A stretch of 64,000 nt of DNA from Thermoplasmatota archaeon. Lineage in GTDB: Archaea > Thermoplasmatota > E2 > DHVEG-1. The stretch covers positions 3,473 to 67,472 of the forward strand of contig JAUWBM010000001.1 in NCBI GenBank assembly GCA_030601705.1. The letters run 5' to 3'. Below the pieces are notes generated by a model. That model saw nothing but the letters and a program-made list of their open reading frames with translations. It made no database searches and had not been told where the DNA came from. The translations under genes were made by a program, and so were the position numbers. Within the stretch, counting starts at the first letter, position 1. Every line of letters begins with the position of its first letter. Positions 1 through 64,000 of the stretch are shown here, in pieces.

Positions 1-123
1 TTCATTTGAGATACTCATTGGTGTTTTTGCTTCGGTTTTATTTGTTAGTAATATGTTTGAAGCTCCAGCTATCGGCATTATCATTATGAATGCCACAATA
101 CCTACCACGAGATATTTCTTCAT
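1..123 (-). CDS. 5' end (N-terminal 41 codons) of a secreted/membrane protein continuing beyond the window edge; signal-peptide-like MKKYLVVGIVAFIMIMPIAGAS
   Basis: Reverse-complement translation from ATG (complement at 121-123) gives a hydrophobic signal-like N-terminus; the frame is open to position 1. Confidence 0.4.
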   Translation of the reverse strand, partial: MKKYLVVGIVAFIMIMPIAGASNILLTNKTEAKTPMSISNE

Positions 124-368
124 TTTTTTTATTCCCCTTAATATAATTCTATCATAGATTTATTGTTAAATGCGTATTTAAAGTTAACGATAGTTAAATA
201 CCGTGAAATAACACTTCACTTTTGTATAATATGATGATTCTTTTTCAGCTGTCTACTTAATCTCGCATCAAACCGTAGGAGTGAACCAAGTAACCATATT
301 GAGCAGAGTGGATGATGTTTCGAATTGGAAAATTATAAGTCAAACAGGAGTATAACAACAAACGAAAA

Positions 369-686
369 ATGCCGTACAATGTTTATATTATTGAGCTGGA
401 CAAAGAAGTGTTGAAATCACGAAAATTTAGGAAACGTAACCCCCATATGAATCCCAAGCTTGCCTGCTACTATGTTGGGCAAACATGTCATGACCCAGAT
501 ACTAGATTTAAACAACATAAGGATGGATACAAAGCCAATCGTCTTGTAAGAAAATATGGATTTCGGCTACGACAGAAAAAATTTCAGAAATACAATCCTA
601 TCAAAACCCGTGAAGAAGCTGAAAAAATCGAACGGCAACTCACTAACAAATTGAGGGCAAAAGGACATGGTGTGTGGTCAAATTAA
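369..686 (+). CDS. GIY-YIG nuclease-domain protein
   Basis: ORF track; VYIIEL...YYVGQT...RFKQHKDG matches the GIY-YIG (URI) motif spacing. Confidence 0.55.
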   Translation: MPYNVYIIELDKEVLKSRKFRKRNPHMNPKLACYYVGQTCHDPDTRFKQHKDGYKANRLVRKYGFRLRQKKFQKYNPIKTREEAEKIERQLTNKLRAKGHGVWSN

Positions 687-712
687 TTAAATTAACCATA
701 CCTAGTAAGATA

Positions 713-2122
713 TCAGACTTTTCTGAAACCTTTACCCATCCAACAATATAGACATAATTTATCCTTTGGTAACCCTATTGCCTTAACCATATCGTCTAAT
801 AGCTGATATTTTAGTGAGGTTACGTCTAAATCTTTTGCAATCCAATCAATCATTTTCTTATATTTCTCAGAATTAGAATCCAAATATTCAGAAACATCTT
901 CGATATCTTTTCCTTCTAGAGCGCGTATTGCTCTCCTAGCAGCCAATTCGTGAATGCTTCTTGTGGATAAATTATAGATGCATGGAAACATCAATGGTGG
1001 ACATCCAGGTCTTACATGCACTTCTTTTGCACCAACGTTTTTCAATTTTGTAATTGTGAAATTCTTCAATTGGGTTCCTCTTACAATGGAATCTTCACAT
1101 AACACGATCCTATTGCCTTCAGTAATGTCTTCATTTGCTATTAATTTCATTAACGCAATCCTATCCCTCATATCTTGTGTTAATGGTGTGTAACTTCTTC
1201 CATAGCCTGGCGTATATTTCAGTAAAACTCTTCTAAATGGTTTACCAGATTCCATGGCATAACCTATCGCATGAGCTGTTCCCGAATCAGGAACTCCCGA
1301 TACTAAATCTATTTCAACATTGTCTCGTTTTGCTAAAAATCTCCCACTATTCTCTCTCACTTTCTCCACATTTATACCTTCATAACATGAAGCTGGGAAC
1401 CCTGTATAAATCCATAAAAATGCACATATTTTGTTGAGATGCTTTCCCTCTTTTTTTCCCTCCATGCCTTTTCTACTGATAAAAACAATCTCGCCAGGAT
1501 CAATAAATTTTTTTATTGCAAAGCCCAAGTTAGGAAATGAACAGGTCTCACTGGCAACGGCTGTCTCTCCCTCTTTTTCTCCGATAACTAATGGAGTAAC
1601 CCCATTCTCATCTCTAGCACAATATATTCCTTTCCTTGTTAATACAAGCAAAGATACGGACCCATTAATATTGTCATACATCTTTTCAATGCCATCGATT
1701 ATGTTGTCGCCTTGGTTTATTAAATGTGCAACAAGTTCTGTCGTGTTGATGTCACCGTGGTCTATCTCGCTGAAAGAGACACCTTTTTTAATTAACATTT
1801 TCACCAATGCATCTTTGTTGGTTACCAAACCAGCGCAACATATGGCAAAAGGTCCAAATTTACTTTCAAAACTTAATGGTTGGGGGTCTTTATCAGAGAT
1901 CACCCCAATGCCCAAATTACTTTTTATTTCATCAGAACCTTCATAAAATTTTGACTTAAACTGTGAATTAGCGATATCATGGATCTTCTTAACAGGCATT
2001 CCATCTTCATCAATAAAGGCTATGCCACCGTATTCAGTGCCAAGATGACTGTGGTAATCAGTTCCATAATAGAGACTAGAAATACAATTATTATTACTCA
2101 CAACACCAAATAAGCCGCTCAT
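713..2122 (-). CDS. purF: amidophosphoribosyltransferase (PurF) homolog; residue 2 is Ser rather than the catalytic Cys
   Basis: N-terminal Ntn-amidotransferase fold (MSGLFGV...GGIAF) plus C-terminal PRT motif IVLCEDSIVRGTQ and AKEVHVRPGCPPLMFPCIY, typical of PurF. Confidence 0.8.
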   Translation of the reverse strand: MSGLFGVVSNNNCISSLYYGTDYHSHLGTEYGGIAFIDEDGMPVKKIHDIANSQFKSKFYEGSDEIKSNLGIGVISDKDPQPLSFESKFGPFAICCAGLVTNKDALVKMLIKKGVSFSEIDHGDINTTELVAHLINQGDNIIDGIEKMYDNINGSVSLLVLTRKGIYCARDENGVTPLVIGEKEGETAVASETCSFPNLGFAIKKFIDPGEIVFISRKGMEGKKEGKHLNKICAFLWIYTGFPASCYEGINVEKVRENSGRFLAKRDNVEIDLVSGVPDSGTAHAIGYAMESGKPFRRVLLKYTPGYGRSYTPLTQDMRDRIALMKLIANEDITEGNRIVLCEDSIVRGTQLKNFTITKLKNVGAKEVHVRPGCPPLMFPCIYNLSTRSIHELAARRAIRALEGKDIEDVSEYLDSNSEKYKKMIDWIAKDLDVTSLKYQLLDDMVKAIGLPKDKLCLYCWMGKGFRKV

Positions 2123-2285
2123 TGTTCCCCAAGCTAGGTGGAAACAATGAGTTGTATTTAAGGATTATTAAATTAAAAAAGAATAGTCCTCCATTAAAGG
2201 TCAAATAGTTTCGCATTGTTCTAAACACATTCAATTAATGGCATCCAGATTTCGTAGACCATACCTAGCAAAAGATCAGTCAGAT

Positions 2286-2456
2286 TAACGGATATAAAGT
2301 CCTCCATTGACATTTATTGTTTCACCAGTTATATAGTTTGACAGGTCAGATGCAAGAATTAGACAGCAAAGCGCCGTGTTCTACAAATTTTAGAGCCATT
2401 CCTTTCCCTATCTCTCTTGAGGTGCCTGTAATAAGAGCAGTTTTTCCCTCAAGCAT
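2286..2456 (-). pseudogene. relic of an SDR-family oxidoreductase (N-terminal Rossmann motif joined out of frame to the C-terminal tail)
   Basis: Minus-strand translation: MLEGKTALITGTSREIGKGMALKFVEHGA (SDR TGxxxGIG motif), then stop, then in another frame SDLSNYITGETINVNGGLYIR* (typical SDR C-terminus). The central ~200 codons are missing. Confidence 0.45.
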
Positions 2457-2993
2457 AGTAGTGTACATACTTTGAAAGAGTGAAAAATTATGGTAAAAAT
2501 CATAGCCTTAAAATGGTATTAAATATATTTGAAAAACATGTATTATTTCTGAGGATGTTTTTTCATTATGAGATTTTGACACAGTAGGTTTAAATAGAAT
2601 CATTGATAGAAAATAGCACATTAGGTTGTAACTATGCCTAAAAAACGTATCAAGAAGAGGACTTGTTCAAAAAACACACCGGATATGAAAAACGAGTCAT
2701 CTGAAAAAAAGTCTAAATATTATGCATTTGGATATCTGGTTAGTGACTATTAGGAAACAGTAATAAAAATGTGTTTTTTTTAGATATCTAGTTTCTTGTA
2801 CTCATCAAATGCTTTATCCATGAAATAAATGTTGTCGTTGATATCCTCTGATTCTTAGAAAGACTCAGGACGTGTTTCTCATTACTAAAAGATACTTTTT
2901 CACTAAAATTTAAAATCTTGGTGAGCAGAAAATATTAAATAATAAATAAGTCTATTATATATAATATATATTATCAAATAGGGAGAAATTAAA

Positions 2994-4667
2994 ATGAAAG
3001 ATATCATGTTTAGAAAAGTCTTTGTAGTTGGAATAATAGTCTTGTTTGTTGGAGCTAGTGTTGCTGTACCAAATATTAAAATGTTGACCAACGTTGAAAA
3101 TGTATTTTCTGCTCGTGCTATGGAGACACTTGATGGAGCACCTTTTGAACCAATCGATCCATTGCCTGAAAATAATTCTGAAAATATAAGTATAAACCCA
3201 GATATAAGCGTATTTGTAATTGATCCTGACAACGATACAATGAACGTTTCTTTTTATAATGCATTGGATGATAGTTTTATTGACGATGCCGAAGATGTGC
3301 AAAACGGGACTAGAGCAGAAGTGATCTGGTCAGATTTAGAATACAACACAACCTACAGTTGGTATGCAATTGCTAACGATTCAATATTTGAAAATAGATC
3401 AGAAACATGGTTTTTTACAACTATAATAAATCACCCACCAAATGAACCGATTGATCCATTACCTGAAAATAATTCTGAAAATATAAGTATAAACCCAGAT
3501 ATAAGCGTATTTGTAATTGATCCTGACAACGATACAATGAACGTTTCTTTTCATAATGCATCGGATGATAGCCACATAGGGACCGTTTTTAATGCTCCAA
3601 ATGGAAGTAGAGCAGAAGTAGAATGGTCAGATCTTCAGTATAACACAACGTACAGCTGGTATGCTGTTGCAGATGACGGCGAATATACCAATCAATCTGA
3701 CACCTGGAATTTTACAACTACAGCAAATCATCCACCGAATGAGCCAAGTAATCCGAATCCAGAAGATGATGCAACGGATGTCGATATTGATGCTGATCTC
3801 AGCTGGATAGGTGGTGACCCTGACGGCGATTCTGTCACCTACGACATCTATCTTGAGGCAGACGATTCGACGCCGGATGTTAAAGTTGCAGATGATATTA
3901 CTGAGACGACGTTTGATCCAGGGGCACTAGAGTATATTACAACGTATTATTGGCAAATCATCTCCTGGGACAGCCAAGGTGCATCAACTGAGGGGCCAAT
4001 ATGGCATTTTACAACAAAAGCTCTTCTGCCACTAGAAGTAAATATAATCAAACCAGAAGAACGTAGTTTTTACCTACAAAACGAAAAACTGTTTCCGTTA
4101 ATAATGAATACCATCGTCTATGGTCCTATTGACATTGAAGTGAATGCCACATCGGGAGCAGAAATAGATAGAGTGGAGTTTTACATCAACGATGTATTAA
4201 AGGATACAGTTAATGAGGCAAACGAAGATGGAGTATATACCTATCATTGGTCGCAACCACTCTGCTTTGTATACACAATAAAAGTCATTGCCTATGACGA
4301 TGCAGGGCAGAATGCCTCTGCTGAAATAAAAGTATTAAAATGGAGAATACATCCTGTCATACTCCTCGCCGGTACTATGTTCATATTTAGACAATTAAGA
4401 TCAGGAACACCATTTCAATGGACAATACTAAGAGGAACAGTTTTTAACCTTAAACAAGTAGGAAATAAATACCATGGGCGAGCTATACGACTTCACTACA
4501 CTGAAATCGCGCCTTTCAGCTCGGTTTCTGGCACCGGCACCATAAAACTCAGAAAAATAACATTTGCACGTGCCCCATTTATGTTAAGCCATGATATTGG
4601 TCCAGTTGGTTTAACTACCTACATCTTTGGGATATTCCCCGGGAAAATAAACAGAATACTAGCATGA
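2994..4667 (+). CDS. secreted cell-surface protein with signal peptide and three tandem ~99-aa FN3/Ig-like repeats
   Basis: N-terminal hydrophobic signal (VFVVGIIVLFVGASVA); repeated HPPNEP...NxS...YSWYA units rich in N-glycosylation sequons. Confidence 0.6.
   Translation: MKDIMFRKVFVVGIIVLFVGASVAVPNIKMLTNVENVFSARAMETLDGAPFEPIDPLPENNSENISINPDISVFVIDPDNDTMNVSFYNALDDSFIDDAEDVQNGTRAEVIWSDLEYNTTYSWYAIANDSIFENRSETWFFTTIINHPPNEPIDPLPENNSENISINPDISVFVIDPDNDTMNVSFHNASDDSHIGTVFNAPNGSRAEVEWSDLQYNTTYSWYAVADDGEYTNQSDTWNFTTTANHPPNEPSNPNPEDDATDVDIDADLSWIGGDPDGDSVTYDIYLEADDSTPDVKVADDITETTFDPGALEYITTYYWQIISWDSQGASTEGPIWHFTTKALLPLEVNIIKPEERSFYLQNEKLFPLIMNTIVYGPIDIEVNATSGAEIDRVEFYINDVLKDTVNEANEDGVYTYHWSQPLCFVYTIKVIAYDDAGQNASAEIKVLKWRIHPVILLAGTMFIFRQLRSGTPFQWTILRGTVFNLKQVGNKYHGRAIRLHYTEIAPFSSVSGTGTIKLRKITFARAPFMLSHDIGPVGLTTYIFGIFPGKINRILA
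3146..3590. repeat. tandem direct repeat (~297-bp period) inside the FN3 surface-protein gene; ~93-bp core is identical between copies
   Basis: The string cctgaaaataattctgaaaatataagtataaacccagatataagcgtatttgtaattgatcctgacaacgatacaatgaacgtttctttt occurs at ~3165 and again at ~3462. Confidence 0.75.
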
Positions 4668-4861
4668 CCAAGACCAATCCTAACACTCTTCTTCCATTTT
4701 TTCATTGCAACAATTAAAAATTTCTTTTAAATTTTTCAAATTTTTTTCATCTGCTAAAAAGTAATTCTGTTTTCTGAAGACTCTCAACTGTAACATAATT
4801 AAACTTGTTCTAGAAAATAATCTTTTTGTTTTACTACAATATTTCCAAGCTACTTTAAAAA

Positions 4862-5959
4862 CTACTGATAGTATCTTGTGTTGTCTTTTGTTACAACGAG
4901 TTTTTTCGATTCTAATTCTAAGTAGTTTTCAATCTCTGCAAACGATTGAAGTTCGATTTCTCTATTTTCATAATATAGGTATTGTATGCCGGAAAGAGAA
5001 ATATTGAGGGACTCATTACTTCCTTCGTCAACAAATAATCGTAAATGAAAAGCATCCTCCATTCCAAAATTCTGATTTATATCGACTTGGATCGATGTCG
5101 TGCAACAGGCACATTCAACAGGTACCCATCCCTCGTTTCCCATTAATTTGCCAACAAAGACTTCTACCCATGCATGAGCCGTTGCAGTTACTTCCCCATT
5201 TTTCTCCCTCTGTAGAAGATAACCTCGGACAAATCGAGCAGGAATATCGACCGCCCTACATAATGATATATAAAGAAATGAGAGATCATCACAATCTCCT
5301 GTTTTCTTTTGAAGTGTTACAGATGCAGGTTGAACATCTCCTTGACCGTTATGTATTTGATAATTTGTGTTTTCTTTTAGCCAGATGAAGAGCAACTTAG
5401 CAATGACAAACGAATTGTTCGTCTCTGCTTGACGCAGTACAGTATCAGCAATTGTTTTAATATTAGGATCATTGGGATCCATGAGATTTGTAGTTCCGTT
5501 GGATTGTTCATGACAATACTGTTCTACGATCTTAGGATAAAAATTAGTGATTTCCTGTATTCTCAGTGCGCTATCGCCATTTAAATCAGAAACAAGAAAA
5601 CTTTCAGATTCAATGCTAGCTGTTACCCCCAGTTCATACGTCGCATCATCTGTCCCTGACACATTCCATCGTATAAAACTATTATTTACCAATATTATGT
5701 TCTGCGTGTAATTTTGGTTGTATAGTAAACTATATGATATTGTTTTGAGAGATTCAGGTAGATTGCATCTATAATCTATCTCATATTTTCCATTGCCAGT
5801 ACAATTTATTTGATAGCCATATTTGATGTCATAGCTTACTTTTGTAGGGTGAGCTACATATGTTGTTGGGATATCCGGAAAAAAATCTAAGCATCCAGAT
5901 ATTACAGGTACTATTAATAAAACGACGGTTATGATGAGGGTGACTTTTTTATTTTTCAT
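4862..5959 (-). CDS. transglutaminase-like cysteine-protease-fold protein with N-terminal signal/lipobox
   Basis: N-terminus MKNKKVTLIITVVLLIVPVISGC; core GDCDDLSFLYISLCRAVDIPARFVRGY...HAWVEVFV...GWVPVE matches the Cys-His-Asp transglutaminase-like core. Confidence 0.7.
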   Translation of the reverse strand: MKNKKVTLIITVVLLIVPVISGCLDFFPDIPTTYVAHPTKVSYDIKYGYQINCTGNGKYEIDYRCNLPESLKTISYSLLYNQNYTQNIILVNNSFIRWNVSGTDDATYELGVTASIESESFLVSDLNGDSALRIQEITNFYPKIVEQYCHEQSNGTTNLMDPNDPNIKTIADTVLRQAETNNSFVIAKLLFIWLKENTNYQIHNGQGDVQPASVTLQKKTGDCDDLSFLYISLCRAVDIPARFVRGYLLQREKNGEVTATAHAWVEVFVGKLMGNEGWVPVECACCTTSIQVDINQNFGMEDAFHLRLFVDEGSNESLNISLSGIQYLYYENREIELQSFAEIENYLELESKKLVVTKDNTRYYQ

Positions 5960-5970
5960 ATGATCGTTTA

Positions 5971-7821
5971 TTATCTCTTAAATAATCCTCGCTTTTTAGG
6001 TCTCGAGGCCCTGTATTGGCATCCGGTATTCATAGGACACCTAATGCATTCAGGATTTTCGTCATGGCAGAATTTTTTCCCAAGTTTTGCTAATGACTCC
6101 AGATATTTGTACACGTTTTCTTTCATTTTTTCTGCTTCTTCTGTCAGTTGTTTTATTGTTTCCTCAGTATCGTCGGTTGTAACCCACCCCAGTCTTTTTG
6201 CTACTCTATTTACTATCACTGCTTTTGGGGTAACATTACTCCCCCTATCTGCAGGTTCTGATTTTGGGATAGGTGCAACATGTTCTTTTTGGAGGGGTGG
6301 AGGGGCAGGCATTTTTGGTATATTTGGCTTAAAATCAGTCGGTTCACCATCTTTGAAAATGGTTACGGACTTGCCACCATGACTCGTCTCCCTAGTACGT
6401 ATCTCGACCATTATAGGGATCTGAATGGAGGCACCCGAGATCAAAGCAATCCCGATAGGAAGTCTCTGTATCTCATTATATGTCTGATTCGTTAAGCCTT
6501 CGACTGATTGGATTATTGCTTTTAAGTCATTAGGATTTGTCACTTTTAGAATAATATTTGTGTTACATTGTGAAATGATATTTTTATCAACCTTTGCAGG
6601 ACGCTGACTTACGACACATAATCCCATACCAAACTTTCTACCTTCAGAGGCTACTGTTCTCAGCATATTAGACGAAACAGAAGTGCCAAATCCACGTTCA
6701 GGGCAGTAATTATGTGCTTCTTCCACTATAAGTAAAAATGGAGGGATTTTTCCTGCTTTACGATCATCGAATAACTCTTTTGTTAAGCGCGCTACAACAA
6801 CATCTTGTATATCTGGCGGAACACCTTTCATATTAATGACAGAACATTTTCCCTTTCTTACAAGATCGGTAGCCGAGGTTCCTTCTTCAGAGAAGACACC
6901 GATAGAATCAAGCGATTCGAGCGATGCAATAACATTCCATCGTGCATTACTTTTGCTCCTGTTGACTGCTTCAATAATGTCTCGGATAGTGTATATCTCC
7001 TTGTATTCTTTTATCTCTTTAATTGATTGGTATAAAACGCCTATCTGTGGTCCCGAAAGTTTCGCATGAAGAAGATCAATAATTTCTCGTGCCTCAAGAT
7101 TCGTACCATTTAATGTTAAATGTTTAATGTCTCCTTTACTTCCAAGCGGAGAATATCCAATAAGTTGGCTAGAATATTGGCCTGGTTTGACACCGAATTT
7201 GTCCATGTTTTTTTGTTCTTTCTTGTCTTTGTTTGATTTTGAAAGCGATATATATTCACCATGGGTATCAATTATAACCATTGGCACTTTTTTCTTGAGA
7301 AGTTCCTCAACTAAGACGCCGCAGGCATAGCTTTTGCCACCGCCTGTTTTCGCCAGTATACAAATATGTTTTTGAACAAGAGAATCTATGTTCAAAAAAA
7401 CCGGCAGGTTAAGTCCCTTAAGAAGGCCCAGATATGCTCCGTTTTGCTTCTCAGAATACAGACCGATTACATGTCTTATGAGATCTTCACTGGCAGGTAT
7501 TATTCTGCTCCCTGTTTCAAAAGGAGTTCGTGGAGTCTGTAAAAGGCCCCTTTTATCCCTATATCCAATTACATCTGCATATGCAGAGACATTGCTTTTA
7601 ATATACGGAAGTTCGTCGTTGCTTTGTAGCATAGTTGCTTCTTGAAATTTAAAGTCCGAATATCTTTTGATATCCATTACTTGAGCAAGTACGTATCCTT
7701 CTTTATGCGGTGCTGCTACATAGTCAAATTTTCTTATATTATAACCATCGACAATGAAATTAAATTCAGTCGAACCGACATTTCCATAGATAACTCCTAT
7801 AGAATCATTTTTTTGTGGCAT
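5971..7821 (-). CDS. HerA/DUF87-family ATPase with a C-terminal extension resembling the endonuclease-III C-terminus (4Fe-4S cluster loop C-X6-C-X2-C-X5-C)
   Basis: HAS-barrel-like N-terminus (IGVIYGNVGSTEFNFIV), Walker A (ILAKTGGGKSYACG), Walker B (FLLIVEEAHNY), then a Pro-rich linker and VNRVAKRLGW...FCHDENPECIRCPMNTGC. The start was moved to the internal Met (MPQKND) to avoid overlapping dph5. Confidence 0.75.
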   Translation of the reverse strand: MPQKNDSIGVIYGNVGSTEFNFIVDGYNIRKFDYVAAPHKEGYVLAQVMDIKRYSDFKFQEATMLQSNDELPYIKSNVSAYADVIGYRDKRGLLQTPRTPFETGSRIIPASEDLIRHVIGLYSEKQNGAYLGLLKGLNLPVFLNIDSLVQKHICILAKTGGGKSYACGVLVEELLKKKVPMVIIDTHGEYISLSKSNKDKKEQKNMDKFGVKPGQYSSQLIGYSPLGSKGDIKHLTLNGTNLEAREIIDLLHAKLSGPQIGVLYQSIKEIKEYKEIYTIRDIIEAVNRSKSNARWNVIASLESLDSIGVFSEEGTSATDLVRKGKCSVINMKGVPPDIQDVVVARLTKELFDDRKAGKIPPFLLIVEEAHNYCPERGFGTSVSSNMLRTVASEGRKFGMGLCVVSQRPAKVDKNIISQCNTNIILKVTNPNDLKAIIQSVEGLTNQTYNEIQRLPIGIALISGASIQIPIMVEIRTRETSHGGKSVTIFKDGEPTDFKPNIPKMPAPPPLQKEHVAPIPKSEPADRGSNVTPKAVIVNRVAKRLGWVTTDDTEETIKQLTEEAEKMKENVYKYLESLAKLGKKFCHDENPECIRCPMNTGCQYRASRPKKRGLFKR

Positions 7822-7858
7822 CCATACCCCTTTTAGTGCGGAATAATAGCAAGGGTTA

Positions 7859-8668
7859 TTATAGTTTTTGTAATTTTTTACTAATCGCTTTTGGCAGATT
7901 TGCAAAAACTTCTAAAGCTTCAACTTCCTTAAAATGGAGATTTCCAGGGATAATCAAAGTGTGAAGTGGTGGGCCAAAATCTTTGTTTAGTAAAGCCTTG
8001 ACTGAATTTGCTACCATGACAGGATCTGGTGAGCCGGCACGAGCAACGACGCAGATAACGCCATCTTCACTAAGTATCTTTTCTCCCAGTTTTTCTTCCA
8101 TTTTTAACAGAAGTTCCATGCCCTGATTTGCAGTCATATATATATCTCTATCCGCCTGAATATCAAGAAGAACGAGCGTATGCAATCCCATTTCTTTATT
8201 TTCTTTTATGATAGTATATGGACTTGTTGGAAAGTAATCTTTTTCTGGAAATGCGAGTGTTGTTGTCCTCCCAAACTTATAGTTTTGTAAGCCGAGCAGC
8301 CCAGGTGCAGCAGTGACAATACTTCCACTGTGAAAGATTTTCGTTTTTATGCCTCTCTTCGTAGCCCGTAATCTCAAATCGACATGAGTTGTTGCAATCA
8401 TGGGGTCTCCGCATGTTAAAAAACCAACTTTTTCTTTTAATGCATATTCTAAAATTTTGTCACCCTTTTCGGTTTCTTCCCTGGATAATACTTTTAATGT
8501 CTTACCTAGTTTTTTTTCAAAAGTGTTTTTATCTAGACCTACAAGCTTTGACGTATAAAATTCAGCAAAAATCTTGTCACAATTTTCTAATTCGCTCAAT
8601 CCTTTCAATGAAATATCTTTTTCGTCGTAGAGACCTAGACCAACAAAGATCAACTGTCCATTTGACAT
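7859..8668 (-). CDS. dph5: diphthine synthase
   Basis: LIFVGLGLYDEKDISLKGLSELENCDKIFAEFYTS and the downstream tetrapyrrole-methylase-fold motifs match Dph5; start placed at MSNGQL. Confidence 0.85.
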   Translation of the reverse strand: MSNGQLIFVGLGLYDEKDISLKGLSELENCDKIFAEFYTSKLVGLDKNTFEKKLGKTLKVLSREETEKGDKILEYALKEKVGFLTCGDPMIATTHVDLRLRATKRGIKTKIFHSGSIVTAAPGLLGLQNYKFGRTTTLAFPEKDYFPTSPYTIIKENKEMGLHTLVLLDIQADRDIYMTANQGMELLLKMEEKLGEKILSEDGVICVVARAGSPDPVMVANSVKALLNKDFGPPLHTLIIPGNLHFKEVEALEVFANLPKAISKKLQKL

Positions 8669-8951
8669 ATCTTCACAAACATTCATTTGATCAGCATACA
8701 AAAAGGTTGTTCTTTATTTGATAAATTCGAAAGTGTTTAAAACCAAAAACACATACGTTTATGTGGGCAACAACTACCAGCTCATTTTTAATTTCATTTT
8801 CTCTTCTGAATGGAGGTTTTTATTCACTGTTTTCTTATTGAAAAATATCGGGTAGATAGTATACATTAGCACGTTTTTTGATATGTATCACCTAAAAATA
8901 AGGGAAAATTTAAATTCACAACTATGCATATTCCCTGTAAGGAGGTAGTTT

Positions 8952-9137
8952 ATGGCATATACACATGAAGGTTGGACCTTATATACACGGGATGTAACCT
9001 TAAAGGGCGGAAGGAATCAAACTATTTATTTCTTTAGTAAAAGGACGCCGAAAAGCGGAAACCCCTGTGAATTACCAAGTGGTTACAGTGTTGGCGTAAA
9101 CAAAAGAACAGGTCTTCCGTATTTGAAGAAGAAGTAA
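8952..9137 (+). CDS. small conserved hypothetical protein (61 aa)
   Basis: ORF track only; it sits just upstream of rnp4. No family was recognised from memory. Confidence 0.35.
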   Translation: MAYTHEGWTLYTRDVTLKGGRNQTIYFFSKRTPKSGNPCELPSGYSVGVNKRTGLPYLKKK

Positions 9138-9248
9138 AACTTTTTATTTCTTCTTTTTTCTTTTTTGTTTTAGCTTAGTTATTGCGGATAAATGGTTTTT
9201 TAAACGAGGATATCATAATCGATTTTTGCTTTTGAAGAGTAGTTCTAT

Positions 9249-9590
9249 ATGTCACGAAGACGCACAGGGAACAAGAAGTTTCAAAAAAGTATAGCAAAAA
9301 ATCGCATTCAACGTTTGTTTAGACTTGCCGAGGAACATGCTTTGTATGATAGATTGGAACTTTCAGACAGGTATGTGTTTTTGGCAAGAAAGATTTCTAT
9401 GCGTTACTTGGTACCGATTCCTGCTGAATTTAAGCGTAGAGTTTGTAAGCATTGTTATTGTTATCTTATGCCAGGCATTAATTGTAGAGTGAGAATTCAT
9501 AGGAGCAAGATTGTAACCTATTGTTATAATTGTAAGAAATATACGAGGATGCCTTTAAGGGATCGTTCGACAAAGTCGAAGCGTAATTAG
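9249..9590 (+). CDS. rnp4: RNase P protein component 4 (Rpp21/RPR2 family)
   Basis: RIQRLFRLAEE...ARKISMRY...EFKRRVCKHCYCYL...CRVR...YCYNCKKY, the Rpp21 zinc ribbon. Confidence 0.8.
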   Translation: MSRRRTGNKKFQKSIAKNRIQRLFRLAEEHALYDRLELSDRYVFLARKISMRYLVPIPAEFKRRVCKHCYCYLMPGINCRVRIHRSKIVTYCYNCKKYTRMPLRDRSTKSKRN

Positions 9591-9708
9591 AATGTAAAAA
9601 AATGATGTTTAATTGTTGTAATTAGTCCAGGGAGTCGTTATCAATATGCTTAAATAACATATGGTTTATTACCGTTTCCCAGTTTATATACTACGGAAGA
9701 GAATTGAT

Positions 9709-10161
9709 ATGACAACAGCGTATGATGTACCCACTAAAGGCTTGATAGATGCATTGACAAAAAAATTGCAGAGCGAGAAAGAGGTTATTCCGCCTGATTG
9801 GAGTGATTATGTGAGAACGGGCATATCAAGAGAAAACCCCCCAGAAAAAAAGGACTGGTGGTACGTAAGGTGCGCTTCTATTCTTCGAAAGATCTATATT
9901 AATAATAGCATTGGTACCGAGCGTTTGAGAAACGAGTATGGCGGAAAATGTGATAGGGGATCAAAACCATACAGAGCAAGGGGTGGCAGTGGATCAATTA
10001 TAAGACATGCATTACACCAATTGGAAAAGGCAGGTTTTGTTGCAAAGATTAGGGGAAAAGGTCGTGTTTTAACGCCGAAAGGAAGATCTCTTTTGGATAA
10101 TACGGCTTATGAAGTTAAGAAAAATCTTATAAGTTATTATCCTGAGCTTAAAAAATATTAA
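9709..10161 (+). CDS. rps19e: 30S ribosomal protein S19e
   Basis: MTTAYDVP...PPDWSDYVRTG...DWWYVRCASILRKIYINN...GSGSIIRHALHQLEKAGFV. Confidence 0.9.
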   Translation: MTTAYDVPTKGLIDALTKKLQSEKEVIPPDWSDYVRTGISRENPPEKKDWWYVRCASILRKIYINNSIGTERLRNEYGGKCDRGSKPYRARGGSGSIIRHALHQLEKAGFVAKIRGKGRVLTPKGRSLLDNTAYEVKKNLISYYPELKKY

Positions 10162-10203
10162 ATAGTTGAAGTCACAATAGGTTTATCCTGAGGCTTTGAA
10201 GTT

Positions 10204-10542
10204 ATGGATGATGAATTGGAGAATATCAAGAAAAAGAAATTGTTAGAACTTCAACAGCAACAGATGCTTTCTCAGGAGGTGGCCGAAGAAGCTCACGAAG
10301 AAGAGTTTGAAGAACAGAAAAAAGCAGTTCTCAGGAAAATTCTCACCACTGAGGCAAGGGAAAGGCTAGGAAGAATTAAGGTTGCTCGTCCAGAAATAGC
10401 AGAAAATATTGAGTACCAACTCATCATGCTTGCCCAATCTGGCAAACTCAAAAATAAAATAAATGATGAACAGTTACGGGGGTTACTTTCAAAGTTAATT
10501 CCAAAGAAAAGAGATATTACAATTAAAAGAAGAGGGTTCTAA
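10204..10542 (+). CDS. PDCD5/TFAR19-like dsDNA-binding protein
   Basis: KKKKLLELQQ...AVLRKILTTEARERLGRIKVARPEIAENIE...; this gene occupies this position in the conserved archaeal cluster. Confidence 0.8.
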   Translation: MDDELENIKKKKLLELQQQQMLSQEVAEEAHEEEFEEQKKAVLRKILTTEARERLGRIKVARPEIAENIEYQLIMLAQSGKLKNKINDEQLRGLLSKLIPKKRDITIKRRGF

Positions 10543-10701
10543 ATGTCAACTCATAAATCATTAGGTAAAAAACTTCGATTAAATAAGGCCACAAAGAGTA
10601 ATAGAAGAGTACCAGCGTGGGTCATGATTCGTACTAACAGACGTTTTACCAGACATCCAAAGACACGTAATTGGCGGAGAAACAAACTCAAGAAAGGTTG
10701 A
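10543..10701 (+). CDS. rpl39e: 50S ribosomal protein L39e (52 aa; below the ORF-track length cutoff)
   Basis: Translated by hand: [52 protein letters not shown]. Confidence 0.85.
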
Positions 10702-10706
10702 TTTTT

Positions 10707-11357
10707 ATGGCTGAAAAGGAGTCAAGTAAAGAAATTGAAAGGATATACGTTGTGCCACTTAGGAGGGCAAAAATCGGTAGATCTTCCCTAGCTGCTCCGA
10801 GAGCGGTTAAACAAGTTCGTGGTTTTCTTACTAAACATATGAAGGTTGATGGGGGAGATATCTGGATAGATGATTCTCTCAACAGAGAATTATGGTCTAA
10901 AGGTAAATACAAGATACCAAGTAAGATACGTGTGAGAGCTATTAAATTTGAAGATGGTGTTGTAGAAGTAACACTACCGGAACTTGGGGTTAAAAAATCA
11001 AGACGGGAAATTCTAAAGGAAGAAAAAGAAAAGAAAGCACCTATTCTCAGAAGAGAAGAAGCTGAGATGCCCGAAGAGGGGGCTCCTGGAACTGAAGATT
11101 ATGAAATTAGTCCTACAGCAGATGGAGAAGTAAAAATAAAGAAAAAGAAAGCGCCAAAGGAAGAAAAAACTGAAAAGAAGAAAGAAGCTAAGAAGAAAAC
11201 TGTCAAGAAGGTAGGAAAAAAAGAAGAAAAGAAACCAGCGAAAAAACCGAAAGCTTCTAAAGAAAAAAAGAAAGAATCTAAAACTTCCAAGAAACAAAAG
11301 AAACCCGCAGGTAAAAAGAAGGCGACTTCTAAAAAAACAGAGAAAAAAAGTGAATAA
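10707..11357 (+). CDS. rpl31e: 50S ribosomal protein L31e with a ~120-aa Lys/Glu-rich C-terminal tail
   Basis: ERIYVVPLRRAKIGRSSLAAPRAVKQVRGFLTKHMKVDGGDIWIDDSLNRELWSKG...IRVRAIKFEDGVVEV. Start set at ATG 10707, after the L39e stop; the track start at 10671 overlaps L39e. Confidence 0.85.
   Translation: MAEKESSKEIERIYVVPLRRAKIGRSSLAAPRAVKQVRGFLTKHMKVDGGDIWIDDSLNRELWSKGKYKIPSKIRVRAIKFEDGVVEVTLPELGVKKSRREILKEEKEKKAPILRREEAEMPEEGAPGTEDYEISPTADGEVKIKKKKAPKEEKTEKKKEAKKKTVKKVGKKEEKKPAKKPKASKEKKKESKTSKKQKKPAGKKKATSKKTEKKSE
11010..11357. repeat. low-complexity lysine-rich coding segment (KKxxKK periodicity) forming the L31e tail
   Basis: aag/aaa/gaa-rich DNA; antisense spurious ORFs 11013..11384 and 11099..11290 arise from it. 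Confidence 0.6.
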
Positions 11358-11360
11358 TAT

Positions 11361-12026
11361 ATGTTTCAACTTTTGGATTTCCATGAAAATCCGAATATAG
11401 GTGTTTACTGCAGGGCAAATGATTCTATCGTGTTTCTACAAAAAAATTTACTAAAGAGAGTGAAAAACGAGATTTCTTCTGCATTGGATACAAGCATCGT
11501 TGAATTAAGCATAGTTGATTCTACCATTATAGGCTCATTACTTGCATTAAACTCTCAGGGAGCAGTGGTCACTGATTTTGCGGATAAAGAAACAGTAGAT
11601 AAGATAAAGGAACAAGGACTTGATGTTTTTGTTGTTAAAGATGTTATAAATGCAGCAGGTAACGATATATTAGTAAATGATAACGGAGCGCTCATTCATC
11701 CTGATATCAAGAATTATTCTATGAAAAAGATCGGTGAAACACTGGGGGTGCCGGTTAAAAAAGGTACTATCGCTTCAATAAAAACTATCGGCATGGCTGC
11801 AGTAGTTACAAACAAAGGTTGTTTGTGTCATCCCAAAGTTACCGATGAAGAGAAAAAACAGTTGGAAAAATTATTTGACGTCTCCGTTATGATTGGAACA
11901 GTAAATCACGGTGTTCCTATGATAGGTAGCGGTCTCGTTGCAAATACGAAAGGTGCTATTATCGGTAAGCTTACTACAGGTATCGAGATGGGGAGAATCG
12001 AGGAGGCTCTGGGGTTTTTAGATTAA
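11361..12026 (+). CDS. eif6: translation initiation factor 6 (aIF6)
   Basis: NPNIGVYCRAND...IIGSLLALNSQGAVV...VVTNKGCLCHP...GSGLVANTKGAIIG, the repeated aIF6 pentein units. Confidence 0.9.
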   Translation: MFQLLDFHENPNIGVYCRANDSIVFLQKNLLKRVKNEISSALDTSIVELSIVDSTIIGSLLALNSQGAVVTDFADKETVDKIKEQGLDVFVVKDVINAAGNDILVNDNGALIHPDIKNYSMKKIGETLGVPVKKGTIASIKTIGMAAVVTNKGCLCHPKVTDEEKKQLEKLFDVSVMIGTVNHGVPMIGSGLVANTKGAIIGKLTTGIEMGRIEEALGFLD

Positions 12027-12279
12027 AATACTTCAACGTTATTTCTTTTTTATAAAACGGTTATTTTTAGGAGAAAATATCAAGATAACGAAGCGCTATG
12101 CGATTTTCCGAAACTTTCTTATATTAAATAGCACATTCATTTTTTAGGCGGAGAGATGGGATTGCTAGTATAACTAAAAAGTTTTTTAAGTGCGGTGTTA
12201 AACACCTCCGCCGCCTCCCCCATTTACCATTCCTATCCATTATCTTTAAGAACATTTATTTGTTTTACAGGTCGATTCC

Positions 12280-14157
12280 ATGAAACTGCTACTTATTCAT
12301 AGTGATTATATTGAATATGAAGTGAAGGATAAAGCCATTCCAAATCCTGAGGAAGTAAAACTAAAAAAAGATAGATTGGAAGAGGCGTTAACTGTGTTCA
12401 CCGCAGTAGAAAAAAATGATGAGAAATCACCACAGCAAACTGTTTTAGAGACTACTGAAGAAATTCGAAAAACTGCTGAGCAACTTAAAGTCAAAAATAT
12501 CATGCTTTATCCGTATGCTCATCTTTCTTCAAATTTGGCCAGTCCAAAAAAAGCTCAAGAAATTCTTATTGAAATTGAATACGAGTTAAAAAACAAAAAC
12601 TTCAATGTAAAAAGATCTCCATTTGGCTGGTATAAAGCATTTAAAATTTCTTGTAAGGGCCATCCCCTTTCTGAACTTTCTAGGGAGATTTCTCCTGGAG
12701 GAAAAGAAGCAGAATCATTAAAAAAGGAAAGAAAGCTCAGTTCTTATTGGTATATTCTAACAGAAGATGGTAAGTTACAAGATGTTGGAAAATTCAATTT
12801 TAAAGGACACGAGAATTTAAAGAAATTTTCATTTTATGAAAAAGAAAAATCAAGGGCAACAAAACAAGAATCCCCTCATGTTAAATTAATGCAAAAATTG
12901 GAAATAGCAGATTATGAACCTGCATCTGATGGGGGAAACATGAGGTTTTACCCCAAGGGTAGATTTATTAAAAAATTGATTGAGGAGTATGTGACCCAAA
13001 GGGTTGTTGAATATGGCGGTCTTGAGGTAGAAACTCCAATAATGTATGATATGGATCATCCTACACTTTCAAAATATTTACAGAGATTCCCTGCAAGGCA
13101 ATATCAAATTGAAAGCGACAAGAGAAACTTTTTCTTGAGATTTGCCGCATGTTTCGGCCAATTTTTAATGGCGCATGATGCTACTATTAGCTACAAAGAT
13201 TTGCCACTTAAGATATATGAGTTGACAAGGTATTCTTTTAGACGAGAACAATCGGGGGAGCTTACTGGGCTGAGAAGACTTAGAGCTTTTACAATGCCAG
13301 ATGTGCATGCCTTTACTTCTGATTTAGATATGGCCATGGATGAGTTCAAAGTAAGATTTGATTTATGTCTCAGTGTTTTGAAAAATATCGGAATAGACAA
13401 TACTGATATAGAGATGGCCTTACGAACAACAAAAGATTTTTATGGAAAAAATAAGGATTTCATAATCGATCTTGTAAAAAAACTTGGAAAACCAATTTTA
13501 ATAGAAATGTGGGATGAAAGAATATTTTACTTTATTTTAAAATTCGAATTTAACTTTGTAGATATGTCAGACAGAGCTTCTGCTTTAAGTACAGATCAAA
13601 TTGATATAGAAAATGGGGAAAGATACGATATTAATTTCACAGATAAAGATGGAAAACCAAAACATCCTTTAATTCTCCATTGTAGTCCTTCTGGTGCCAT
13701 AGAAAGAGTTATTTACGCATTACTCGAAAAAGAAGCAATTAAGATAAACAAAGGTCAAAAGCCTATGTTCCCAATGTGGCTTTCACCTACTCAAGTCAGA
13801 TTTGTTCCGGTTGGCAGTGATTTTGTAAAAACATGTGAAAATTTCGTTGATGAATTCAATAAAAAATCACCATTTATTCATATAAGGGCAGATATCGATG
13901 ATCGTGAGGAAAGTGTTAGTCGTAAAATACGTGATGCGGAAAAAGAATGGATTCCTATAATCATTGTTGTAGGCGATAAAGAGAAAGAGGGAAAAACATT
14001 TACGCCCAGATTTAGAAGTGAAAGTATTGGAGAAAACAATAAATCCTATTCGATAAATGAGTTACATGATTTGGTAATTAAGCAAGTAAAGGATTTCCCG
14101 CAGCATACATTACCGTTACCACTTTACTTATCAAAGAGACCGCGATTCAAAGGATAA
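12280..14157 (+). CDS. thrS: threonyl-tRNA synthetase, archaeal type (N-terminal editing domain)
   Basis: MKLLLIHSDYIEYEV, the archaeal ThrRS editing-domain start, followed by class II aaRS core motifs. Confidence 0.9.
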   Translation: MKLLLIHSDYIEYEVKDKAIPNPEEVKLKKDRLEEALTVFTAVEKNDEKSPQQTVLETTEEIRKTAEQLKVKNIMLYPYAHLSSNLASPKKAQEILIEIEYELKNKNFNVKRSPFGWYKAFKISCKGHPLSELSREISPGGKEAESLKKERKLSSYWYILTEDGKLQDVGKFNFKGHENLKKFSFYEKEKSRATKQESPHVKLMQKLEIADYEPASDGGNMRFYPKGRFIKKLIEEYVTQRVVEYGGLEVETPIMYDMDHPTLSKYLQRFPARQYQIESDKRNFFLRFAACFGQFLMAHDATISYKDLPLKIYELTRYSFRREQSGELTGLRRLRAFTMPDVHAFTSDLDMAMDEFKVRFDLCLSVLKNIGIDNTDIEMALRTTKDFYGKNKDFIIDLVKKLGKPILIEMWDERIFYFILKFEFNFVDMSDRASALSTDQIDIENGERYDINFTDKDGKPKHPLILHCSPSGAIERVIYALLEKEAIKINKGQKPMFPMWLSPTQVRFVPVGSDFVKTCENFVDEFNKKSPFIHIRADIDDREESVSRKIRDAEKEWIPIIIVVGDKEKEGKTFTPRFRSESIGENNKSYSINELHDLVIKQVKDFPQHTLPLPLYLSKRPRFKG

Positions 14158-14214
14158 TAATTCCAACAAACTAAAAAAGAAAAACCTATTACCGATACAT
14201 GGGAGGAGTGATTT

Positions 14215-15345
14215 ATGATAGAAAGAAAACAAATTCAAAAATTAGTCGATTCTTATGATAAAGATAATATCACTATCGGCGTCTTAGGCGGACATTCTGG
14301 TCTTGATGTTTGTAGAGGCAGTAAAAAGCTTGGTTTTAGGACTATTGCAGTCTGCCAGAAGGGAAGGGAGAAAACTTACACTAAGTATTATAAAACTCGC
14401 GGGGATGGGAAAGGTTGTGTTGATGAGACAATAGTTCTTGATAAGTTCTCAGATATAACAAAACCAAAAGTCCAGGAGCAGTTGAGAAAGGGAAATACTA
14501 TCTTTATACATAACAGATATTTCTGGGTTTATTTTGATTTTAATGATATAGAAAATAATTTTATGGTCCCAATTTACGGAACTCGTTCTATGCTTAAGCT
14601 TGAGGAAAGGGATGTTCCAAAGAATCAATATTATCTTTTGGAAAAAGCAGGTATACGGCTTCCTAAGATATTCAAATCGCCAAAGGATATTGACAGGCTT
14701 GTAATAGTAAAAGTGAGTGAAGCTATTCGAGGATACGAAAGAGCTTTTTTCTATGCTTCAAATTATGATGATTATAAGAAAAAATCTAATGAAATGCTTA
14801 CAAAAAAGATGATAAAAAAAGAATCGCTTGAAAAGGCAGTCATTGAGGAATATGTTATTGGTGCACAGATTAATTTCAATTATTTCTATTCAGTAATTGA
14901 TGATGAGCTTGAGATAATGGGCACAGATACAAGAAGACAAACTAATCTTGACGGTCTTATCCGGCTTCCTGCAAATGAACAGCTTGAAGTTCTTAAATAT
15001 ATGAAACCCAAAATAATTGAGACAGGTCATATCGCAGCAACAACTAAGGAATCCATTATTGAGAAAATATTTACACTTGGTGAAAAATTTGTTAAGACTA
15101 CTAAAAAGGAATACCCTCCTGGCATAATTGGTCCATTTGCGCTTCAGGGTGCCATTGCTGCGGATAAAGGAAAAGAAGAAATGGTAGTTTTTGATGTTTC
15201 AATGAGAATACCCGGTAGTCCGCTGACTCGTTTCACGCCGCATTCTGGTTATCTTTACGGTGATTCCATAAGCTATGGCGAAAGGATATCAATGGAGATA
15301 AAAAGAGCGGTAGAGATGGATAAGCTAAAAGAGATCGTCACATAG
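14215..15345 (+). CDS. purP: 5-formaminoimidazole-4-carboxamide ribonucleotide synthetase (PurP)
   Basis: ITIGVLGGHSGLDVCRGSKKLGFRTIAVC, the ATP-grasp PurP signature; ~376 aa. Confidence 0.85.
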   Translation: MIERKQIQKLVDSYDKDNITIGVLGGHSGLDVCRGSKKLGFRTIAVCQKGREKTYTKYYKTRGDGKGCVDETIVLDKFSDITKPKVQEQLRKGNTIFIHNRYFWVYFDFNDIENNFMVPIYGTRSMLKLEERDVPKNQYYLLEKAGIRLPKIFKSPKDIDRLVIVKVSEAIRGYERAFFYASNYDDYKKKSNEMLTKKMIKKESLEKAVIEEYVIGAQINFNYFYSVIDDELEIMGTDTRRQTNLDGLIRLPANEQLEVLKYMKPKIIETGHIAATTKESIIEKIFTLGEKFVKTTKKEYPPGIIGPFALQGAIAADKGKEEMVVFDVSMRIPGSPLTRFTPHSGYLYGDSISYGERISMEIKRAVEMDKLKEIVT

Positions 15346-15910
15346 CATCAGTGCAAGCGATTATTCTTTCTTCAGTAACAATTTTATCTACATTTATATC
15401 ATGTTCTTCTACAGGAATGGTATCAACGATTTGAAATTCAAACGCTAGACCAATATGTGTTGCGTTTATAGAATCCTTCAATAATCCATCATAATATCCC
15501 ATCCCATGCCCAATCCTATAACCACGCTCATCAAAGGCAACACCAGGAACAACGATGAGATCAATCACATCAAGAGAGGCTTCTTTCACATGTTCTTTTC
15601 CGGGTTCTAAGATACCATAAGCACCACAGTCAAGATTCTCCCAGTTTTCTAGTTTGGATAGAATTAAACATCTGTTTTCTTTGTTAGCAATTGGTACAAT
15701 TACATGTTTCCCATTTGATATGCACTCCTTGATCATATTGTGAGTATAAACCTCATTATCATAAGAAATGTAGAAGAGGATCGTATGCACCTGATTGAAC
15801 TCTTTCATCTCAAAAAATCTTTCTTTTATTTGATTGCTTTTTTCCAATATCTCTGATTTAGGTACATCGCTTCTTTTCTTCAACATTTTTTGACGAAGTA
15901 CTTTTTTCAT
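15338..15910 (-). CDS. 5-formyltetrahydrofolate cyclo-ligase (MTHFS) family
   Basis: Size and motif layout of the 5-FTHF cyclo-ligase family; convergent with purP. Confidence 0.7.
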   Translation of the reverse strand: MKKVLRQKMLKKRSDVPKSEILEKSNQIKERFFEMKEFNQVHTILFYISYDNEVYTHNMIKECISNGKHVIVPIANKENRCLILSKLENWENLDCGAYGILEPGKEHVKEASLDVIDLIVVPGVAFDERGYRIGHGMGYYDGLLKDSINATHIGLAFEFQIVDTIPVEEHDINVDKIVTEERIIACTDAM

Positions 15911-16230
15911 TTCAGATGTGTATAAATCTCACGATATATAGAGCTTAACTATTTTTTAATTAACAAAAAAGATTGCGACTTTGGGTTTTCTGATACTGAA
16001 TTAATAGAAAACACTTCAGACAATCCCTCTTTTTCAATGGTATCGACAATATTATCTTTCAGCCGTCTATATATGCGATCTAAATGTACTGATTTTGCAT
16101 ATTACCCTACAATGGAATTTTTAAAATATCAGTTCCTTCATATACAAGTATACGACATCTAATTCCATAAAAATAATATACCCATTTAGTGTTGTAATCA
16201 AAAAAATTTGAGATAGTTAATGGGATAAAC

Positions 16231-17181
16231 ATGAAAGGTCAAGGCATCGGCTTCGGAAAGGCCATTTTATTTAATGAACACTTTGTAGTATATGGGATAC
16301 CATCGATTGTTTCTGCAATAGGTAAATATACGGTTGCTAAAGTAGAACCATATGATCAATCTAAGTTGATACTAGAGGACAAAAGGGATGCAACCCCAAA
16401 GTACAAAGAAGAAAAACTTGACCAACAGAATAATTCCATTAATAGAATTTTGAAGAAAATGGGCATTGATACATCCAAAAATGGAATCAAAATTACGTTG
16501 AATGGGAATCTTTATGCAGCAAGTGGTATCGGTGCTAGTGCAGCTTCTTGTGTGGCGATTGGGAGAGCCCTATCAGATTATTATAACCTCAATCTTTCAG
16601 ATGATGAAATTAACGAGATAGCATATGAAGGAGAGAAAGGATATCATGGTACTCCATCAGGAGTTGACAACACTGCATCAACCTATGGAGGACTTATTTG
16701 GTTTCAAAAAGAAGAAAATAATATCATAGAGAAAATTTCAATTTCCAACCCTATTGAAATCGTAATAGGCAATACCGGCAAAGTTGCAAACACAGTTGCC
16801 GCAGTTGCTGGTGTTAGGGAGAGAAAAGAGGAAAAACCTGAGAAATATAAGGCGATATTTGATAGAACTGAAAATATAGCATATTTAGCAAAAACAGCGT
16901 TGCAAGAAGGGGATTATAGAGAAGTTGGAAAGCTCATGAATGAAAACCATAAACTATTGCAACAGATTGAAGTTTCATCGAGGGAACTTGATTTTCTTGT
17001 AAATATCGCACGAGAATATGGAGCCCTTGGATCGAAACTTACTGGTGGCGGCTTAGGGGGAAACATGATTGCTCTGACGCCGGGTAAAGAACTGCAAGAA
17101 AAGGTAGCAAATGCCATAGAAAAAGAAGGATTTCAGACCATAAAGACGGTCATAGGCGCATCCCGGGACGGTATCGAGTAA
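16231..17181 (+). CDS. mvk: mevalonate kinase (GHMP kinase)
   Basis: GKAILFNEHFVVYG, ASGIGASAA and GGGLGG GHMP motifs. Confidence 0.85.
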   Translation: MKGQGIGFGKAILFNEHFVVYGIPSIVSAIGKYTVAKVEPYDQSKLILEDKRDATPKYKEEKLDQQNNSINRILKKMGIDTSKNGIKITLNGNLYAASGIGASAASCVAIGRALSDYYNLNLSDDEINEIAYEGEKGYHGTPSGVDNTASTYGGLIWFQKEENNIIEKISISNPIEIVIGNTGKVANTVAAVAGVRERKEEKPEKYKAIFDRTENIAYLAKTALQEGDYREVGKLMNENHKLLQQIEVSSRELDFLVNIAREYGALGSKLTGGGLGGNMIALTPGKELQEKVANAIEKEGFQTIKTVIGASRDGIE

Positions 17182-18491
17182 TGAATCTTCGTGATTTTCT
17201 ATCCACACTTGAAAAGGAAAATAAATTGATACGCATAAAAAAAGAAGTATCTACAAATTATGAAATAGCGAATGTCATGTATTCTCTCGATGAAAAACCA
17301 GTTATTTTTGAGAATGTCAAAGGATTTGATTTCCAGGTTTTTGGTGGTATTACTTCAAATAGGGACATTATTGCCAATGGTCTAGACACAACAAAAGATA
17401 AAATTTTGTTTAAGCTTGTTGAAGCGCTTCGCAATCCAAAAGAACCGGAGATGACAGACAAAGCGCCATGCCAAGAAGTTGTGATAAAAGATCCTGACCT
17501 AAGTAAAATCCCACTCCTCTACCATCTAGATGGTGATGGCGGCAGATATGCCTCTGCTACGGTTTCAACGATAAAAGATCCCGATACAGGCAGAAACGTG
17601 TCATATCATCGTTTAATGGAAATTGGTAAAAACAAGTTCACTGCGCGTCTCATTAAAAACAGACAGACTCGTACCACTTACGACAAACTCCAGGGAGATC
17701 TAGAGATGGCAGTATGTATTGGTAACTCGGTAGCGGTTATGATTGCAGCTTCGCTTGGACCGCCTTCCGGTGTTGACGAATTTTCCATAGCAAATGCTCT
17801 TGATAAGACACCTATGATTAAATGTATAACAAAAGATCTTGAAGTTCCGGCTGAATCAGAATTTGTTATAGAAGGAAGACTTACTAGGGAACTCGATAGA
17901 GAAGGTCCCTTTGTTGACCTTACTGAAACAAGAGATTTTGAGCGACAAGAGCCTGTTTTTGTCGTTGATTGTATAACACGTAGAAAGGATGCAATGTATC
18001 AAGCGTTGATTCCTGGTAGACTTGAACACAAAACGCTCATGGGCATGCCAAAAGAACCGACTATCTACAACGAAGTAAGTAAAGTGGTAGACTGTAAAAA
18101 TGTGCTTGTAACAATGGGTGGCGGTTCATGGCTTCATGGTGTTGTCCAAATCAAGAAGAGACATCCTGATGACGCGAAAAAAGCAATTGAAGCTGCCTTT
18201 AACGGTCATAAAAGCATGAAACATGTGGTTATCATTGATGAGGATGTTGATATTTACAATTCAACTGCTATAGAATGGGCTATTGCAACTAGATTTCAGG
18301 GTGACAATGACCTGACTATAAAACCTGATCAACCAGGTAGCTCTCTTGACCCCTCGGGTAAACATGAAGTGGGGAAGAAAACTCTCACGACAAAGGTGGG
18401 CGTTGATGCAACGATTCCACCTCATATTGATAAAAGTAAATATGAGGTTGTTCAATACAAAAAAGTTGATATAGATGATTACCTCAGGTGA
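17181..18491 (+). CDS. UbiD-family decarboxylase (candidate trans-anhydromevalonate-5-phosphate decarboxylase)
   Basis: UbiD N-terminal signature (LRDFLSTLEKENKLIRIKKEV...VIFENVKG); start overlaps the mvk stop (TAATG). Confidence 0.8.
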   Translation: MNLRDFLSTLEKENKLIRIKKEVSTNYEIANVMYSLDEKPVIFENVKGFDFQVFGGITSNRDIIANGLDTTKDKILFKLVEALRNPKEPEMTDKAPCQEVVIKDPDLSKIPLLYHLDGDGGRYASATVSTIKDPDTGRNVSYHRLMEIGKNKFTARLIKNRQTRTTYDKLQGDLEMAVCIGNSVAVMIAASLGPPSGVDEFSIANALDKTPMIKCITKDLEVPAESEFVIEGRLTRELDREGPFVDLTETRDFERQEPVFVVDCITRRKDAMYQALIPGRLEHKTLMGMPKEPTIYNEVSKVVDCKNVLVTMGGGSWLHGVVQIKKRHPDDAKKAIEAAFNGHKSMKHVVIIDEDVDIYNSTAIEWAIATRFQGDNDLTIKPDQPGSSLDPSGKHEVGKKTLTTKVGVDATIPPHIDKSKYEVVQYKKVDIDDYLR

Positions 18492-18792
18492 TGGTAAATT
18501 CAAAGTGTGGCTTGAGGAGAAAAAGATTGGTGATGATCTCCTCTACATTCTAGGTGGAGGTGAACGAACTCATATTGGAGGAATTGTTTTCTGCGAACCA
18601 AATAAAGAACCTCAGATCATATATTTAGCAGGGCATTATGATGATATTGTTTTAAAAACAATTGCCGAGACAGCATGTAAAAAATACGGCACCAAAGTAG
18701 TTGTAACCGGTGGCATTCATATAGATAATGCTACAAAAAATGATATCGAGAAATTAGTTGAAAATTGTAGGGAGCTAGAAAAATGTATTTAA
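18475..18792 (+). CDS. small uncharacterised protein (105 aa) embedded in the mevalonate operon
   Basis: ORF track; both ends overlap neighbouring genes, suggesting translational coupling. Motifs GGGERTHIGGIVF and VVVTGGIHID; no family assigned. Confidence 0.4.
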   Translation: MITSGDGKFKVWLEEKKIGDDLLYILGGGERTHIGGIVFCEPNKEPQIIYLAGHYDDIVLKTIAETACKKYGTKVVVTGGIHIDNATKNDIEKLVENCRELEKCI

Positions 18793-19967
18793 CTAAAGAA
18801 GAAGAGAAAATTCTTGATGGCGATGAAGGGGAAGTAGAAGCGAGATTGTTTAGGCTGCTTGTGCGATTGGGAGAAATATACGGTGCTGATAAGATGATAC
18901 CTGTAGGATCTGTTCAAGTTGCAGGTGTTTCTTACAAATCCATTAGTGATCCGGGTACAGAGTTCTTAGAAGATATGGCATCAAAAGGTGCCAAGGTAAA
19001 GGTACTCACCTATCTCAATCCTGCAGGAATGGATCTTGAGAATTGGAAGAAAATAGGCTTTCCAAAGGATTTTGCAAAGAATCAGCTGAGGATAATGAAT
19101 GCATTCAAAAGCATGGGCATTGTAATCACTTCTACCTGTACACCGTATCTTGCTGGTAATTTACCACGTTTTAGAGAGCATATAGCCTGGTCAGAATCTT
19201 CTGCGGTTTCATTTTCTAATTCCGTAATTGGAGCGAGAACCAATAGAGAAGGAGGGCCTTCTGCTCTTGCTGCTGCTATTTGCGGTAGAACGCCAAACTA
19301 TGGATTGCATCTTTGGGAAAAACGTCAACCTAACATTAAAATTAAGGTGGACGCTGACATGGACTTTAATGCTGATTTTGGTGCTCTTGGATATTTTGTT
19401 GGTAAGCAAGTTAAAAATAAGATTCCGTACTTTACAGGCATAAAAAATGCAAACACAGACCAGTTAAAGGCACTTGGTGCCGCAATGGCTGCCTCAGGAG
19501 CAGTCGCGTTGTATCACGTCGAGGGGTTGACACCAGAGGCGGATTTGGTTGAAAAGGATGGTTTGGAAACTATAGACGTTGGTAAAAAAGAACTTGATGA
19601 AACCTATGAGAAACTGAATTCCGGTAAAGATCCAGATATTGTGATCCTAGGATGCCCACATGCATCTCTTAGAGAGATTTCGACGCTTGCGGTCAAACTT
19701 AAAGATAAACGTTTGAAGAAACCCATTTGGATATGTACTTCAAGAATGATGAAAGAGGCAGCAGATAGAATGGGTTTCACCGAGATAATCGAGAAGGCAG
19801 GAGGCTACATTGTTGCTGACACCTGCATGGTTGTTTCACCTATTGAGGAAATGGGATATAAAACTACAGGTGTAAACTCCGGTAAAGCAGCAAATTATTT
19901 GCCAGGCTTTTGTAAACAGGATGTTGTCTTTGCAAATATAAATAAGCTGATAGAGGTGCAATCATGA
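18783..19967 (+). CDS. aconitase X catalytic subunit (DUF521; phosphomevalonate dehydratase large subunit candidate)
   Basis: MYLTKEEEKILDGDEGEVEARLFRLLVRLGEIYGADKMIPVGSVQVAG, typical AcnX start. Confidence 0.8.
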   Translation: MYLTKEEEKILDGDEGEVEARLFRLLVRLGEIYGADKMIPVGSVQVAGVSYKSISDPGTEFLEDMASKGAKVKVLTYLNPAGMDLENWKKIGFPKDFAKNQLRIMNAFKSMGIVITSTCTPYLAGNLPRFREHIAWSESSAVSFSNSVIGARTNREGGPSALAAAICGRTPNYGLHLWEKRQPNIKIKVDADMDFNADFGALGYFVGKQVKNKIPYFTGIKNANTDQLKALGAAMAASGAVALYHVEGLTPEADLVEKDGLETIDVGKKELDETYEKLNSGKDPDIVILGCPHASLREISTLAVKLKDKRLKKPIWICTSRMMKEAADRMGFTEIIEKAGGYIVADTCMVVSPIEEMGYKTTGVNSGKAANYLPGFCKQDVVFANINKLIEVQS

Positions 19968-20353
19968 AAGGAAGAATGATATCCCCTGGAAAGATCGAGA
20001 GCGTAGCTATTGTTTCAGAGGAACCTATTGGTTTCTATGGAGGGATAGATATAAAAACTGGTACCGTTATCGAAAAAGATCATCCACTAGAAGGGAGGTC
20101 GGTGAAGGATAAGATACTTGTTTTTCCATGCGGTAAGGGTTCGACAGTTGGATCCTATGTTATCTATGGACTAAAGAAAAATGGGGTAGCACCAAGTGGT
20201 ATTATCAACAAAGAGACAGAAACAATAGTAGCGACAGGTGTAATATTAGCAGGTATTCCATGTGTTGACCAAATAGAGATAGAAAAAATAAAAGATGGAG
20301 ACACTGTTTTATTAGATGCTGATAATGGGATAGTAACAATACAAAAAAAATAA
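19964..20353 (+). CDS. aconitase X swivel-domain subunit (DUF126; phosphomevalonate dehydratase small subunit candidate)
   Basis: ~129 aa; GKGSTVGSYVIYGLKKNGVAPSGII motif; start overlaps the stop of the large subunit. Confidence 0.8.
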   Translation: MKGRMISPGKIESVAIVSEEPIGFYGGIDIKTGTVIEKDHPLEGRSVKDKILVFPCGKGSTVGSYVIYGLKKNGVAPSGIINKETETIVATGVILAGIPCVDQIEIEKIKDGDTVLLDADNGIVTIQKK

Positions 20354-20503
20354 GCTTTACAGGAAAAAACAGATTATCGTTTTAATTGCAATAATCGGTC
20401 TATTTGTTTACTTAACATTTATATATTATAGCATCCATAGATATAGTAATAATGGAGAGGAATTACCCTGATAAAAAAGAGTTTAACAATTGGAATTATA
20501 GTA

Positions 20504-21757
20504 TTGTTCATTGGAACGGGTGTTATTATTCCATCAACTGGAACCACAGTGGTAAATAAACCTACTATTTCAACATTTCATGACGGTACCACCTTGTACG
20601 TTGGTGGGAACGGAACAGGGAACTATACGAAAATTCAGGATGCTATCAACGCTGCATGGTATGGTGACACTATTTTTGTGTATGATGATTCATCACCATA
20701 TTTTGAAAGTGTTAATTTAAATAAACGTATTTTCTTGATTGGTGCGGATAAAAATACAACCATCATTGATGCTGAACACAAGGGCAATGTGATTACCATT
20801 CAGTCAGATGGCGCTACAGTTAGTGGATTTACCATTCAAAATTGTAAGAGACCAGTTAGTTATAATTTTCAGTATTCTGTAATTGTAGCTATAGGAAGAG
20901 AAAACCTCGTCATTAAAAACAATATCATTTCAATTGGTCATATTGAATACAACGACTATGTTGCAGGGATATTTCTTCAAAATTCTTCAAATAATCTAAT
21001 TCAATACAATGTTTTATTCGAAGATTATCCGAAAGGGCGAAGTGTGGGTATAATGATTAGTGATTCAGCTTTTAACAATGTCTCTTGGAATGACATCTCA
21101 GGGGATTATTCTGTCGGTATCGAAATACGGTTCCTATATGAACCTGGCTCTTGTAAAGATAATATTATTTATGGAAATTATATTCACCATAATATGTATG
21201 GTATAGATAATTATGGATATAATACTACCATAATTAACAATACGATTTCTCATATGAATTACAAAGGTATTAGCAACGATGGTGATTATACTCTTATTTC
21301 TGGTAATATTATTATGGATAATGGTGATGGCAGTGAATTTTCCTGTGACATCATGTTAACTGGACCGTTATTTGGGGCATCTAGCAGCTATGTCTCAGAT
21401 AATATCATTTCAAATAACAATCCTGCTGGTATTTGGATTTTAGAAAATAAAAATTATATTTCAGATAACCACATTTCAAATAACATTCAAGTTGGTGTCT
21501 ACATCGATTATTCATACAACAATGTTATTATCAGGAATAATTTCGTTGATAACCCAAAAAATGCATTTTTTACTTACGGCTTTCGTCCATTCAAAAATAA
21601 CAAATTTGATGCTAATTACTGGAGTGAGTATACCGGCAGTGGGAAATTACCAAAAATTATCATTGGCCGCAGAACTGGTTTAATCTTTTTATCCCACTCT
21701 TGGTTCGACATTGATTGGCATCCAGCACAAGAACCATATGACATCCCAGCAGTTTAG
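20504..21757 (+). CDS. secreted right-handed parallel beta-helix repeat protein (NosD/pectin-lyase-like)
   Basis: Repeated ~22-aa N/I/G-rich beta-helix turns (NNIISNN, GIYI, NNxI). TTG start per the track; the open frame extends upstream to encode a TM/signal segment (KKSLTIGIIVLFIGTGVIIPS) with no ATG. Confidence 0.65.
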   Translation: MFIGTGVIIPSTGTTVVNKPTISTFHDGTTLYVGGNGTGNYTKIQDAINAAWYGDTIFVYDDSSPYFESVNLNKRIFLIGADKNTTIIDAEHKGNVITIQSDGATVSGFTIQNCKRPVSYNFQYSVIVAIGRENLVIKNNIISIGHIEYNDYVAGIFLQNSSNNLIQYNVLFEDYPKGRSVGIMISDSAFNNVSWNDISGDYSVGIEIRFLYEPGSCKDNIIYGNYIHHNMYGIDNYGYNTTIINNTISHMNYKGISNDGDYTLISGNIIMDNGDGSEFSCDIMLTGPLFGASSSYVSDNIISNNNPAGIWILENKNYISDNHISNNIQVGVYIDYSYNNVIIRNNFVDNPKNAFFTYGFRPFKNNKFDANYWSEYTGSGKLPKIIIGRRTGLIFLSHSWFDIDWHPAQEPYDIPAV

Positions 21758-21804
21758 AGTATCAGCAATTACCTATGAAAAATCCGTTGAAATTAAGTAA
21801 AAGA

Positions 21805-23091
21805 CTATAACAACGCACGCATACTCCAGGAGACACCTATTCCATTTATGGGTATTTGATGCTCCCCTTCATCATCAGACCACGACAATGTGCCTTCAAT
21901 CTCGCAAGCTCCAACTTTCATACCCATATAGGTTGGGAATTTCCATATTTTATTGTATGAATTTTCTATTTCAATATTTACATCTAATTTTGTGTTTGTT
22001 CCATACAATAATGATTGACTTATAACATAAATAGGATTTAAACTAGGTTTTGCAGTTATACTGAAATCTGCTGGCATTCTTACGAACGGAAATATCTTAT
22101 CATCTTCCCTTGTTATTTTTAGATCAACGTTTTTCAGCTCTGTTATAGTCTCCCCATTATCCGTGGTTATAAGTAAGGTACCAAACGGGTTTATTATGGA
22201 TGTTTTACTAGATATAAACTGAGGAGTTGGATAATAATTACTTTCATAGATGTTCCATCCGTTGTCCAATGTCACATGAAACCAGTCCCATCCGTTGATT
22301 AATCCTTTTGTTACAGCCTTTGGAGACCATGCATGTTCATGATGCCCAGTTCCTTTTACTATAAATTTCTCGCCATCAATTTCTACTGTACCAGTGACTT
22401 CACACCCTGTAAATAGATAATTTGCAATACTGCTTTTTGATTTATCAAACGCTCTACTACCTATTGTCCATATTGGAAGTGAACTTGTTGTATAATCCAA
22501 ATCTATGATAATTTCGTGAGTGTTGTCTATGTCTTTATCTTCAGCATGGACGTGCCAGTTTGGATATTCTCCTTCAGCCCACGAATCCTCAAATTCCACG
22601 TTTACTCCTGGAGAACTTGCTATAAGAGTGCCGGAGTTTAGAATTCCAAGATACCTCTTTTTATTGATCATTCCCCCAAACGTTTTTCCATTCTCACCAT
22701 GCAACACAACTACTAGAAGATCTGGTTTCAATGTTCCGATTAAATCACCTCGAGCCATATGATTGAAGCTTATTGACACAGACCAATCCTTTAATTCACT
22801 ATCCTCATCGTTAAATACTGCCCCAAAGTACCACCATTCCCTAGATATGCGAATTTTATCATAATGCACGCCCTCATCCTCAGGTGAAACATCTCTCCTG
22901 AAAGAGGGTATAAAAGAAGTTGGTGGAGTTGGTATTTCTGGTGGCGGAGCTGTTACATTTTCGTCCTCTGGTGGAGAAACTTCCTCCAATAGTGGTAAAG
23001 AAATATAGCCGGCTTTGTACAAAAAAAGTCCTGCAACTACTATCAATGCTACCACTATTATGGCATCAATCTTTTTTAATTTAATTTTCAT
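21805..23091 (-). CDS. membrane-anchored CrtC/AttH-like (carotenoid 1,2-hydratase family) protein
   Basis: N-terminal TM (IIVVALIVVAGLFLY) and Pro-rich linker; H..D...EWWYF...WDWFHV motifs typical of the hydroxyneurosporene synthase/AttH family. Confidence 0.6.
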   Translation of the reverse strand: MKIKLKKIDAIIVVALIVVAGLFLYKAGYISLPLLEEVSPPEDENVTAPPPEIPTPPTSFIPSFRRDVSPEDEGVHYDKIRISREWWYFGAVFNDEDSELKDWSVSISFNHMARGDLIGTLKPDLLVVVLHGENGKTFGGMINKKRYLGILNSGTLIASSPGVNVEFEDSWAEGEYPNWHVHAEDKDIDNTHEIIIDLDYTTSSLPIWTIGSRAFDKSKSSIANYLFTGCEVTGTVEIDGEKFIVKGTGHHEHAWSPKAVTKGLINGWDWFHVTLDNGWNIYESNYYPTPQFISSKTSIINPFGTLLITTDNGETITELKNVDLKITREDDKIFPFVRMPADFSITAKPSLNPIYVISQSLLYGTNTKLDVNIEIENSYNKIWKFPTYMGMKVGACEIEGTLSWSDDEGEHQIPINGIGVSWSMRALL

Positions 23092-23234
23092 TCTCCACCA
23101 AACTATTTGTTTTTATATATTTCTTTATTATATTTGTTATTAATAGTTTTCTTTACAGTTATTACCATAACTTCTAAAGAACAGGTTTTAATAAAGAGTG
23201 ATAGATTACCCAAAAAACCATTTCGGGTAGAAAC

Positions 23235-23753
23235 ATGATAGAAAAGGGCGATATTGAAAAATGCTTTCCAGAGTTACAATGGATAAAAGATACTAATTTA
23301 AGAGGAAAAGTAGTTGAAGTATGGAAAAAAGCTGCAGACCGTGGTAAATGGAATACGCTCGATGATGTACCATTTACTCTCCTTTTTGAGAATTCAGGAT
23401 TGCTTACTGAACATACAAGACGGATAACACGTTTAGCAAAGAACATTATGGAAGTAAGAGAGGAAGATATTAATGGAGATTATTTGATCGCAGGTGCTCT
23501 TCTTCATGATGTTGGAAAACTTTTGGAATACGAAATCCGTGATGGCAAGGTTGTAAAAAGCGAGTATGGTAAGAGATTCCGCCATCCTGTTTCTGGTTCG
23601 AAACTTGCTTGGGAATGCGGCCTACCTGAGGATATTGTTCATATAATATATGCTCATTCACATGAGGGAGACAAGAGTGAGAGAACCCCCGAAGCGATTA
23701 TTGTTCATCATTGTGACTTTATAGATTTTGAGATAAAGAAATCGATGGTGTAA
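23235..23753 (+). CDS. HD-domain phosphohydrolase
   Basis: GALLHDVGK...HH..D motif set. Confidence 0.7.
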   Translation: MIEKGDIEKCFPELQWIKDTNLRGKVVEVWKKAADRGKWNTLDDVPFTLLFENSGLLTEHTRRITRLAKNIMEVREEDINGDYLIAGALLHDVGKLLEYEIRDGKVVKSEYGKRFRHPVSGSKLAWECGLPEDIVHIIYAHSHEGDKSERTPEAIIVHHCDFIDFEIKKSMV

Positions 23754-23757
23754 GATT

Positions 23758-25245
23758 ATGAGGGTAAAGAACGCTGCGGGTAGGACGATTGAGACTGCTA
23801 TTGGTGATAAAACGCTGAAGCCTTTTGCAGGAGCAAAAAAATACAGTTGGTGTTCAAAGGTTACAAGTTTGACTGACGCATTGAAAAAATGCGGCCTGAA
23901 GAACGGAAATACACTTTCTTTTCATCATCAACTTCGCAATGGTGACAATGTAATCAATATGACGCTTGCTGCAGCACGTGATCTCGATGTTAAAAATATT
24001 AGAATGGCACAGACTGCAATATTTAACGTTCATGAACCTGTTATAGACTTTATTAAAGAGGGTGTTGTAAATAGAATAGAGGGAAGTATTAATGGTGTTG
24101 TCGGAGATTTTGTTTCTAAGCATCCTCTCCCATATCCCGTTGTGTTGCGTTCTCATGGCGGGCGTTGGGCTGCTGTTAAAACAGATGAATTACATGTTGA
24201 TATTGCTGTTATAGCTGCTTCTGCCGCCGATGTGCGTGGGAATTGTACGGGAATTATTGGTGAGAGTGCGTTTGGCCCCATATCTTATTCTGAAATTGAT
24301 GCAATGTGTGCTGATCATGTGATCGTGGTGACTGACAATGTTGTTGATTACCCCTGTAAATTTCAAGAGATTCAGGAGAGATATGTTGATTATGTAGCAG
24401 AGGTAGATCGCATAGGCGATCCCAAAAATATTATGTCGGGTACAACAAAGATAACAGAAGATCCTATGAAACTGCAGATCGCTCGTGATTGTGTTGAATT
24501 GATGGATGCTGTGGGGATTATTAAAGAGGGCATGATTTTTCAGTCGGGTGCGGGTGGAATATCTCTTGCTGCAATGAAATATTTAGATGATAGACTTGAA
24601 GAAAAAGATATAGTTGCAGCTACTGCAACTGGTGGTCTTACAAAGTTAATATGTGATATTTATAAGGCAGGTCGTGTTAAAAATATCTATTATTCCCAAG
24701 TTTTTGATGAGTATTCTGTAAAGTTTATCCAAGAAGATCTTGGACTGCCAGCTGATATTGGTCATTACGCTGATCCAACCTCCAAGGGCCGTACTATTGA
24801 TGGCCTTGATACAGTTGTTCTTGGTGCAACAGAGGTCGATACAAATTTCAATGTTAATGTTAACACACATAGTGATGGTCGACTTTTACATGGTATAGGA
24901 GGTCATCAGGATACATCTGCTGGTTCATCCTTATGTATTATTTCTTGTCCTGTTTTTAGAAAAGCTAACCCGATTGTTAGAGAGAAGGTTACAACAATTA
25001 CAACCCCTGGAGATGTTGTAGACGCCATTGTAACTAATGAAGGGACAGCAATAAATCCCCAGCGGAAAGACATCATTGAAAAGGTAGAGGGGAAAATAAA
25101 CCTCGTTCCAATAGAAGAGCTAAAGAATATGGCATATGATGCAACAGGTGGACCAGAAGAGTTGGACCTTGGCGAAGAAATCGTAGGCATGACGAAATGG
25201 ATGGATGGAACCGTGTTAGATATTATAAAACGGGTTAAAGAGTGA
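23758..25245 (+). CDS. citF: citrate lyase alpha-subunit homolog (citrate CoA-transferase, CitF family)
   Basis: Near-collinear match to CitF: LSFHHQLRNGDNVINM, VVLRSHGGRWAAV, VDIAVIAAS..D..GN, LDTVVLGATEVDTNFNVNVNTHSDGRLLHGIGGHQDT, TTITTPGDVVDAIVTNEGTAINPQR. Confidence 0.85.
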   Translation: MRVKNAAGRTIETAIGDKTLKPFAGAKKYSWCSKVTSLTDALKKCGLKNGNTLSFHHQLRNGDNVINMTLAAARDLDVKNIRMAQTAIFNVHEPVIDFIKEGVVNRIEGSINGVVGDFVSKHPLPYPVVLRSHGGRWAAVKTDELHVDIAVIAASAADVRGNCTGIIGESAFGPISYSEIDAMCADHVIVVTDNVVDYPCKFQEIQERYVDYVAEVDRIGDPKNIMSGTTKITEDPMKLQIARDCVELMDAVGIIKEGMIFQSGAGGISLAAMKYLDDRLEEKDIVAATATGGLTKLICDIYKAGRVKNIYYSQVFDEYSVKFIQEDLGLPADIGHYADPTSKGRTIDGLDTVVLGATEVDTNFNVNVNTHSDGRLLHGIGGHQDTSAGSSLCIISCPVFRKANPIVREKVTTITTPGDVVDAIVTNEGTAINPQRKDIIEKVEGKINLVPIEELKNMAYDATGGPEELDLGEEIVGMTKWMDGTVLDIIKRVKE

Positions 25246-25251
25246 TATAAA

Positions 25252-26022
25252 ATGAGATGGAACACCAAAATCACAAAGGTTGAGCCGAATCATTTGGTAA
25301 CACGTGGTTATAGACAAGAAGATTTGATAGGGAATATACCGTATTCTCACGTTGTATACCTGCTTTTGAAAGGCGATCTGCCATCAAAAGAACATGGAAA
25401 GATGATTGATGCCATTCTTACTGCCTGTATCGATCATGGGGTAACACCTCCTTCATCAATTGCATCTAGAACTGTAGCATCTGGTGGAGTACCCCTTCCA
25501 ACTGCTGTTGCAGCCGGAATTCTATCTATTGGAGATGCTCATGGTGGGGCAATAGAAAAAGGTGCAAAATTCCTGCAAAATGGCATTTTACGTATGAAAG
25601 AAGAGGGTAAAACAGTAGAAGAAATAGCAGAGATTCTTGTTAATGAGCATAAGGAACAACATAAACGGATATCGGGGTTCGGCCACAGGGTTCATACTTC
25701 AGATCCCAGAACAAAAAGACTTTTTGTACTTGCCGAAGAATTAAAAATTGCTGGAAATCATATGGCTCTTTCAAATGCAGTTGAATTAGAACTTGAAAAA
25801 ACATATGGAAGAAAGCTGCCAATAAATGTAGATGGCGCAATAGCAGCAATTATTTCAGATATGGATTTTGACTGGAGACTTGGAAAAGCATTCTTTTTGT
25901 TAGGTAGAGTTGCAGGATTAACTGCGCATGTTTATGAAGAACAAACTCAGGAAAAACCCATGAGAAAAATGTTTTCAATAGAATGTGACTACAACGGTCC
26001 AAAAGAAAGAGATCTCCCCTAA
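25252..26022 (+). CDS. short citrate-synthase-family protein (citryl-CoA lyase-like, CCL)
   Basis: ~256 aa; VVYLLLKGDLP, DAHGGAIE, GFGHRVHTSDPR and C-terminal R..G..AH..EE correspond to citrate-synthase catalytic motifs without the large N-terminal domain. Confidence 0.75.
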   Translation: MRWNTKITKVEPNHLVTRGYRQEDLIGNIPYSHVVYLLLKGDLPSKEHGKMIDAILTACIDHGVTPPSSIASRTVASGGVPLPTAVAAGILSIGDAHGGAIEKGAKFLQNGILRMKEEGKTVEEIAEILVNEHKEQHKRISGFGHRVHTSDPRTKRLFVLAEELKIAGNHMALSNAVELELEKTYGRKLPINVDGAIAAIISDMDFDWRLGKAFFLLGRVAGLTAHVYEEQTQEKPMRKMFSIECDYNGPKERDLP

Positions 26023-26080
26023 TTATTGCTTTCTATCTAGAAAATCTTAAATACTTATGTAGATCATATGGAGATAGTAC

Positions 26081-27400
26081 ATGAAAATTTTGCTGGTATT
26101 TCCTAGGATTGAACACGGTGCATTAACCTGTAAAGATAAAGGGTCATGGAGTTCCATACTCTTTGGCTATCCAATTATAACACTCCCGCATCTTGCAGCA
26201 ATAACCCCGAGTAACCATATTGTCAAAATAGTCAACGAGAATTATGACACCATTGATTTTGATGAAGATGTTGACTTGGTAGGAATAACCTGTTATACTA
26301 TGACAGCGCCACGTGCGTATGAAATTGCAGATGAGTTTAGAGAACAAGGGAAAACGGTTGTATTAGGTGGATATCACCCAACAGCAATGCCAGAGGAAGC
26401 AAAACAACATGCAGATAGCATTGTAATGGGCATGGCAGAAGCGAATTGGCCAAAGACAATTAATGATTTTGAAAATGGAAAATTAAAACCCATATATGAA
26501 AGGGATCATGATTTTGATATATCTAAAGTCCCTCCGTTGAGAAGGGATCTTATTAGACATAACCCGTTCATAGGCGCAATTCAAACAACAAGAGGATGTT
26601 CTAATCGTTGTGAATTTTGTGCAATTAGCAGCTTCTGTGGAAATATGGTAAAACAAAGACCCGTCAAAGATGTTGTCGAAGAAATTAAAAATATGCCTAA
26701 TAATTTGTTTATATTTCATGATCCGCATCTCACCTTACATCGAAAATATGCAATGGAGCTCTTTAAAGAGATGATACGGCAAAAAATTCATAAGGGATGG
26801 GTAGCAAATGGAACGGCAAATATTCTTGGTAAAGCTGAAGAGAAATTTTTAGATCTAGCTCAAAAAGCTGGATGTGTCGAATGGTTCGTAGGTTTTGAAT
26901 CAGTTAATCAGGAGACATTAAATAATATCAATAAAAAACACAACAAAGTAGAAGATTTTAAAAAAATGATAAAAAGAGTCCATGATCATGGAATGACCAT
27001 CCAGGGAGGTATAATCTTTGGGTTTGACGAGGATACACCCAATATTTTTGACACAACACTTGAGACAATTAATGACTGGGATTTAGACGTGCTTGAGGTA
27101 AATATTCTTACTCCTTATCCGGGTACACCATTATTTGAAAGGTTAGACAGAGAGGGAAGGATACTTACAAGGGACTGGAGTAGATATAATCAAGTTGATG
27201 TTGTCTTTAAACCTAATAATATGACCGGAAAAGAATTATATGAGGGTGCAAGAAGAGTAGCTAAAGAATTTTATTCACCCCATAACATAGTAAAAAAATT
27301 AACACAGATTATTATGACAACTAAAAGATTCTCAGGCATCATTCCGTCTGCAACAAGTTTTGCCTTCCGACGTTATTATAAAAGGGATTTTAATTTCTGA
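26081..27400 (+). CDS. B12-binding-domain radical SAM enzyme
   Basis: N-terminal cobalamin-binding-like Rossmann (VDLVGITCYTMTAPRAYEIADEFREQGKTVVLGGYH) followed by the CSNRCEFC radical-SAM cluster motif. Confidence 0.8.
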   Translation: MKILLVFPRIEHGALTCKDKGSWSSILFGYPIITLPHLAAITPSNHIVKIVNENYDTIDFDEDVDLVGITCYTMTAPRAYEIADEFREQGKTVVLGGYHPTAMPEEAKQHADSIVMGMAEANWPKTINDFENGKLKPIYERDHDFDISKVPPLRRDLIRHNPFIGAIQTTRGCSNRCEFCAISSFCGNMVKQRPVKDVVEEIKNMPNNLFIFHDPHLTLHRKYAMELFKEMIRQKIHKGWVANGTANILGKAEEKFLDLAQKAGCVEWFVGFESVNQETLNNINKKHNKVEDFKKMIKRVHDHGMTIQGGIIFGFDEDTPNIFDTTLETINDWDLDVLEVNILTPYPGTPLFERLDREGRILTRDWSRYNQVDVVFKPNNMTGKELYEGARRVAKEFYSPHNIVKKLTQIIMTTKRFSGIIPSATSFAFRRYYKRDFNF

Positions 27401-27576
27401 AATATTTTGTAAATCTTATCATTTCACCTGATTTTCAAAATATGAGAATATAGGATAATTGTCGAAAAGGTGACATTCTCACCGCCATGGGTGGTAGTGT
27501 TTATTATGAGTACACGGTTTGCTGTCGTTGGAAATGAATCTAGAGAAGTTTGTTCAAGTCGTTTATCTCGCACATA

Positions 27577-27951
27577 TTAAATCACAGTCCCTGTATCAGC
27601 ATCACCAACACTTCTGTAGAACTTACCAGGACTTTGAAAGTGCCCTCTTGGATATCTCTTACGAAAATTCGGTTTTTGCTTGGACAATTCCCTAGATGAA
27701 GCACCTTTTAAAAGATGAAAAGCTTGAGAAACACTCATTGTTGGAGGAATTCCAACAACAACATGAATGTAATCTGATATAACGCTTAGTTCCTCGATCT
27801 TGATTTTATGTCTTATAGCAACTTCTTCTAAAATTTCTTCGCGAAGCTTTTTATTTTCCACTTTCATAAACATCTTGTATCTATACTTAGGATAGCATTC
27901 CAAATGGTACAAATTCTGGTCAATGCCATGGCTACCGTTAACCAATTTCAT
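27577..27951 (-). mobile_element. tnpA: IS200/IS605-family transposase TnpA (Y1 HUH) gene, apparently truncated at both ends
   Basis: YHLECYPKYRYKMF...IEELSVISDYIHVVVGIPPTMSVSQAFHLLKGASSRELSKQKPNFRKRYPRGHFQSPGKFYRSVGD matches IS200 TnpA collinearly; the typical C-terminal tail is missing. Confidence 0.75.
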
Positions 27952-28377
27952 ATTTTATCACGTCCTGAGTAGGTAATTTAGATTACCCGCCTGCTCAAGA
28001 TATGAATATTTTTCTAGAAAAAGAGGTGTTTTGGGGAAAATTAGGAAGTGACTTAAAAGGCGGGGGATTTAAACCCTCAAAGTTACATTAATCATTGGAA
28101 CGTTTAGTCCAGTTTTAGGATATCAAGTATGGGCAAACGCGATAGAAAACCCCATTAGACAAAGAGACTTTGTAAAAATAAGTAAAAATTGGATGGGTAG
28201 AGGAAAAATATTTAATCCATTTGTATTTCCACAGGATGGAGCGCGATCATTTGAAACTTTCAAAAGCCGGTTATATACTGGGACGACAAACTGGGTTGAT
28301 TGTGCTACTGGAGCTAATGAAACTGGATGTGAGATCTGGAGAGTTGATCATATTTCTTGAATATTAGAACGGATAAA

Positions 28378-29706
28378 ATGAAAAATAAATTAACAGAAGA
28401 TAAAAACATAATTTTAATTACAGTCGATTGCCTAAGAGCAGATCATCTTCACTGTATAGGTTATCCCAAGAATATTTCTCCTACAATGGATTCTCTGGCA
28501 AAAAATGGAGTTTTATTTACCAATGCTATCGCTAATGCACCATATACGCCTTATTCTATACCCTCTTTTATTACATCTAGAGTTCCGCCCGTAGAAAGAT
28601 TTAAAGAGACAATATCAAGTATTCTTAAGCAAAATGGTTATGCTACTGCTGCATTTAATCCGAATCCTATAGTTTTAACTTCTACCATAACCAGTGGAGA
28701 TAGAATCAACAAAGGTTTTGATACCTTTGATTTGCTGCTTTCTTCTAAAAATAAATATGATTTGACTATTGGAGTAATAAGACAGTGGGGGATGAAATAT
28801 TTTAGAAGAAAACTAAATGAAAACGGTTTGTTTTATAAGATAATTTATTCGATATACGATAAGGCAATAAAAAAATTCCCTGTTTTTTTATGCCCTAAGG
28901 AACATCTAATAGTTCCATCTGCTATGGAAGTAAATAACTATGCGATTGATTGGGTAGCCAAACAAAATGGTAAATTTTTCCTGTGGATTCATTATATGGA
29001 CGTTCATGAACCGTACGCTCCACCGGGATATGAAAATCAAAAAGAGATGATGTATCTTATTACAAAATATAGAGATTTTCCTAATGCGCTTACAAAACTA
29101 GAAATTCAAAAACTAATGAATCTATATGATCTTACAATAGAATATACAGATAGAGCTATAAACGATCTTATAGAAAAATTGGAGAAGTTGAATCAATTTC
29201 ATAATAGTGTTATTATAATAAGTGCCGATCATGGAGATGCATTTGGAGAACATGACAACATTCTTGGTCATGGCGGAAAATTCAAGGCTCAATTTTATGA
29301 TGAAGTTATACATGTACCATTAATAATTTATGGACATAAGGAAAAAGGAATTATCGTTGATAAAGTGGTTCAACTTTTAGATATAGCTCCTACGATCTGT
29401 GAATTAGCAAATGTTCCGATACCAGTTTGTTTTTTTGGAGAAAGTCTTTTTTCTAAATCAGAAAAGGGTGCTATTATTAACTCAAGATCATATATCGGAT
29501 ATAGAACAAAAGAATGCAAGTTGATAATTAATAAATCTAACAGCAAGAGAAATGAATTGTATGATCTCATAAACGACCCTAGAGAAAGAAGAAATATTTA
29601 TAATAAGAATAAGGAAGTTACAAAAAAGTTAGAATTGGAAATGACATCTGTTTTAAAAAAATACAAGAGAAAAAAAGAACTAATTGGGATTGAAACTCAA
29701 TTTTAA
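28378..29706 (+). CDS. sulfatase-like hydrolase/transferase (alkaline-phosphatase superfamily) lacking an obvious C/S-x-P-x-R FGly motif
   Basis: KNIILITVDCLRADHL N-terminal metal-site motif; IISADHGDAFGEHDNILGHGG C-terminal motif. ATG at 28378 is preferred over the track TTG at 28357. Confidence 0.7.
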   Translation: MKNKLTEDKNIILITVDCLRADHLHCIGYPKNISPTMDSLAKNGVLFTNAIANAPYTPYSIPSFITSRVPPVERFKETISSILKQNGYATAAFNPNPIVLTSTITSGDRINKGFDTFDLLLSSKNKYDLTIGVIRQWGMKYFRRKLNENGLFYKIIYSIYDKAIKKFPVFLCPKEHLIVPSAMEVNNYAIDWVAKQNGKFFLWIHYMDVHEPYAPPGYENQKEMMYLITKYRDFPNALTKLEIQKLMNLYDLTIEYTDRAINDLIEKLEKLNQFHNSVIIISADHGDAFGEHDNILGHGGKFKAQFYDEVIHVPLIIYGHKEKGIIVDKVVQLLDIAPTICELANVPIPVCFFGESLFSKSEKGAIINSRSYIGYRTKECKLIINKSNSKRNELYDLINDPRERRNIYNKNKEVTKKLELEMTSVLKKYKRKKELIGIETQF

Positions 29707-29790
29707 TAAAATATTGAGTGTTTTCTTTGTACTGTTCATTGTCCGCCCTCGTAAAATTATTTAAACATATTAACTTATGAAAGGCAAGAT

Positions 29791-31095
29791 ATGGAAAGGA
29801 AACAAAAAAATCCATGGACACCTCAGGATGAGGGAGATCACTATCCTGTCATGAAAGAATGGTGGTGTATCGAAACCCTCTTCAAAACATTAGATGACAA
29901 CAGGAAATGGAATTTTAAGGCCTCAATGGCCTACGAAATGGAGACTCCCTCTTGCTTTATTATCTATTTTCTTTTTGACATAACTTCCAACAAGTGTGTC
30001 GTTCATAATGCACTTAATGATGACATTGAAAAACTATCTCATCAAAAAAATAAGGTTGATTTGAAATATAAAAAATCTACGATATCTGGCCTATATCCAA
30101 ATTATAATATTCATTTCGAAAATTTAAAACAAGATTTTATAATCGACATGGAATACAACGCCAAGATATTACCCCATTGGAGTGCGCAAGATTCAACAAA
30201 CGGATATCTGCCCATAGGTATCGATCATTATAGGTACGGGTGGCTTCTAAATTGCAATCTCAAGGGAACTTTAAAATTAAAAAATGAATCGCATAAAATC
30301 GAAGGTAAAGGCTATCTCGAGCGAGCCTGGGGGAATTGGTCCTACTCAAATCCTTTTAAAAGACTCTCAGGGATTAAAAAAACCGTTTTAACATATGGTC
30401 ATCTTACCAGTTGGTGGTTATCACAACATAAGCCGCGTATACCAAACCGTATTGCCTTTACAACAGAAAATAATCCCTTTGGTTACGACTGGTTCTGGGG
30501 CATATTTGATAACGACTGGAGCGTTTTCTACGGAAATTCCCTATTCTGGTTAAGTGAAGGTCCAGCATTTGGTGTATTAACGCTATTTACCGACGGAAAT
30601 AATTACTTGGAGTTTGGCGATGTGAATTTTCATTATAACAAAACCAAATATATTAAAGAACACGATATGTACTATCCAAGCGACATGACCATCACAGCAA
30701 AACTAGATGATAAAGAGATTCGATTGCGAGCTTGGCCAGTATGCGATGGTTATGAGTTTATTACTCCGTTTAACGATGGTGGATTTTACAAGGTCTTTAT
30801 TATGTGTGAGATGCCCGGACGAATTGAAGGCATCTATTACGATGGCGAAAGATCTGTGAAAATAAAGGGAGATTGTAAGATGGTACCGCAAAGACAGCCA
30901 TCCAGATTAGGTCATAACTCGCTTGCAATTAAATTTACAAAACCTCCTAAAGGAGTTGGCATTTCGTTTGATTTAAATTCACATTACTTGAAGAAAAAAA
31001 TGTTCACCGAGATACAACTGGCTCCTCGCCCAAAGCTTACATTCGATTTAAAAAAAGTTGATGTTTCTAAAATAAACAAAAAAAAAATTTCTTGA
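29791..31095 (+). CDS. CrtC/AttH-like hydratase-family protein (second paralog)
   Basis: DEGDHYPVMKEWWCIETLF and YDWFWGIF mirror the H...EWWY / WDWFH motifs of the first paralog. Confidence 0.6.
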   Translation: MERKQKNPWTPQDEGDHYPVMKEWWCIETLFKTLDDNRKWNFKASMAYEMETPSCFIIYFLFDITSNKCVVHNALNDDIEKLSHQKNKVDLKYKKSTISGLYPNYNIHFENLKQDFIIDMEYNAKILPHWSAQDSTNGYLPIGIDHYRYGWLLNCNLKGTLKLKNESHKIEGKGYLERAWGNWSYSNPFKRLSGIKKTVLTYGHLTSWWLSQHKPRIPNRIAFTTENNPFGYDWFWGIFDNDWSVFYGNSLFWLSEGPAFGVLTLFTDGNNYLEFGDVNFHYNKTKYIKEHDMYYPSDMTITAKLDDKEIRLRAWPVCDGYEFITPFNDGGFYKVFIMCEMPGRIEGIYYDGERSVKIKGDCKMVPQRQPSRLGHNSLAIKFTKPPKGVGISFDLNSHYLKKKMFTEIQLAPRPKLTFDLKKVDVSKINKKKIS

Positions 31096-31099
31096 AAAA

Positions 31100-32467
31100 T
31101 TAGTCATAAAGATTCCTGTTATCAATTAATCTTTTAGCCTTTATTGAATTTCTGTCAAAAGTATTTGGTTCAACAAGTTTTATCTGGGGTTTTGCAATGG
31201 TTTTTGAGTGTGTTATGCCATCTTTAATCTCTGGCATTTTCATTATAGCATCCGCTATTTTTTCTCGTATGGATTCGTTTATCACTTGGCTTTCAGCAAT
31301 TACGGTAATAAAGTCCTTTCCATTTTTTTTATCAAATACTACCTGATATTCAATGATTTCAGGAATATTGAAAATTGCCTCATCAAACATGTTTGTAAAA
31401 AGATTGTCACCTGCTCCAATTGGAATAAGATCATCTGATCTTCCCTTAATTTCAATTCTTTTTAGAGGAAGGCCACAATCACATATACTCGGAATTATCC
31501 TTCCAAGATCATGCGAATTATATCGAATCAAAGGCATCCCCTCTCTATCATAGGTTGTAAAAAGTAATTCTCCAATCTCTCCATCCTCCAATTGTTCACC
31601 AGTTTCAGGATCAACCACTTCAGTAAGAAAATTAGTTTCGCTAAGATGCATGCCATGTTTCTTTTCACATTCACCTGCCATCAGTAATCCAATTTCAGTG
31701 GTGCCATATCCTATAAAAACATCGGCATCCCATTCTTTTTCAATGAATTTTCTCATTGAATTAGGCGTTGGCTCAGCCCCAATAAGAAACTTTTCAATTC
31801 CGAGCCCTTTCAAATCACAGAGTTTTTCCATTTCTTTTGTAAGATAATTGACACGTGAAGAAACATCTGAGAAAATATTTGGTTTATATTCATTTAGAAT
31901 CTCTAATTCTTCCTCAACTAATAATCTCCCTGTAGCAAGTGTTAAACATCCGATAATCTCATATGCTTTATCTAGACAATATCTATTTCCCCATATCTCT
32001 GTACCATATCCCACTTCAAAGGTAAGGCGGACAATGTCTTTGTGTGTAATTCCGTACATGAGTTGCAAACCTGTTGCAGTAGAGACTGCTATCCTTTTAA
32101 TGTCATTTTTCGTAAAGTATGCTTTTTTTGGTTTACCTGTTGTACCGGCCGTCGTAAAAACCTTAATGAACCTATCCTCAGGAACTGAGAAAAAAGATCT
32201 TGGGTCATTTTGTAAGTCTATAGTATCTGTATACGGAATCTTTGTCATATCTTTAATAGATTTTATATCGCTTGGTTTAAGACCATATTTTTTAAAAAGT
32301 CTATGATAGAAAGGAGAAGTATTATATGCATACCTTAAAGATTTTTTAAGTTTTGAAAAATTATATCTATCCAAAGTTATTCTAGTCAATTTACCAAAAT
32401 ACGATTTTTTTGCAGGCTCCTGGCCATTTGATTTTTCTCTCAATCTTGACTTAACAAATGGTGCCAA
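31100..32467 (-). CDS. phenylacetate-CoA ligase / coenzyme F390 synthetase-family adenylate-forming enzyme
   Basis: PaaK-like N-terminus (SPFYHRLFKKYGLKPSDIKSIKDMTKIPYTDTIDLQ...FTTAGTTGKPK) and ANL fold length. Confidence 0.75.
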   Translation of the reverse strand: MAPFVKSRLREKSNGQEPAKKSYFGKLTRITLDRYNFSKLKKSLRYAYNTSPFYHRLFKKYGLKPSDIKSIKDMTKIPYTDTIDLQNDPRSFFSVPEDRFIKVFTTAGTTGKPKKAYFTKNDIKRIAVSTATGLQLMYGITHKDIVRLTFEVGYGTEIWGNRYCLDKAYEIIGCLTLATGRLLVEEELEILNEYKPNIFSDVSSRVNYLTKEMEKLCDLKGLGIEKFLIGAEPTPNSMRKFIEKEWDADVFIGYGTTEIGLLMAGECEKKHGMHLSETNFLTEVVDPETGEQLEDGEIGELLFTTYDREGMPLIRYNSHDLGRIIPSICDCGLPLKRIEIKGRSDDLIPIGAGDNLFTNMFDEAIFNIPEIIEYQVVFDKKNGKDFITVIAESQVINESIREKIADAIMKMPEIKDGITHSKTIAKPQIKLVEPNTFDRNSIKAKRLIDNRNLYD

Positions 32468-32944
32468 TCTTTCTATTATGGTACAATTCCTCCAATTTGA
32501 TGTCTAATCTTGAGGATAATAGTATATTATTTATATATTTTGACCTCAAGATACATACAAAAAAGTGGAATTCCAATTTGAAATCATAGTATATAGGGAG
32601 GTTAACCCACTCGTTTTTGCTGTGTTTTGAAATATAGATTTGACATGTTAATACCCAACGTCAGTAGTTCGGCAAGTGAATGGGACAAATGAACACTCAG
32701 ACCTTACCAACACTCTCTGGTTCCTGTTTGAATCAAAAATCGGCAGTATAACATAGAAATTCTACATGTTTCGATTGAAAAATCTGTTTTTCAACCTGGC
32801 TTACGTCAACCAGATTGTCTGTTCTCGACCAGTGATTGAGTCGGAAATTATGCCTTTGGTTTCTACACTATGTTTTTTAATTTAAGTATAAAAGGTTTAA
32901 ATTCTATAATCGTTATTACAGAATTCCAATAGGGGTTATATCTG

Positions 32945-33940
32945 TTGAAGGCAAATTCAAATTCAAAATATACCATTAGAGACAAACTTTTTGCTCATTT
33001 AGAAACATGGAGACTTTATACTGTAATATGGTGTGGATTAGTTAGTTTAGCTGGATCATGCATTGCTTTTGGAGATTTTCCACCATTAAAAATTGCGTTT
33101 CTAGCTTTTTTTATACCAATGATGGGTTGGACGGCAGGATTATATTTAGCAGATTTTTTAGATAGAAAATTAGATGCTATACAAAAACCTCACAGACCCA
33201 TTCCCTCGGGTAGAATTAAACCATATGAAGCAATTGCAATAGGAGCAATATTTGCATTAACTGGTTTTATACTATCTACCCTATTAAGTCCAAATAATAT
33301 TTTACTTGTTTTTGTAGTAGCTCTATTGGTACTAGGATATGCAAAATTTTCTAAATCTCGCGGTATAGTGGGCAATTTAAATAGAGGATTTGTTACAGTT
33401 GCTACATATTTTTTTGGTGTTTTTTCTATAGGTCAATCTATTCAGGAAATACCAATATACATTTGGTTGCTTTCATTTGTATTTTTAATTCATGATACGA
33501 ACAGTAATTTAGTTGGAGCAATAAGAGATATGGAGGGAGATAAAAAAGGTGGATATATAACAATACCTGTAAAATATGGACTTAAAAAATCAATATTTAT
33601 TTCATTAATTCTAACTTTTACTTGGCTTTCCCTTGTTCTTTATCTACCGTATTATTTCAAATTTTTAAAGATTGAATTCTATCTACTAATGATAATCGAT
33701 GTTTTAATTCTATTCTCCCTTTATGTTTATTTATTCATGACAGTAAAAAATTATTCTAGAGAAAAGGCACTAAAATTCCATGAATTTTTCGTAATAGAGC
33801 GAGTAACTTTAGCATCTGCCTTAATTTTTGGAATTGCAAGTATAAACAAAGCAGGAATTATTTTTGTTATTGCACTTTTAGTTACATATCTCTCTCAATA
33901 TTTACTAAGAAAAAGATATGAGTTTAAGGAGAAAAAATGA
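32945..33940 (+). CDS. UbiA-family prenyltransferase (integral membrane)
   Basis: Multi-TM protein; Asp-rich motifs YLADFLDRKLD and NLVGAIRDMEGD; TTG start per the track. Confidence 0.8.
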   Translation: MKANSNSKYTIRDKLFAHLETWRLYTVIWCGLVSLAGSCIAFGDFPPLKIAFLAFFIPMMGWTAGLYLADFLDRKLDAIQKPHRPIPSGRIKPYEAIAIGAIFALTGFILSTLLSPNNILLVFVVALLVLGYAKFSKSRGIVGNLNRGFVTVATYFFGVFSIGQSIQEIPIYIWLLSFVFLIHDTNSNLVGAIRDMEGDKKGGYITIPVKYGLKKSIFISLILTFTWLSLVLYLPYYFKFLKIEFYLLMIIDVLILFSLYVYLFMTVKNYSREKALKFHEFFVIERVTLASALIFGIASINKAGIIFVIALLVTYLSQYLLRKRYEFKEKK

Positions 33941-34941
33941 AATATGCAGTTATTGGTCTTGGAGCTGTTGGAAGTATTGTTGGCGGTCTTCTTGCTAAAT
34001 CTGGTGAAAATGTAGTTTTAATCGGTAAAAAAAACCAGGTAGAGATAATAAAACAAAAAGGGATAAAGATAGATGGGATTGCTGGTTCGATACATGTAAA
34101 AAATGTTTCTGCATCTATTGATCTTTCATTACTTGAGGATGCGGATGTTATCCTTATATGCATAAAATCTCAAGATACAAAAAATCTTGCTTATGATTTA
34201 AAGAAACATATTAAGAAATCTGCATTAATTATTTCGTTTCAAAACGGTGTGAAAAACCAAAAGAGTTTAGAAGATATAACGGGAAATAAAGTTATTTCAA
34301 GCATCATTCTTTTCAATGCGTTATATTCAAAACCAGGTGAAGTTACCCTTGCAATTAAAGGCAAAATGTTAGTAGAAGCTGATAATTCATGTTGGGATAT
34401 CGAAAAAACTCTATTTAATTCACTTAGAAAAGAAGGATTAGATTCTGAAATTGTAGATGATATAGAAGGTTATCTTTGGAGTAAATTAATTGTCAATCTG
34501 CAAATTGCAGTGACAGCATTAACTGGTCAAACAATAAAAGAATCAACTGTTGATAAGGATTGCAGGGCAATATTAGTTGCAACAATGAAGGAAGGAATAG
34601 ATATTGTTGAACAATCAGGGATTACTCTAAAAACTTTACCAAGTATTGATCCTAGAAGTCTTATAAGAAGGATGAGTTTATTTAATTCTACTTTGCTAAA
34701 AATTGGTAGTAGACTAATGAAAATAAAAGAAAATGCTATAAACTCCATGTGGCAGAGTTTATCAAGAGGTAAACCAACTGAAATTGATTATATAAATGGA
34801 GAAATTGTAGATTTGGCTAAAAAAAATAAATTACAAGCACCAATAAACACAAAACTTGTAGAGCTGATAAAGGATGCAGAAAGAAAACACGCGACAAAAA
34901 GCTTTGAATCTTATGAACTAAAGGAACTCTTGGGAATTTAA
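33937..34941 (+). CDS. 2-dehydropantoate 2-reductase (ApbA/PanE family; 6PGD-like C-terminal domain)
   Basis: MKYAVIGLGAVGSIVGGLLAKSG Rossmann start and GKPTEIDYINGEIV C-terminal motif; start overlaps the UbiA stop. Confidence 0.8.
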   Translation: MKYAVIGLGAVGSIVGGLLAKSGENVVLIGKKNQVEIIKQKGIKIDGIAGSIHVKNVSASIDLSLLEDADVILICIKSQDTKNLAYDLKKHIKKSALIISFQNGVKNQKSLEDITGNKVISSIILFNALYSKPGEVTLAIKGKMLVEADNSCWDIEKTLFNSLRKEGLDSEIVDDIEGYLWSKLIVNLQIAVTALTGQTIKESTVDKDCRAILVATMKEGIDIVEQSGITLKTLPSIDPRSLIRRMSLFNSTLLKIGSRLMKIKENAINSMWQSLSRGKPTEIDYINGEIVDLAKKNKLQAPINTKLVELIKDAERKHATKSFESYELKELLGI

Positions 34942-34985
34942 CTCTGATACTTAATTAAAATTTGAAAAGGAGGATACCTAAAAGG

Positions 34986-35609
34986 ATGGTGAAATTTATT
35001 GGATTTTTATTGAATAAAATAGGTGTAAAATTTAATGCTCATAAATTAAAAATATTTATTGATAAAGGTTTCATTATAATTGAAAAAATTATTACCAAAC
35101 TTATCAAGTTAATTCCTTTTTATCTTGATTTTTACGAGGAAATACTTGAAAAAGAAATAATATTAGCAGATATTTCAAAAAATGATAAAATTGTTCATAT
35201 TGGATGTGGGTCCATTCCTGCTACATGCATCCTTATTACAAAAAAAACAAATGCAAGTATTATTGGAATTGAGAAAAATGAACATTCCGTAAAACACGCA
35301 AAACAATGTGTTTCTCAATTAAATCTTTCAGATAAAATTGAGATTAAACTTTCTGATGCTAGTGATTTTTCAATTAAAAATTTCGATCTCATTATTATAG
35401 CACAAGGCATAACTCCCTATAGAGAAATTTTAGAGAAAATCTCCAAGGACATTAAAAAAGATGCTCGTGTGGTTTTTAGAACAAGTTCGAAAATAAGTGG
35501 GGAGCTTTCCGAAAATGATTTGTTTTTAAAAGATATATTTAAAATAGATAAGATGGTGTATCATAAACAAAATAGTTTGTTAATTTCAATTTTGCTTCAA
35601 AAAAAATAA
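34986..35609 (+). CDS. nicotianamine-synthase-like (NAS/CntL-like) protein, short form
   Basis: DKIVHIGCGSIPATCILI resembles the NAS GSGPLPLT motif; FDLIIIAQ and DARVVFRTS resemble the NAS C-terminal block. ATG at 34986 follows a GGAGG-like motif. Confidence 0.5.
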   Translation: MVKFIGFLLNKIGVKFNAHKLKIFIDKGFIIIEKIITKLIKLIPFYLDFYEEILEKEIILADISKNDKIVHIGCGSIPATCILITKKTNASIIGIEKNEHSVKHAKQCVSQLNLSDKIEIKLSDASDFSIKNFDLIIIAQGITPYREILEKISKDIKKDARVVFRTSSKISGELSENDLFLKDIFKIDKMVYHKQNSLLISILLQKK

Positions 35610-35860
35610 TCTAATTTTTTTGGGAATATTGTCAATATTTATTTTTTATTAAAAATGTTTATATCTCTGGTGATTCCATTGTAGAAGGGGAAGGGAGATA
35701 AAGAAAAATGTTAAATGCATTACTCTCCATGGTGCTGTTTTTCCACTTTAATTTCAACTATGATATAATATGACATTTTCGGGTAAAGAGCATAAGTTCA
35801 TTTTTGTATTAAACATTAAGTATTATAAGATTGATATTTCCCCTCCGCTGAGGATGGTTT

Positions 35861-36427
35861 ATGATAAAAAAATTCCTTGACTACTTGTATTATTCATTTG
35901 AAATTTTTTCTAATTACATTCCATTCCTTGCAAAGTTATATATAAAATTTCATGCACCTTCGGTAAAAAAAGAAATCAAGATGTTGAATTTGTCATCATC
36001 TGATAGAATTCTGCATATAGGTTGTGGTGCGATACCCTATACGTCCATAGGAATATCAAGGGAAATTGATACAGAGATTGTAGGGATAGATTGCAATCCC
36101 CGTGTCGTAGATATTGCTATTGATTATCTAAAAAGATATAATCTTTCCAATATGGTTAAAATTGAGATAGGAGATGGAAAAACCTATAGTATCTCAGGTT
36201 TCGATGTTATCATACTCTCTTATGGAATCGATGGTCAGGATTTGGTTTTAAGGCACGCTATCGATTCGATGAAAAAGGGAGCAAGAATTATTTTAAGGAG
36301 ATTCACGACAGAGAGAGATAATTATATTGATTCAATTGTGAAAGAGTTCTCAGTTTGTAGTATTAAATTGCTGTTGACACAGGAATCAATTTTAATTGTT
36401 AAAAAAACCCAAACAGATATACAATGA
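35861..36427 (+). CDS. nicotianamine-synthase-like protein, second paralog
   Basis: RILHIGCGAIPYTSIGIS, FDVIILSYGIDGQD, GARIILRRFT; paralogous to 34986..35609. Confidence 0.5.
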   Translation: MIKKFLDYLYYSFEIFSNYIPFLAKLYIKFHAPSVKKEIKMLNLSSSDRILHIGCGAIPYTSIGISREIDTEIVGIDCNPRVVDIAIDYLKRYNLSNMVKIEIGDGKTYSISGFDVIILSYGIDGQDLVLRHAIDSMKKGARIILRRFTTERDNYIDSIVKEFSVCSIKLLLTQESILIVKKTQTDIQ

Positions 36428-36922
36428 CGCTTGAATGCTTACCGTAATTTCATCAAGACTGTCTCTTTATCATCTTTTATAATTGTGTCTTTTCTTCATA
36501 TTGTAGAGAAATACCAAGATTTGTATTAACGTGCTCATCACATCACTATCTATAGGATCAACAAATGTTGTGTCTATATATAGACAGACATATTCCCTTT
36601 CTCAGTTGTCTGTTAAGAGTGGTCGCCAATATTATAGTACCGACGACTGGTCAATGGCTTTTAGAGATTGGTCAAGATGTGCTGAAGGTTCCAAACATTA
36701 TAAAAAGAAGTTTTACCAACACCAACTATAACCCCTACAGAATTTTTGTCAAATTTATATGAAACACCGCAGCCAGGAAATTCTATCTGACTGAAAAATT
36801 AACTATTTGGTAAATCTTTGCTAGTTGGTCATTGATCGATATTAGAATTGAAAAAACAGCTTAGGTACTAGATATACTGATGGCAAAGATTTTAATAGGA
36901 TATTTCCATATTTTTGCCGACT

Positions 36923-37843
36923 ATGAAAAAAAATGTACTCTCGATACTGGGCATCAAAGATGAAATAGAAGAAATCATTGATTTCGGCTTTCAGTTAAAA
37001 AATGATGTGAAAAACGGAAAGAAACTGGATTATCTCCAGGGTAAAACACTGGCGTTGATATTTGAACGGGCATCTACACGAACCAGAGCTTCTTTTGAAG
37101 TAGGTATGACCCTATTAGGTGGCCATGCAGTATTTCTAAATAAAGACGACATCAAAATAGGTGAGAGAGAATCCGCTGAAGACATTGCTTTGGTTTTATC
37201 GAGATACGTAGATATCATAATGTATAGAGCGTTAAAAAAAGAAGATTTACATGAACTTGCAAAACATGCTACTGTACCTGTAATAAATGGGCTGGATATG
37301 GATGAGCATCCCTGCCAGATACTAGCTGATCTAATGACTATTAAAGAGCACAAAGGAAGATTACATGGGCTGAATTTTGTTTTCATTGGAGATGGAGATG
37401 ACAATCTAACCCATTCCTACCTTCTAGGATGTACACTTGTCGGAATGAATATTACAGTTATCTCCCATAAAAAACACTGGCCATCGGAATACTTCGTTGA
37501 CCAGGCAAATATGATTGCTGAAAAGAAAAACCTACGAGTAACTATAACAGATGATATTGATGCAATAAAAGATGCTGACATAATAACTACGGATACATGG
37601 GTATCACTCTGGTATGAAAAAGAAAGACAACAAATAATGGCTGATTTAAAAGATTATACAATAACGCAAGATATTATGAATAAAGCTAAGAAAGATGCTA
37701 TTTTCATGCATTGTATGCCCATTTATTATGGAGAAGAAGTAGTAAAAGAAGTTGCCCATGGAAAACAATCTGCGATTATCGGTGAGGCTGAAAATCGTAT
37801 GTGGGTACAAATGGCATTAATGGTTAAATTATTGAGCCAATAA
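36923..37843 (+). CDS. ornithine-carbamoyltransferase-family transcarbamylase with non-canonical second-substrate motifs
   Basis: STRTRASFE carbamoyl-phosphate motif and HPCQILADLMTI are conserved, but DTWVSLW replaces the OTC DxxxSMG and HCMP replaces HCLP. Confidence 0.8.
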   Translation: MKKNVLSILGIKDEIEEIIDFGFQLKNDVKNGKKLDYLQGKTLALIFERASTRTRASFEVGMTLLGGHAVFLNKDDIKIGERESAEDIALVLSRYVDIIMYRALKKEDLHELAKHATVPVINGLDMDEHPCQILADLMTIKEHKGRLHGLNFVFIGDGDDNLTHSYLLGCTLVGMNITVISHKKHWPSEYFVDQANMIAEKKNLRVTITDDIDAIKDADIITTDTWVSLWYEKERQQIMADLKDYTITQDIMNKAKKDAIFMHCMPIYYGEEVVKEVAHGKQSAIIGEAENRMWVQMALMVKLLSQ

Positions 37844-38004
37844 AGATATTTCTCTTCATGGTTTTTGTGGATCCTTTAGTGCGAAATAAGTTAAAACATA
37901 GTTTACAGAAGATTTTGTTATGTATCTCCTTAAATCTTCTGTTCTCTAAAATCATAATGAATGGGGCCAAGAATAATATTTTTACGGGAATACATTTCAA
38001 AAAC

Positions 38005-39027
38005 TCATACTATGTTAAAATGATAGTTAATGATCTGTAATAATACGTCTAGGAATACTAAAGTATATACCATAAGAAGATAGTTGTAGCCTTTTCTCCC
38101 AACAATTTTTCCCAACTCTCCCATGCCTTCTTTCTTTAATTTTAAGAGTTTACAATACCAAGACAGTGAGTATATCCACACTATTAGAAATAGTACCAAG
38201 AATATGGGAGAAAGCAGTGTTCTCATGTAAAGTAATACACCCAATATACCTGAAAGTACAAACATGAAGAAAGAGATTTTTGCTGCAGTTTTTTCTCCAA
38301 AAGATGTTGCATATGTTTTTACTCCCAGTTTACGATCTCCTTCTATATCGTGTATTCCTTCGGGTAAATCATGGGCATTATCTGCAAAGTATGTAAAAAG
38401 AACGAGAAGGACCATCATTTGAAAATCATAAGTATTAAATGAAATTTTATCTCCAAATATCGGAAATGTTAATGATATATTGCCAGTTTGTCCCATAGTC
38501 CAAATTGCAAAGAATCCAAAGATTGCTACTACAACCCATTGTATAGGAGTAAAAATTTCAGAGTATGCAGGTATCTTTATAATTTTTTTCAAGTATTTAT
38601 TATGAAACGCCACAAATAAGGCTACTGCTTCAACTAATATAAGACACCATATGCTAACGAGAAACGCAAATATAAACGTCATAGCCGAGAATATCAGTGC
38701 TATCACAAAGAATTTTTTTGAACTTATTCTGCCTTTAGGTAGCGGCCGATCTGGGTGAACAACAGCGTCGATATCAATATCTGTTATATCATTCCATATA
38801 AGTGCTGCAAAAAAACCTGAGTAGAGAGTTAATATCGTTAAAATAATTGTTTTTATAATCTCCCAGTCATACGCCTGTAATCCATATGCCAACATTGGTA
38901 CACTAGCAAACATGAGTACATGGCTTATCAATTCATAAATCGGAAAAGGACGCCAAGAAAAAAGGAAACTAAATGGTCCTTTGGGAGAGTTAGCTTTCAT
39001 CTTTCCCTCTAAGTGATTCTTCTTCAT
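38005..39027 (-). CDS. UbiA-family prenyltransferase (second copy; start uncertain, possibly an internal Met)
   Basis: ALIWNDITDIDIDAVVHPDRPLPKGRIS (UbiA motif I) plus a second Asp-rich motif; ~8 TM segments. Confidence 0.8.
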   Translation of the reverse strand: MKKNHLEGKMKANSPKGPFSFLFSWRPFPIYELISHVLMFASVPMLAYGLQAYDWEIIKTIILTILTLYSGFFAALIWNDITDIDIDAVVHPDRPLPKGRISSKKFFVIALIFSAMTFIFAFLVSIWCLILVEAVALFVAFHNKYLKKIIKIPAYSEIFTPIQWVVVAIFGFFAIWTMGQTGNISLTFPIFGDKISFNTYDFQMMVLLVLFTYFADNAHDLPEGIHDIEGDRKLGVKTYATSFGEKTAAKISFFMFVLSGILGVLLYMRTLLSPIFLVLFLIVWIYSLSWYCKLLKLKKEGMGELGKIVGRKGYNYLLMVYTLVFLDVLLQIINYHFNIV

Positions 39028-39307
39028 GTGTATTTGGTTCCATAGAAACTGGAAGAGAATATATCCTTTTCATAATCACAAGGATGAAACAGCAACAAAT
39101 TCCAAAACCATTTGCAACAATTATGGGGAACTTTTCTACAACAATGCCGTAGAGTAACCACAACATCATACCAACTACCAATGTCAACGGCATATAATAC
39201 GATACGTCATCAAGTTTCTTGGTTCTATAACCTCGGATCAATTGAGGTATAAAACCTAAAGAGGTTATGGCCCCTGCCATCAAACCTAACAGATCGATCG
39301 CATCCAT
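38990..39307 (-). CDS. SemiSWEET/PQ-loop family small membrane transporter
   Basis: LMAGAITSLGFIPQLIRGYRTKKLDDVS...WLLYGIVVEKFPIIVANGFG closely follows the bacterial SemiSWEET pattern (PQ motif, 3 TM). Confidence 0.65.
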   Translation of the reverse strand: MDAIDLLGLMAGAITSLGFIPQLIRGYRTKKLDDVSYYMPLTLVVGMMLWLLYGIVVEKFPIIVANGFGICCCFILVIMKRIYSLPVSMEPNTHEEESLRGKDES

Positions 39308-39369
39308 GAATGAAAACTCATCCAAAATACAATATTAAATCTTTCTGATTTCTACAAATAAGTTTTTCA

Positions 39370-39379
39370 ATAAAAATTA
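39370..39379 (+). promoter_or_regulatory. candidate archaeal TATA box (aataaaaatt) ~25 nt upstream of tRNA-Pro
   Basis: A/T octamer at the expected -26 spacing from the tRNA 5' end. Confidence 0.3.
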
Positions 39380-39390
39380 GATGTATAGGT

Positions 39391-39690
39391 TTACTTTTGG
39401 GCCCGTGGGGTAGCTTGGCATCCTTCCAGCTTGGGGTGCTGGTAACTCGAGTTCAAATCTCGACGGGCCCACTCAGAACTTTTCGAATTATTATCTGCCA
39501 TATTAGAGTTAGAATCATTACTGCCTTTCCCTTCTATAAGAGCAAGGTATCTACGGAGTTCAATATCCACAAAGGAGCTAATGTTAATTTCTTTCTCACG
39601 AGCTTGTTTTAATAAATCTTTACTAATAGTTATACCATAACTCCCGTGTTTTAGGCACATGATATTACGGAGTAATGCCCAAATCCTCAA
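39391..39690 (-). CDS. questionable ORF; the N-terminal part resembles a ribbon-helix-helix (CopG/VapB-like) DNA-binding protein, the 3' third runs antisense through tRNA-Pro
   Basis: YGITISKDLLKQAREKEINISSFVDIELRRYLALIEGK resembles RHH proteins; there is no stop before the tRNA. Confidence 0.25.
   Translation of the reverse strand: MRIWALLRNIMCLKHGSYGITISKDLLKQAREKEINISSFVDIELRRYLALIEGKGSNDSNSNMADNNSKSSEWARRDLNSSYQHPKLEGCQATPRAQK
39399..39471 (+). tRNA. tRNA-Pro (anticodon GGG)
   Basis: Cloverleaf folded by hand: acceptor gggcccg/cgggccc, anticodon stem ccagc/gctgg with loop ttGGGgt, T-arm tcgag-ttcaaat-ctcga. GC-rich island in an AT-rich context. Confidence 0.85.
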
Positions 39691-39873
39691 AAATCCTCCT
39701 CTGCTTTTTTGTAACTTCCGTTACAATGATTGAGCCATCACTCAGTTTCACCTTCAAATTTAGGGGGCACTATATTAGAATGATTAATGTCTATTTAAAA
39801 CTGTTGGTTGATATATCGTTATGTCTCATAATTTAGATAAATTATAAGAGCTCATATCAAATAGAAAGTGTAG

Positions 39874-40503
39874 TTAAACTCCTTTTTTATCCCCCCATAT
39901 TATCTTATGTAATTGCAAACCCAACCTTACATTGAGACCATCATCAAGTATCCAGGATGATAAATCTTTTAGATTGGTTCCCCACATAGGTTGGAAAAAA
40001 ACTGTACATTTAGGTTTGTATTTTTTAATAATTGCTTTTGCAAAATCACAATCTTTCCTATTTTTGATTACAAATTTTAATTGATCATTGGTGGTAAGAT
40101 ACGATAAATTATTGAAATTCATTTTTTCATGCATACCTGATGATGGACATTTGATATCGAGAGAGACCATCAATGATTTTTTACATACTATTTTTTCTGT
40201 GCTTATGCTTCCATTTGTCTCCAAACATATCCTGTATCCTCTTTTTGAAAGGATATTTATTAAATCAAGTGTTTCATCTTGTAACAATGGTTCTCCACCT
40301 GTAATACAAATATGTTTGCATGGAAATTTTTGAATCTCGTTAGCTATATCATCGACACTCATTTTTTTTCCATGTTCATATGCATATTTTGTATCACAGT
40401 AAGAACATCTTAAATTACATCCTGTTACCCTTATGAATATATTGGGCAAACCAGTCCAATTTCCTTCCCCTTGTAGTGAATAAAATACTTCATTAATTTT
40501 CAT
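39874..40503 (-). CDS. queE: 7-carboxy-7-deazaguanine synthase (QueE, radical SAM)
   Basis: VFYSLQGEGNWTGLPNIFIRVTGCNLRCSYCDTKY...ITGGEPLL. Confidence 0.85.
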   Translation of the reverse strand: MKINEVFYSLQGEGNWTGLPNIFIRVTGCNLRCSYCDTKYAYEHGKKMSVDDIANEIQKFPCKHICITGGEPLLQDETLDLINILSKRGYRICLETNGSISTEKIVCKKSLMVSLDIKCPSSGMHEKMNFNNLSYLTTNDQLKFVIKNRKDCDFAKAIIKKYKPKCTVFFQPMWGTNLKDLSSWILDDGLNVRLGLQLHKIIWGDKKGV

Positions 40504-40646
40504 TTGTTTAATGTATTATGGAATGCTGATTAAAAAATTTTCTGTGTTTAAAATCAATAAAAATCTTATCGCAACATATGTAAAAATATTTATATAGGAA
40601 TTGATATTAGGGGTAAGCCGTTCCAACAATGATGTTAGATAGAGTG

Positions 40647-40658
40647 GAGTATATAAAA
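40647..40658 (+). promoter_or_regulatory. candidate TATA box (gtatataaaaat) for the tRNA-Lys–rpoH–rpoB transcription unit
   Basis: TATA-like octamer ~40 nt upstream of the mature tRNA-Lys 5' end. Confidence 0.35.
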
Positions 40659-40694
40659 ATTGATTAGATAAAATGGAACTGCGGCCCTTGATTG

Positions 40695-40768
40695 GGGCCT
40701 GTAGCTCAGCTAGGTAGAGCATCTGGCTTTTAACCAGGTGGCCAAGGGTTCGAATCCCTTCAGGCCCG
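40695..40768 (+). tRNA. tRNA-Lys (anticodon TTT)
   Basis: Acceptor gggcctg/caggccc, anticodon stem tctgg/ccagg with loop ctTTTaa, T-arm aaggg-ttcgaat-ccctt. Confidence 0.85.
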
Positions 40769-40844
40769 CCTATTCCTCAAAAAAAACTGGGAGGAATGCA
40801 CCATCACTGTCACCTCAAAAAAGCATCATGAAAAACATTATGAA

Positions 40845-41099
40845 ATATTAGGACATAAACTGGTTCCCAGACATGCAATTTTATCTGATAGAGAGAGAAA
40901 GGAACTGTTGGAAAAATACAATATCAGACCCGAACAACTGCCGAGGATTCTGGATACCGACCCTGTGATAATTTCTATTGGAGCAAAGTCGGGACAAATC
41001 GTAAAAATTGTAAGAAAAAGTCAAACTGCTAAATATGCGACAGCTTATAGGATAGTAATAGAAAGTGAGAATAGCGAAAGGGGAATTTTCACAAGCTAG
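40845..41099 (+). CDS. rpoH: DNA-directed RNA polymerase subunit H (Rpo5); true start uncertain (no in-frame ATG upstream of the conserved N-terminus)
   Basis: In-frame translation upstream of the track Met reads ...ILGHKLVPRHAILSDRERKELLEKYNIRPEQLPRILDTDPVIISIGAKSGQIVKIVRKSQTAKYATAYRIV. The RpoH hallmark H.LVP.H.IL lies before the first ATG at 40908. Confidence 0.75.
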   Translation: MLGHKLVPRHAILSDRERKELLEKYNIRPEQLPRILDTDPVIISIGAKSGQIVKIVRKSQTAKYATAYRIVIESENSERGIFTS

Positions 41100-41136
41100 C
41101 GCTAGGTATGTTATATAGTTATAGGTGTGTAATAAT

Positions 41137-44100
41137 ATGAAAGAATTTGTTGACGCTTTTTATAGAGATAGAAGTATAGTAAATCACCAGCTTGCATCAT
41201 ATGATGATTTTTTAAATCAAAGATTGCAAAGAATTGTTGACAATACTGTAATTGGCCAAGAAGAAGAGGGGACGGAAAAAGGTTGCATATATCCAGAAAT
41301 AGAAGGATACAGGATAAAATTTGGCAAAATAAAAATAGGATCTCCCGAAGTGAAGGAAGCCGATGGAACCGAAAGACGTTTATCACCTATGGAGGCTAGA
41401 TTGAGAGATCTTACCTATGAAGCAAATGTTGAATTAGAATTCATACCTGTTAAAGATGAAGTTGAATATGAACCTGAAACAGTGAGAATTGGCGAACTCC
41501 CCATAATGATCAAATCAAAGAAATGTAACATATCTAAAGAAGTATTAGAAGAAGAAGCGGAACACAGTTTTTCAGATGAAGAGTATAAAGAGAAACTGCA
41601 GGAGAAACAGGAGGATCCTTTAGACCCCGGCGGATACTTTATTAGCAATGGTACAGAAAGAGTGCTTATTACTGTCGAAGATCTTGCACCCAATCGGGTC
41701 CTAGTAGAAAAGGCTAGCAGATATGGTACTGATGTAGAAGTTGCCAAAGTGTTTTCTCAGAGAGAAGGATACCGTGCTTTGACGGTAGTTGAGAAAAAAA
41801 AGGACGGCATGCTCATGGTATCTCTGCCAACGACATATGGCCAGATACCTCTCATTATATTGTTGAGATCATTGGGAATGGAGAACGATGAGGAAATCGT
41901 CGATGTAATATGTGTAGATCCTAAAATGAAACCTTATGTTTTAGCAAATATTGAGGAATGTGCCAGAGAGTACAGTATAACAACAAAAGAGGAAGCTGTT
42001 GCTTATTTAGGTAAAAAATTCGCGGGCGGGCAAGCTAAAGAATATCGTATTAAACGAGTAGAAACCATAATGGACAGACATCTTCTTGCACATCTTGGAA
42101 ATTCTCCAGAAGATCGTCTGACAAAGGCTATTTTCATGGCACGTATGGGTATGGCCGTTTTAGAATTAGCATTAGGCAAGAGAGAACCTGACGATAAAGA
42201 TCACTATGCAAACAAACGGTTGAAGCTAGCTGGAGATTTAATGGAAGATCTATTTAGGGTTGCATTCACAGCTCTTTGTAAAGACTTAAAATATCAGATT
42301 GAAAGGGTTCATGCAAAAGGTAAGGAAATAAAGATTAGCTCGTCTCTACGTGCAGATGTTTTAAGTCAAAGGATCCATCACGCCCTTGCGACAGGTAATT
42401 GGGTTGGGGGTAGGGCAGGGATATCCCAACTGTTAGATAGAACAAGTAATTTAGCTGTACTAAGTCATTTAAGAAGAGTGACCTCACCTCTAACAAGATC
42501 TCAACCGCACTTTGAAGCCAGAGATTTACATTCCACTCAATGGGGCAGATTATGTCCAAATGAAACGCCTGAAGGACCCAACTGTGGTCTTGTGAAAAAC
42601 CTTGCACTTACCGTTGAAATATCTGAAGGATTTTCTGAAAAAGAGTTAGAAACTGTTCTGAGAGATTTAGGCATCAAAGAAATTACTAAAAATATGACTG
42701 GGTCCAGAGTTTATCTAAACGGTGACCTTATTGGTATGCACTCCAACGGAGAAGAATTAGTACAAAAGTTAAGGCAGAGAAGGCGAAAAGGTTTACTTAA
42801 CAACGAAATCAATGTATGTTATGATGTAGAAGCAAATGATGTTATTGTAAACTGTGACTGTGGCAGATTAAGAAGACCCCTTCTTGTTGTTGAAAACGGC
42901 AAACTTTTGTTAGATGATAAGTATTTAAGTGAACTCAGGGAAGAGAAGAAAAAATGGATAGACATTATAAACGAAGGCTTGGTAGAATATATGGACGCTG
43001 AAGAAGAGGAAAATACACTTATAGCGTTAACAGAAAGAGATATCACACCTGATCATACCCACATGGAGTTAGATCCCATGTGTATATTAGGCATCGGTTC
43101 TTCTTTGGTTCCATATCCTGAACACAACTCTTCTCCGAGAATAACCATGGGCGCAGGTATGGGTAAGCAATCCCTTGGTTTTGGAGCGGCAAACTACAGA
43201 ATACGTCCTGATACCAGAGGTCATCTGATGCATTATCCTCAAAAACCCTTAGTTCAAACTCACCCCATTAAATATATCAGGTTTAGAGAGAGACCCGCTG
43301 GACAAAACTTCATCGTAGCAGTAGCATCATTCCAAGGTTATAATATGGAAGATGCACTTGTAGTGAGCAAATCGGCTATTGAAAGAGGACTTGGTAGAAG
43401 TTCATTTATTAGGACCTATCGCAGTGAGGAAAAAAGATATCCTGGTGGCCAAGAGGATCATTTTGAAATTCCAAATCCAGATTGTAGAGGTGTAAGAAGT
43501 GAAGATGCATACAATAATCTGGGTGAAGATGGACTTATTTCTCCAGAGTGTAATGTTGATGCAGGAAATGTACTGATAGGAAAAACCTCGCCGCCTAGAT
43601 TTCTTGAAGAACCAACGGATTTTTTAACACCTCAAAAAAGAAGAGAAACATCTGTTACAGTTCAGCATGGCGAAGTGGGCGTTGTTGATAAAGTTATGCT
43701 TTCTGAATCAGTAAATGGTTCAAGAATGGTTAAAATTAAGGTACGAGAACAGCGCATTCCTGAATATGGAGATAAGTTTGCATCAAAGCATGGTCAGAAG
43801 GGAGTCATCGGATACATTGTACCACAAGAGAATATGCCATTTACAGAAGATGGTATGTCTCCTGATTTGATAATTAACCCACATGCTATACCATCTAGAA
43901 TGACAATAGCCCACGTACTTGAGATGATAGGTGGCAAGGTAGGATCTCTTGAGGGAAGAGTAGTGAATGGAACTGCATTTAGCGGAGAATCCGAAGAAGA
44001 ACTTAGAGGTGCGCTGATTAAAAATGGATTTAAAGACAATGGTAAAGAAATTTTCTATGATGGAATGACAGGAGAGCCATTAGAAGGTGACGTGTTCATG

Positions 44101-44502
44101 GGATGTATTTATTATCAAAAGCTACATCACATGGTAGCAGGTAAAATACATGCACGATCAAGAGGACCTGTACAAATATTAACAAGACAGCCTACCGAAG
44201 GTAGAGCTAGAGAAGGCGGTTTACGATTTGGAGAGATGGAAAGAGACTGTCTAATTGCTCATGGAGTTTCAATGGTTATAAAAGATAGATTACTTGATGA
44301 ATCAGATATTACAATGAAGTATGTATGTAATAATTGTGGTCACATAGCAATGATTGACAGACATGGAAGATTGCATTGTCCTGTATGTGGTGATAAGGCG
44401 GATATACATCCTGTTGAAATGAGTTACGCGTTTAAGTTGTTAATTGATGAATTAAAATCATTGGTTGTTGTGCCCAGAATTAAATTAGAATCGCTAGTAT
44501 AG
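41137..44502 (+). CDS. rpoB: DNA-directed RNA polymerase subunit B (unsplit Rpo2)
   Basis: Full-length collinear RpoB ([27 protein letters not shown]-terminal Zn ribbon CxxC...CxxC) in a single ORF. Confidence 0.95.
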
Positions 44503-44513
44503 GAGGTTTAGGT

Positions 44514-47177
44514 ATGGCAAGATCAAGAAGTATCACTAAAAAAATAGGGAAATTGGAGTTCGCTGTGCTTTCACCAAATGAAATCAGAAAGATGAGTGCT
44601 ACAAAAGTAATTACTGCTGATACCTATGATGATGATGGTTTTCCCATTACAATGGGTCTTATGGATCAAAAATTAAGCGTCATTGAGCCGGGATTAAGGT
44701 GTAAAACCTGTGGGTTGAAAGTAGGAAAAGACAAATGTCCTGGACACTTCGGCCATATTGACCTTGCGATGCCTGTTGTCCATGTGGGATTTGTTAAAAC
44801 CATAAGAAATAGTTTACGGGCAACATGCAGAAAATGTGGAAGGATACTGCTAACCGATCAACGATTGGATGGGTATAAAAAGGCAATCGAAAAAAATAAG
44901 TTAGAAGGGAGAGACAATTCCTTCATTTTTAAGACCATCATATCGGAATGCGTTAAAGGAGATGTATGCCCTAGATGTGACAATGAAACAGGTAAGATAG
45001 ATCTTGATAAACCTACATCTTTTAGAGAAAATGGCAAAAAATTAACTCCTACTGAAATAAGAGATTGGCTGGAAAAAATTCCCGATGAGGATCTCCTGTT
45101 ATTGGATATTAATAAGAAATCAGCAAGACCTGAATGGATGATTTTAACAGTTTTACCTGTACCTCCAGTTACTGTTAGACCTTCTGTAACACTAGAATCT
45201 GGTGAGCGTTCTGAAGACGATCTTACACATAAGCTAGTAGATGTTATCAGAATAAATCAGAGACTCCAAGAAAACAGAGACGCCGGCGCCCCACAGCTTA
45301 TAGTAGAGGATTTATGGGAACTGCTTCAGTATCATGTTACCACATACTTGGACAATCAAACCTCTGGGATACCACCAGCAAGACATCGTTCTGGAAGACC
45401 TCTTAAAACTTTGGCACAGAGACTTAAAGGAAAGGAAGGGAGATTTAGAAGTAACTTATCTGGTAAGAGGGTTAATTTTTCTGCAAGAACTGTGATCTCT
45501 CCAGATCCTAATCTAAGCATTAACGAGATTGGTGTTCCTATAGAGATAGCTAGAGAGTTGACCGTCCCTGTGAGAGTCACTACGCACAATCTTGAATGGT
45601 GTAAAAAAATAATCGAACTAAGTGCTGAATCGGATACAGCGGAATATGTACCGCATGTAAATTACGTGAAAAGATACAGAAGCGGCATAGAACAGAGAAT
45701 CAAAGTAGCGGAAAAAAATGCAAAAGATGTTGCTGAAAAATTAGAAGTTGGTTATATAATAGAGAGACAGTTGATGGATGGAGATATTACATTATTTAAT
45801 CGTCAACCCTCTCTTCACCGTATGTCTATGATGGCACATCGCGTTAAGGTAGTTCCTTATAGATCATTTCGGTTTAACCTCTCTGTATGCCCTCCATATA
45901 ATGCAGATTTTGATGGAGATGAAATGAATCTTCATCTCATACAAGGAGTTGAGGCAAAAGCTGAGGCTGAAATTCTCATGAAAGTACAAGAAAATATTCT
46001 CTCACCTAGATTTGGCGGCGTAATAATAGGTGGACTACATGATCATATATCAGGATGTTTTTTACTTACATATAGAGACAGAAAATTCTTAAAGGAGGAT
46101 GCAGCACGATTTCTAGGTGCATTCAACTATAAAGGAAAATTCCCCAAAACTCATGTTGAGAAAGAAACACACTTTGTTTACGGGAGAGACATATTTAGTG
46201 TTTTGTTACCCCGCGATTTGAATATGGAATATAAAGCTAAATCGTGCTTTAACTGTGAAGTATGCAAGGCTCCAGATTGTCCACATACTGCATATGTCAT
46301 CATAAAAAATGGCGTTCTAAAACAAGGAGTGGTTGACGAAAACAGTATTGGTTCATTTAAAGGAAAAATAGTAGAAAGGATAATTAGAGATCACGGCACA
46401 GATGCTGGCAGGGAATTTATTGATGATGTTACTCGTTTAGGGATAGCTACGATAACTAAATTTGGTTTTACAACAAGTATAGATGATGAAGACATACCAA
46501 AGGAAGCAAAAAGACAAATAAAAGAAGGTTTAGATAGAGCACAGAGCAAGATTAAGAATCTTGTTGCAGCATATGGAAATAATGAACTGGAACCTCTTCC
46601 AGGTAGAAGTTTAGAAGAAACTTTAGAAATGGAAATAATGAGAGTTACTGGAAGGGCAAGAGATATGGCTGGTGAAATAGCCAGCAGATATCTTGGAATG
46701 GATAATAGTGCAGTCATAATGGCAAAATCTGGTGCTAGGGGCTCGATGCTGAACCTATCCCAGATGTCTGGTTGCGTAGGACAGCAGGCGGTTCGAGGTG
46801 AAAGAATATCGAGGGGTTATAAACATAGAACATTACCGCATTTCAAAAAGGGAGATTTAGGATCAAGTGCAAAAGGTTTTGTTGCCAGCTGTTACAAAAG
46901 TGGGCTTAATCCAACTGAATATTTCTTCCATTCAATGGGAGGTAGAGAAGGTCTCGTAGACACTGCAGTACGCACATCTCGATCAGGATATATGCAAAGA
47001 CGTTTAGTAAATGCGTTAGAGGATCTTAAGGTAGAAAATGACGGTACTGTGAGACATACTGGGGGAGATATAATACAATTTATTTATGGCGAAGACGGAG
47101 TAGACCCATCAAGAAGTATAAATGGAAAAGCAGTGGATGTTGATAGAATCATTTACGAAATAAAAGAGGAGGCATAG
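44514..47177 (+). CDS. rpoA1: DNA-directed RNA polymerase subunit A' (Rpo1N)
   Basis: Zn-binding N-terminus and the [10 protein letters not shown] catalytic motif. Confidence 0.95.
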
Positions 47178-47179
47178 TT

Positions 47180-48679
47180 ATGGCTACCTCTGCAACTAAA
47201 AATAAAAAACAAAAAAACATAAAAAAACCTGTTAAGCCTAAAAAAGGTATTTCTATCAAAAATCAAAAGAAAAAAGAAATGTTAAAATCTACGGTGGATA
47301 AAACTGTCAAAGCAAAGAAGCTGAAAGAAAAAATGGTTCCTCCGCCACCTAAAAAACAGAAGAAGAAGGAAAAGCCTGCAAAGATTAAAAAAACAAATGA
47401 TATCCGCACCAAAAAGAAGAAAGAAACCTTGAAATCTACTAAGGGTAAAGCTGAGAAGTTAGAATTAAAAATGGTTCCTCCGCCACCTAAAGAAGAAGAT
47501 GAGCCAAAAGAATGCAAAAAGATAAGATCAGAGATAAACGAAATTTTGAAAGATAGATTTCTTCCTAGACACGTAGTTGATAATATTGTAGAATGGGTTG
47601 CTAGGGATAAAAAACTTGAATCAAAATTGAAAATTATAATTGATCGAGTATTGGCTGATTATAGTAAAAATCTAATTGATCCAACTGAAGCATGTGGCAT
47701 GGTAGGTGCACAAAGTATTGGAGAGCCTGGAACGCAAATGACGATGAGAACTTTCCACTACGCAGGTGTAGCAGAAATTAACGTTACTTTGGGCTTACCA
47801 AGGCTCATAGAAATTGTTGATGCAAGATCTATACCGTCAACTCCGATGATGAATATCTATCTCAGAGATGAATATAAGGTAAATCCTGATCTAGCAAAAG
47901 AAATTGCAAATAAAATTGAAATTACAACACTTACAGACGTAGCAGATATTGAAATGGATTTAATTAGTTTAATTACCCATATTAAACCAAACAAAAAAAC
48001 AATGAATAAAAAGGGATTAACATTAGAGGAAATATTGGGGAGATTAAAAACAGTCAGGAAGACAGATGCCCACATAGAAAAAAACGCCATTAAAATAACA
48101 TTAGATGACCCGGGTTATAAAAATCTTCAGAGTGTTAACGAAACGCTTAAAAAATTAAAAATTAAAGGTATCGACGGGATAAAACGTGTTATCATAAGAA
48201 AGGAACCTGATGAAGGATATGTAATATACAGTGAAGGGAGTAATCTCAAAGAGGTTTTAGAAATCGAGGGTGTTGATCCATATAAGACATCAACAAATGA
48301 CATTCATGCTGTCGCTAGAGAACTCGGAATAGAGGCTGCAAGGAACATGATAATTCAGGAGGCACACAATACTCTATCAGAACAAGGTTTGAATGTAGAT
48401 TTAAGACACATTATGATTGTAGCAGATGTTATGACTGCAGATGGCACTGTGAAAGCTATAGGAAGGCATGGTGTAAGCGGTGAAAAGAGCTCTGTATTAT
48501 CCAGAGCTGCATTTGAAATAACAGTGAATCATTTACTATTAGCTAGCCAGAGAGGCGAATCTGATAAACTCAATGGTGTGGCAGAAAACATCATTGTTGG
48601 GCAGCCTGTTAACTTAGGTACGGGCGCTGTTGAGCTTGCTATGGGCCATAGTAAAAGTAAAAAGAAGAAGGGAAAGTAA
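47180..48679 (+). CDS. rpoA2: DNA-directed RNA polymerase subunit A'' (Rpo1C) with a ~120-aa Lys/Pro-rich N-terminal extension containing an internal 46-aa repeat
   Basis: Conserved A'' core from ~aa 125 ([29 protein letters not shown]). The N-terminus carries KKKEMLKST...KMVPPPPKK and KKKETLKST...KMVPPPPKE. Confidence 0.9.
47263..47500. repeat. two ~138-bp direct repeat units encoding the Lys-rich / MVPPPPK motif in the rpoA'' 5' region
   Basis: Identical 21-mer atggttcctccgccacctaaa at 47333 and 47471. Confidence 0.6.
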
Positions 48680-48979
48680 ATGGTGGATGTAAACAAAGTT
48701 TTAAAGGTTGTAGTGAAAAAAGGAAAGGTAAAGATAGGTGAAAAACAAACGAAAATAGCAATAGGTGACGGGTCTGCAAAGCTTATTGTTGTGGCAAATA
48801 ATTGCCCATATTCTACAGAGATCACTGCTTTAGCAAATGAAAAAAAAGTATCGATTTACAACTATAACTCAAACGGCGTAGAGCTTGGGTATGCGTGTGG
48901 TAAAAACTTTGTAATTTCCTCCTTTGCAGTGATAGACGAGGGTGAATCCAATATAATGCAGCTAGTTAAAGAAAGGTAA
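48680..48979 (+). CDS. rpl30e: 50S ribosomal protein L30e
   Basis: KKGKVKIGEKQT...AKLIVVANNCP...ELGYACGKNFVISSFAVID. Confidence 0.9.
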   Translation: MVDVNKVLKVVVKKGKVKIGEKQTKIAIGDGSAKLIVVANNCPYSTEITALANEKKVSIYNYNSNGVELGYACGKNFVISSFAVIDEGESNIMQLVKER

Positions 48980-48984
48980 TAATA

Positions 48985-49407
48985 ATGTCAGAAATTACCT
49001 TTTCCAATGAAACAGTACAATACATAAGCCTAGCAAGTAAGTATTCTGGGGCAATTATTAAGGACTGCATAGTAGAAGATGATCGTATAATTTTTGTGGT
49101 TGAAAAGGGGGATATGGGCGTTGCTATTGGGAGTAAAGCAAAAAATTTAGAGAAAATGCGTACTCTTTTTAAGAAGAACGTAAAATTTGTAGAATTTGAT
49201 GAAGATAAAAAGAGATTTGTAGAAAATCTTTGTAAGCCATACAAAGTAAATAGCATTGATATGGAAGGGGATGATGCAAGTATTGTAAAAATAAAAGTTA
49301 ATCCAAGAGACAAATCCAAATTAATTGGCAAAGGTGGAATAAACATCAATATGATTCGTAAATTAGCTCGAAGACACCACTCAATTAGGGATGTACAAAT
49401 TAAATAA
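48985..49407 (+). CDS. nusA: archaeal NusA-like transcription termination factor (two KH domains)
   Basis: ~140 aa; GVAIGSKAKNLEKM and IGKGGININMIRKLARR KH GxxG motifs; canonical position after rpl30e. Confidence 0.85.
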   Translation: MSEITFSNETVQYISLASKYSGAIIKDCIVEDDRIIFVVEKGDMGVAIGSKAKNLEKMRTLFKKNVKFVEFDEDKKRFVENLCKPYKVNSIDMEGDDASIVKIKVNPRDKSKLIGKGGININMIRKLARRHHSIRDVQIK

Positions 49408-49493
49408 TTCGCCTTGTTTATTGCAATAATTTTTAAATAGAGTTCTATGTTCAGTAGAGGGGGGTATTCCTGAAAATAAAAAACAAATCTGAC

Positions 49494-52400
49494 ATGCCTT
49501 TTGATGCTGAATCCATCATTGGTGGAAAAAGCGGCGTTCTCAGGGGCTTAGTTAAGGAATATAAAATAGAAATAAAAGGAAAGCCTGAATGTTCTAATGC
49601 GTGCCCAGCAGGGATCAATGTAAAGGCCTATGTAAATCTCATTGCAAACAGGAAATTCGAAGAAGCTGTAGAAGTAATACGTCAGGCTAATCCATTTCCT
49701 GCTGTCTGTGGGAGGGTCTGTACTCGACCGTGTGAAGATAGCTGCGAACATGGAGTAGAAGGAGATCCTGTTTCTATTCGTGCCTTAAAGAAGTACGCCT
49801 CTGATTATGAACTTGCCCGCCGACCTCTTGTGATGGAACCTTGTAAAACAGTTTACGACGAAAAAGTAGCAATAATTGGAGCTGGACCTGCGGGTCTTTC
49901 AGCTGCCGTAGATCTTGTACGAATGGGATATCCTGTCACTGTTTTTGAGACGAAAAAAGACCCAGGGGGAATGCTCCGCTATGCCATTCCACCATATCGT
50001 CTTCCAGATAGAATTCTAAAAAGAGAGATTGACTGGATAAAAGGGCTAGGAGTAAATATCAAAACAGGAACAAAAGTTGATGATTCTGTAACCTTATTTA
50101 AGAAAGGATATTCTGCCATACTCATTGCAACAGGTGCACCAAAATCGTTTTCTCTCGGTATTGGAGGAGAAGAATCGGAAGGAGTTATCGATGCTTTGTG
50201 GTTCTTACGGGGAATCTGTAATAATAGTCCAATAAAAATGGAAGGAAACGTAGTTGTAATCGGTGGCGGATCAACTGCGTTTGATGCTGCTAGATCTGCA
50301 ATTCGACTTGGAGTCAAGAAGGTCACATTGGCATATCGTCGAGGAATAGAAGAGATGCCTGCAGAAAGGGAAGAGGTTGAACACGCCCAAGAGGAAGGCG
50401 TTGAAATATTAACGTTAGCAATTCCCAATAAAATAATCATAAAAGGTGGGAAAGTTACAGGAGTAGAATTTCTTAAAGCAAAGCTTGGTGAGCCTGATGA
50501 ATCCGGGCGAAGAAGACCGGTTCCCATAAAAGGAAGCGAGTTCGTCCTAAACGCTGATATTATTATTCCAGCTATTGGAGCAAGACCTGATGTTGGAACA
50601 GTAGGAAATTGCAAAATTACTGCCCAAAATGGAAGGATAAACGTTAAAGATAAAGGATGTACAATAGTAAAAGGAGTTTTTGCCGCAGGTGACGTTGAAA
50701 CAGGACCATCCTCTGTGGTAAAGGCTATTGGACGTGGACATGAAGCAGCAGTCGGTATTAATACATATTTTAGAGGGGCTGAATATACTGAAATAGGAGA
50801 TTCGTCAAAATCTGTACCAATTGTCCTTGAACCACCAACATATTCTCGCTCCCTCCATTCTCCTAAAAGATTGAGGAAAGAAGAAAGGGTCGCATCATTC
50901 AATGAAGTTGAAGGATCATTTGCAGATTTTGAGATAATAGATGAAGCATCTCGATGCTTTACCTGCGGACCATGCGATGTTTGTACTGTTTGTCTTCCAA
51001 ACTGTAATCACAAACAAGTAGTTGCTCAAACAGAAGAAACAACGTTTCTTTTGAAAGTTCCTTCTGACCTATCTTCTATAGTAACTGAAAAGGGGCCATC
51101 TACAGTTAAGGTAAAAGCCAACGGAAATGAAAAATCAATGACGCTTCACAGTCTCATTCCTGCAGTTGACATAGATCGTTGTATAGGTTGTGGACGATGT
51201 GAGGAAGTATGTGCCTACAAAGCTATAAGAAATGTCCTCAAAAAAGATGGAAGAATAGTTGCTGAGGTTGTTCACAACTCATGTGCATCATGCAGCGCTT
51301 GTGTATCAGCATGTCCCTCAGGTGCTATAAGTCAAGGATATATGTCTGATAAAGAAATACTATCAAGATTATATGAGAAAAAGACACCATTTGAAGGAAT
51401 TAAGGCATTGATGAGCTACTGGAGCACTCCATCACCTGCCTTTGATTATAACGGTGTCGTTGAGGTGATGTCTGCAAGAAAACCTACGCCTTCATTTCTG
51501 ATAAGATCTCTAGCACGATCGGGTAAGGGACTTCTAGTTATCGGACCTAATGAAAAAACTGGGTCGCATTATTTACCCGGGGAAGAACATCCTCTCAATA
51601 CGATTCAACAGGCAAGGAGTTTACTGAAACTTATTGGAATTTCTCCTGATAGAATACAATACAAAGCGGTCCCCAATGGTACAAATCCATCTGGACTGTT
51701 AAAAGAATTCTCAAAATCTCTTGATAAAAAGAAACTTGTCACACTCAAAGCACCATTGCCAAAATCCATCAACGGTCCATTAGGAGAATCTATGACAATC
51801 CTAAGGATTATGGGAGCAAATCCGGATATTAAACCTTCTGATAGTGTTATTCCTATTCAACCGGTAAAATCTGGGGGCACTGCCTTTTTTGAAGGATGTC
51901 TACCGATGCTCCATTGGATTGGAGAATCTCATAAATTATTTGATCTGAGTCCGACTCGCCAGGCCATATATGGTCTTATAAAAAAAATGAAGATTGATGC
52001 TGGATTCATTGAGGGTTTTTCCTGCCCTTCAAAGGGGTTACTACAGACAAAAACTGATGGTATCAAGGAAATTGTATCTAAAATTGAATCAAATAATCTT
52101 AAATCATTTAAGAAGGTAAATCCAAAAAAATTAATCCTTGGAACTCCAGAGTCTTTCTCTTCCTTTTCAAAGGAGAAATATTTTGGAACAATATCCTCTC
52201 TTCCTGATGAACTGTTAAATGTGGCAAAAAAATCAAAAGGTTTTGCCCCTATCGAGAAAACTGTATCCATTCATCGTGCTTGTGCTATAGAAAATGATCC
52301 ATTCTATGAAACCACCAAAAAGCTTCTTGATCTTATTCCGGGGCTCACAATCGTTGAACTAAATGGGCAATGTGAACACAGAGGATTAGAGAATTTTGAT

Positions 52401-52595
52401 GGCAACTCAAAGGAGACTGCCTTACATCTAATGAAAGAGGCAGTCAGTAAAGATGTAGATATGATCATATGCACCTCTCCATATTGTGAGTCTCATCTCT
52501 TGCTGAGTCAAAGAAAGGGATCTTGGCGTTCGGTAGATATTGAAGTAACAGATGTGTATAAAGTGCTTCTTTCTTCTTTAGAAGGTGATGCTTAA
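49494..52595 (+). CDS. large multidomain Fe-S flavoprotein: NfnB/GltD-like NAD(P)H oxidoreductase + 2x[4Fe-4S] ferredoxin + Cys-depleted MvhD-like + CCG-like domains (HdrL-like fusion)
   Basis: N-terminus CSNACPAGINV...CGRVCTRPCEDSC plus FAD/NAD(P) GxGxxG motifs (IIGAGPAGLSAA; VVVIGGGSTAFDAA), as in the GltD/SudA family. Mid region CIGCGRCEEVC...CASCSACVSACP. The later segment resembles MvhD/FlpD with its cysteines substituted; C-terminus Cx..CP-like. Confidence 0.7.
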   Translation: MPFDAESIIGGKSGVLRGLVKEYKIEIKGKPECSNACPAGINVKAYVNLIANRKFEEAVEVIRQANPFPAVCGRVCTRPCEDSCEHGVEGDPVSIRALKKYASDYELARRPLVMEPCKTVYDEKVAIIGAGPAGLSAAVDLVRMGYPVTVFETKKDPGGMLRYAIPPYRLPDRILKREIDWIKGLGVNIKTGTKVDDSVTLFKKGYSAILIATGAPKSFSLGIGGEESEGVIDALWFLRGICNNSPIKMEGNVVVIGGGSTAFDAARSAIRLGVKKVTLAYRRGIEEMPAEREEVEHAQEEGVEILTLAIPNKIIIKGGKVTGVEFLKAKLGEPDESGRRRPVPIKGSEFVLNADIIIPAIGARPDVGTVGNCKITAQNGRINVKDKGCTIVKGVFAAGDVETGPSSVVKAIGRGHEAAVGINTYFRGAEYTEIGDSSKSVPIVLEPPTYSRSLHSPKRLRKEERVASFNEVEGSFADFEIIDEASRCFTCGPCDVCTVCLPNCNHKQVVAQTEETTFLLKVPSDLSSIVTEKGPSTVKVKANGNEKSMTLHSLIPAVDIDRCIGCGRCEEVCAYKAIRNVLKKDGRIVAEVVHNSCASCSACVSACPSGAISQGYMSDKEILSRLYEKKTPFEGIKALMSYWSTPSPAFDYNGVVEVMSARKPTPSFLIRSLARSGKGLLVIGPNEKTGSHYLPGEEHPLNTIQQARSLLKLIGISPDRIQYKAVPNGTNPSGLLKEFSKSLDKKKLVTLKAPLPKSINGPLGESMTILRIMGANPDIKPSDSVIPIQPVKSGGTAFFEGCLPMLHWIGESHKLFDLSPTRQAIYGLIKKMKIDAGFIEGFSCPSKGLLQTKTDGIKEIVSKIESNNLKSFKKVNPKKLILGTPESFSSFSKEKYFGTISSLPDELLNVAKKSKGFAPIEKTVSIHRACAIENDPFYETTKKLLDLIPGLTIVELNGQCEHRGLENFDGNSKETALHLMKEAVSKDVDMIICTSPYCESHLLLSQRKGSWRSVDIEVTDVYKVLLSSLEGDA

Positions 52596-54679
52596 TGCTT
52601 GAGGCAAGGATAAAAAAACATCCGATACTATCTATCGATAAAACATCGGCATCTGTAACATTCACCTTCAATGGGAAGAAACTCACTGCAAAACCAGGAG
52701 AGATGATCTCTTCTGCATTATTTGCTCATGGGATACACATATTTGGCCATCACAAAAAAGACAAGTCTCCCCAGGGAATGTTCTGTGCAAATGGTCAGTG
52801 CTCTCAGTGCTTGGTTATTGTCGATGGCATTCCTGTAAAATCATGTATTACTCCGGTAAAAGAAGGCATGGAAGTAAGATCCTTAGATGGCCTACCTACT
52901 CTTCTTAAAGATGATGAGGTTGTCAAAATCGGTGGTGAGATACCTGTTGTCGATACACCTGTTCTTATCATTGGAGGCGGACCTGCAGGTATGTCTGCCG
53001 CTATAGAATTAGGGCAAATGGGCATATATTGTATCATTTGTGACGATAAACAAGAATTAGGAGGAAAGCTTAGCCTTCAGACTCATAACTTCTTTGGTTC
53101 TATGAGAGACTGTTTTGCTGGGAGTCGTGGAATAGATATAGGTTACGATCTTGCATCTCTTGTGAATGAGAATAAGAACTTGGAAGTTTGGACAAATTCT
53201 CCTGTTGTAGGTGTTTTTGCTGATGGACTTGTTGGAGTCGTGAAAGATGGCAGCTATACTCTTGTGAAACCCGAGAGAATATTAGTAACTGCAGGTGCAC
53301 GAGAAAAGACCTTGGCATTCCACGGTTGCGATTTACCTGGCGTCTATGGTGCAGGTGCATTTCAGACTCTTGTCAATAGGGATCTTATTAAACCTACTGA
53401 CAAATTGTTCATTGTTGGAGGGGGAAATGTAGGTCTAATAGGTGCATATCACGCCTTACAGGCTGGTATTGATGTCATTGGTATTGTAGAAGCCCTTCCA
53501 GAATGTGGTGGATACAAAGTCCATCTTGATAAAATCAAGCGTTTGGGAATTCCGGTTTATACTTCTCATACGGTATTAAGAGCTGAAGGAAAGGATCATC
53601 TTGAACGGGTTGTCATATCAGAGATAGATAATAAGTTCAGACCAATTAAGGGAACTGAAGCGGTTTTTGAGGCAGATACTTTGCTCATTGCTGTAGGATT
53701 GACTCCTGTGAATGAACTAAAGAAACAGGCAGAAGAATTTGGTTTAAAAACATATGCTGCAGGAGACGCTGACATCATCGCAGAAGCATCTGCTGCTATG
53801 TTCTCTGGACGTATAACTGCCAGAGCTGTGCTTAAAGATATGGGATACGACGTTGAGGTTCCACCCGAATGGGAAGAAATGGTGAATATTCTCCGTAGTA
53901 GACCAGGTCCAGTGAAAGAATCTCATCTATTTCCAAAAGATAAAGCTGTGTATCCGATTATCCGATGTGCGCAAGAAATTCCCTGTAATCCCTGCATGGA
54001 AGCGTGTGTTCTCCAAAGTATTAAGATAAAAGAGCCATCAATGATGGGCAGACCACAATTTGATGGAGATTGTCTTGGATGTGCACAATGTGTTGCTATA
54101 TGTCCTGGACTTGCTATAACACTTGTTGATAAAGGATATGATAAAACAAAGAGAACAGCCAGGGTTGTCATCCCTTGGGAGATGCCTGAGGGAACCATAA
54201 AGATAGGGCAAGAAGTAACGACAACAGGGCTAGAAGGAGAAATAATAGGAAAAGGTAAGGTTATTGCCATAAAAGAGTCTAAATGGCAAAATAGGAGGCT
54301 TTTGGTATCATTGGAGGTCCCTTACAATAAAGCAGACCTAGTAGCAGGAATCAGGATAAAGGAACCTAGAAGTAAAAAGATTGGTGCCACTGTCAAACAA
54401 ATTGATGATGGAGAAGTGATTATCTGTCGATGTGAACGTGTCGCTAAAAGTGATATTATTGATTATATCAAGAAGACTGGTACAAGGGATGTAAATGCTG
54501 TAAAGGCAGCACTTCGTGTTGGAATGGGGCCTTGCGGGGGAAAGACCTGTACCGAGCTCATTATGCGTGTGTTTAGAGAACTTGGAATTGACCTGAAAGA
54601 CGTAGAACCACCTGTTGATCGCCCATTCACGCAAGAAGTGCCCCTCAAAGCGTTTCTGAAGGAGGGTGATGACCAGTGA
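52595..54679 (+). CDS. sarcosine-oxidase-alpha / opine-oxidase-A / HcnA-HcnB-like fused subunit (2Fe-2S ferredoxin + FAD/NAD(P) oxidoreductase + 2x[4Fe-4S] + BFD-like [2Fe-2S])
   Basis: N-terminal CANGQCSQC...C 2Fe-2S; LIIGGGPAGMSAA and FIVGGGNVGL dinucleotide motifs; CNPCMEAC...CLGCAQCVAICP ferredoxin; CRCE...GPCGGKTC BFD-like. Start overlaps the upstream stop. Confidence 0.75.
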   Translation: MLEARIKKHPILSIDKTSASVTFTFNGKKLTAKPGEMISSALFAHGIHIFGHHKKDKSPQGMFCANGQCSQCLVIVDGIPVKSCITPVKEGMEVRSLDGLPTLLKDDEVVKIGGEIPVVDTPVLIIGGGPAGMSAAIELGQMGIYCIICDDKQELGGKLSLQTHNFFGSMRDCFAGSRGIDIGYDLASLVNENKNLEVWTNSPVVGVFADGLVGVVKDGSYTLVKPERILVTAGAREKTLAFHGCDLPGVYGAGAFQTLVNRDLIKPTDKLFIVGGGNVGLIGAYHALQAGIDVIGIVEALPECGGYKVHLDKIKRLGIPVYTSHTVLRAEGKDHLERVVISEIDNKFRPIKGTEAVFEADTLLIAVGLTPVNELKKQAEEFGLKTYAAGDADIIAEASAAMFSGRITARAVLKDMGYDVEVPPEWEEMVNILRSRPGPVKESHLFPKDKAVYPIIRCAQEIPCNPCMEACVLQSIKIKEPSMMGRPQFDGDCLGCAQCVAICPGLAITLVDKGYDKTKRTARVVIPWEMPEGTIKIGQEVTTTGLEGEIIGKGKVIAIKESKWQNRRLLVSLEVPYNKADLVAGIRIKEPRSKKIGATVKQIDDGEVIICRCERVAKSDIIDYIKKTGTRDVNAVKAALRVGMGPCGGKTCTELIMRVFRELGIDLKDVEPPVDRPFTQEVPLKAFLKEGDDQ

Positions 54680-55854
54680 TCAAAGAATACGATGTGATTG
54701 TTATCGGAGCGGGTTCTGTTGGAGCTCCTACTGCTTATTTCCTTTCTGAGGCAGGTTTTAAGGTACTGGTTGTTGAGAAACTTTCTTCATCTGGACAGGG
54801 TCAAAATAAGGCAGCAATTGGAGGAGTTAGAGCCACTCATTCAGATCCTGCAAAAATACAAATTTGTCTCCAAAGTATAGATATTTTCTCCAATTGGAAG
54901 GAAAAAACGGGTACAGATATTGGATGGAAGGAAGGAGGTTATTGTTTTCCGGTATATCGAGAGAAAGAAGAGAATATCCTCAAATCTATATTATCTATTC
55001 AAAAGAAATACGGGCTCGATATTGATTGGGTTGATGATGAGGGAATAAAGAAAGTTGTACCAGGTATAAACGAAAAAGGGCTCATTGGAGGTACTTTTTC
55101 ACCTAATGACGGTCAGGTAAGTCCTTTACTCTCTTCAGAGTCTTTTACTAATGAGGCAATGAAGCTTGGGGCTGAGTATAGATATCGTGAAAGCGTTATT
55201 GGTCTCTTAACCGAAGGCGATAAAGGAAATATGTTAGTAAAAGGAATCAAGACAAAAAAAGGAGAATATAAGGCTTATAATGTAGTTAACGCTGCTGGAG
55301 CCCACGCTTCTGCTATATGTAAGATGGCAGGGCTAGATATACCGGTAAATCCGGATAGTCACGAGGCAGGAATAACCGCCCCTGTTGAACCGTTTCTTGA
55401 CCCACTTGTTGTTGATCTACGTCCTGGGGCTGAAGGGAAGACAGTAAACTTCTACTTCGGTCAGAACTTAGAGGGACAAATCATATTTTGTTATACGCCA
55501 AGTAAGATCTTTGCTGGAGAAGACAGGAGATCTACGCCAGAATTTATGCCCATAATTGCTAGAAGATTAGTAAACCTCATTCCAAGATTCAAAAATCTTA
55601 CTATTAGAAGGATATGGAGAGGACTCTATCCAATGACTCCAGATGGGGTTGCAGTAGTTGGTAAACCATCGGGAGTTGAAGGTTTGTACCTTGGGGTTGG
55701 AATGTGTGGACAGGGTTTCATGATGGGACCTGGAGTTGGTTTAAACCTTGCAAATATTATAGCCAAAGGGCCACCCATCATAGAAAATGAAGTGCTCAAC
55801 CTTTTGAGTCCCGACAGAAACTTCTACAGCGGAAAGAAAGAAGCTTTGAAATAG
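54676..55854 (+). CDS. FAD-dependent oxidoreductase (DAO family; sarcosine-oxidase-beta / proline-dehydrogenase-beta-like)
   Basis: YDVIVIGAGSVGAPTAYFLSEAGFKVLVVEK GxGxxG start and C-terminal GxG.G; overlaps the upstream gene by 4 nt. Confidence 0.8.
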   Translation: MIKEYDVIVIGAGSVGAPTAYFLSEAGFKVLVVEKLSSSGQGQNKAAIGGVRATHSDPAKIQICLQSIDIFSNWKEKTGTDIGWKEGGYCFPVYREKEENILKSILSIQKKYGLDIDWVDDEGIKKVVPGINEKGLIGGTFSPNDGQVSPLLSSESFTNEAMKLGAEYRYRESVIGLLTEGDKGNMLVKGIKTKKGEYKAYNVVNAAGAHASAICKMAGLDIPVNPDSHEAGITAPVEPFLDPLVVDLRPGAEGKTVNFYFGQNLEGQIIFCYTPSKIFAGEDRRSTPEFMPIIARRLVNLIPRFKNLTIRRIWRGLYPMTPDGVAVVGKPSGVEGLYLGVGMCGQGFMMGPGVGLNLANIIAKGPPIIENEVLNLLSPDRNFYSGKKEALK

Positions 55855-55943
55855 AATAGTAGTAACAATAATAAACAATACTTCCTATCCTGTGCCGATA
55901 CATGGACTGTGAAAAATCGGTTTAAATGCGGAGATACAAAAGA

Positions 55944-56330
55944 TTATTTCATCTTGAATTCAAACCACTTTACCTTTCCTTCCTTTACAAGTTTTTTGAT
56001 TTTGTTTTGTTTGACATTTAGTTTTGATTTCTCTGTTTTGAATTCTACAAATAGTATTTGATCATCTTCAAATTGTATTCCATCAATTGGATCGCCTATG
56101 TATCGAAAGTTTTCTGTAGAATACGGATATTTTTCCATAGATGATGCAAATTGCTCTGTTATTTTATTATAGGCTATTGATAAAGATTCTTTTTCACTAG
56201 AAAGTTTTTCAATCTTTTTATGTAAAGGAGATATTGCAACTCTATAAACGAGAGTTATTCCAAAAATTACTCCTATTATTATCCCGATTAAGAATACCCA
56301 GAATGTCATTAATGGATCCATCTTATCCAT
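55944..56330 (-). CDS. membrane-anchored protein with a YraN/Mrr-like PD-(D/E)xK nuclease-fold motif
   Basis: N-terminal TM (FWVFLIGIIIGVIFGITLVY), coiled-coil, then GDPIDGIQFEDDQILFVEFKTEKS (D...E.K). Confidence 0.4.
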   Translation of the reverse strand: MDKMDPLMTFWVFLIGIIIGVIFGITLVYRVAISPLHKKIEKLSSEKESLSIAYNKITEQFASSMEKYPYSTENFRYIGDPIDGIQFEDDQILFVEFKTEKSKLNVKQNKIKKLVKEGKVKWFEFKMK

Positions 56331-56389
56331 TTAGAAATACATTATATGGTTGAATAGTTTTTTATTGGTAAAAAATGACAGAGTGAAAA

Positions 56390-57064
56390 CTATGATGTAA
56401 TTCGCTTTTTAAACAGGAATTTGAGGTTTTTCCATCCATCCTTAAAACTTTCCAGTTTTATCTCTCCTTCCCTAGGGCATAACGTTGAAAATATTTCTCT
56501 TGATTTTACGTCTTTTGCAGTAAACATTTCTATTTTTATTTCTTCCGAAAAAGGCATTCCATCATTAAAATCTTCCAAAGGTTGAATTTTGTCTAAAGCC
56601 TCTTTTTTGAATATCCACATACCTGATTGGGAATCTCTAATATTTATGAGGAACAAAACACGAAGTACGGTTGCAAGAGTTAAATTTCCAAATCGGTGTG
56701 TTAAAGTCATTGATCCTTTTTTTAATTCAGCAAATCTATCTGTAGTTATGAAATCTAAGTTTTCATCTAACAATAGCTGGACATATTCATGTATTCTATC
56801 AAATGGATATGTTGCATCTGCATCACCGGTGACAATGATATCACCTGTAATTTGTGGCATACCTGTCTTATACGCTCTACCATAACCTTTTCTTTTTTCA
56901 ATAATTATTTTTGCTCCTTTCTTCTTAGCTATTTCTTGGGTTTTATCCTTTGAATCGCCGTCTATTATAACTATTTCTAACTCCCAGTTATTTTTTTTAA
57001 AGAAATCTTTGTTAATTGAATCAATGGTTTTTCCTATACCTTTTTCTTCATTTAATGTAGGCAT
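56390..57064 (-). CDS. family-2 glycosyltransferase (dolichyl-phosphate sugar synthase-like)
   Basis: MPTLNEEKGIGKTIDSI...EIVIIDGDSKDKT...TGDADATYP GT-A/DxD motifs. Confidence 0.8.
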   Translation of the reverse strand: MPTLNEEKGIGKTIDSINKDFFKKNNWELEIVIIDGDSKDKTQEIAKKKGAKIIIEKRKGYGRAYKTGMPQITGDIIVTGDADATYPFDRIHEYVQLLLDENLDFITTDRFAELKKGSMTLTHRFGNLTLATVLRVLFLINIRDSQSGMWIFKKEALDKIQPLEDFNDGMPFSEEIKIEMFTAKDVKSREIFSTLCPREGEIKLESFKDGWKNLKFLFKKRITS

Positions 57065-57177
57065 TATAACGCTGATTTTCAGGGTAAAACGCTCCTGGAA
57101 AAAAAGGTATAATCAATTATATTAAAAGGTTTTGTAAATAAAAAAAGAAAAAAGATAGAGAGAATTTTTTCTCTCTC

Positions 57178-60100
57178 TTAGTGTCGTCTGCGTCTCAAGA
57201 GTATGAATGCTACTCCAATAGCTGCAATCAGTGTTAGTAGTTCGAATCCAGGTATTCCACCCGGTACGATTTTTATGGTTAGTGTCCCGTCTTGATATGT
57301 TTCATAGCTAGCAGTAATTACGTAATTACCATCATCTGAAGGTGCTGTGAAGGTTACTTTTCCATTGTTGTCTGATGTTTTTGTAGTGCCTTCAAAGGTT
57401 ACACTTGCACCGGCTAGTCCGCTACCTTTTGCAAGCACTGTTACAGTAAATGATGAGCCTGTTTGTGGGTCCGCACTTGGTCCAACTATACTGATCTCAT
57501 ATCTCTTAATCACGGAAATTGTTTTTTCTTCAGTTGCATATCCTGTCTTTTTAGCAGTGACTGTATAAATTGCAGATTCTACTCCAGGATCAGGTACTGT
57601 GAATGTTGCCTCTCCATTTGAATCTGTCTGAGATGTAACTTGACCAAACTCGACGTCCACGCCGCTCACGGGCGTCCCTCCAGATCTAATGGTAACAGTT
57701 AAGGTTTCTCCCTCATGTATTGGGGATTTCGATACTGATATATCCAATGATTGCTTTCCTGTAACCTTTATGGTTGTATTCGTTATCACAGAGTTATCCC
57801 AGATGAGTAGTCCACCAACATATCTTACGTTTCGTGCGATTGTAACATTTAGATTCCCACTAGCTACCGGTGCAACACTTAATGTTACTTTTCCGTTCGC
57901 GTTCGTTTCTACTGGCTCGGGTTGTGATGGTATAATCCCAGCAGTAGACGGCGTAAGGGTAATATTGATCCCTGGTATTGGATTGTTATCACTATCTAGA
58001 GCAATTATTGTAATCGTATTCGCCATATTGATATAGATCTCAGATGGTTCTACTATGAAGCTGGGGAATACGATTCTGAGTTGCCCATCTGTAGTATTAC
58101 CTTCATAATTAGTATATTCACTCTGTAGGGTAACGTTTATTTTTCCTTTTACGTCTCCAGTTTCTTCTATATCAAACTCCCCATTTCCGTCCTCGTCTAG
58201 TATAAAATATTCAGTTTCAGCAGGATTTGTAGTTGTATTTGCAGCCTCATACATATTGATATATAATTTTGTGCCATCTGGTAAGGGGACACCATTGGCA
58301 TCAACGGCAGTAACAGCTACAGTAATATTATCTAACCCGATGCCACAGGTCACTGCTTCTGGTGAATATGTAATCTCGGCTCTTTCTACATCTAAAGTGA
58401 TGTTTCCATCGTGTTCATTTTCACCAGAATTATTTACTGCAGTTATTAGGAGTTCACCCCTAAAGTGTGGTATAAAATCGTCCATATACCAAATATTACC
58501 AGATTTCTCTTTTAGCGGTTCTGTCTGGATAACATCGCCATCGTTGTCAAGTATTTCAGCAGTAACTGAATCAATATCGTCAATAAGATTTCCATTTCCA
58601 TCCAAAACCTCGAATTCCCAAGCATGCTCCATACCAACAGTTAGAGTTTGATTTGCTGCATCTACAGGATCCGTAATATCAACAATCATATCATGTAAAG
58701 GAGCAACCTCAATGATATCATACATATAATATACACCTGCTTCAGCAGCTACCACGATGTACCCAACTCCTTCTTCAATATCCTCTTCAGTTACAACGAA
58801 TTCAAATCTACCCTGTTCACCACTACCCGGAGTATTATCTCCAGTAGTCTCGTTCATACATTCTATAAAAATCCAATTTTCATCATAATATGTAAGATGT
58901 ACCTCCGCGTACTGTCCATTCGCGATCTCAGCAATCACAGTTTCGGTTGATTGAACTGAAATCTCTTTATTATCTCCTTCAGACGTCGTAACAGATCCGA
59001 ATAACCCTTTGACACCAAAGTCCTTACTAACAGATGCGTTACCTGTGTCGTTATGAGCAGTTATGGTTATTGTCCCAGCAGTTTTAGGATCTATCTTTAC
59101 CGTATATATGCCGTAGTCTGGAGGTGTCATATATCCGTCTGACACCGCATCTTCTTCGTCTATTTTGATATCGAGTCCACAACCAGTTATCTCTATCGAT
59201 GCATTCTTTTCATCACTTTGATCATCACCATAAATCTGGATTGTAATTTCATTGGAGGTATTCTTCCATTGGCAGCTGGTTATCTTATTTATAGAGACCT
59301 CATCCACCATGTCATCTATAATCACGGTCATATCACCCGGAGAAACAACTTGGAAATTAACAGAACCAGTTATATTGGCTTCCAAGTCATCGATATCCGT
59401 ATAATTCTCATCATTCAATGGGTTTGTAACGATTATTGTTCCGGTACCTGTTTCATTGAATTTAATTTTGAACCTATAGTAGGCATATTTCAAAGTATCT
59501 GTAACTCCGGTGGCTACATTGGCATGGACAAGGACAACATCATCGTCATCATACTCCATATTTGTAGTTGAGTTATATGATTTAACGCCAGTGACGTGTA
59601 TCCACATTTTATCATAATGATCTCCGTCCCACGAGTTATATATTGAAACATTAATAGTCTGATTAAATCCTGAGACAAGCTCATCTGGACTTTCAACTTT
59701 TACTTTGGCGCTATCATCAGAGGCGATATCGATTGAATAATATTTTATAAAATCAGCTATATCGAGCTTATCAGTTTCATCTAATCTGTGGCTACCAACA
59801 TCACTATAAGTACCAAGACACCATGTACCTGCGCTACCGCCATTCTCATCTGTTGGTGAAATAATTGAAAATCTTCCCGTACTATATGTATTAGTGTATG
59901 TAATTAATCTATAACCGCCTTCAATTGGAGAGTATAGCGAAATGTTATATCCCTCGATGCCGTTTCCTTTCCCATCTCTCACATATCCATTAGAAATCTG
60001 GATCTCATCTCCCCATTCAAGATTTGTTGGCATAACTGCTGAAATATTTAGCTTAACAGGCACTATTTGCTCTCCATATCTAGCAGCATCCATTGTTACG

Positions 60101-60765
60101 TTTATTATATATTCTGTCTCATAGTTGCCACTATCATCGTAATCAAAGGTAATATCGACGTCCCATATACCAGTGGAAATGGATTGATGATTCCATTCCA
60201 CATCATTTGGTTCATAAAGAGTAATCGTCACAGCCTCTTCAAGAAGCATATATTTTGAACCAGTCCAGTTATAAACGTAGAAATAGAACGAATTTGGGTA
60301 ATTATAAGTTTTGTTATATACTGCATGATCGATCCAATTTCCTCCAACTTTATACTTTACATCGTATAAACTACTGATAGTTATATTCATCGCATCTAAT
60401 TGACCAGAACTGTTATGTAAAGAAATGTTCCATGTACCTAAAGGATTAACAATATTTTCTGAATCAAGATTTTTCCATCCAGGAACGTTTATCTTTATGG
60501 ATACTTCTTCATTTGCATCGGCTCTTTTGTCATCAAGATCTTTAAACCCAGTACCGTTCCATACTTTTACATAATAACGTTCATCTTCATTGAGTCCACT
60601 AGCGTTAACCCAAATAGTTTCACCGCATGTCAAGTCAAGAGTTTTAGATATCTCGTCAATTGCTGGAGCCGCTAGAGTGCTCTGAGGGACGAGTATAATT
60701 ACCGCGAGCAGTAGTATCAGCGTCATCAGTATCGGCATTAACTTACTTTTTCTTTCTTTTCTCAT
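57178..60765 (-). CDS. giant secreted cell-surface (S-layer/adhesin-like) protein with a C-terminal PGF-CTERM archaeosortase sorting signal
   Basis: Signal peptide at the chosen start (MRKERKSKLMPILMTLILLLAVIILVPQSTLAAP); many NxS/T sequons and Ig-like repeats; ends ...IPGFELLTLIAAIGVAFILLRRRRH (PGF motif + TM + basic tail). Confidence 0.7.
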   Translation of the reverse strand: MRKERKSKLMPILMTLILLLAVIILVPQSTLAAPAIDEISKTLDLTCGETIWVNASGLNEDERYYVKVWNGTGFKDLDDKRADANEEVSIKINVPGWKNLDSENIVNPLGTWNISLHNSSGQLDAMNITISSLYDVKYKVGGNWIDHAVYNKTYNYPNSFYFYVYNWTGSKYMLLEEAVTITLYEPNDVEWNHQSISTGIWDVDITFDYDDSGNYETEYIINVTMDAARYGEQIVPVKLNISAVMPTNLEWGDEIQISNGYVRDGKGNGIEGYNISLYSPIEGGYRLITYTNTYSTGRFSIISPTDENGGSAGTWCLGTYSDVGSHRLDETDKLDIADFIKYYSIDIASDDSAKVKVESPDELVSGFNQTINVSIYNSWDGDHYDKMWIHVTGVKSYNSTTNMEYDDDDVVLVHANVATGVTDTLKYAYYRFKIKFNETGTGTIIVTNPLNDENYTDIDDLEANITGSVNFQVVSPGDMTVIIDDMVDEVSINKITSCQWKNTSNEITIQIYGDDQSDEKNASIEITGCGLDIKIDEEDAVSDGYMTPPDYGIYTVKIDPKTAGTITITAHNDTGNASVSKDFGVKGLFGSVTTSEGDNKEISVQSTETVIAEIANGQYAEVHLTYYDENWIFIECMNETTGDNTPGSGEQGRFEFVVTEEDIEEGVGYIVVAAEAGVYYMYDIIEVAPLHDMIVDITDPVDAANQTLTVGMEHAWEFEVLDGNGNLIDDIDSVTAEILDNDGDVIQTEPLKEKSGNIWYMDDFIPHFRGELLITAVNNSGENEHDGNITLDVERAEITYSPEAVTCGIGLDNITVAVTAVDANGVPLPDGTKLYINMYEAANTTTNPAETEYFILDEDGNGEFDIEETGDVKGKINVTLQSEYTNYEGNTTDGQLRIVFPSFIVEPSEIYINMANTITIIALDSDNNPIPGINITLTPSTAGIIPSQPEPVETNANGKVTLSVAPVASGNLNVTIARNVRYVGGLLIWDNSVITNTTIKVTGKQSLDISVSKSPIHEGETLTVTIRSGGTPVSGVDVEFGQVTSQTDSNGEATFTVPDPGVESAIYTVTAKKTGYATEEKTISVIKRYEISIVGPSADPQTGSSFTVTVLAKGSGLAGASVTFEGTTKTSDNNGKVTFTAPSDDGNYVITASYETYQDGTLTIKIVPGGIPGFELLTLIAAIGVAFILLRRRRH

Positions 60766-61017
60766 ATATCTTTTCCTCCTAAATTTTATCCTATTTTTCG
60801 CATGAATGTCCGATTTTCCACAGTTTAATTCGCACCGCGAACCGATATGAAAATTCATAAACGCATCTAACAATTATATGAACTTTCACATCTGTGTCCT
60901 CACCGGACCCTCATTTCACCGTAAATAACTACCTTATTTAAATAAGTTGCGATTTTACTTATCTTATATACAGGTATTGGTGCAACTTTTTGATTAGGTA
61001 TAATAAATCATCATTTA

Positions 61018-61254
61018 TCATTTATTCTTTTCATTTTGAATTATCTTTTTAAACTCATCAAGTCTTCCATCCAAATCAGCATTCATTAACCCAATAGCCT
61101 GCTGTAGCTCCTCTTGAGAATCAGTTTTATAAAAAATCTTAAGATTTTCCAACCGTAGAACTTTACCACATCTAGGGCATTTTGTTGTCTTACGGGATAA
61201 CTCTACACCTTTAACTTTCTTACAATTAGGGCAAACAATGACGCCAAATTTCAT
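61018..61254 (-). CDS. small zinc-ribbon protein (CPNC...CPRC)
   Basis: ORF track; C4 ribbon at the N-terminus followed by a helical tail. Confidence 0.5.
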   Translation of the reverse strand: MKFGVIVCPNCKKVKGVELSRKTTKCPRCGKVLRLENLKIFYKTDSQEELQQAIGLMNADLDGRLDEFKKIIQNEKNK

Positions 61255-61317
61255 AGCATTTCACTAAAACAGTACCTTAACTAATAAATATGCCTATATT
61301 TATTTGGGCTTTGCATT

Positions 61318-61406
61318 CCCGCCTTAGCTCAGTCTGGCTGGAGCGGCCGGCTGTAGACCCTACGGCCGTAACCGGCAGGTCCCCGGTTCAAATCCGGGAG
61401 GCGGGA
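61318..61406 (+). tRNA. tRNA-Tyr (anticodon GTA) with a 14-nt intron after position 37
   Basis: Acceptor cccgcct/aggcggg; anticodon stem gccgg...ccggc separated by 21 nt (7-nt loop ctGTAga plus accctacggccgta, which carries ctac complementary to the anticodon); T-arm cccgg-ttcaaat-ccggg. Confidence 0.8.
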
Positions 61407-61456
61407 CTTTTTAACATTATAGTAAATTATTTACACATATACTAGACATACGTAAC

Positions 61457-62497
61457 ATGGAGATGAAAGACAAATCCACTGGAATACGCGCCCAGCTAGA
61501 TCAAGCTGAAAAAATGCGAAAATATCTTTCTGAAAAAAATTTACTGAGAAATGATTTGAAAATTAGTAAGGACAATGCATTTATCTATTTCCCAGTAAAA
61601 GACTTACCAAGAGAGCTAGATCCTTACAAAGTTCTTAAAAAAGAATTTGAAAAAAAAGAAACAGAACCTAAATCATACAAAGAAATTGTTTCGATTCCTG
61701 ATAAACTAAAGCATGAATTACCTACGTCCTACGATGCAATAGGTGACATAATTCTAATAAAGCTACCAAATAAACTTCTAAAATATCAAAAAGAAATTGG
61801 GGAATCATTATTAAAATCAAATAAAAATGTAAAAACAGTCTGTTTAATAGAACCTGTTACTGGAGAATTTAGAACTAGAAATATCAAGGTTATAGCAGGA
61901 GAAAAACATACAACGACGACCCATAAGGAATATGGGCTAAAATTTGATGTTGATGTAGAAAATACCTATTTCTCCCCAAGACTTGCTACAGAGAGAAAAC
62001 GAGTTGCAGGTCTTGTAAAACCTAACGAAATAGTTGTGGACATGTTTGCAGGTGTTGCACCATTCTCCATTATGATTGCAAAATATGCCAATCCTAAGAT
62101 TATATATGCAATTGATAAAAACGAGGAAGCTGTAAAATGTGCAAAACAAAACATTAAAAGAAACAACGTTCTTGATAAAATTGAAGTCATAAACGCAGAT
62201 GCAAACGAAATCCATAAAATCTTACAAAAAAAAGCAGATAGAATCATTATGAATCTTCCATTTTCTGCTCATTTGTTTTTTATGTATGCATTAAAAATTG
62301 CTAAAGATTATGTAATAATACATTATTATGATATATTAAAAGTAGGCATGATAGAGGAAAGAACGGGTAAACTGAAAAAAATAGCTGAAGAAAACGGATA
62401 CGCTCTACCAAATTTAGACATAAGAAAAATTAAAAGCTATGCACCAAGAGAATTTTATATAGGAATTGATATTACGGCTAAGAAGATGCCGATGTAG
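61457..62497 (+). CDS. trm5: tRNA (guanine37-N1)-methyltransferase Trm5/TYW2 family
   Basis: VVDMFAGVAPFSIMIAKYA...IYAIDKNEEAVKCAKQNIKRNNV...IIMNLP class I MTase motifs in Trm5 arrangement. Confidence 0.8.
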   Translation: MEMKDKSTGIRAQLDQAEKMRKYLSEKNLLRNDLKISKDNAFIYFPVKDLPRELDPYKVLKKEFEKKETEPKSYKEIVSIPDKLKHELPTSYDAIGDIILIKLPNKLLKYQKEIGESLLKSNKNVKTVCLIEPVTGEFRTRNIKVIAGEKHTTTTHKEYGLKFDVDVENTYFSPRLATERKRVAGLVKPNEIVVDMFAGVAPFSIMIAKYANPKIIYAIDKNEEAVKCAKQNIKRNNVLDKIEVINADANEIHKILQKKADRIIMNLPFSAHLFFMYALKIAKDYVIIHYYDILKVGMIEERTGKLKKIAEENGYALPNLDIRKIKSYAPREFYIGIDITAKKMPM

Positions 62498-62561
62498 CTT
62501 AGACCGGTAGAGCGGCTGACTTGTAATCAGCAGGTCGGGGGTCCAAATCCCTCCATCGGCT
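62488..62561 (+). tRNA. tRNA-Thr (anticodon TGT); 5' end overlaps the last 10 nt of trm5
   Basis: Acceptor gccgatg/catcggc; anticodon stem gctga/tcagc with loop ctTGTaa; T-arm ggggg-tccaaat-ccctc. Confidence 0.8.
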
Positions 62562-62697
62562 TCAGTTACTATGATACAAATTCCTACGATCTTTTTTAAT
62601 GTAAATCATCTCGAATAGGAAAAAGGATGATAAAGGTATATTTTTAAAGCAATAATTGTTGTAATATTTATATTTAAGAAGGATTGGAGGAGAAAAT

Positions 62698-63378
62698 ATG
62701 AAAATATCAAAAGTAGGAACAATTGTTTTGGGAATAGCGCTAATAATCAGCATTAGTGTTGCTGCTGTAGTAGGAATAGCCAATATTGGTTTACAAAGTG
62801 AATTATCTGACCTTGAAATCGAACTAAATTCTACTCAAGCGATGCTTCAAGATAATGTAACGAGATTACAAGAAAAAACAGAGAATCGTACTAATACGGA
62901 ATTATTTATCAAGACATATTTGAGTGGTATAGGCATATATTATAATGCTATGGATGTTGAAGATATTGCAACTTATAAATATAACAGAGCAGAAGACTAT
63001 TATGATAGCGGTAACTGGTTTAGTGGAGTAGGATATTACGACGATGCAATGGATTACTACAGTAATGCGAGAGAAGAATATAGAGATGCTCAAGATGTGT
63101 TCAAAAATGCAAGTAATTATACAACAAATCAAACATTTAAAAACATCAATACTGTCTATTCAAATATGATGGATTCAAAATCTAAATCGATGACTTATTT
63201 ATATGAAGCAGCGGAATATATGTCGGCCGCCTGCCAGTTTTACTTAGATGGAAATTATGAGGCAGCTCATGACCGTGCCAATAAAGCAAATGAAAAAATT
63301 ACATTTAGTGATGAACAATTAACAATATTTAATACCCATCTAGCAGAATTGAATACAATTTTATTAGGTTTAAACTAG
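62698..63378 (+). CDS. N-terminally membrane-anchored hypothetical protein (Tyr/Asp/Asn-rich)
   Basis: ORF track; N-terminal TM (VGTIVLGIALIISISVAAVVGIA). Confidence 0.45.
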   Translation: MKISKVGTIVLGIALIISISVAAVVGIANIGLQSELSDLEIELNSTQAMLQDNVTRLQEKTENRTNTELFIKTYLSGIGIYYNAMDVEDIATYKYNRAEDYYDSGNWFSGVGYYDDAMDYYSNAREEYRDAQDVFKNASNYTTNQTFKNINTVYSNMMDSKSKSMTYLYEAAEYMSAACQFYLDGNYEAAHDRANKANEKITFSDEQLTIFNTHLAELNTILLGLN

Positions 63379-63714
63379 AAGCTAAAAAATCTGGTTCATA
63401 AATAGTATTTACTTAATCGTCAGGATATCTATTTTCAAACTTTCGCACGATTCATAGGTTGAATTTATATAGTGCAAAATTTGTGCTCCAAATCACAATT
63501 TTTTGCTATTTTCTTACGGATTTTAACCCATATACTGTATTCTCTCTATCAGCTATCTGAGCTCTTTTTTCTCTCGTTAAACGTCCATTTTATTCCAGAT
63601 CTCAATCGAGGGCTTTGAACCCAAATTTTCAAATGATAATTGTTCATTTTGAATAACTGACATTTTTACAATTTTACACACAAGTATTATAATACTTAAT
63701 TTACAAATAGTCAA

Positions 63715-64000
63715 TATGGTGATGAAGATGGAATGGAAAAAATCGATAAGTTATTTGATAATAGTCTTAGTCGTTCTTGGGCTATTTGGAAATCTTTCTC
63801 AAGCATGCGGTCCTAATGAACCAGCGGGGAAATCCCACGTTTCCCATCTGTATCTTTATGAGAAGAATCCTACAACCTGGGATGTTATATCTAATGGTTC
63901 TTGGGGCAAGATGAAGTATGGAGTATCTGGAGAAGAATTTGAGTTTGTTTTTAACGGTCATAATCTTACTTCAGGACAGAATTATACCCTAATCTATTAT
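63715..64000 (+). CDS. 5' part of a secreted hypothetical protein continuing beyond the window
   Basis: ATG at 63715; signal-like ISYLIIVLVVLGLFGNLSQA; the frame is open to the window end. Confidence 0.4.

Follow-up and report, generated by a model that had tools for sequence, protein, structure and literature searches.

Ornithine transcarbamylases (OTCs) recognise ornithine through the motifs FxKxSxRT, DxxxSMG and HCLP (PMC4581275), and the lysine of the first motif, K53, pairs with the alpha-carboxylate of ornithine (PMC4581275, PMC3282769). In the Arabidopsis OTC the glycine of SMG is the sharp turn point as the loop closes on ornithine (PMC10765591). The putrescine transcarbamylase of E. 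faecalis (PTC; 4A8H/4A8P) is an OTC offshoot with a rewritten SMG loop, in which Y233, aligned with the SMG glycine, fills the place of the ornithine alpha-carboxylate and excludes it, and an exchange of YGLY for VSMG reverses which of putrescine and ornithine is preferred (PMC3282769). The carbamoyltransferases of L-2,4-diaminobutyrate (DBTC) and L-2,3-diaminopropionate (DPTC) belong to the OTC branch, are unknotted and differ from OTC in their 240s-loop motifs, and they occur in biosynthetic gene clusters. YgeW and the carbamoyltransferases of N-acetylornithine (AOTC) and N-succinylornithine (SOTC) have a knotted fold, a proline-rich loop and a 120s loop that is extended, but no DxxxSMG (PMC4581275). 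The latter three set the precedent for ornithine with a substituted alpha-amino group as the substrate. According to the review of the family, the K53 position is occupied by E, K, N, D, A or Q in the known families, and R is not among them. In this study we analysed a stretch of 64,000 nucleotides from a Thermoplasmatota archaeon (GCA_030601705.1, contig JAUWBM010000001.1), hereafter the window, which encodes an OTC-like protein with a standard carbamoyl-phosphate site and changed second-substrate motifs (Table 1).

Table 1. Positions in the window of the OTC-like gene, its motifs and its neighbours
Feature	Coordinates	Strand	Remarks
B12-binding radical-SAM protein	26081..27400	+	in 37/51 loci
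AttH/CrtC-like protein, 434 aa	29791..31095	+	weak precomputed Pfam AttH match on orthologues
Adenylate-forming ligase	31100..32467	-	resembles PaaK / DVU_1553 family; in a subset of loci
UbiA1, second UbiA-family prenyltransferase	32945..33940	+	resembles DGGGP synthase
PanE/ApbA-family reductase	33937..34941	+	
NAS1, NAS/CntL-like SAM-binding protein, 215 aa	34962..35609	+	Pfam NAS 31.5 bits (cut-off 27.1)
NAS2, NAS/CntL-like SAM-binding protein, 188 aa	35861..36427	+	Pfam PCMT and NAS (21.6 bits, under cut-off); best PDB match CntL 7e-6
Pseudogene remnant of a second B12 radical-SAM paralogue	36652..36807	+	last 52 codons, internal stop
Promoter-proximal stretch directly 5' of the start codon	36882..36915	+	TATA-like TTTTAATAGG
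OTC-family carbamoyltransferase CDS	36923..37843	+	306 aa plus stop; Pfam, NCBIfam, phmmer alignment
R49, at the OTC K53 position	37067..37069	+	third position of FxKxSxRT
STRTR	37073..37087	+	binds phosphate of carbamoyl phosphate; S, R, T, R invariant in clade
HPCQ	37307..37318	+	HPxQ carbamoyl-phosphate motif
GDGDDNLTHS	37388..37417	+	N161 (OTC N167) kept; preceding Asn (N166) replaced by Asp
DTWVSLWY	37592..37615	+	equivalent of DxxxSMG loop; D224, S228 kept; M to L, G to W, next residue Y
HCMPIYY	37709..37729	+	equivalent of HCLPAHR; C264 kept; L to M, A to I, R to Y
ENRMWVQM	37790..37813	+	R292 (R319) kept
UbiA2, UbiA-family membrane prenyltransferase	38005..39027	-	convergent with OTC-like gene; Pfam UbiA 5e-29; NDxxDxxxD present
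SemiSWEET / PQ-loop transporter	38990..39325	-	NCBIfam SemiSWEET_2 81.5 bits (cut-off 80); in 23/51 loci

Motifs of the OTC-like protein and their conservation

The open reading frame around the OTC-like gene runs from 36914 to 37843 on the forward strand, and translation probably begins with the ATG at 36923, since the homologues open with MKKN(I/V)LSIL; the first-pass annotation had given the same start, which agrees with these N-termini. The protein matched Pfam OTCace_N (1.8e-46) and OTCace (3.2e-48), and the motif coordinates were verified by translating the window positions. The AF2 model (pLDDT 94.5) showed TM scores of 0.92-0.95 to solved OTCs in Foldseek, where unknotted OTCs matched best, in full-length alignments, and the identity to the Pyrococcus furiosus OTC was about 40% over the alignments. 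The protein has the same unknotted two-domain fold and the same length as the OTCs of P. furiosus (1A1S), M. tuberculosis (7NNV) and human (1OTH), and its final helix, residues 285-304, is the OTC C-terminal helix. The carbamoyl-phosphate site is also that of OTC (SxRTR, R106, HPxQ, HCxP, ENR), with STRTR, HPCQ, HCMP, R102 and R292 standing for SxRTR, HPxQ, HxLP, R106 and R319, and the equivalents of N167, which binds the carboxylate of ornithine, and of D231, S235 and C273 are kept.

The second-substrate motifs are different from those of OTC. The first-pass annotation had read the SMG loop as DTWVSLW and HCLP as HCMP, and the phmmer alignment to 1A1S was gap-free at both places, pairing TDTWVSLWYE with TDVWASMGQE and FMHCMPIYYGEEV with FMHCLPAHRGEEV, so that DTWVSLW matches DxxxSMG column for column with its D and S kept. 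A second SMG was sought elsewhere in the 306-aa protein and none was found. These two results rule out an offset alignment and a hidden canonical SMG. Nor was any characterised OTC found to be a close orthologue, the nearest SMG-type proteins having no more than about 50% identity. Changes beyond those listed earlier include K53 to R, which leaves FERASTRTR without the lysine expected in OTC, N166 to D, A276 to I and R to Y after HCxP.

These changes were followed in 118 full-length homologues (68-97% identity), which form the clade of the OTC-like protein, and compared with 118 canonical Thermoplasmatota OTCs and with 113 unfiltered representatives of 50% clusters. In all 118 clade members K53 is replaced by R, SMG by S[LFYI]W, HCLPAHR by HCMPIYY and N166 by D, and the canonical Thermoplasmatota OTCs have the standard residues at those positions in 118/118. 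Seven positions that are invariant in the canonical set are replaced in the clade (K to R, N to D, M to L/F/Y/I, G to W, L to M, A to I and R to Y). The glycine of SMG is G in 106/113 representatives and W in none, and it is W in 118/118 clade members; its methionine is M in 105/113, and these M and G counts rest on the unfiltered sets, since prefiltering for SMG would make the 100% figures circular. The K53 position is K in 107/113 representatives. The deviation of the SMG and HCLP motifs is real and not noise. HCMP alone was downgraded to a weak specificity marker, because M stands in this motif in 6/113 proteins that have SMG and are canonical in other respects; H, C and P of the motif are kept in the OTC-like protein. 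The candidate specificity positions H321W, K324M and T129D were rejected, because they are common to the closest canonical OTCs or to all Thermoplasmatota OTCs and mark descent; the MW..M pattern of ENRMWVQM likewise reflects descent rather than specificity because the closest canonical OTCs share it.

In the clade S51, R53, T54, R55, R102, H129, Q132 and C264 are invariant, R292 is found in 112/118, and N161, D224, S228 and C264, the equivalents of OTC N167, D231, S235 and C273, are invariant too. The intact STRTR and HPxQ that had been noted by translation are in this way conserved, or nearly so, across all 118 members, and such conservation of catalytic and carbamoyl-phosphate residues indicates that selection maintains the protein as an enzyme. 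Relatives of the gene were present in more than 552 metagenome loci.

As compared to the other families, the OTC-like protein is unknotted and scored well below the NCBIfam cut-offs of the knotted AOTC (156 against 288) and YgeW (35 against 453). The (T/S)RWQ(T/S)(T/M)G and HDLP motifs of DBTC and DPTC were not seen in DTWVSLW and HCMP, which retain the DxxW aspartate and the HCxP cysteine. The aspartate carbamoyltransferase model TIGR00670 gave 144.7 against a cut-off of 236.95, and the loop is without RxQxER.

Descent and genomic neighbourhood

The clade was monophyletic in 50/50 NJ bootstraps and nested among Thermoplasmatota OTCs; its stem measures 0.29 substitutions per site. The branch of the clade exceeds that of the canonical Thermoplasmatota OTCs by a factor of about 1.9 (0.57 vs 0.31), and its identity to the P. 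furiosus OTC is about 44% (MAFFT) vs 58.6% for those canonical proteins, with a mean identity of 72% within the clade. A long stem together with conservation inside the clade is what one would expect if the function had shifted and constraint had then been restored. The clade takes in genomes of Thermoprofundales (MBG-D), which the literature describes as uncultured and among the most widespread sediment archaea; the closed MAG CP070724.1 of this group has an orthologue of 86% identity. The closest canonical OTCs (P0384 group) lie on contigs that share no marker with MBG-D sequence and have a GC content of 55% vs 36-47%. In the Thermoprofundales genome papers and the stable-isotope study that were consulted, OTC, argG/argH, carbamate kinase and agmatine were not found, and the sole related entry was LysJ/ArgD for the MAG SG8-52-4.

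No neighbour of the OTC-like gene is more constant than UbiA2, which lies downstream in 60/67 non-redundant loci with enough flank and whose family is limited to the same lineage as the OTC-like clade. The 3' ends of the two genes overlap in 47 of these 60 loci, and their adjacency is given moderate weight only because the overlap could hold the genes together neutrally. UbiA2 may be functionally linked to the OTC-like gene. A NAS/CntL-like gene is near the OTC-like gene in most related loci, and NAS2 is the immediate upstream neighbour in 21 loci. NAS1 matched CntL (1e-8) and thermonicotianamine synthase (4e-6) in the PDB, and it reached 50 bits with the NCBIfam CntL model, far under the cut-off of 350. 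The GCGAIPYT of NAS2 resembles the GxGPLPLT motif of NAS/CntL. The group transferred by these NAS-like proteins may be aminocarboxypropyl or methyl, between which their sequences do not discriminate. No literature linking nicotianamine synthase, archaea and UbiA was found.

The OTC-like gene stays with the UbiA2, NAS-like and AttH-like genes through at least five gene orders. The AttH/CrtC-like gene is directly 5' of it on the same strand in 27 related loci, and its copy in the window had no match in Pfam and PDB sequence searches. In 29 related loci an SDR/3-beta-HSD-type reductase occupies the place of the PanE/ApbA-family reductase between UbiA1 and NAS1. The pseudogene remnant was recognised by tblastn (61.5% identity over 52 aa, E 2e-19 against a 0.7-kb region), and in the closest relatives, the order taken from L055, the B12 radical-SAM paralogue is followed by a 306-aa methyltransferase and then by the OTC-like gene. 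The stretch at 36882..36915 has 85-96% nucleotide identity in related loci by blastn of the intergenic gap and probably acts as a promoter. Unrelated upstream genes (citrate-lyase-like, HD) are likewise syntenic, and the region as a whole is broadly syntenic. The first-pass suggestion that the substrate comes from the NAS-like enzymes gains from the recurrence of NAS/CntL-like genes and is weakened by this broad synteny and by the UbiA2 overlap; a link of the OTC-like enzyme to its NAS-like neighbours is plausible.

Arginine-pathway or carbamate-kinase genes were not recognised within 8-10 kb of the OTC-like loci, a scan made by Pfam for five loci (L001-L005) and by BLAST against the window proteins with a few spot checks of recurrent families for about 70 further loci. 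The absence of arginine genes is uninformative because the closest canonical OTCs are likewise remote from them. Each locus examined had one OTC-like gene and no second one.

Possible functions of the OTC-like protein

We favour the reading, to which we give about an even chance, that the protein is an active carbamoyltransferase with a changed, ornithine-like second substrate. It would be a soluble enzyme of the OTC fold, presumably trimeric like the family, which probably descended from an ornithine transcarbamylase of Thermoplasmatota, and it would bind carbamoyl phosphate in the standard way and pass the carbamoyl group to a primary amine. The second-substrate pocket appears to have been rebuilt and then frozen across the lineage that includes Thermoprofundales/MBG-D. 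Of the residues that hold an alpha-amino-acid head group, N161, D224, S228 and C264 are unchanged and K53 has given way conservatively to R49, the hinge glycine of SMG is an invariant Trp, and five nearby positions are altered as well (L/F/Y229, Y231, M265, I267 and Y269). A change of substrate is a reasonable reading because the aromatic Y233 of PTC, at the SMG glycine position, excludes the ornithine alpha-carboxylate. The earlier proposal that the altered loop means another substrate is strengthened by this precedent; its comparison with AOTC, SOTC and YgeW is weakened by their knotted fold, and the PTC signature is absent from the protein. Free L-ornithine would most likely no longer be preferred, and the reaction may be carbamoylation of an ornithine-like amine or phosphorolysis of its ureido form. 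The amine is predicted to keep a carboxylate and to be bulkier or more hydrophobic than ornithine, for example by substitution on or near the alpha end, and it may derive from the adjacent lineage-specific UbiA, NAS-like, reductase and methyltransferase genes. An ornithine with a substituted alpha-amino group is the kind of substrate that we consider most likely.

The protein might on the other hand be an ordinary OTC of the lineage (ArgF, anabolic or catabolic), whose SMG loop has drifted or co-adapted, e.g. R49 with W230, and whose substrate is unchanged, an explanation that we take seriously and would still bet against. It exceeds the NCBIfam cut-offs for the OTC equivalog TIGR00658 (338 vs 280.85) and the subfamily NF001986 (356 vs 306), scores that gauge overall similarity and not specificity. 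The vertical nesting among Thermoplasmatota OTCs in the NJ tree, the ENRMWAQM C-terminal motif of the closest canonical group that the clade shares, the four unchanged ornithine-touching residues and the conservative change of K to R all fit such an enzyme, as do the single gene per locus and the canonical relatives, which are likewise not clustered with arg genes. Descent and the UbiA2 3' overlap can account for the conserved neighbourhood. If it were the sole OTC homologue in arginine-prototrophic genomes, the enzyme must still make citrulline. However, this explanation needs seven residues that are invariant in 118/118 relatives to have changed and become fixed without functional change, PTC disfavours ornithine precisely through an aromatic residue at the glycine position, and the branch of the clade is accelerated relative to its canonical relatives.

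Narrower than the changed-substrate reading, and rather unlikely in our view, is a new specificity class that would carbamoylate an ornithine-like amino-acid head group linked, by alkylation, acylation or otherwise, to an isoprenoid-derived moiety from the UbiA, NAS-like (possibly aminocarboxypropyl-transferring), reductase and methyltransferase neighbours; the product would be an undescribed ureido isoprenoid lipid or metabolite.

We regard as improbable a convergent transcarbamylase for putrescine or another decarboxylated polyamine, which with carbamate kinase would yield ATP from agmatine or similar compounds in peptide-fermenting archaea. The bulky aromatic W230 stands at PTC Y233, the residue matching PTC L232 is branched or aromatic, HCxP and the D of DxxW are retained in both proteins, the structural match to PTC is about equal to that to OTC (TM ~0.94), and MBG-D archaea are described as protein degraders in the literature. 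But PTC has Q at the K53 position, where the OTC-like protein has R, and (Y/W)(G/W)(V/L/I)X for XSMG, of which VSLW fits the third position alone. The PTC chains are 339-355 aa long vs 306 aa, owing part of their signature to a C-terminal helix 13 of about 20 residues with LxxFL, which is absent here, and the PTC model TIGR04384 gave 273.7 vs a cut-off of 500. Retention of the N167 equivalent and of a positive charge at position 53 speaks for a substrate that still has a carboxylate, and genes for agmatine deiminase or carbamate kinase were not recognised in the loci examined. It is very improbable that the OTC-fold protein has lost catalysis or is regulatory, for instance as a partner of the adjacent membrane prenyltransferase. 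A few divergent members do have altered carbamoyl-phosphate motifs (ALRTR in L024, SVRTH in L025), but in the main clade the catalytic and carbamoyl-phosphate residues are all invariant or almost invariant, which is not what a pseudoenzyme would be expected to show.

Significance for sediment archaea and the transcarbamylase family

Annotation pipelines call the OTC-like protein an ornithine carbamoyltransferase, and it would enter metabolic reconstructions as a step of arginine synthesis or the arginine deiminase pathway. This automatic label may be wrong because the second-substrate pocket appears to be rebuilt. If the substrate has changed, those reconstructions would be in error for an entire order of sediment archaea, and the host group is one of the most abundant archaeal groups in marine sediments. 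In that case the transcarbamylase family would gain a class with the signature FxRxSxRT, DxWxS(L/F/Y)W and HCMPIYY, and the clade would show in detail how the SMG loop gets rewritten. If the enzyme works with the prenyltransferase and NAS-like neighbours, it would point to an unknown carbamoylated isoprenoid product. If the protein is still an OTC, the supposedly universal SMG glycine and K53 would be dispensable, which would matter to enzymologists and to the interpretation of human OTC variants.

Substrate loop of the OTC-like protein

The likeliest start codon of the OTC-like protein (306 aa) is the ATG at 36923, because more than 100 homologues open with MKKN(I/V)LSIL and are 305-306 aa long. 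Pfam recognised both transcarbamylase domains, OTCace_N and OTCace (~1e-47 each). The AlphaFold2 model, with 40 clade sequences as input alignment, was confident (mean pLDDT 94.5, pTM 0.93), and it matched the solved ornithine transcarbamylases (OTCs) of M. tuberculosis, P. furiosus, B. anthracis, human and Arabidopsis at TM 0.92-0.95 and the putrescine transcarbamylase (PTC) of E. faecalis at TM ~0.94. Motif positions were verified by translation of the coordinates.

Open reading frame and motifs of the OTC-like gene in the window
Feature	Position	Strand	Check
OTC-like ORF	36914-37843	+	
STRTR	37073-37087	+	translated
HPCQ	37307-37318	+	translated
GDGDDNLTHS	37388-37417	+	translated
DTWVSLWY	37592-37615	+	translated
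HCMPIYY	37709-37729	+	translated
ENRMWVQM	37790-37813	+	translated

In the phmmer alignment to the P. furiosus OTC, TDTWVSLWYE lies over TDVWASMGQE and FMHCMPIYYGEEV over FMHCLPAHRGEEV, gap-free nearby, and therefore SLW occupies the SMG position and HCMP the HCLP position. This confirmed the two substitutions named by the first-pass annotation, and four more were found: the Lys two residues ahead of STRT (E. coli K53) is Arg, the Asn just before ornithine-binding N167 is Asp, the Ala following HCLP is Ile, and the Arg of HCLPAHR is Tyr. TDTW[VI]S[LFYI]W and HCMP were present in all of the best 120 database homologues (68-97% identity); the altered motifs are a clade signature rather than an accident. 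Two unfiltered sets served for comparison in an alignment with 118 full-length clade members: the 118 nearest canonical Thermoplasmatota OTCs (Aciduliprofundum, Methanomassiliicoccales and others) and 113 sequences representing 50%-identity clusters across all of life. At seven positions the clade carried R (118), D (114), L/F/Y/I (118), W (118), M (118), I (117) and Y (118), the canonical Thermoplasmatota OTCs K, N, M, G, L, A and R in 118/118, and the diverse set K (107), N (99), M (105), G (106, W never), L (103), A (102) and R (89). The carbamoyl-phosphate-binding and catalytic residues are invariant or nearly so across the clade, so the site first described as intact is indeed so, and the equivalents of ornithine-contacting N167, D231, S235 and C273 are likewise conserved. 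The E. coli numbering of conserved residues follows what we take to be the ArgI sequence, and matches K53, N167, D231, S235 and M236 of a family review. One member (L025, 9883-10800) has SVRTH in place of STRTR and the loop TDTWVSMWY, with Met retained and Gly changed to Trp; the change of Gly to Trp is therefore possible without that of Met to L/F/Y.

The review assigns ornithine binding to K53, N167 and D231/S235/M236 of DxxxSMG, takes this motif as the criterion separating OTCs from other family members, and lists E, K, N, D, A and Q at the K53 position in known families, R not being listed (PMC4581275). When the loop of Arabidopsis OTC closes over ornithine, it makes a sharp turn at the SMG glycine (PMC10765591). 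The PTC loop is DVWYGLY, whose Y233 occupies the glycine position, at the site that the alpha-carboxylate of ornithine would take, and changing YGLY to VSMG shifted the efficiency from 577 to 0.03 U/mg/mM for putrescine and from 0.67 to 2.6 U/mg/mM for ornithine (PMC3282769). Given the Y233 position, this swap and the Arabidopsis loop turn, the Trp fixed at the SMG-glycine position would be a credible specificity switch.

PTC identity was nevertheless rejected. PTC has Gln before STRT, (Y/W)(G/W) in the loop and a C-terminal helix, whereas the OTC-like protein has Arg, retains V-S and lacks the helix, and its PTC model score was 273.7 against a cut-off of 500. Family models and motif definitions also rejected the diaminopropionate, diaminobutyrate and aspartate enzymes, as well as the knotted acetylornithine (AOTC), succinylornithine (SOTC) and YgeW enzymes, to which the protein does not belong. 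Of the interpretation first offered, that such changes define transcarbamylases with other substrates, the altered pocket with its PTC precedent stood, but the AOTC/SOTC/YgeW and PTC types were not matched.

Descent and distribution

The neighbour-joining tree covered 30 clade members, 40 canonical Thermoplasmatota OTCs and 51 other sequences; in it the clade was monophyletic (50/50 bootstraps) and grouped with the Thermoplasmatota OTCs on a stem of 0.29 substitutions per site. Identity to the P. furiosus OTC was 44% for the clade and 58.6% for the canonical Thermoplasmatota OTCs, with three-point branch lengths of 0.57 and 0.31, respectively, and mean identity inside the clade was 72%. A long branch with such identity within the clade is the pattern that a burst of change followed by renewed constraint would leave. 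The closest canonical proteins (P0372, P0384 and P0394, ~50% identity to the clade) have a C-terminal ENRMWAQM in common with the clade and retain K53, SMG and HCLPAHR. The closest canonical OTCs, at L133 (10001-10939), L134, L135 and L136, lie in a conserved AlaRS / AsnC / class-I aminoacyl-tRNA synthetase / 663-aa protein / OTC / ABC-transporter context, their contigs having ~55% GC, and could be a sister-group orthologue or an ancestral paralogue of the clade.

In a scan that took one genome per GTDB species, the gene was present in ~20 Thermoplasmatota MAGs (63-87% identity), and more than 552 relatives are present in JGI metagenomes. Carriers include the closed chromosome CP070724.1 and 'Thermoplasmatales archaeon SM1-50', one of the genomes listed in the Thermoprofundales (MBG-D) genome paper. 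Among the 50%-identity cluster representatives, the sole match above 50% identity was one 225-aa fragment (66%), and the next (48%) has the canonical SMG. The GC of the window is 28-41%. That the host is archaeal is confirmed by the window's archaeal RNA polymerase operon at 41125-48679 (+), in which an unsplit B subunit (1125 aa) is followed by A' (887 aa) and A'' (499 aa). Among clade members in a different context, the most divergent (L024, 767-3555, 65% identity) has ALRTR in place of STRTR and the loop TDTWVTIWY; its contig, JBDRGF010000024.1, is labelled Pseudomonadota and probably mis-binned. The L024 gene follows an Amidohydro_3 gene at a distance of 24 bp, UbiA, NAS-like and AttH-like neighbours being absent, and this pairing might hint at a ureido or amide substrate.

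Gene neighbourhood

In the window, the OTC-like gene is preceded on the same strand by UbiA1, a reductase of the PanE family, and NAS1 and NAS2, two small SAM-binding proteins that are NAS/CntL-like; a second UbiA prenyltransferase (UbiA2) and a SemiSWEET gene are convergent with it. Upstream, at a distance of a few kb, are also genes for an AttH/CrtC-like protein, a PaaK-like ligase and a B12 radical-SAM protein. An upstream region of ~500 bp is the OTC-like gene's own; its final 34 nt are conserved and include a TATA-like box. UbiA2 was found in 49 of 51 metagenome loci of at least 6 kb and as convergent downstream neighbour in 60 of 67 non-redundant loci with sufficient flank; it is lineage-restricted (666 matches in total, the best 120 at least 60% identical). 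The upstream neighbour is variable, being the AttH-like gene on the same strand (27 loci), divergent NAS2 (21), UbiA1 (10) or, in 7 loci, a second radical-SAM paralogue and after it a 306-aa methyltransferase. Three loci have UbiA2 and the AttH-like gene on exchanged sides, and even there all four genes remain together. An SDR-type reductase is a neighbour in 29 loci, and a SPASM radical-SAM protein, methyltransferases and response regulators also recur. Nothing in the flanks was recognised as an arginine gene, a carbamate kinase or an agmatine deiminase (L001-L005 annotated; elsewhere BLAST against the window proteins and spot checks). The neighbourhood suggests a lineage-specific isoprenoid-related gene cluster containing the transcarbamylase. 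Against this, unrelated genes farther upstream (citrate-lyase-like, HD) are likewise syntenic in many loci, and the 3' ends of the OTC-like gene and UbiA2 overlap in 47 of 60 loci, so that adjacency would persist without shared function.

The final 52 codons of the second B12-binding radical-SAM paralogue persist at 36652-36807 (+) as a pseudogene remnant that contains an internal stop; the closest relatives (L054, L055, L059 and L063) have this paralogue intact, with the 306-aa methyltransferase, directly upstream on the same strand. Both genes were deleted in the window lineage, and NAS2 was inverted. UbiA1, the reductase and NAS1 form a tightly packed unit (window 32945-35609 (+); L005 7066-9730 (-)), whose reductase is PanE-type in the window and L006 but SDR/3-beta-HSD-type in 29 other loci, which looks like a non-homologous replacement inside an otherwise conserved operon. 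NAS1 scored above the Pfam NAS cut-off (31.5 vs 27.1) and NAS2 below it (21.6), both were far under the NCBIfam CntL cut-off, and their best PDB matches, CntL and thermonicotianamine synthase, were weak (1e-8 to 7e-6). Their glycine motifs, GCGSIPAT and GCGAIPYT, resemble what we take to be the GxGPLPLT motif of NAS and CntL, whose N-terminal domain they lack. They are putative transferases of either an aminocarboxypropyl or a methyl group, both being possible.

Several neighbours (window 31100-32467 (-) and 26081-27400 (+); L055 6991-7911) weakly resemble members of the uncharacterised NCBIfam DVU_1553 ligase, DVU_1556 methyltransferase and lipid-biosynthesis B12 radical SAM families, which suggests that the region is a lipid-modification cluster. 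The genes at 16231-20353 (+), some 17 kb ahead of the UbiA genes, presumably represent the archaeal mevalonate route: they comprise a GHMP kinase, a decarboxylase of the UbiD family, an Aconitase-X large subunit and a small adjacent ORF. At 23758-26022 (+), as in L012 and L014-L018, a CitF-like gene precedes a short gene with the citrate synthase C-terminal domain only; other relatives (L001) have ATP-grasp / CoA-ligase / citrate-synthase fusion genes resembling ATP-citrate lyase at this position, and in many genomes the block keeps its synteny with the OTC-like region.

Possible substrate

The chances seem about even that the protein is an active carbamoyltransferase with a changed substrate, ornithine-like but bulkier or more hydrophobic. 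This is argued from the intact catalytic site, the rebuilt and fixed pocket, the accelerated branch, the precedent of PTC and the lack of two features that define OTCs. That it is an ordinary OTC whose loop is derived is possible, at somewhat below an even chance; the protein passes the OTC equivalog model TIGR00658 (338 vs a cut-off of 280.85), hence its database name 'ornithine carbamoyltransferase'. A catabolic enzyme like PTC is improbable, as both the PTC signature and the PTC model cut-off failed, and a non-catalytic role is hardly to be expected of a protein with these catalytic residues. Our literature search found no mention of a canonical OTC or argG/argH for this lineage in the Thermoprofundales papers and supplements.

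Follow-up and report, generated by a model that had tools for sequence, protein, structure and literature searches.

The closest characterised relatives of the fused type of archaeal L-proline dehydrogenase (PDH) have been assayed for activity with artificial dyes only. In T. litoralis, the homologs of T. profundus pdhA/F/X/B are encoded separately in the order alpha-gamma-delta-beta (PMC4364671), and the family has been described by a gamma-type cysteine motif in its Fer2_4 domain and an R-x-W motif at the FMN interface (PMC4575208). Among NADPH-dependent flavin/iron-sulfur modules, NfnB is the bifurcating subunit (PMC10482914), and NfnC/BfuA and StnC belong to a non-bifurcating “mid-potential path” (PMC12018979). 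The combination of a PDH-type core with a large NADPH/iron-sulfur subunit, as found in the locus analysed here, is undescribed and may show how proline redox chemistry is handled in anaerobes.

A three-gene cassette at an old position downstream of nusA

In the window (the whole 64-kb stretch of DNA analysed, from an uncultured Thermoplasmatota archaeon), rpoH, an unsplit rpoB, rpoA', rpoA'' and L30e lie upstream of nusA, which is followed by the genes g1, g2 and g3. The features that delimit this cassette are as follows:

40908-41099, rpoH, upstream of the cassette
48985-49407, + strand, KH-type nusA (Pfam KH_2/KH_5), last gene of the RNAP cluster and upstream boundary
49431-49440, + strand, TATA-box-like element TTTTTAAATA in the nusA-g1 spacer, with AATAA before it
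49459-49476, + strand, leader motif GGGGGGTATTCCTGAAAA, ~25 nt past the TATA-like element, in the expected start-site region
49494-52595, + strand, g1, ORF of 1033 aa, ATG start
52595-54679, + strand, g2, ORF of 694 aa, ATG start
54676-55854, + strand, g3, ORF of 392 aa, GTG start
55944-56330, - strand, Endonuc_Holl-family gene (Pfam), convergent, downstream boundary

The g1/g2 junction (TAATG) is a 1-nt overlap and the g2/g3 junction (GTGA) a 4-nt overlap, each with a GGTGA-type ribosome-binding site ahead of it. The 86-nt spacer between nusA and g1 holds the TATA-like element, which is the probable promoter of the cassette. An element of the form TAATA(N)TTTTTAAA recurs at this position in L001, L002, L003, L008, L009, L011, L089 and L090, and the leader motif is kept as GGGGA(K)TACTTCTGA(A/G)AA in the relatives that carry g1. 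Linkage of the three genes was found in at least 13 loci, including six unrelated genomic contexts, with g1 identity down to 37 %, and all six g1 homologs that were looked up lay directly 5' of g2-g3. Because of the coupled overlaps with their ribosome-binding sites, the conserved TATA-like spacer and the stable linkage, we lean towards g1-g2-g3 being one operon with its own promoter, a view held jointly with the function proposed below.

The first-pass annotation had described these three coupled genes after the rpoH-rpoB-rpoA'-rpoA''-rpl30e-nusA series at 49494-55854, and the ORFs and overlaps agree with it exactly. It had also noted that nusA is not followed here by rps12-rps7-fusA, which proved correct: signatures of rps12, rps7 and EF-2 were absent from the whole 64 kb, and a more distant relative (L094) retains the order nusA-S12-S7-EF2-EF1a-S10. 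Both observations would suit a recent insertion of a foreign redox operon into the RNAP/ribosomal supraoperon of this genome. The annotation had read the arrangement as an insertion, with the strand switch at ~55.9 kb looking like a rearrangement breakpoint. Lineage-wide recurrence, which it had itself named as contrary evidence, was however what we found. Six other contigs (L001, L002, L003, L008, L009 and L011), with g1 identities of 59-77 %, show upstream and downstream synteny identical to that of the window, from the rpo genes and nusA through g1-g2-g3 to the convergent GT2/surface-protein genes.

On the minus strand, the downstream genes converging on the cassette encode an Endonuc_Holl-family protein, a GT2 glycosyltransferase and a surface protein of 1231 aa. 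Recurrence of the convergent genes in those contigs argues against a breakpoint, and the Endonuc_Holl gene is 3' of the cassette in L001, L089 and L090. The nusA of the window is 57-75 % identical to the nusA preceding the cassette in nine related loci. In the nearest RNAP relatives (L089, L090 and L059), a different PDH-type operon occupies the same post-nusA site, preceded by a homologous promoter-like spacer. Codon usage is host-like (cassette GC3 of 0.26-0.31 vs. a host median of 0.28). The break between nusA and rps12 is real yet ancient, and the placement of the cassette is an old, lineage-wide arrangement. A recent event is refuted by the conserved synteny, the same-site operon of the relatives and the host-like codon usage, and we give next to no weight to the insertion and breakpoint reading.

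g2 and g3 as a predicted PDH-type dehydrogenase core

Pfam searches found Fer2_4, Pyr_redox_2, Fer2_BFD and a weak dicluster match in g2. The domains of the two proteins are listed below:

52595-54679, + strand, g2, predicted fused alpha+gamma+delta subunit of a PDH-type dehydrogenase (best PDB matches 1Y56_A, 9e-21, and SoxA)
52649-52882, + strand, g2 aa 19-96, Fer2_4 [2Fe-2S] domain (Pfam 5.7e-27), C64-x4-C69-x2-C72-x11-C84
52958-53824, + strand, g2 aa 122-410, two-Rossmann flavoprotein domain (Pfam Pyr_redox_2 2.3e-22)
53966-54103, + strand, g2 aa 458-503, 8-Cys 2x[4Fe-4S] ferredoxin-type segment, gamma equivalent (weak Pfam Fer4)
54419-54577, + strand, g2 aa 609-661, BFD-like [2Fe-2S] domain, C611-x-C613...C647-x4-C652, delta equivalent (Pfam Fer2_BFD 1.2e-9)
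54676-55854, + strand, g3, predicted catalytic beta subunit, DAO family (Pfam DAO 2e-58)

The Fer2_4 cysteines of g2, which match the gamma-type motif (PMC4575208), are invariant in alignment A1, and the eight cysteines of the ferredoxin-type segment are all invariant. The Rossmann motifs are GGGPAG (127-132) and GGGNVG (275-280), the latter followed by E299 and suggestive of a second dinucleotide site. g3 carries the FAD motif GAGSVG (11-16) and the FMN-interface motif R312-I-W314, with R-x-W invariant in alignment A2; all family motifs of PMC4575208 are present in g2/g3. The best PDB match of g3 was the PDH1 beta subunit 1Y56_B (1.8e-50 by sequence, 9.7e-60 by profile), the next family scoring ~1e-25 and 8e-29, respectively. 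In L089/L090, three separate genes, alpha (486 aa), gamma (153 aa) and delta (90 aa), are together collinear with g2, and with beta they follow the alpha-gamma-delta-beta order of the T. litoralis homologs; in L089, the separate gamma protein, counterpart of the 8-Cys segment, scores as Fer4_7, and the delta protein, counterpart of the BFD-like domain, as Fer2_BFD plus SO_alpha_A3. Judged by sequence, g2 and g3 are a fused version of the alpha-gamma-delta-beta-type archaeal L-proline dehydrogenase, with g2 as α+γ+δ and g3 as β. At least 577 species genomes have the g2-g3 pair, and some genomes with the pair lack a g1-like partner altogether.

The substrate pair of the core is most likely L-proline and delta-1-pyrroline-5-carboxylate (P5C), because of the P5C-related neighbours of g2-g3 in other genomes. 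P5C dehydrogenase adjoins g2-g3 in 10 of 88 loci, and the three neighbours tested all exceeded their curated cut-offs, two with 751 and 806 bits against 614 and one with 771 against 648. The Bacillota loci contain ornithine aminotransferase (707 vs. 656), trans-4-hydroxy-L-proline dehydratase (1347 vs. 1100) and P5C reductase. In the window and close relatives no proline genes, P5C dehydrogenase included, adjoin the cassette, and the assignment is carried over from orthologs at 60-68 % identity.

A different substrate for the core, whether a secondary amine or an amino acid (sarcosine, an opine, D-proline, hydroxyproline, pipecolate or glycine), as used by other members of the SoxAB/OdhABC/LhpBEF/HcnABC superfamily, is unlikely in our assessment. 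It would fit the scores of g3, which fall under all curated NCBIfam cut-offs (soxB 115 vs. 529, ThiO 108 vs. 251, DadA 106 vs. 383). Closeness to the L-ProDH subfamily is also no guarantee of a proline substrate, since its close relative BjOdhB2 is an octopine dehydrogenase inactive on proline (PMC4575208). Soil Thermoplasmata have, in the vicinity of g2-g3, a gene of the DHDPS family, some members of which serve in D-hydroxyproline catabolism, but it is 5 kb off and under every curated cut-off. The PDH1 beta match, moreover, stands 25-30 orders of magnitude above the sarcosine, glycine and dimethylglycine enzymes, and all recurrent neighbours of g2-g3 make or consume P5C.

g1, a mosaic and predicted electron-transfer subunit

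Full-length homologs of g1 fall into ~75 clusters at 48 % identity or above, the few named ones being from Thermoplasmatota. Pfam identified Fer4_20, Pyr_redox_2, 2x[4Fe-4S] and FlpD/MvhD in g1, a mosaic of five parts:

49581-50783, + strand, g1 aa 30-430, NfnB/GltD/BfuA-like NADPH-FAD module (PDB matches)
50955-51005, + strand, g1 aa 488-504, CxxCxxCxxCxxCxxxC, additional Fe-S cluster motif
51156-51329, + strand, g1 aa 555-612, HdrA C-terminal-type 2x[4Fe-4S] ferredoxin domain (Pfam Fer4_7/Fer4_21)
51459-51740, + strand, g1 aa ~656-749, MvhD/FlpD-like domain without cluster ligands (profile match to solved MvhD chains, 2e-11)
51876-52592, + strand, g1 aa ~795-1033, double CCG-domain fold, HdrB/LutA/EtfD-like (structure model)

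The head module has the cysteines of two N-terminal Fe-S clusters (C33, C37, C72, C76, C80 and C84; invariant in 57-64 of 64 g1 homologs), together with sites for FAD (GAGPAG) and for NADPH (GGGSTA...YRR). Its PDB matches were 9bov_A (1.6e-110), 9n5u_A “NfnA” (4e-98), StnC 8oh5_C (1e-92) and NfnSL-L 4ylf_B (4e-88). The proteins nearest to it are the NADPH-oxidising NfnC/BfuA/StnC and the large subunit of NfnSL, and its retained YRR motif aligns with NfnB. All six cysteines of the 6-Cys motif occur in 64/64 sequences, and its first part aligns with the Cys-rich continuation of NfnC/StnC. The ferredoxin domain matches residues 569-641 of HdrA 5odc_A (E 1.6e-13), with its eight cysteines all invariant.

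In the MvhD-like segment the ligand cysteines are replaced, with none between aa 608 and 801; it is Cys-free throughout the clade of the window, and a distant clade keeps the cysteines. The double-CCG fold was confirmed by the structure model, the Pfam CCG match being under cut-off (18.9 vs. 20.6 bits). This domain has six of ten cysteines (C802 and C844; C930, C960, C993 and C998), neither CCG motif is intact (C-P or C-E instead) and the first-half CxxC is lost, so that at most one cluster is possible. With the cluster loss in the MvhD-like segment and this reduced cysteine set, the route that electrons would take through the last third of g1 is uncertain.

The CCG domain could be a second catalytic site acting on a disulfide or similar acceptor, making a proline- and/or NADPH-dependent Hdr-like reductase. 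Its fold is clearly akin to HdrB, LutA and EtfD, four to six cysteines are conserved, and a heterodisulfide-type couple (~ -140 mV; PMC9304861) would be nearly isopotential with proline/P5C. We nevertheless consider such a site quite improbable: both motifs are broken, HdrB needs two non-cubane clusters, and all that Bacillota keep of the domain is a remnant joined to g2, which suits a docking or wiring role. The MvhD-like/CCG module lies directly 5' of g2 across many phyla, free-standing in L012 and split in L038 and L048, and its fusion to g2 in Bacillota suggests, in the manner of a Rosetta stone, that the module contacts g2.

The first-pass domain calls for g1 (GltD/NfnB-like, ferredoxin, MvhD-like) were recovered by Pfam, the CCG call was upheld by the structure model, and the MvhD-like call needs the qualification that the segment is Cys-free. 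Its SoxA/HcnAB/OoxA-like g2 and SoxB/DAO-like g3 stand, and family and domain matches favour its proposed pairing of an amine dehydrogenase of the proline type with an Nfn/Hdr-like electron-transfer module, with the context in other genomes sharpening the substrate to proline/P5C.

Proposed complex and energetics

The three products would assemble into a single soluble multi-flavin, multi-Fe-S oxidoreductase. Its catalytic core would consist of g3 (beta, FAD) and g2 (FAD, two [2Fe-2S], two [4Fe-4S]), with FMN expected where the two meet, and g1 would be the lineage-specific redox partner. The NfnB/BfuA-like head may exchange hydride with NADP(H) at its FAD, with a presumed specificity for NADPH. 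Its Fe-S chain would lead from the two N-terminal clusters through the 6-Cys cluster to the HdrA-type dicluster domain, and the cluster-less MvhD-like adaptor and the HdrB-like CCG domain would join the head to g2.

The proline/P5C couple is reportedly near -120 mV, ~200 mV above NAD(P)H, in the PutA literature of the Becker laboratory. Direct proline-driven NADP+ reduction would therefore be strongly uphill, and for this reason we infer ferredoxin as a third partner. Confurcation would follow the equation proline + reduced Fd + 2 NADP+ -> P5C + oxidised Fd + 2 NADPH; in the bifurcation direction, NADPH would drive P5C-dependent ferredoxin reduction. We consider it somewhat better than an even bet that the operon encodes a proline/P5C oxidoreductase linked to NADP(H) and possibly coupled to ferredoxin, by bifurcation or confurcation.

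Homology does not establish bifurcation, because the nearest solved relatives of the head (9bov_A, 9n5u_A and 8oh5_C) are NADPH-oxidising, non-bifurcating modules and NuoEF genes are absent from the window, as are Bfu B-C genes from the operon and its surroundings. The same complex may thus be simply coupled, as an NADPH-dependent P5C/imine reductase or a proline dehydrogenase feeding ferredoxin or another single acceptor, with the head as a mere NADPH:Fe-S entry or exit port. This is possible, though on balance we doubt it. The potentials given above oppose the proline to NADP+ direction, whereas downhill a 270-aa P5C reductase suffices, and one accompanies the complex in Bacillota loci. Without the energy coupling that we favour, it is hard to see why an assembly of ~2100 aa would carry some nine clusters and four flavins. 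Bacterial versions, moreover, have recruited Bfu-type bifurcation modules: 15 loci combine the same core with subunits of the NuoE/NuoF type (Bfu B/C-like).

A three-gene oxidoreductase cassette directly downstream of nusA

The first-pass annotation had described three tightly coupled ORFs behind nusA, and their coordinates proved to be exactly as it gave them. The region comprises the following features:

rpoH, 40908-41099, upstream of the cassette and followed by unsplit rpoB, rpoA', rpoA'', the L30e gene and a KH-type nusA
TATA-like element, 49431-49440, in the nusA-g1 spacer
g1, 49494-52595, + strand, ORF of 1033 aa
g2, 52595-54679, + strand, ORF of 694 aa
g3, 54676-55854, + strand, ORF of 392 aa with a GTG start

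The overlaps amount to 1 nt at the g1/g2 junction (TAATG) and 4 nt at the g2/g3 junction (GTGA), with a GGTGA-type ribosome-binding site ahead of both. Downstream of g3, convergent minus-strand genes encode an Endonuc_Holl family protein, a GT2 glycosyltransferase and a 1231-aa surface protein. The remark that nusA is not followed by rps12-rps7-fusA was also borne out, since no rps12, rps7 or EF-2 signature was found in the 64-kb window. Near-identical copies of the cassette proteins (NCBI, Thermoplasmatales archaeon MAGs) carry only the public labels "(2Fe-2S)-binding protein", "FAD-binding oxidoreductase" and "hypothetical protein".

g2 and g3 as a putative fused L-proline dehydrogenase core

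The SoxB/DAO-like assignment of g3 was confirmed by a Pfam DAO match (2e-58) spanning residues 6-360, with GAGSVG at 11-16 as the N-terminal GxGxxG. The best solved relative was 1Y56_B, the beta subunit of the Pyrococcus horikoshii proline dehydrogenase PDH1 (1.8e-50 for the single sequence, 9.7e-60 for a profile of seven sequences), whereas glycine oxidase, dimethylglycine dehydrogenase and sarcosine oxidase beta reached ~1e-25 with the sequence and 8e-29 or weaker with the profile. R312-I313-W314 corresponds to the Arg-X-Trp motif of the FMN interface and is invariant in seven orthologs.

The earlier description of g2 as HcnAB/SoxA/OoxA-like also held, its best matches being SoxA and 1Y56_A (8.6e-21), the latter over residues 10-278 only. 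We have checked g2 against the motifs that Watanabe et al. (PMC4575208) give for amine dehydrogenases of the PDH/Odh/Lhp/Hcn/Sox type and found the flavoprotein and gamma-type [2Fe-2S] motifs of this superfamily, with both GxGxxG motifs invariant. GGGPAG at 127-132 represents the GxGxxG of the alpha flavoprotein (Pfam Pyr_redox_2, 2.3e-22), and a second Rossmann motif (GGGNVG, 275-280) occurs with E299. The invariant C64-x4-C69-x2-C72-x11-C84 corresponds to the gamma-type [2Fe-2S] motif C-X4-C-X2-C-X11-12-C, and an eight-cysteine dicluster segment at residues 458-503 is likewise invariant. Four further invariant cysteines, C611-x-C613-x33-C647-x4-C652 (Fer2_BFD, 1.2e-9), have a spacer of 33 residues against the 15-20 of the alpha-type [2Fe-2S] motif C-X-C-X15-20-C-X4-C.

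The Thermococcales alpha-beta-gamma-delta dye-linked PDH (T. profundus pdhA/F/X/B and the second P. horikoshii complex) is built from the same families in the order alpha-gamma-delta-beta, as seen in the T. litoralis homologs of the T. profundus genes (PMC4364671). Common to it and the window proteins are two GxGxxG motifs, the gamma-type [2Fe-2S] motif, the R-x-W motif for FMN and the dicluster ferredoxin segment; of the alpha-type [2Fe-2S] motif, the window protein has the cysteines with the longer spacer. A split, Thermococcales-like form occupies the same locus in two close RNA polymerase (RNAP) relatives, L089 and L090; along g2, the individual alpha, gamma and delta proteins of L089 line up in the same order (residues 5-450, then 455-694 of g2), with ~40 % identity between g2 and this split form. 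Unlike in the four-subunit enzyme, alpha, gamma and delta are here a single 694-aa polypeptide, and the operon contains the additional 1033-aa g1, no such partner having been reported for the Thermococcales operons. By these family relations, g2-g3 is a putative fused variant of the alpha-beta-gamma-delta L-proline dehydrogenase and not a strict member of that group. For the two activities that mark the group, L-proline dehydrogenase in beta and NADH dehydrogenase in alpha, the evidence on g2-g3 is indirect and consists of P5C-related neighbors in other genomes and of the second Rossmann motif in g2.

PDH1 (alpha4beta4, 1Y56), the best solved match for both g3 and g2, has no NADPH/Fe-S partner, unlike the window operon; in its structure paper the alpha subunit is said to bind ATP and to lack Fe-S segments. 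SoxA and SoxB were the next-best matches after PDH and much weaker (about 1e-25 versus 1e-50). The D-hydroxyproline (LhpBEF), opine (OdhABC), HCN synthase (HcnABC) and sarcosine oxidase (SoxABDG) systems share superfamily, subunit logic and motifs with g2-g3, but are enzymes of aerobes without an NAD(P)H/Fe-S partner.

Neighboring genes point to the proline/P5C couple

Patterns for g2 matched at least 599 stretches in species-representative genomes, at least 577 of which encode relatives. The best 80 of these relatives belonged to Thermoplasmatota and many anaerobic bacterial phyla, with 50-81 % full-length identity, and g3 followed g2 in nearly every locus.

In 10 of 88 loci, both archaeal and bacterial, neighbor clustering and family scans revealed a P5C dehydrogenase next to g2-g3. 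The three P5C dehydrogenases tested all scored above the curated cut-offs (TIGR01236, 751 and 806 versus 614 bits; NF002852, 771 versus 648). Bacillota operons have the order ornithine aminotransferase (707 versus 656), NuoE/NuoF-type protein, Fe-S/MvhD-g2 fusion, g3 and P5C reductase, and in one Bacillota locus a trans-4-hydroxy-L-proline dehydratase (1347 versus 1100) lies upstream. Every one of these neighbor enzymes makes or consumes P5C. The redox couple of g2-g3 is most likely proline/P5C, for which these neighbors form the strongest argument; since the window clade itself has no P5C-related neighbor, the argument is transferred from orthologs at 60-68 % identity.

The combination of DAO, BFD and CCG domains might also be read as an anaerobic glycerol-3-phosphate dehydrogenase of the GlpABC type. 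We have rejected this reading, as GlpA scored 55 bits where soxB reached 115 and 1Y56_B 175; the P5C enzymes among the neighbors also speak against it.

In four loci from MAGs labeled Bdellovibrionales or Victivallales (L027, L030, L034 and L036), g2 was nested in the archaeal g2 clade of a neighbor-joining tree, with a P5C dehydrogenase directly upstream. Either genes have passed between the domains here, or archaeal contigs were wrongly binned with bacterial MAGs.

g1 combines known domains in a new mosaic

Residues 18-496 of g1 could be aligned end to end with NfnSL (NfnAB) and with the NADPH-oxidizing NfnC/BfuA/StnC subunits (1.6e-110, 4e-98 and 1e-92), residues 32-428 matching the NfnSL large subunit (4ylf_B, 3.7e-88; 5jca_L, 3.6e-79). 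This head alignment spans the cysteines of two N-terminal [4Fe-4S] clusters, the FAD motif and the NADPH-site GGGSTA...YRR, with the cysteines and YRR conserved. An invariant CxxCxxCxxCxxCxxxC follows at 488-504, and residues 548-621 correspond to the dicluster ferredoxin domain at the HdrA C-terminus (1.6e-13). The HdrA match is limited to this domain; the bifurcating, thioredoxin-reductase-like flavoprotein core found in HdrABC-MvhAGD is replaced in g1 by one of the GltD/NfnB type. The C-terminal continuation consists of HdrA-ferredoxin, MvhD-like and CCG parts, whereas NfnC/BfuA/StnC have a formate-dehydrogenase-like domain.

A profile of residues 625-1033 matched solved MvhD chains (2e-11). 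The NfnB/GltD-type head, the ferredoxin and the MvhD homology called in the first-pass annotation were upheld, but the MvhD ligands are lost and the CCG motifs are incomplete. The MvhD sequence VMCSGR...GGCHLGDCHY reads VMSARK...IGPNEKTGSHY in g1, with the ligand cysteines replaced, and g1 has no cysteine between aa 608 and 801; a distant g1 clade has kept the MvhD [2Fe-2S] ligands. The HdrB-type pair of complete CCG motifs (CXnCCGXmCXXC, 10 Cys) is not present in g1 and, in contrast to HdrABC-MvhAGD, there is neither HdrC nor hydrogenase.

The MvhD-like/CCG module accompanies g2 across phyla, as a free 391-aa protein in locus L012 and fused to the g2 N-terminus in Bacillota; a separate TfrB/GlpC-like CCG protein occurs in L038 and L048. 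Because of the Bacillota fusion, this is Rosetta-stone evidence that the MvhD-like/CCG part of g1 may contact g2. The NAD(P)H head is exchangeable among loci, being NfnB-like, NuoEF-like, both or none. NuoF/NuoE-like (BfuB/BfuC) subunits adjoin the g2-g3 core in 15 bacterial loci and, unlike in Bfu systems, none is encoded in the window; an NfnA/S partner (FAD plus [2Fe-2S], with an NAD(H) site), as in NfnSL, was likewise absent from the operon and its flanks. Conservation in the same loci was 64-85 % for g2 and g3 versus 37-77 % for g1.

Database homologs of g1 with 865-895 aa (P0034, P0040, P0053 and similar) were start-codon miscalls and not a shorter architecture. The DNA does encode their N-terminal 140 aa, in the same frame and with neither a stop nor an ATG (L008:9581-10001, L009:6923-7300). 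Selenocysteine or stop read-through, prompted by the NCBIfam label 'diclust_near_Sec', was rejected, as L008 and L009 have no in-frame stop.

Proposed electron route and energetics

From the genes, motifs, family relations and linkage observed, we infer an electron route with possible coupling to ferredoxin. NADP(H) would exchange a hydride at the FAD of g1, and electrons would run from there through the g1 clusters, the g2 clusters and flavin and the interface FMN to the FAD of g3, where proline/P5C would be converted. By its motifs, g1-g2-g3 would hold ~3 FAD, 1 FMN and 8-9 clusters. Ferredoxin would act as a third, low-potential partner through flavin-based confurcation or bifurcation.

The proline/P5C couple lies near -120 mV, a value known from PutA. 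For NAD(P)H the figure is about -320 to -380 mV (PMC9304861), so that unassisted proline-driven reduction of NADP+ would be strongly uphill; a small P5C reductase already takes care of the downhill direction. Participation of ferredoxin with bifurcation or confurcation would account for how large the complex is and for why bacteria have recruited Bfu-type modules. Ldh-EtfAB of Acetobacterium woodii is an electron-confurcating enzyme whose substrate couple lies well above NAD(P)H and for which co-oxidation of reduced ferredoxin has been proposed. It is Etf-based and unrelated in protein to g1-g2-g3, and the likeness is a conceptual thermodynamic analogy only. NfnB is the bifurcating subunit of NfnSL (PMC10482914), but no bifurcation takes place in the solved proteins most closely related to the g1 head (PMC12018979), so that homology cannot settle the matter. 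Overall, we lean slightly towards g1-g2-g3 being an NADP(H)-linked proline/P5C oxidoreductase, possibly ferredoxin-coupled; that the complex genuinely bifurcates appears rather improbable.

The literature searched contained no paper connecting PDH-type enzymes with Nfn, Hdr or Bfu modules, which, given its incomplete coverage, is weak evidence of novelty. Searches including Thermoprofundales with proline dehydrogenase and bifurcation retrieved nothing relevant from the same incomplete coverage. A survey of the Bfu family does not mention proline and notes 18 of its 57 clades as uncharacterized. As a speculative proposal that we would not expect to hold, the g2-g3 core with its exchangeable NAD(P)H modules might constitute an unrecognized class of flavin-based bifurcating or confurcating enzymes with proline/P5C as the high-potential couple. 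The modules would be the Nfn/Hdr mosaic in Thermoplasmatota and the NuoEF/Bfu type in Bacillota and other bacteria.

To our knowledge, the heteromeric proline dehydrogenases of archaea have for ~25 years been described solely as "dye-linked", and the characterized Thermococcales enzymes were assayed with dyes in place of a natural acceptor. Operon structure and gene fusion tie the catalytic core to NAD(P)H-binding, Fe-S-rich modules of types employed in electron bifurcation, and the core stands under generic annotation in at least 577 species genomes from archaea and many anaerobic bacterial phyla. If the proposal were true, the natural redox partner of these enzymes would be identified at last, and strict anaerobes without quinones would have a route to oxidize proline, or to conserve energy while reducing P5C derived from ornithine or hydroxyproline. 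Confirmed coupling would add a new substrate class to flavin-based bifurcation, close a gap in models of anaerobic proline, ornithine and hydroxyproline catabolism in sediment and soil microbes, and make this a directly testable candidate complex. The main value of the locus lies in anaerobic bioenergetics, and little of it in genome rearrangement.

The break behind nusA is real but old

The cassette had been taken for an insertion into the supraoperon peculiar to this genome, with a rearrangement breakpoint at the strand switch near 55.9 kb. Synteny downstream of nusA contradicted both claims, as the same three genes occupy the same position family-wide and the convergent downstream genes recur in relatives. 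Loci L001, L002, L003 and L008, reached through g1 homologs (77, 62 and 60 % identity, and P0053, which is miscalled as short), share the map rpoH-rpoB-rpoA'-rpoA''-L30e-nusA, g1-g2-g3 and, in convergent orientation, genes for GT2 and a large surface protein. L009 and L011, found by scanning species-representative genomes, join this set. At greater distance (37-49 %), g1 homologs lie in intact g1-g2-g3 cassettes in unrelated neighborhoods (L004-L007, L019, L022, L028 and L031), and the cassette moves as a unit.

The nearest RNAP relatives were L089 and L090, from a metagenome scan with RpoA'', and L059, from the genome scan (rpoB 88 %, rpoA' 81-85 %, rpoA'' 83-84 % and nusA 72-75 % to the window). 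Between nusA and Holl/GT2, L089 and L090 have an operon with four genes, for alpha (486 aa), gamma (153), delta (90) and beta (385). It is only 31-40 % identical to g2/g3 and stands behind a homologous promoter-like spacer, which suggests that one PDH-type cassette has replaced another in situ. The split operon spans L089:12012-15334 and L090:3508-6830, the site equivalent to window 49494-55854.

L059 has a divergent g2 directly after nusA, without g1 (L059:9379-11605). It might be taken as evidence that g1 was inserted between nusA and g2. This is unsupported: the neighbor-joining tree places its g2 on a long branch as sister to the window clade, outgroups have g1, and the contig switches abruptly to high-GC bacterial sequence from ~11605, ~1.6 kb into g2, and therefore looks chimeric at that point. 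The tree position and the outgroups suggest instead that g1 was probably lost in the L059 lineage. The bacterial stretch, up to the contig end, looked aconitase-like by eye.

The GC3 of g1-g3 (0.26-0.31) was close to the window median (0.28), and their codon usage equaled that of the host. Together with the synteny conserved on both sides, this ruled out a recent horizontal insertion. The succession nusA, rps12-rps7-fusA was absent from the window and from nine related loci, and present in the more distant L094 (54 % RpoA'' identity), which has the canonical nusA-S12-S7-EF2-EF1a-S10 order. Based on the conserved synteny, the shared spacer, the host-like composition and the order in L094, the break behind nusA is real but old. 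All through the family, a PDH-type operon with a probable promoter of its own has held the site, and the one change has been in the type of operon. A "broken supraoperon" can hence be stable and family-wide, with the metabolic cassette at the break exchanged over time, which is a smaller genomic point.

Two loci carry a GatB/GatE-family gene between the cassette and the convergent Holl gene (L001:16529-17992 and L089:15367-17244); in the window, Holl directly follows g3. The window RpoA'' has a Lys-rich, low-complexity N-terminal extension of ~150 aa (47180-47630), which differs in length between relatives (proteins of 467-526 aa). In L001, rpoA'' contains an intein with a LAGLIDADG endonuclease (L001:6325-9282; 985-aa product).

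A conserved promoter-like spacer

The nusA-cassette spacers were compared by eye and by pattern. Those of the syntenic loci and of the nearest RNAP relatives have TAATA(N)TTTTTAAA in common, followed by a G-rich motif ~25 nt past the TATA-like element. In the window (49420-49476) and in L001-L003, L008, L009 and L011, this motif is conserved as GGGGA(K)TACTTCTGA(A/G)AA, close to where transcription would be expected to begin. The window copy lies 18-35 nt ahead of the ATG and is thus too distant for a normal ribosome-binding site.

Other features of the window

Three further regions were noted:

16231-20353, + strand, GHMP (mevalonate-type) kinase, UbiD-family decarboxylase, 105-aa ORF, and large and small subunits of aconitase-X
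23758-26022, + strand, homolog of the citrate lyase alpha-subunit (CitF), then a short protein with the citrate synthase C-terminal domain only
27580-27951, - strand, isolated 124-aa ORF for an IS200-like Y1 transposase (Pfam Y1_Tnp, 2.7e-21)

The first gene set corresponds to the archaeal modified mevalonate pathway, and the CitF homolog and the short citrate-synthase-domain protein are possibly related to citryl-CoA chemistry.

Follow-up and report, generated by a model that had tools for sequence, protein, structure and literature searches.

The locus comprises three genes on the forward strand of the window (the whole stretch of DNA analysed, 64,000 nucleotides from a Thermoplasmatota archaeon), the first of which encodes a 1033-aa fusion protein. 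In this protein an NfnB/GltD-like module is followed by a six-cysteine motif, a 2x[4Fe-4S] ferredoxin domain, an MvhD-like domain, a linker and an HdrB-like pair of CCG domains. The features and the evidence for each are as follows.

49494..52595, + strand: whole gene, 1033-aa fusion protein (ORF list, Pfam, NCBIfam)
49581..49817, + strand: Fer4_20 domain, residues 30-108 (Pfam PF14691, E 2.2e-21; aligns with StnC 8oh5_C and NfnB 4ylf_B/5jca_L)
49863..50738, + strand: FAD and NAD(P)H-binding module, Pyr_redox_2, residues 124-415, NfnB/GltD/SudA-like (Pfam PF07992, E 1.4e-31)
50955..51005, + strand: six-cysteine motif CFTCGPCDVCTVCLPNC, residues 488-504 (sequence; kept throughout the wider family)
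51156..51338, + strand: 2x[4Fe-4S] ferredoxin domain, residues 555-615, CIGCGRCEEVC and CASCSACVSAC (Pfam Fer4_7/Fer4_21)
51396..51728, + strand: MvhD/FlpD-like domain, residues ~635-745, no cysteine (Pfam FlpD at 655-729, PDB profile matches, hhalign, AF2/Foldseek)
51729..51875, + strand: linker, residues 746-794, 49 residues, Cys-free (MAFFT and hhalign against P0046/P0048/P0053 and others)
51876..52208, + strand: CCG1-like domain, residues ~795-905, 2/5 canonical Cys (hhalign, residue tables)
52209..52592, + strand: CCG2-like domain, residues ~906-1033, 3/5 canonical Cys (Pfam CCG at 924-1002, hhalign, residue tables)
52595..54679, + strand: partner gene 2, 694-aa Fe-S flavoprotein (Pfam; PDB PH1363 1y56_A, E 8.6e-21, and SoxA 2gag_A)
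54676..55854, + strand: partner gene 3, 392-aa DAO-family flavoprotein, GTG start (Pfam DAO, 2.1e-58; PDB 1y56_B, 1.8e-50)

The N-terminal domains have the order of an NfnB/GltD/SudA-like module, Fer4_20 and then Pyr_redox_2, and the PDB matches of this module were 9bov_A (2e-110), StnC (8oh5_C, 5e-92) and NfnB (4ylf_B, 8e-88), together with 5jca_L and GltD (2vdc_G). Fer4_20 is the [4Fe-4S]-binding N-terminal domain of the GltD/NfnB/DPD type, here with cysteines at 33, 37, 72, 76, 80 and 84. The second nucleotide motif of the protein, GGGSTA, fits GxGxxA, the motif proposed for NADP(H) (PMC7483475). The six-cysteine motif is presumably an additional Fe-S site. Residues 523-726 give a partial match to NCBIfam HdrA2 (NF040770), covering profile positions 539-749 of 777, with 72-77 bits against a cut-off of 1100. 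Cysteine is absent from the stretch between residues 608 and 801, and the final 232 residues contain exactly six.

An earlier note on this DNA, made from the letters alone, had proposed that the region at 50900-52595 contains fossil MvhD and CCG domains with their cofactor cysteines replaced. All the sequence strings that it quoted are present: IKALMSYW at 636-643, LLVIGPNEKTGSHYLPGEEH at 680-699, LLKLIGISPDRIQYKAV from residue 700, GFSCPSKG at 841-848 and IICTSPYCESHL at 991-1002. The start at 50900 is one base out of frame, since codon 470 begins at 50901. The same range also spans the six-Cys motif (488-504) and the 2x[4Fe-4S] ferredoxin (555-615).

The MvhD-like domain was recognised by several routes. 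Pfam FlpD (PF02662), which has a gathering score of 22.3, gave 27.7 bits for the whole protein and 29.0 for its C-terminal part (E 1.2e-6), and the same profile matched 13 of 18 relatives with a best E of 1e-7. In a profile-profile alignment against canonical MvhD references hhalign gave 97.0% (E 9.6e-11), and when the family profile was searched against PDB sequences MvhD chains were the three best matches. The AF2 model of the domain (pLDDT 80.8) has the MvhD α/β fold, and its best four Foldseek matches in the PDB were all MvhD or ElpC (5odh_D, 5odc_D, 7bkb_F and 8rvu_F; E 7e-5 to 8e-4, TM 0.54-0.63), with the fifth match at E 0.027.

To map the cysteines, four columns (F-x-C-x-W, M-C-S/T, G-C and D/E-C-H-Y), taken as the presumed ligands, were chosen out of the six MvhD cysteines as those common to canonical MvhD and the Cys-complete relatives. 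The mapping reference, P0046, is canonical, with a match to 5odc_D at E 5e-52. None of the four columns is cysteine in the 1033-aa protein: C13, C42, C67 and C72 of MvhD (5ODC_D) correspond to S641 (nt 51414), S660 (51471), P685 (51546) and S691 (51564), so that the [2Fe-2S] set of MvhD is absent altogether. What has been retained is the H692-Y693 pair and the subsequent helix at 700-713. As judged from profiles and the predicted fold, the domain is a genuine MvhD homologue in which none of the four iron-sulfur cysteines survives.

At three of the four former ligand columns a serine is strictly conserved, and the clade shows no variation in the GSHYLPxEE loop. The domain might then bind an Fe-S cluster or metal through Ser641, Ser660, Ser691, His692 and Glu697/698, and the low pLDDT of the loop (~58) is of the kind often seen for cofactor loops modelled without their cofactor. 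We regard this as very improbable. One of the columns is now P685, the domain has no cysteine at all, and we know of no Fe-S site formed without any cysteine. The HY pair is also kept in canonical MvhD (CHY) and is therefore a general feature of the fold, and other Cys-less lineages carry N, G, K, D, R or H at the former ligand columns, which makes a common new set of ligands less likely. Against a reading as simple loss, however, the conserved serines and the invariant loop could indicate that the domain has gained a new binding role.

Cysteine loss in the MvhD-like domain is recurrent. Across the wider family, whose members apparently belong to Thermoplasmatota, the number of MvhD cysteines is 4, 3, 1 or 0, and in a neighbour-joining tree of the N-terminal module the Cys-less members fall into three separate clades (bootstrap 100%, 100% and 67%), so that the MvhD cysteines were lost at least three times independently. 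Given this recurrent loss, the cluster is, on the evidence of the aligned family, dispensable while the domain is retained. The proposal of a fossil MvhD with substituted cysteines was thus not only borne out at S641, S660, P685 and S691 but strengthened.

In the C-terminal part two Rossmann-like CCG domains lie in tandem, an arrangement shared with HdrB, EtfD and LutA. Pfam CCG (PF02754) detected CCG2 in the isolated C-terminal part (21.9-23.3 bits; gathering score 20.6) and matched 14 of 18 relatives with a best E of 9.4e-11. CCG1 was picked up by hhalign only, the alignment of the pair against canonical references giving 99.7% (E 6.6e-26) over 260 columns that span both domains. The AF2 model of the C-terminal region reached pLDDT 88.3 and pTM 0.89, and Foldseek with the full C-terminal model returned EtfD, LutA and HdrB, in agreement with the profile matches. 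Where P0046, P0048 and HdrD-like proteins have an HdrC-type 2x[4Fe-4S] ferredoxin the present protein has the 49-residue Cys-free linker, of which the helix GESMTILRIMGANPD aligns with the helix just before CCG1 in HdrD-like proteins.

Neither CCG1 nor CCG2 has the five-Cys motif CX31-39CCX35-36CXXC. In CCG1, C802 (FEGC) is kept and the CxxC has become T884..S887. The CCG of this domain had been read as changed to SCP, but the alignments by MAFFT and by hhalign agree on C844-P845-S846, in which the first cysteine is kept. In CCG2, C930, C960 and C998 are kept, the second position is Q959 beside a 6-residue deletion, the fourth is S995, and a new invariant C993 is found two residues upstream of the latter. 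The C-terminal motif GSWR..VDIEVTDVY of CCG2 is kept across the entire wider family. Hence a full cysteine set was retained nowhere (MvhD 0/4, CCG1 2/5, CCG2 3/5), and the best reading of the alignments is that the HdrB-like module is unable to hold canonical non-cubane clusters. The homology of the tail to CCG/HdrB therefore held, although it consists of two CCG domains rather than one. Its loss of cofactor may be incomplete, because six cysteines (C802, C844, C930, C960, C993 and C998) are near-invariant in ~28 clade members and invariant in the six-sequence alignment A4.

These six cysteines, four of which surround the former CCG2 cluster pocket, may leave a simpler metal or thiol site. The HdrB-like module could accordingly be a re-tooled active or electron-transfer site and not a fossil, with the MvhD-like domain still free of cofactor. 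C930, C960, C993 and C998 of CCG2 would then bind a cubane [4Fe-4S], a [2Fe-2S] or Zn, and C802 and C844 of CCG1 would serve as extra ligands or as a redox-active dithiol across the cleft where HdrB binds heterodisulfide. We give this reading serious weight but consider it less likely than not. Besides the near-invariance of the six residues, C993 looks like a compensating ligand for the lost fourth cysteine, and an outgroup member (P0058) has a complete CCG2 motif in an unchanged operon context, from which it follows that the ancestral complex used the CCG2 site. On the other hand, in one clade member (P0008) C802 and C930 are each replaced by Tyr, and in another (P0013, locus L005) C993 and C998 are missing owing to an in-frame deletion. 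Across the wider family the CCG2 cysteines fall from 4 to 3, 2 and 0 while the domain and the operon remain, and the site is therefore dispensable for the core function of the family. Many lineages are without CCG1 altogether and without any CCG2 cysteine, and still the C-terminal fold and motif persist. Furthermore, the five-Cys set is missing in both domains and the HdrC-type ferredoxin, the usual feeder of HdrB, has been deleted.

Conservation bears both on this question and on whether the domains are real and maintained. Mean pairwise identity was 0.64 for the MvhD-like domain, 0.59 for CCG1 and 0.56 for CCG2, compared to 0.67-0.76 for the cofactor domains and 0.46-0.52 for the linkers. 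In the two least saturated pairs dN/dS was 0.04-0.34, and in one of them (L009/L012) the values for CCG1 and CCG2 were as low as for the cofactor domains, as a re-tooled site would also predict. The relic domains are not decaying, and purifying selection preserves their folds. A chance or compositional resemblance, or a decaying pseudogenised fusion remnant, might have been suspected from the single-sequence PDB search, which gave spurious weak matches only, from the CCG score of 18.9 bits for the protein at full length, which does not reach the gathering score of 20.6, and from the L001 ortholog, which is divided into two ORFs. This explanation was rejected on the profiles, the profile-profile alignment, two independent structure comparisons and selection, and its probability is negligible: dN/dS is far below 1, conservation exceeds that of the linkers, and an unbroken reading frame is seen in six genome loci, two complete chromosomes among them, as well as in the window.

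The TAA stop of the large gene shares one base with the ATG of the next (TAATG), and the two are likely translationally coupled; gene 3 in turn overlaps gene 2 by 4 bases. Gene 2 encodes a Fer2_4 [2Fe-2S] domain, Pyr_redox_2, 2x[4Fe-4S]-type motifs and a BFD [2Fe-2S] domain, resembles the α subunits of PDH1 and sarcosine oxidase, and has all 16 cluster cysteines conserved in the 7 orthologs compared. The best solved relative of gene 3 is the β subunit of Pyrococcus L-proline dehydrogenase PDH1; its matches to an NCBIfam SoxB-family subfamily and to ThiO were far under the cut-offs. The order of large protein, ~690-aa α-like subunit and ~390-aa DAO protein recurred, irrespective of cysteine status, in 15/15 loci that reach beyond the large gene (L003-L011 and L015-L020, three of which end before or within the third gene). 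Among the neighbouring called genes none for HdrA or a hydrogenase adjoined the operon, and none related to heterodisulfides or quinones was noted. The operon of the outgroup locus L019 is directly preceded by a P5C dehydrogenase gene. The three-gene enzyme probably oxidises proline or a similar amine; a search of the literature found no biochemical data on any family member.

The interpretation that we favour, and consider reasonably probable, is that of a cofactor-free MvhD-like docking adaptor and an HdrB-like module without canonical clusters in a conserved amine-dehydrogenase complex. The C-terminal 40% of the protein descends from a module of MvhD-HdrC-HdrB type, to the front of which an NfnB/GltD-like NAD(P)H-flavin-[4Fe-4S] module and a ferredoxin domain are fused. 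This Thermoplasmatota clade has lost the MvhD [2Fe-2S] cysteines, the HdrC-type ferredoxin has been deleted, and neither CCG domain has a five-Cys set. In VhuD, the helix N76-L93 mediates the binding of electron-input modules to HdrA (PMC13518236), and its equivalent, helix 700-713, is conserved here. The MvhD-like domain may thus no longer carry electrons but have kept the job of docking adaptor, via the helix after the former CHY motif, and together with the HdrB-like module would hold the large subunit to the obligate partners of the complex, an α Fe-S flavoprotein resembling that of PDH1 and a β dehydrogenase of the DAO type acting on an amine, probably proline. The path of electrons between the amine-oxidising flavin and NAD(P)+ would run via the many intact clusters of the α subunit, the ferredoxin, the six-Cys motif and the Fer4_20 domain, bypassing the relic domains. 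We infer a structural scaffolding role, as suggested in the earlier note, from the purifying selection and by analogy with the known docking of VhuD/MvhD (PMC13518236). The six near-invariant cysteines of the HdrB-like module are not obviously required by a purely scaffolding role.

A bolder proposal, which we hold to be unlikely, is that the operon encodes an undescribed NfnB-type flavin-based bifurcating or confurcating enzyme, in which a captured MvhD-HdrC-HdrB module shed its redox centres stepwise across Thermoplasmatota lineages. At the NfnB-like flavin, NADP(H) would be linked both to ferredoxin, by way of the Fer4_20 clusters, and to a high-potential imine/amine couple (P5C/proline or similar), by way of the PDH-like α/β subunits. 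If this were true, the MvhD cysteine series 4→3→1→0 would represent natural intermediates on the way from an electron-transfer subunit to a pure structural adaptor.

The MvhD-like domain shares with MvhD, VhuD and ElpC (PF02662; the [2Fe-2S] connector subunit of the Mvh-, Fdh- and Elp-Hdr complexes; 5ODC_D, 7BKB_F, 8RVU_F) the α/β fold, the profile match, and the HY pair with its helix. In contrast to these proteins, its cysteine columns are S, S, P and S, and therefore the [2Fe-2S] cluster that defines MvhD function cannot be carried; furthermore, its first strand is not followed by the 9-residue C(S/A)YAGADLAG segment, and the domain forms part of a fusion with an NfnB-like flavoprotein instead of serving a hydrogenase or HdrA. 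Compared to HdrB, HdrD, EtfD and LutA, with tandem CCG domains (PF02754) and non-cubane [4Fe-4S], the motif is broken here (2/5 in CCG1, 3/5 and a relocated cysteine in CCG2) and the HdrC-type ferredoxin, whether as partner or as domain, has been deleted. HdrA2 of Methanosarcina acetivorans, an HdrA-MvhD fusion predicted to carry the MvhD cluster (PMC5296606), has the order ferredoxin→MvhD in common with our protein, which however has an NfnB/GltD-like flavoprotein in front in place of HdrA and cannot form that cluster. The order MvhD→CCG pair is shared with the uncharacterised MvhD-HdrC-HdrB fusions P0046 and P0048 (the former verified as canonical MvhD plus HdrC plus HdrB/EtfD-like), from which the present protein differs in lacking the HdrC part.

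Relics in flavin-based bifurcating complexes have been described before (PMC7483475; PMC12350162). StnC/NsoC joins a GltD-like module to a NuoG/FdhA-like domain without formate dehydrogenase activity, StnB has a thioredoxin-like domain with 2/4 cysteines changed, and ElpA is an FdhA homologue without the molybdopterin region (PMC7483475; PMC12350162). As in these cases, an NfnB/GltD-like NADPH module is fused here to an inherited redox domain stripped of its catalytic cofactor, and StnC (8oh5_C) aligns with residues 30-612 of the 1033-aa protein. In contrast, the relics are here of the Hdr type (MvhD, HdrB), and the partners are amine-dehydrogenase subunits and not NuoE/F-like or Hdr proteins. 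Finally, the α (PH1363, E 8.6e-21) and β (E 1.8e-50) subunits of PDH1 (α4β4, Pyrococcus horikoshii, 1Y56) are the closest relatives of the two downstream genes, but the α-like subunit here (694 aa) carries additional [2Fe-2S], 2x[4Fe-4S]-type and BFD domains, and the 1033-aa NfnB-like protein constitutes a third subunit that PDH1 is without.

The C-terminal half of the window protein contains relatives of the [2Fe-2S] connector MvhD (FlpD family, PF02662) and of the HdrB-type CCG domain (PF02754) in which cluster cysteines have been replaced. The large gene and the Pfam matches of its product are as follows.

The large gene and the Pfam domains of its product.
49494-52595, + strand: large gene, single ORF, 1033 aa
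Residues 30-108: Fer4_20
Residues 124-415: Pyr_redox_2
Residues 555-612: 2x[4Fe-4S] ferredoxin
Residues 655-729: FlpD/MvhD, 27.7 bits (cut-off 22.3)
Residues 924-1002: CCG, 18.9 bits with the full protein, 21.9-23.3 bits with the C-terminal part (cut-off 20.6)

Upstream of the large gene are genes for RNA polymerase B, A' and A'', L30e and NusA. Reading frames overlap across the large gene and both genes 3' of it, by 1 base between its TAA and the ATG of a 694-aa gene (TAATG), and by 4 bases between the latter and a GTG-started 392-aa gene. The element TTTTTAAATA (49432-49441, + strand), ~55 nt 5' of the ATG at 49494 and within the 86-nt gap after the NusA-like gene, could be an archaeal TATA box providing the three-gene operon with its own promoter. 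For the N-terminal half the nearest solved structures are 9bov_A (annotated as a molybdopterin oxidoreductase), StnC, NfnB, GltD and DPD, and in NCBIfam residues 523-726 match the ferredoxin-plus-MvhD end of HdrA2.

Other features of the window were also recorded. The RNA polymerase A'' ORF (47180-48679, + strand) has a Lys-rich N-terminal extension of ~120 aa with an internal repeat, and Lys-rich starts are found also in the A'' ORFs at three related loci (L009, L010 and L012). A 1231-aa predicted surface protein (57178-60873, - strand) ends in the PGF-CTERM-like tail GGIPGFELLTLIAAIGVAFILLRRRRH; the equivalent large ORF has the same tail at loci L007 and L008 (...AAIGVAFILLRRRRN) and a close variant at L011 (...LAALGVAFILLRRRR). 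The Rfam tRNA match at 61318-61406 (+ strand) spans 89 nt, compared with 73-74 nt for the window's other three, and may contain an intron or a long variable arm.

When 5.8 billion proteins were searched by word index with the C-terminal 433 residues, only 17 relatives came up, each a fragment from a metagenome or a Thermoplasmatota MAG; among the 18 sequences scanned, FlpD was detected in 13 and CCG in 14. With a profile search run exhaustively over 1.84 billion cluster representatives, 468 matches were obtained, including canonical MvhD-HdrC-HdrB fusions (P0046 and P0048) and HdrD-like proteins. Of these, P0046 was validated as a reference by its gap-free match to 5ODC_D (E 5e-52) and by matches to HdrC, HdrB and EtfD. 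When PDB sequences were searched with the family profile, the top matches were three MvhD chains. The weak, unrelated matches of a single-sequence PDB search with the same 433 residues (uroporphyrinogen decarboxylase, E 0.0056, and cytochrome c) were taken as noise, since the family profile retrieves MvhD instead.

The earlier note had named profile-profile alignment against FlpD and CCG as a check. Significant matches were obtained, the MvhD-like domain scoring 97.0% (E 9.6e-11) and the region spanning both CCG domains 99.7% (E 6.6e-26 over 260 aligned columns). AlphaFold2 gave confident models both for residues 616-1033 (pLDDT 88.3, pTM 0.89) and for residues 616-765 (pLDDT 80.8). The four best PDB matches of the MvhD-like model were MvhD and ElpC, with a clear gap before the next, and Foldseek with the full C-terminal model returned EtfD, LutA and HdrB. 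The MvhD/CCG resemblance of the window protein is real.

The cysteines were mapped by aligning the family with canonical references, using for MvhD the four columns common to canonical MvhD (C13, C42, C67 and C72 of 5ODC_D) and the Cys-complete relatives. In the window protein these columns are filled by S641, S660, P685 and S691, and neither the MvhD-like domain nor the linker behind it contains a single cysteine. Throughout the large-protein family, C(S/A)YAGADLAG, a 9-residue segment of canonical MvhD, is missing. Canonical fusions have an HdrC-type 2x[4Fe-4S] ferredoxin between MvhD and CCG1, whereas the window protein has a 49-residue Cys-free linker, whose helix GESMTILRIMGANPD aligns with the helix preceding CCG1 in HdrD-like proteins. 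The CCG domains have fared as follows.

Fate of the CCG cysteine positions in the window protein.
CCG1 C1: C802, kept
CCG1 'CCG': C844-P845-S846
CCG1 'CxxC': T884..S887
CCG2 C1: C930, kept
CCG2 C2: Q959, adjoining a 6-residue deletion
CCG2 C3: C960, kept
CCG2 C4: S995, lost
CCG2 C5: C998, kept

CCG2 also has a new cysteine, C993, two residues N-terminal of the lost C4. Given these changes, neither domain supplies the five cysteines of the non-cubane cluster, and the HdrB-like module reads as a degenerate remnant, incapable of HdrB chemistry.

The observation made in the earlier note on the C-terminal half is thereby confirmed, and all the peptide strings it quoted are present, although its start of 50900 misses the frame by one base and its range also takes in a six-Cys motif and the ferredoxin domain. 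Its interpretation is supported in part: fully for a 'fossil' MvhD with replaced cysteines, and for the CCG/HdrB-like tail as regards homology, while the supposed loss of the cofactor cysteines there is only partial (C802, C844, C930, C960 and C998 are kept). The change it read as CCG to SCP was off by one, as both MAFFT and hhalign give CCG to CPS.

With a genome scan run with a six-sequence alignment (A4), orthologs were located at eight genome loci from Thermoplasmatota MAGs, two complete chromosomes included. The upstream gene order is identical in the six sufficiently long loci, and likewise in L001 and L002. Among the ~28 members of the window clade, the close relatives of the window protein, S/S/P/S is conserved at the substituted MvhD positions, and almost no variation is seen at the six remaining cysteines. 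It is on these six, and chiefly on the four round the old CCG2 pocket, that the main rival explanation builds, according to which the HdrB-like module holds a simpler, putative metal/thiol redox site. Two members lack some of the six cysteines: P0008 carries Tyr at both 802 and 930, and in P0013 (L005 8-1876), the most divergent clade member, an in-frame deletion of ~40 residues removes the last CCG2 strand with C993 and C998 (CTSPYC), the remaining reading frame and the downstream operon being intact. The remnant reading of the HdrB-like module is the one we prefer.

Mean pairwise identity by region.
MvhD-like domain: 0.64
CCG1: 0.59
CCG2: 0.56
Intact cofactor domains: 0.67-0.76
Linkers: 0.46-0.52

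The dN/dS values of the relic domains (0.04-0.34; Nei-Gojobori, two least saturated pairs) fall in the same range as those of the cofactor domains. The relic domains are maintained and not decaying, and the dN/dS values rule out a pseudogene. On a related metagenome contig (L001 8452-11560) the ortholog was called as two ORFs of 349 aa and 519 aa, ~500 nt apart, which reflects a frameshift, a misassembly or a pseudogene.

The exhaustive profile search also yielded a wider family of ~17 full-length proteins (900-1150 aa) sharing the architecture, and all members with a named source are from Thermoplasmata or Thermoplasmatota. The number of MvhD cysteines across this family is 4, 3, 1 or 0. Five groups emerge from neighbour-joining of the N-terminal module (200 bootstraps).

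Groups in the neighbour-joining tree, with MvhD cysteine counts and support.
Basal clade: all 4-Cys, 97%
Window clade: all 0-Cys, 100%
Mixed group: 3, 1 and 0 Cys, 100%
Mixed group: 4 and 0 Cys, 67%
Outgroup: 4-Cys

This grouping implies that the MvhD cysteines were lost independently at least three times. Many lineages no longer have a recognisable CCG1, and the number of CCG2 cysteines drops from 4 to 0; the canonical CCG2 motif is found only in the outgroup, P0058, and most members keep the C-terminal motif G(S/A)W...V.V.D(V/I)(Y/F).

A protein of ~690 aa (Fer2_4, Pyr_redox_2, 2x[4Fe-4S]-type motifs and BFD [2Fe-2S]) is encoded 3' of the large gene in all 15 loci reaching past the latter, and a DAO-family protein of ~390 aa comes next wherever the locus reaches that far. 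This gene order is independent of Cys status. The best solved relatives of the two proteins are Pyrococcus L-proline dehydrogenase PDH1 α (E 8.6e-21) and β (E 1.8e-50), respectively. All 16 cluster cysteines of the α-like partner are conserved in each of the seven orthologs compared, with no cluster gained or lost between Cys-less and Cys-complete lineages; in this comparison the partner thus shows no change that would make up for the missing MvhD cluster. In its first nucleotide-binding region the α-like partner (52595-54679, + strand) also has a Cys pair at residues ~146 and 149 (...GIYCIICDD...), limited to the window clade (window, L003, L005 and L010) and absent in the three more distant orthologs compared. 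At the outgroup locus, whose large protein P0058 combines a 4-Cys MvhD with canonical CCG2, a bona fide P5C (L-glutamate γ-semialdehyde) dehydrogenase gene (L019 570-2204; TIGR01236, 784 bits, cut-off 614) lies directly 5' of the operon, and this adjacency hints at a link to proline catabolism.

In MvhD/VhuD a [2Fe-2S] cluster lies beside the bifurcating flavin (PMC12350162), and helix N76-L93 docks electron-input modules (PMC13518236). The electron-relay role of MvhD is repeatedly lost in the wider family. The equivalent helix, residues 700-713, persists with the fold in the family of the window protein, and the MvhD-like domain therefore reads as a cofactor-free adaptor. We propose that the MvhD-like and HdrB-like parts would be retained for assembling a three-subunit NAD(P)H-linked amine dehydrogenase, in which electrons would pass via the intact clusters. 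The trio of NfnB-like fusion and PDH-like α and β is an uncharacterised architecture that, in uncultured archaea, would couple NAD(P)H to the oxidation of an amino acid, probably proline; the enzyme is apparently Thermoplasmatota-specific. The trio is a candidate for a new bifurcating system, and would gain in interest should it turn out to be a new bifurcating amine/imine oxidoreductase.

Public labels on the family are 'hydrogenase iron-sulfur subunit', 'F420-reducing hydrogenase delta subunit' and '(Fe-S)-binding protein'. Four fragments (P0166, P0172, P0174 and P0008) carry hydrogenase-type names because of the FlpD match alone. Such labels are misleading for Cys-less members and may lead to false inferences of hydrogen or methane metabolism for Thermoplasmatota MAGs.

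The wider family offers a natural experiment in the conversion of an Fe-S electron-transfer domain into a cofactor-free structural element. Fold, operon and purifying selection have outlasted the MvhD ligand losses, in line with the relay and docking roles seen in recent Hdr super-complex structures. Our search of the literature for the fusion or for a Cys-less MvhD found no description, and the Cys-less MvhD/HdrB-like case and the surrounding enzyme architecture appear undescribed. Relic domains have precedents in the FdhA/NuoG-like part of StnC and the thioredoxin-like domain of StnB (PMC7483475) and in ElpA (PMC12350162), so the phenomenon in itself is not novel.
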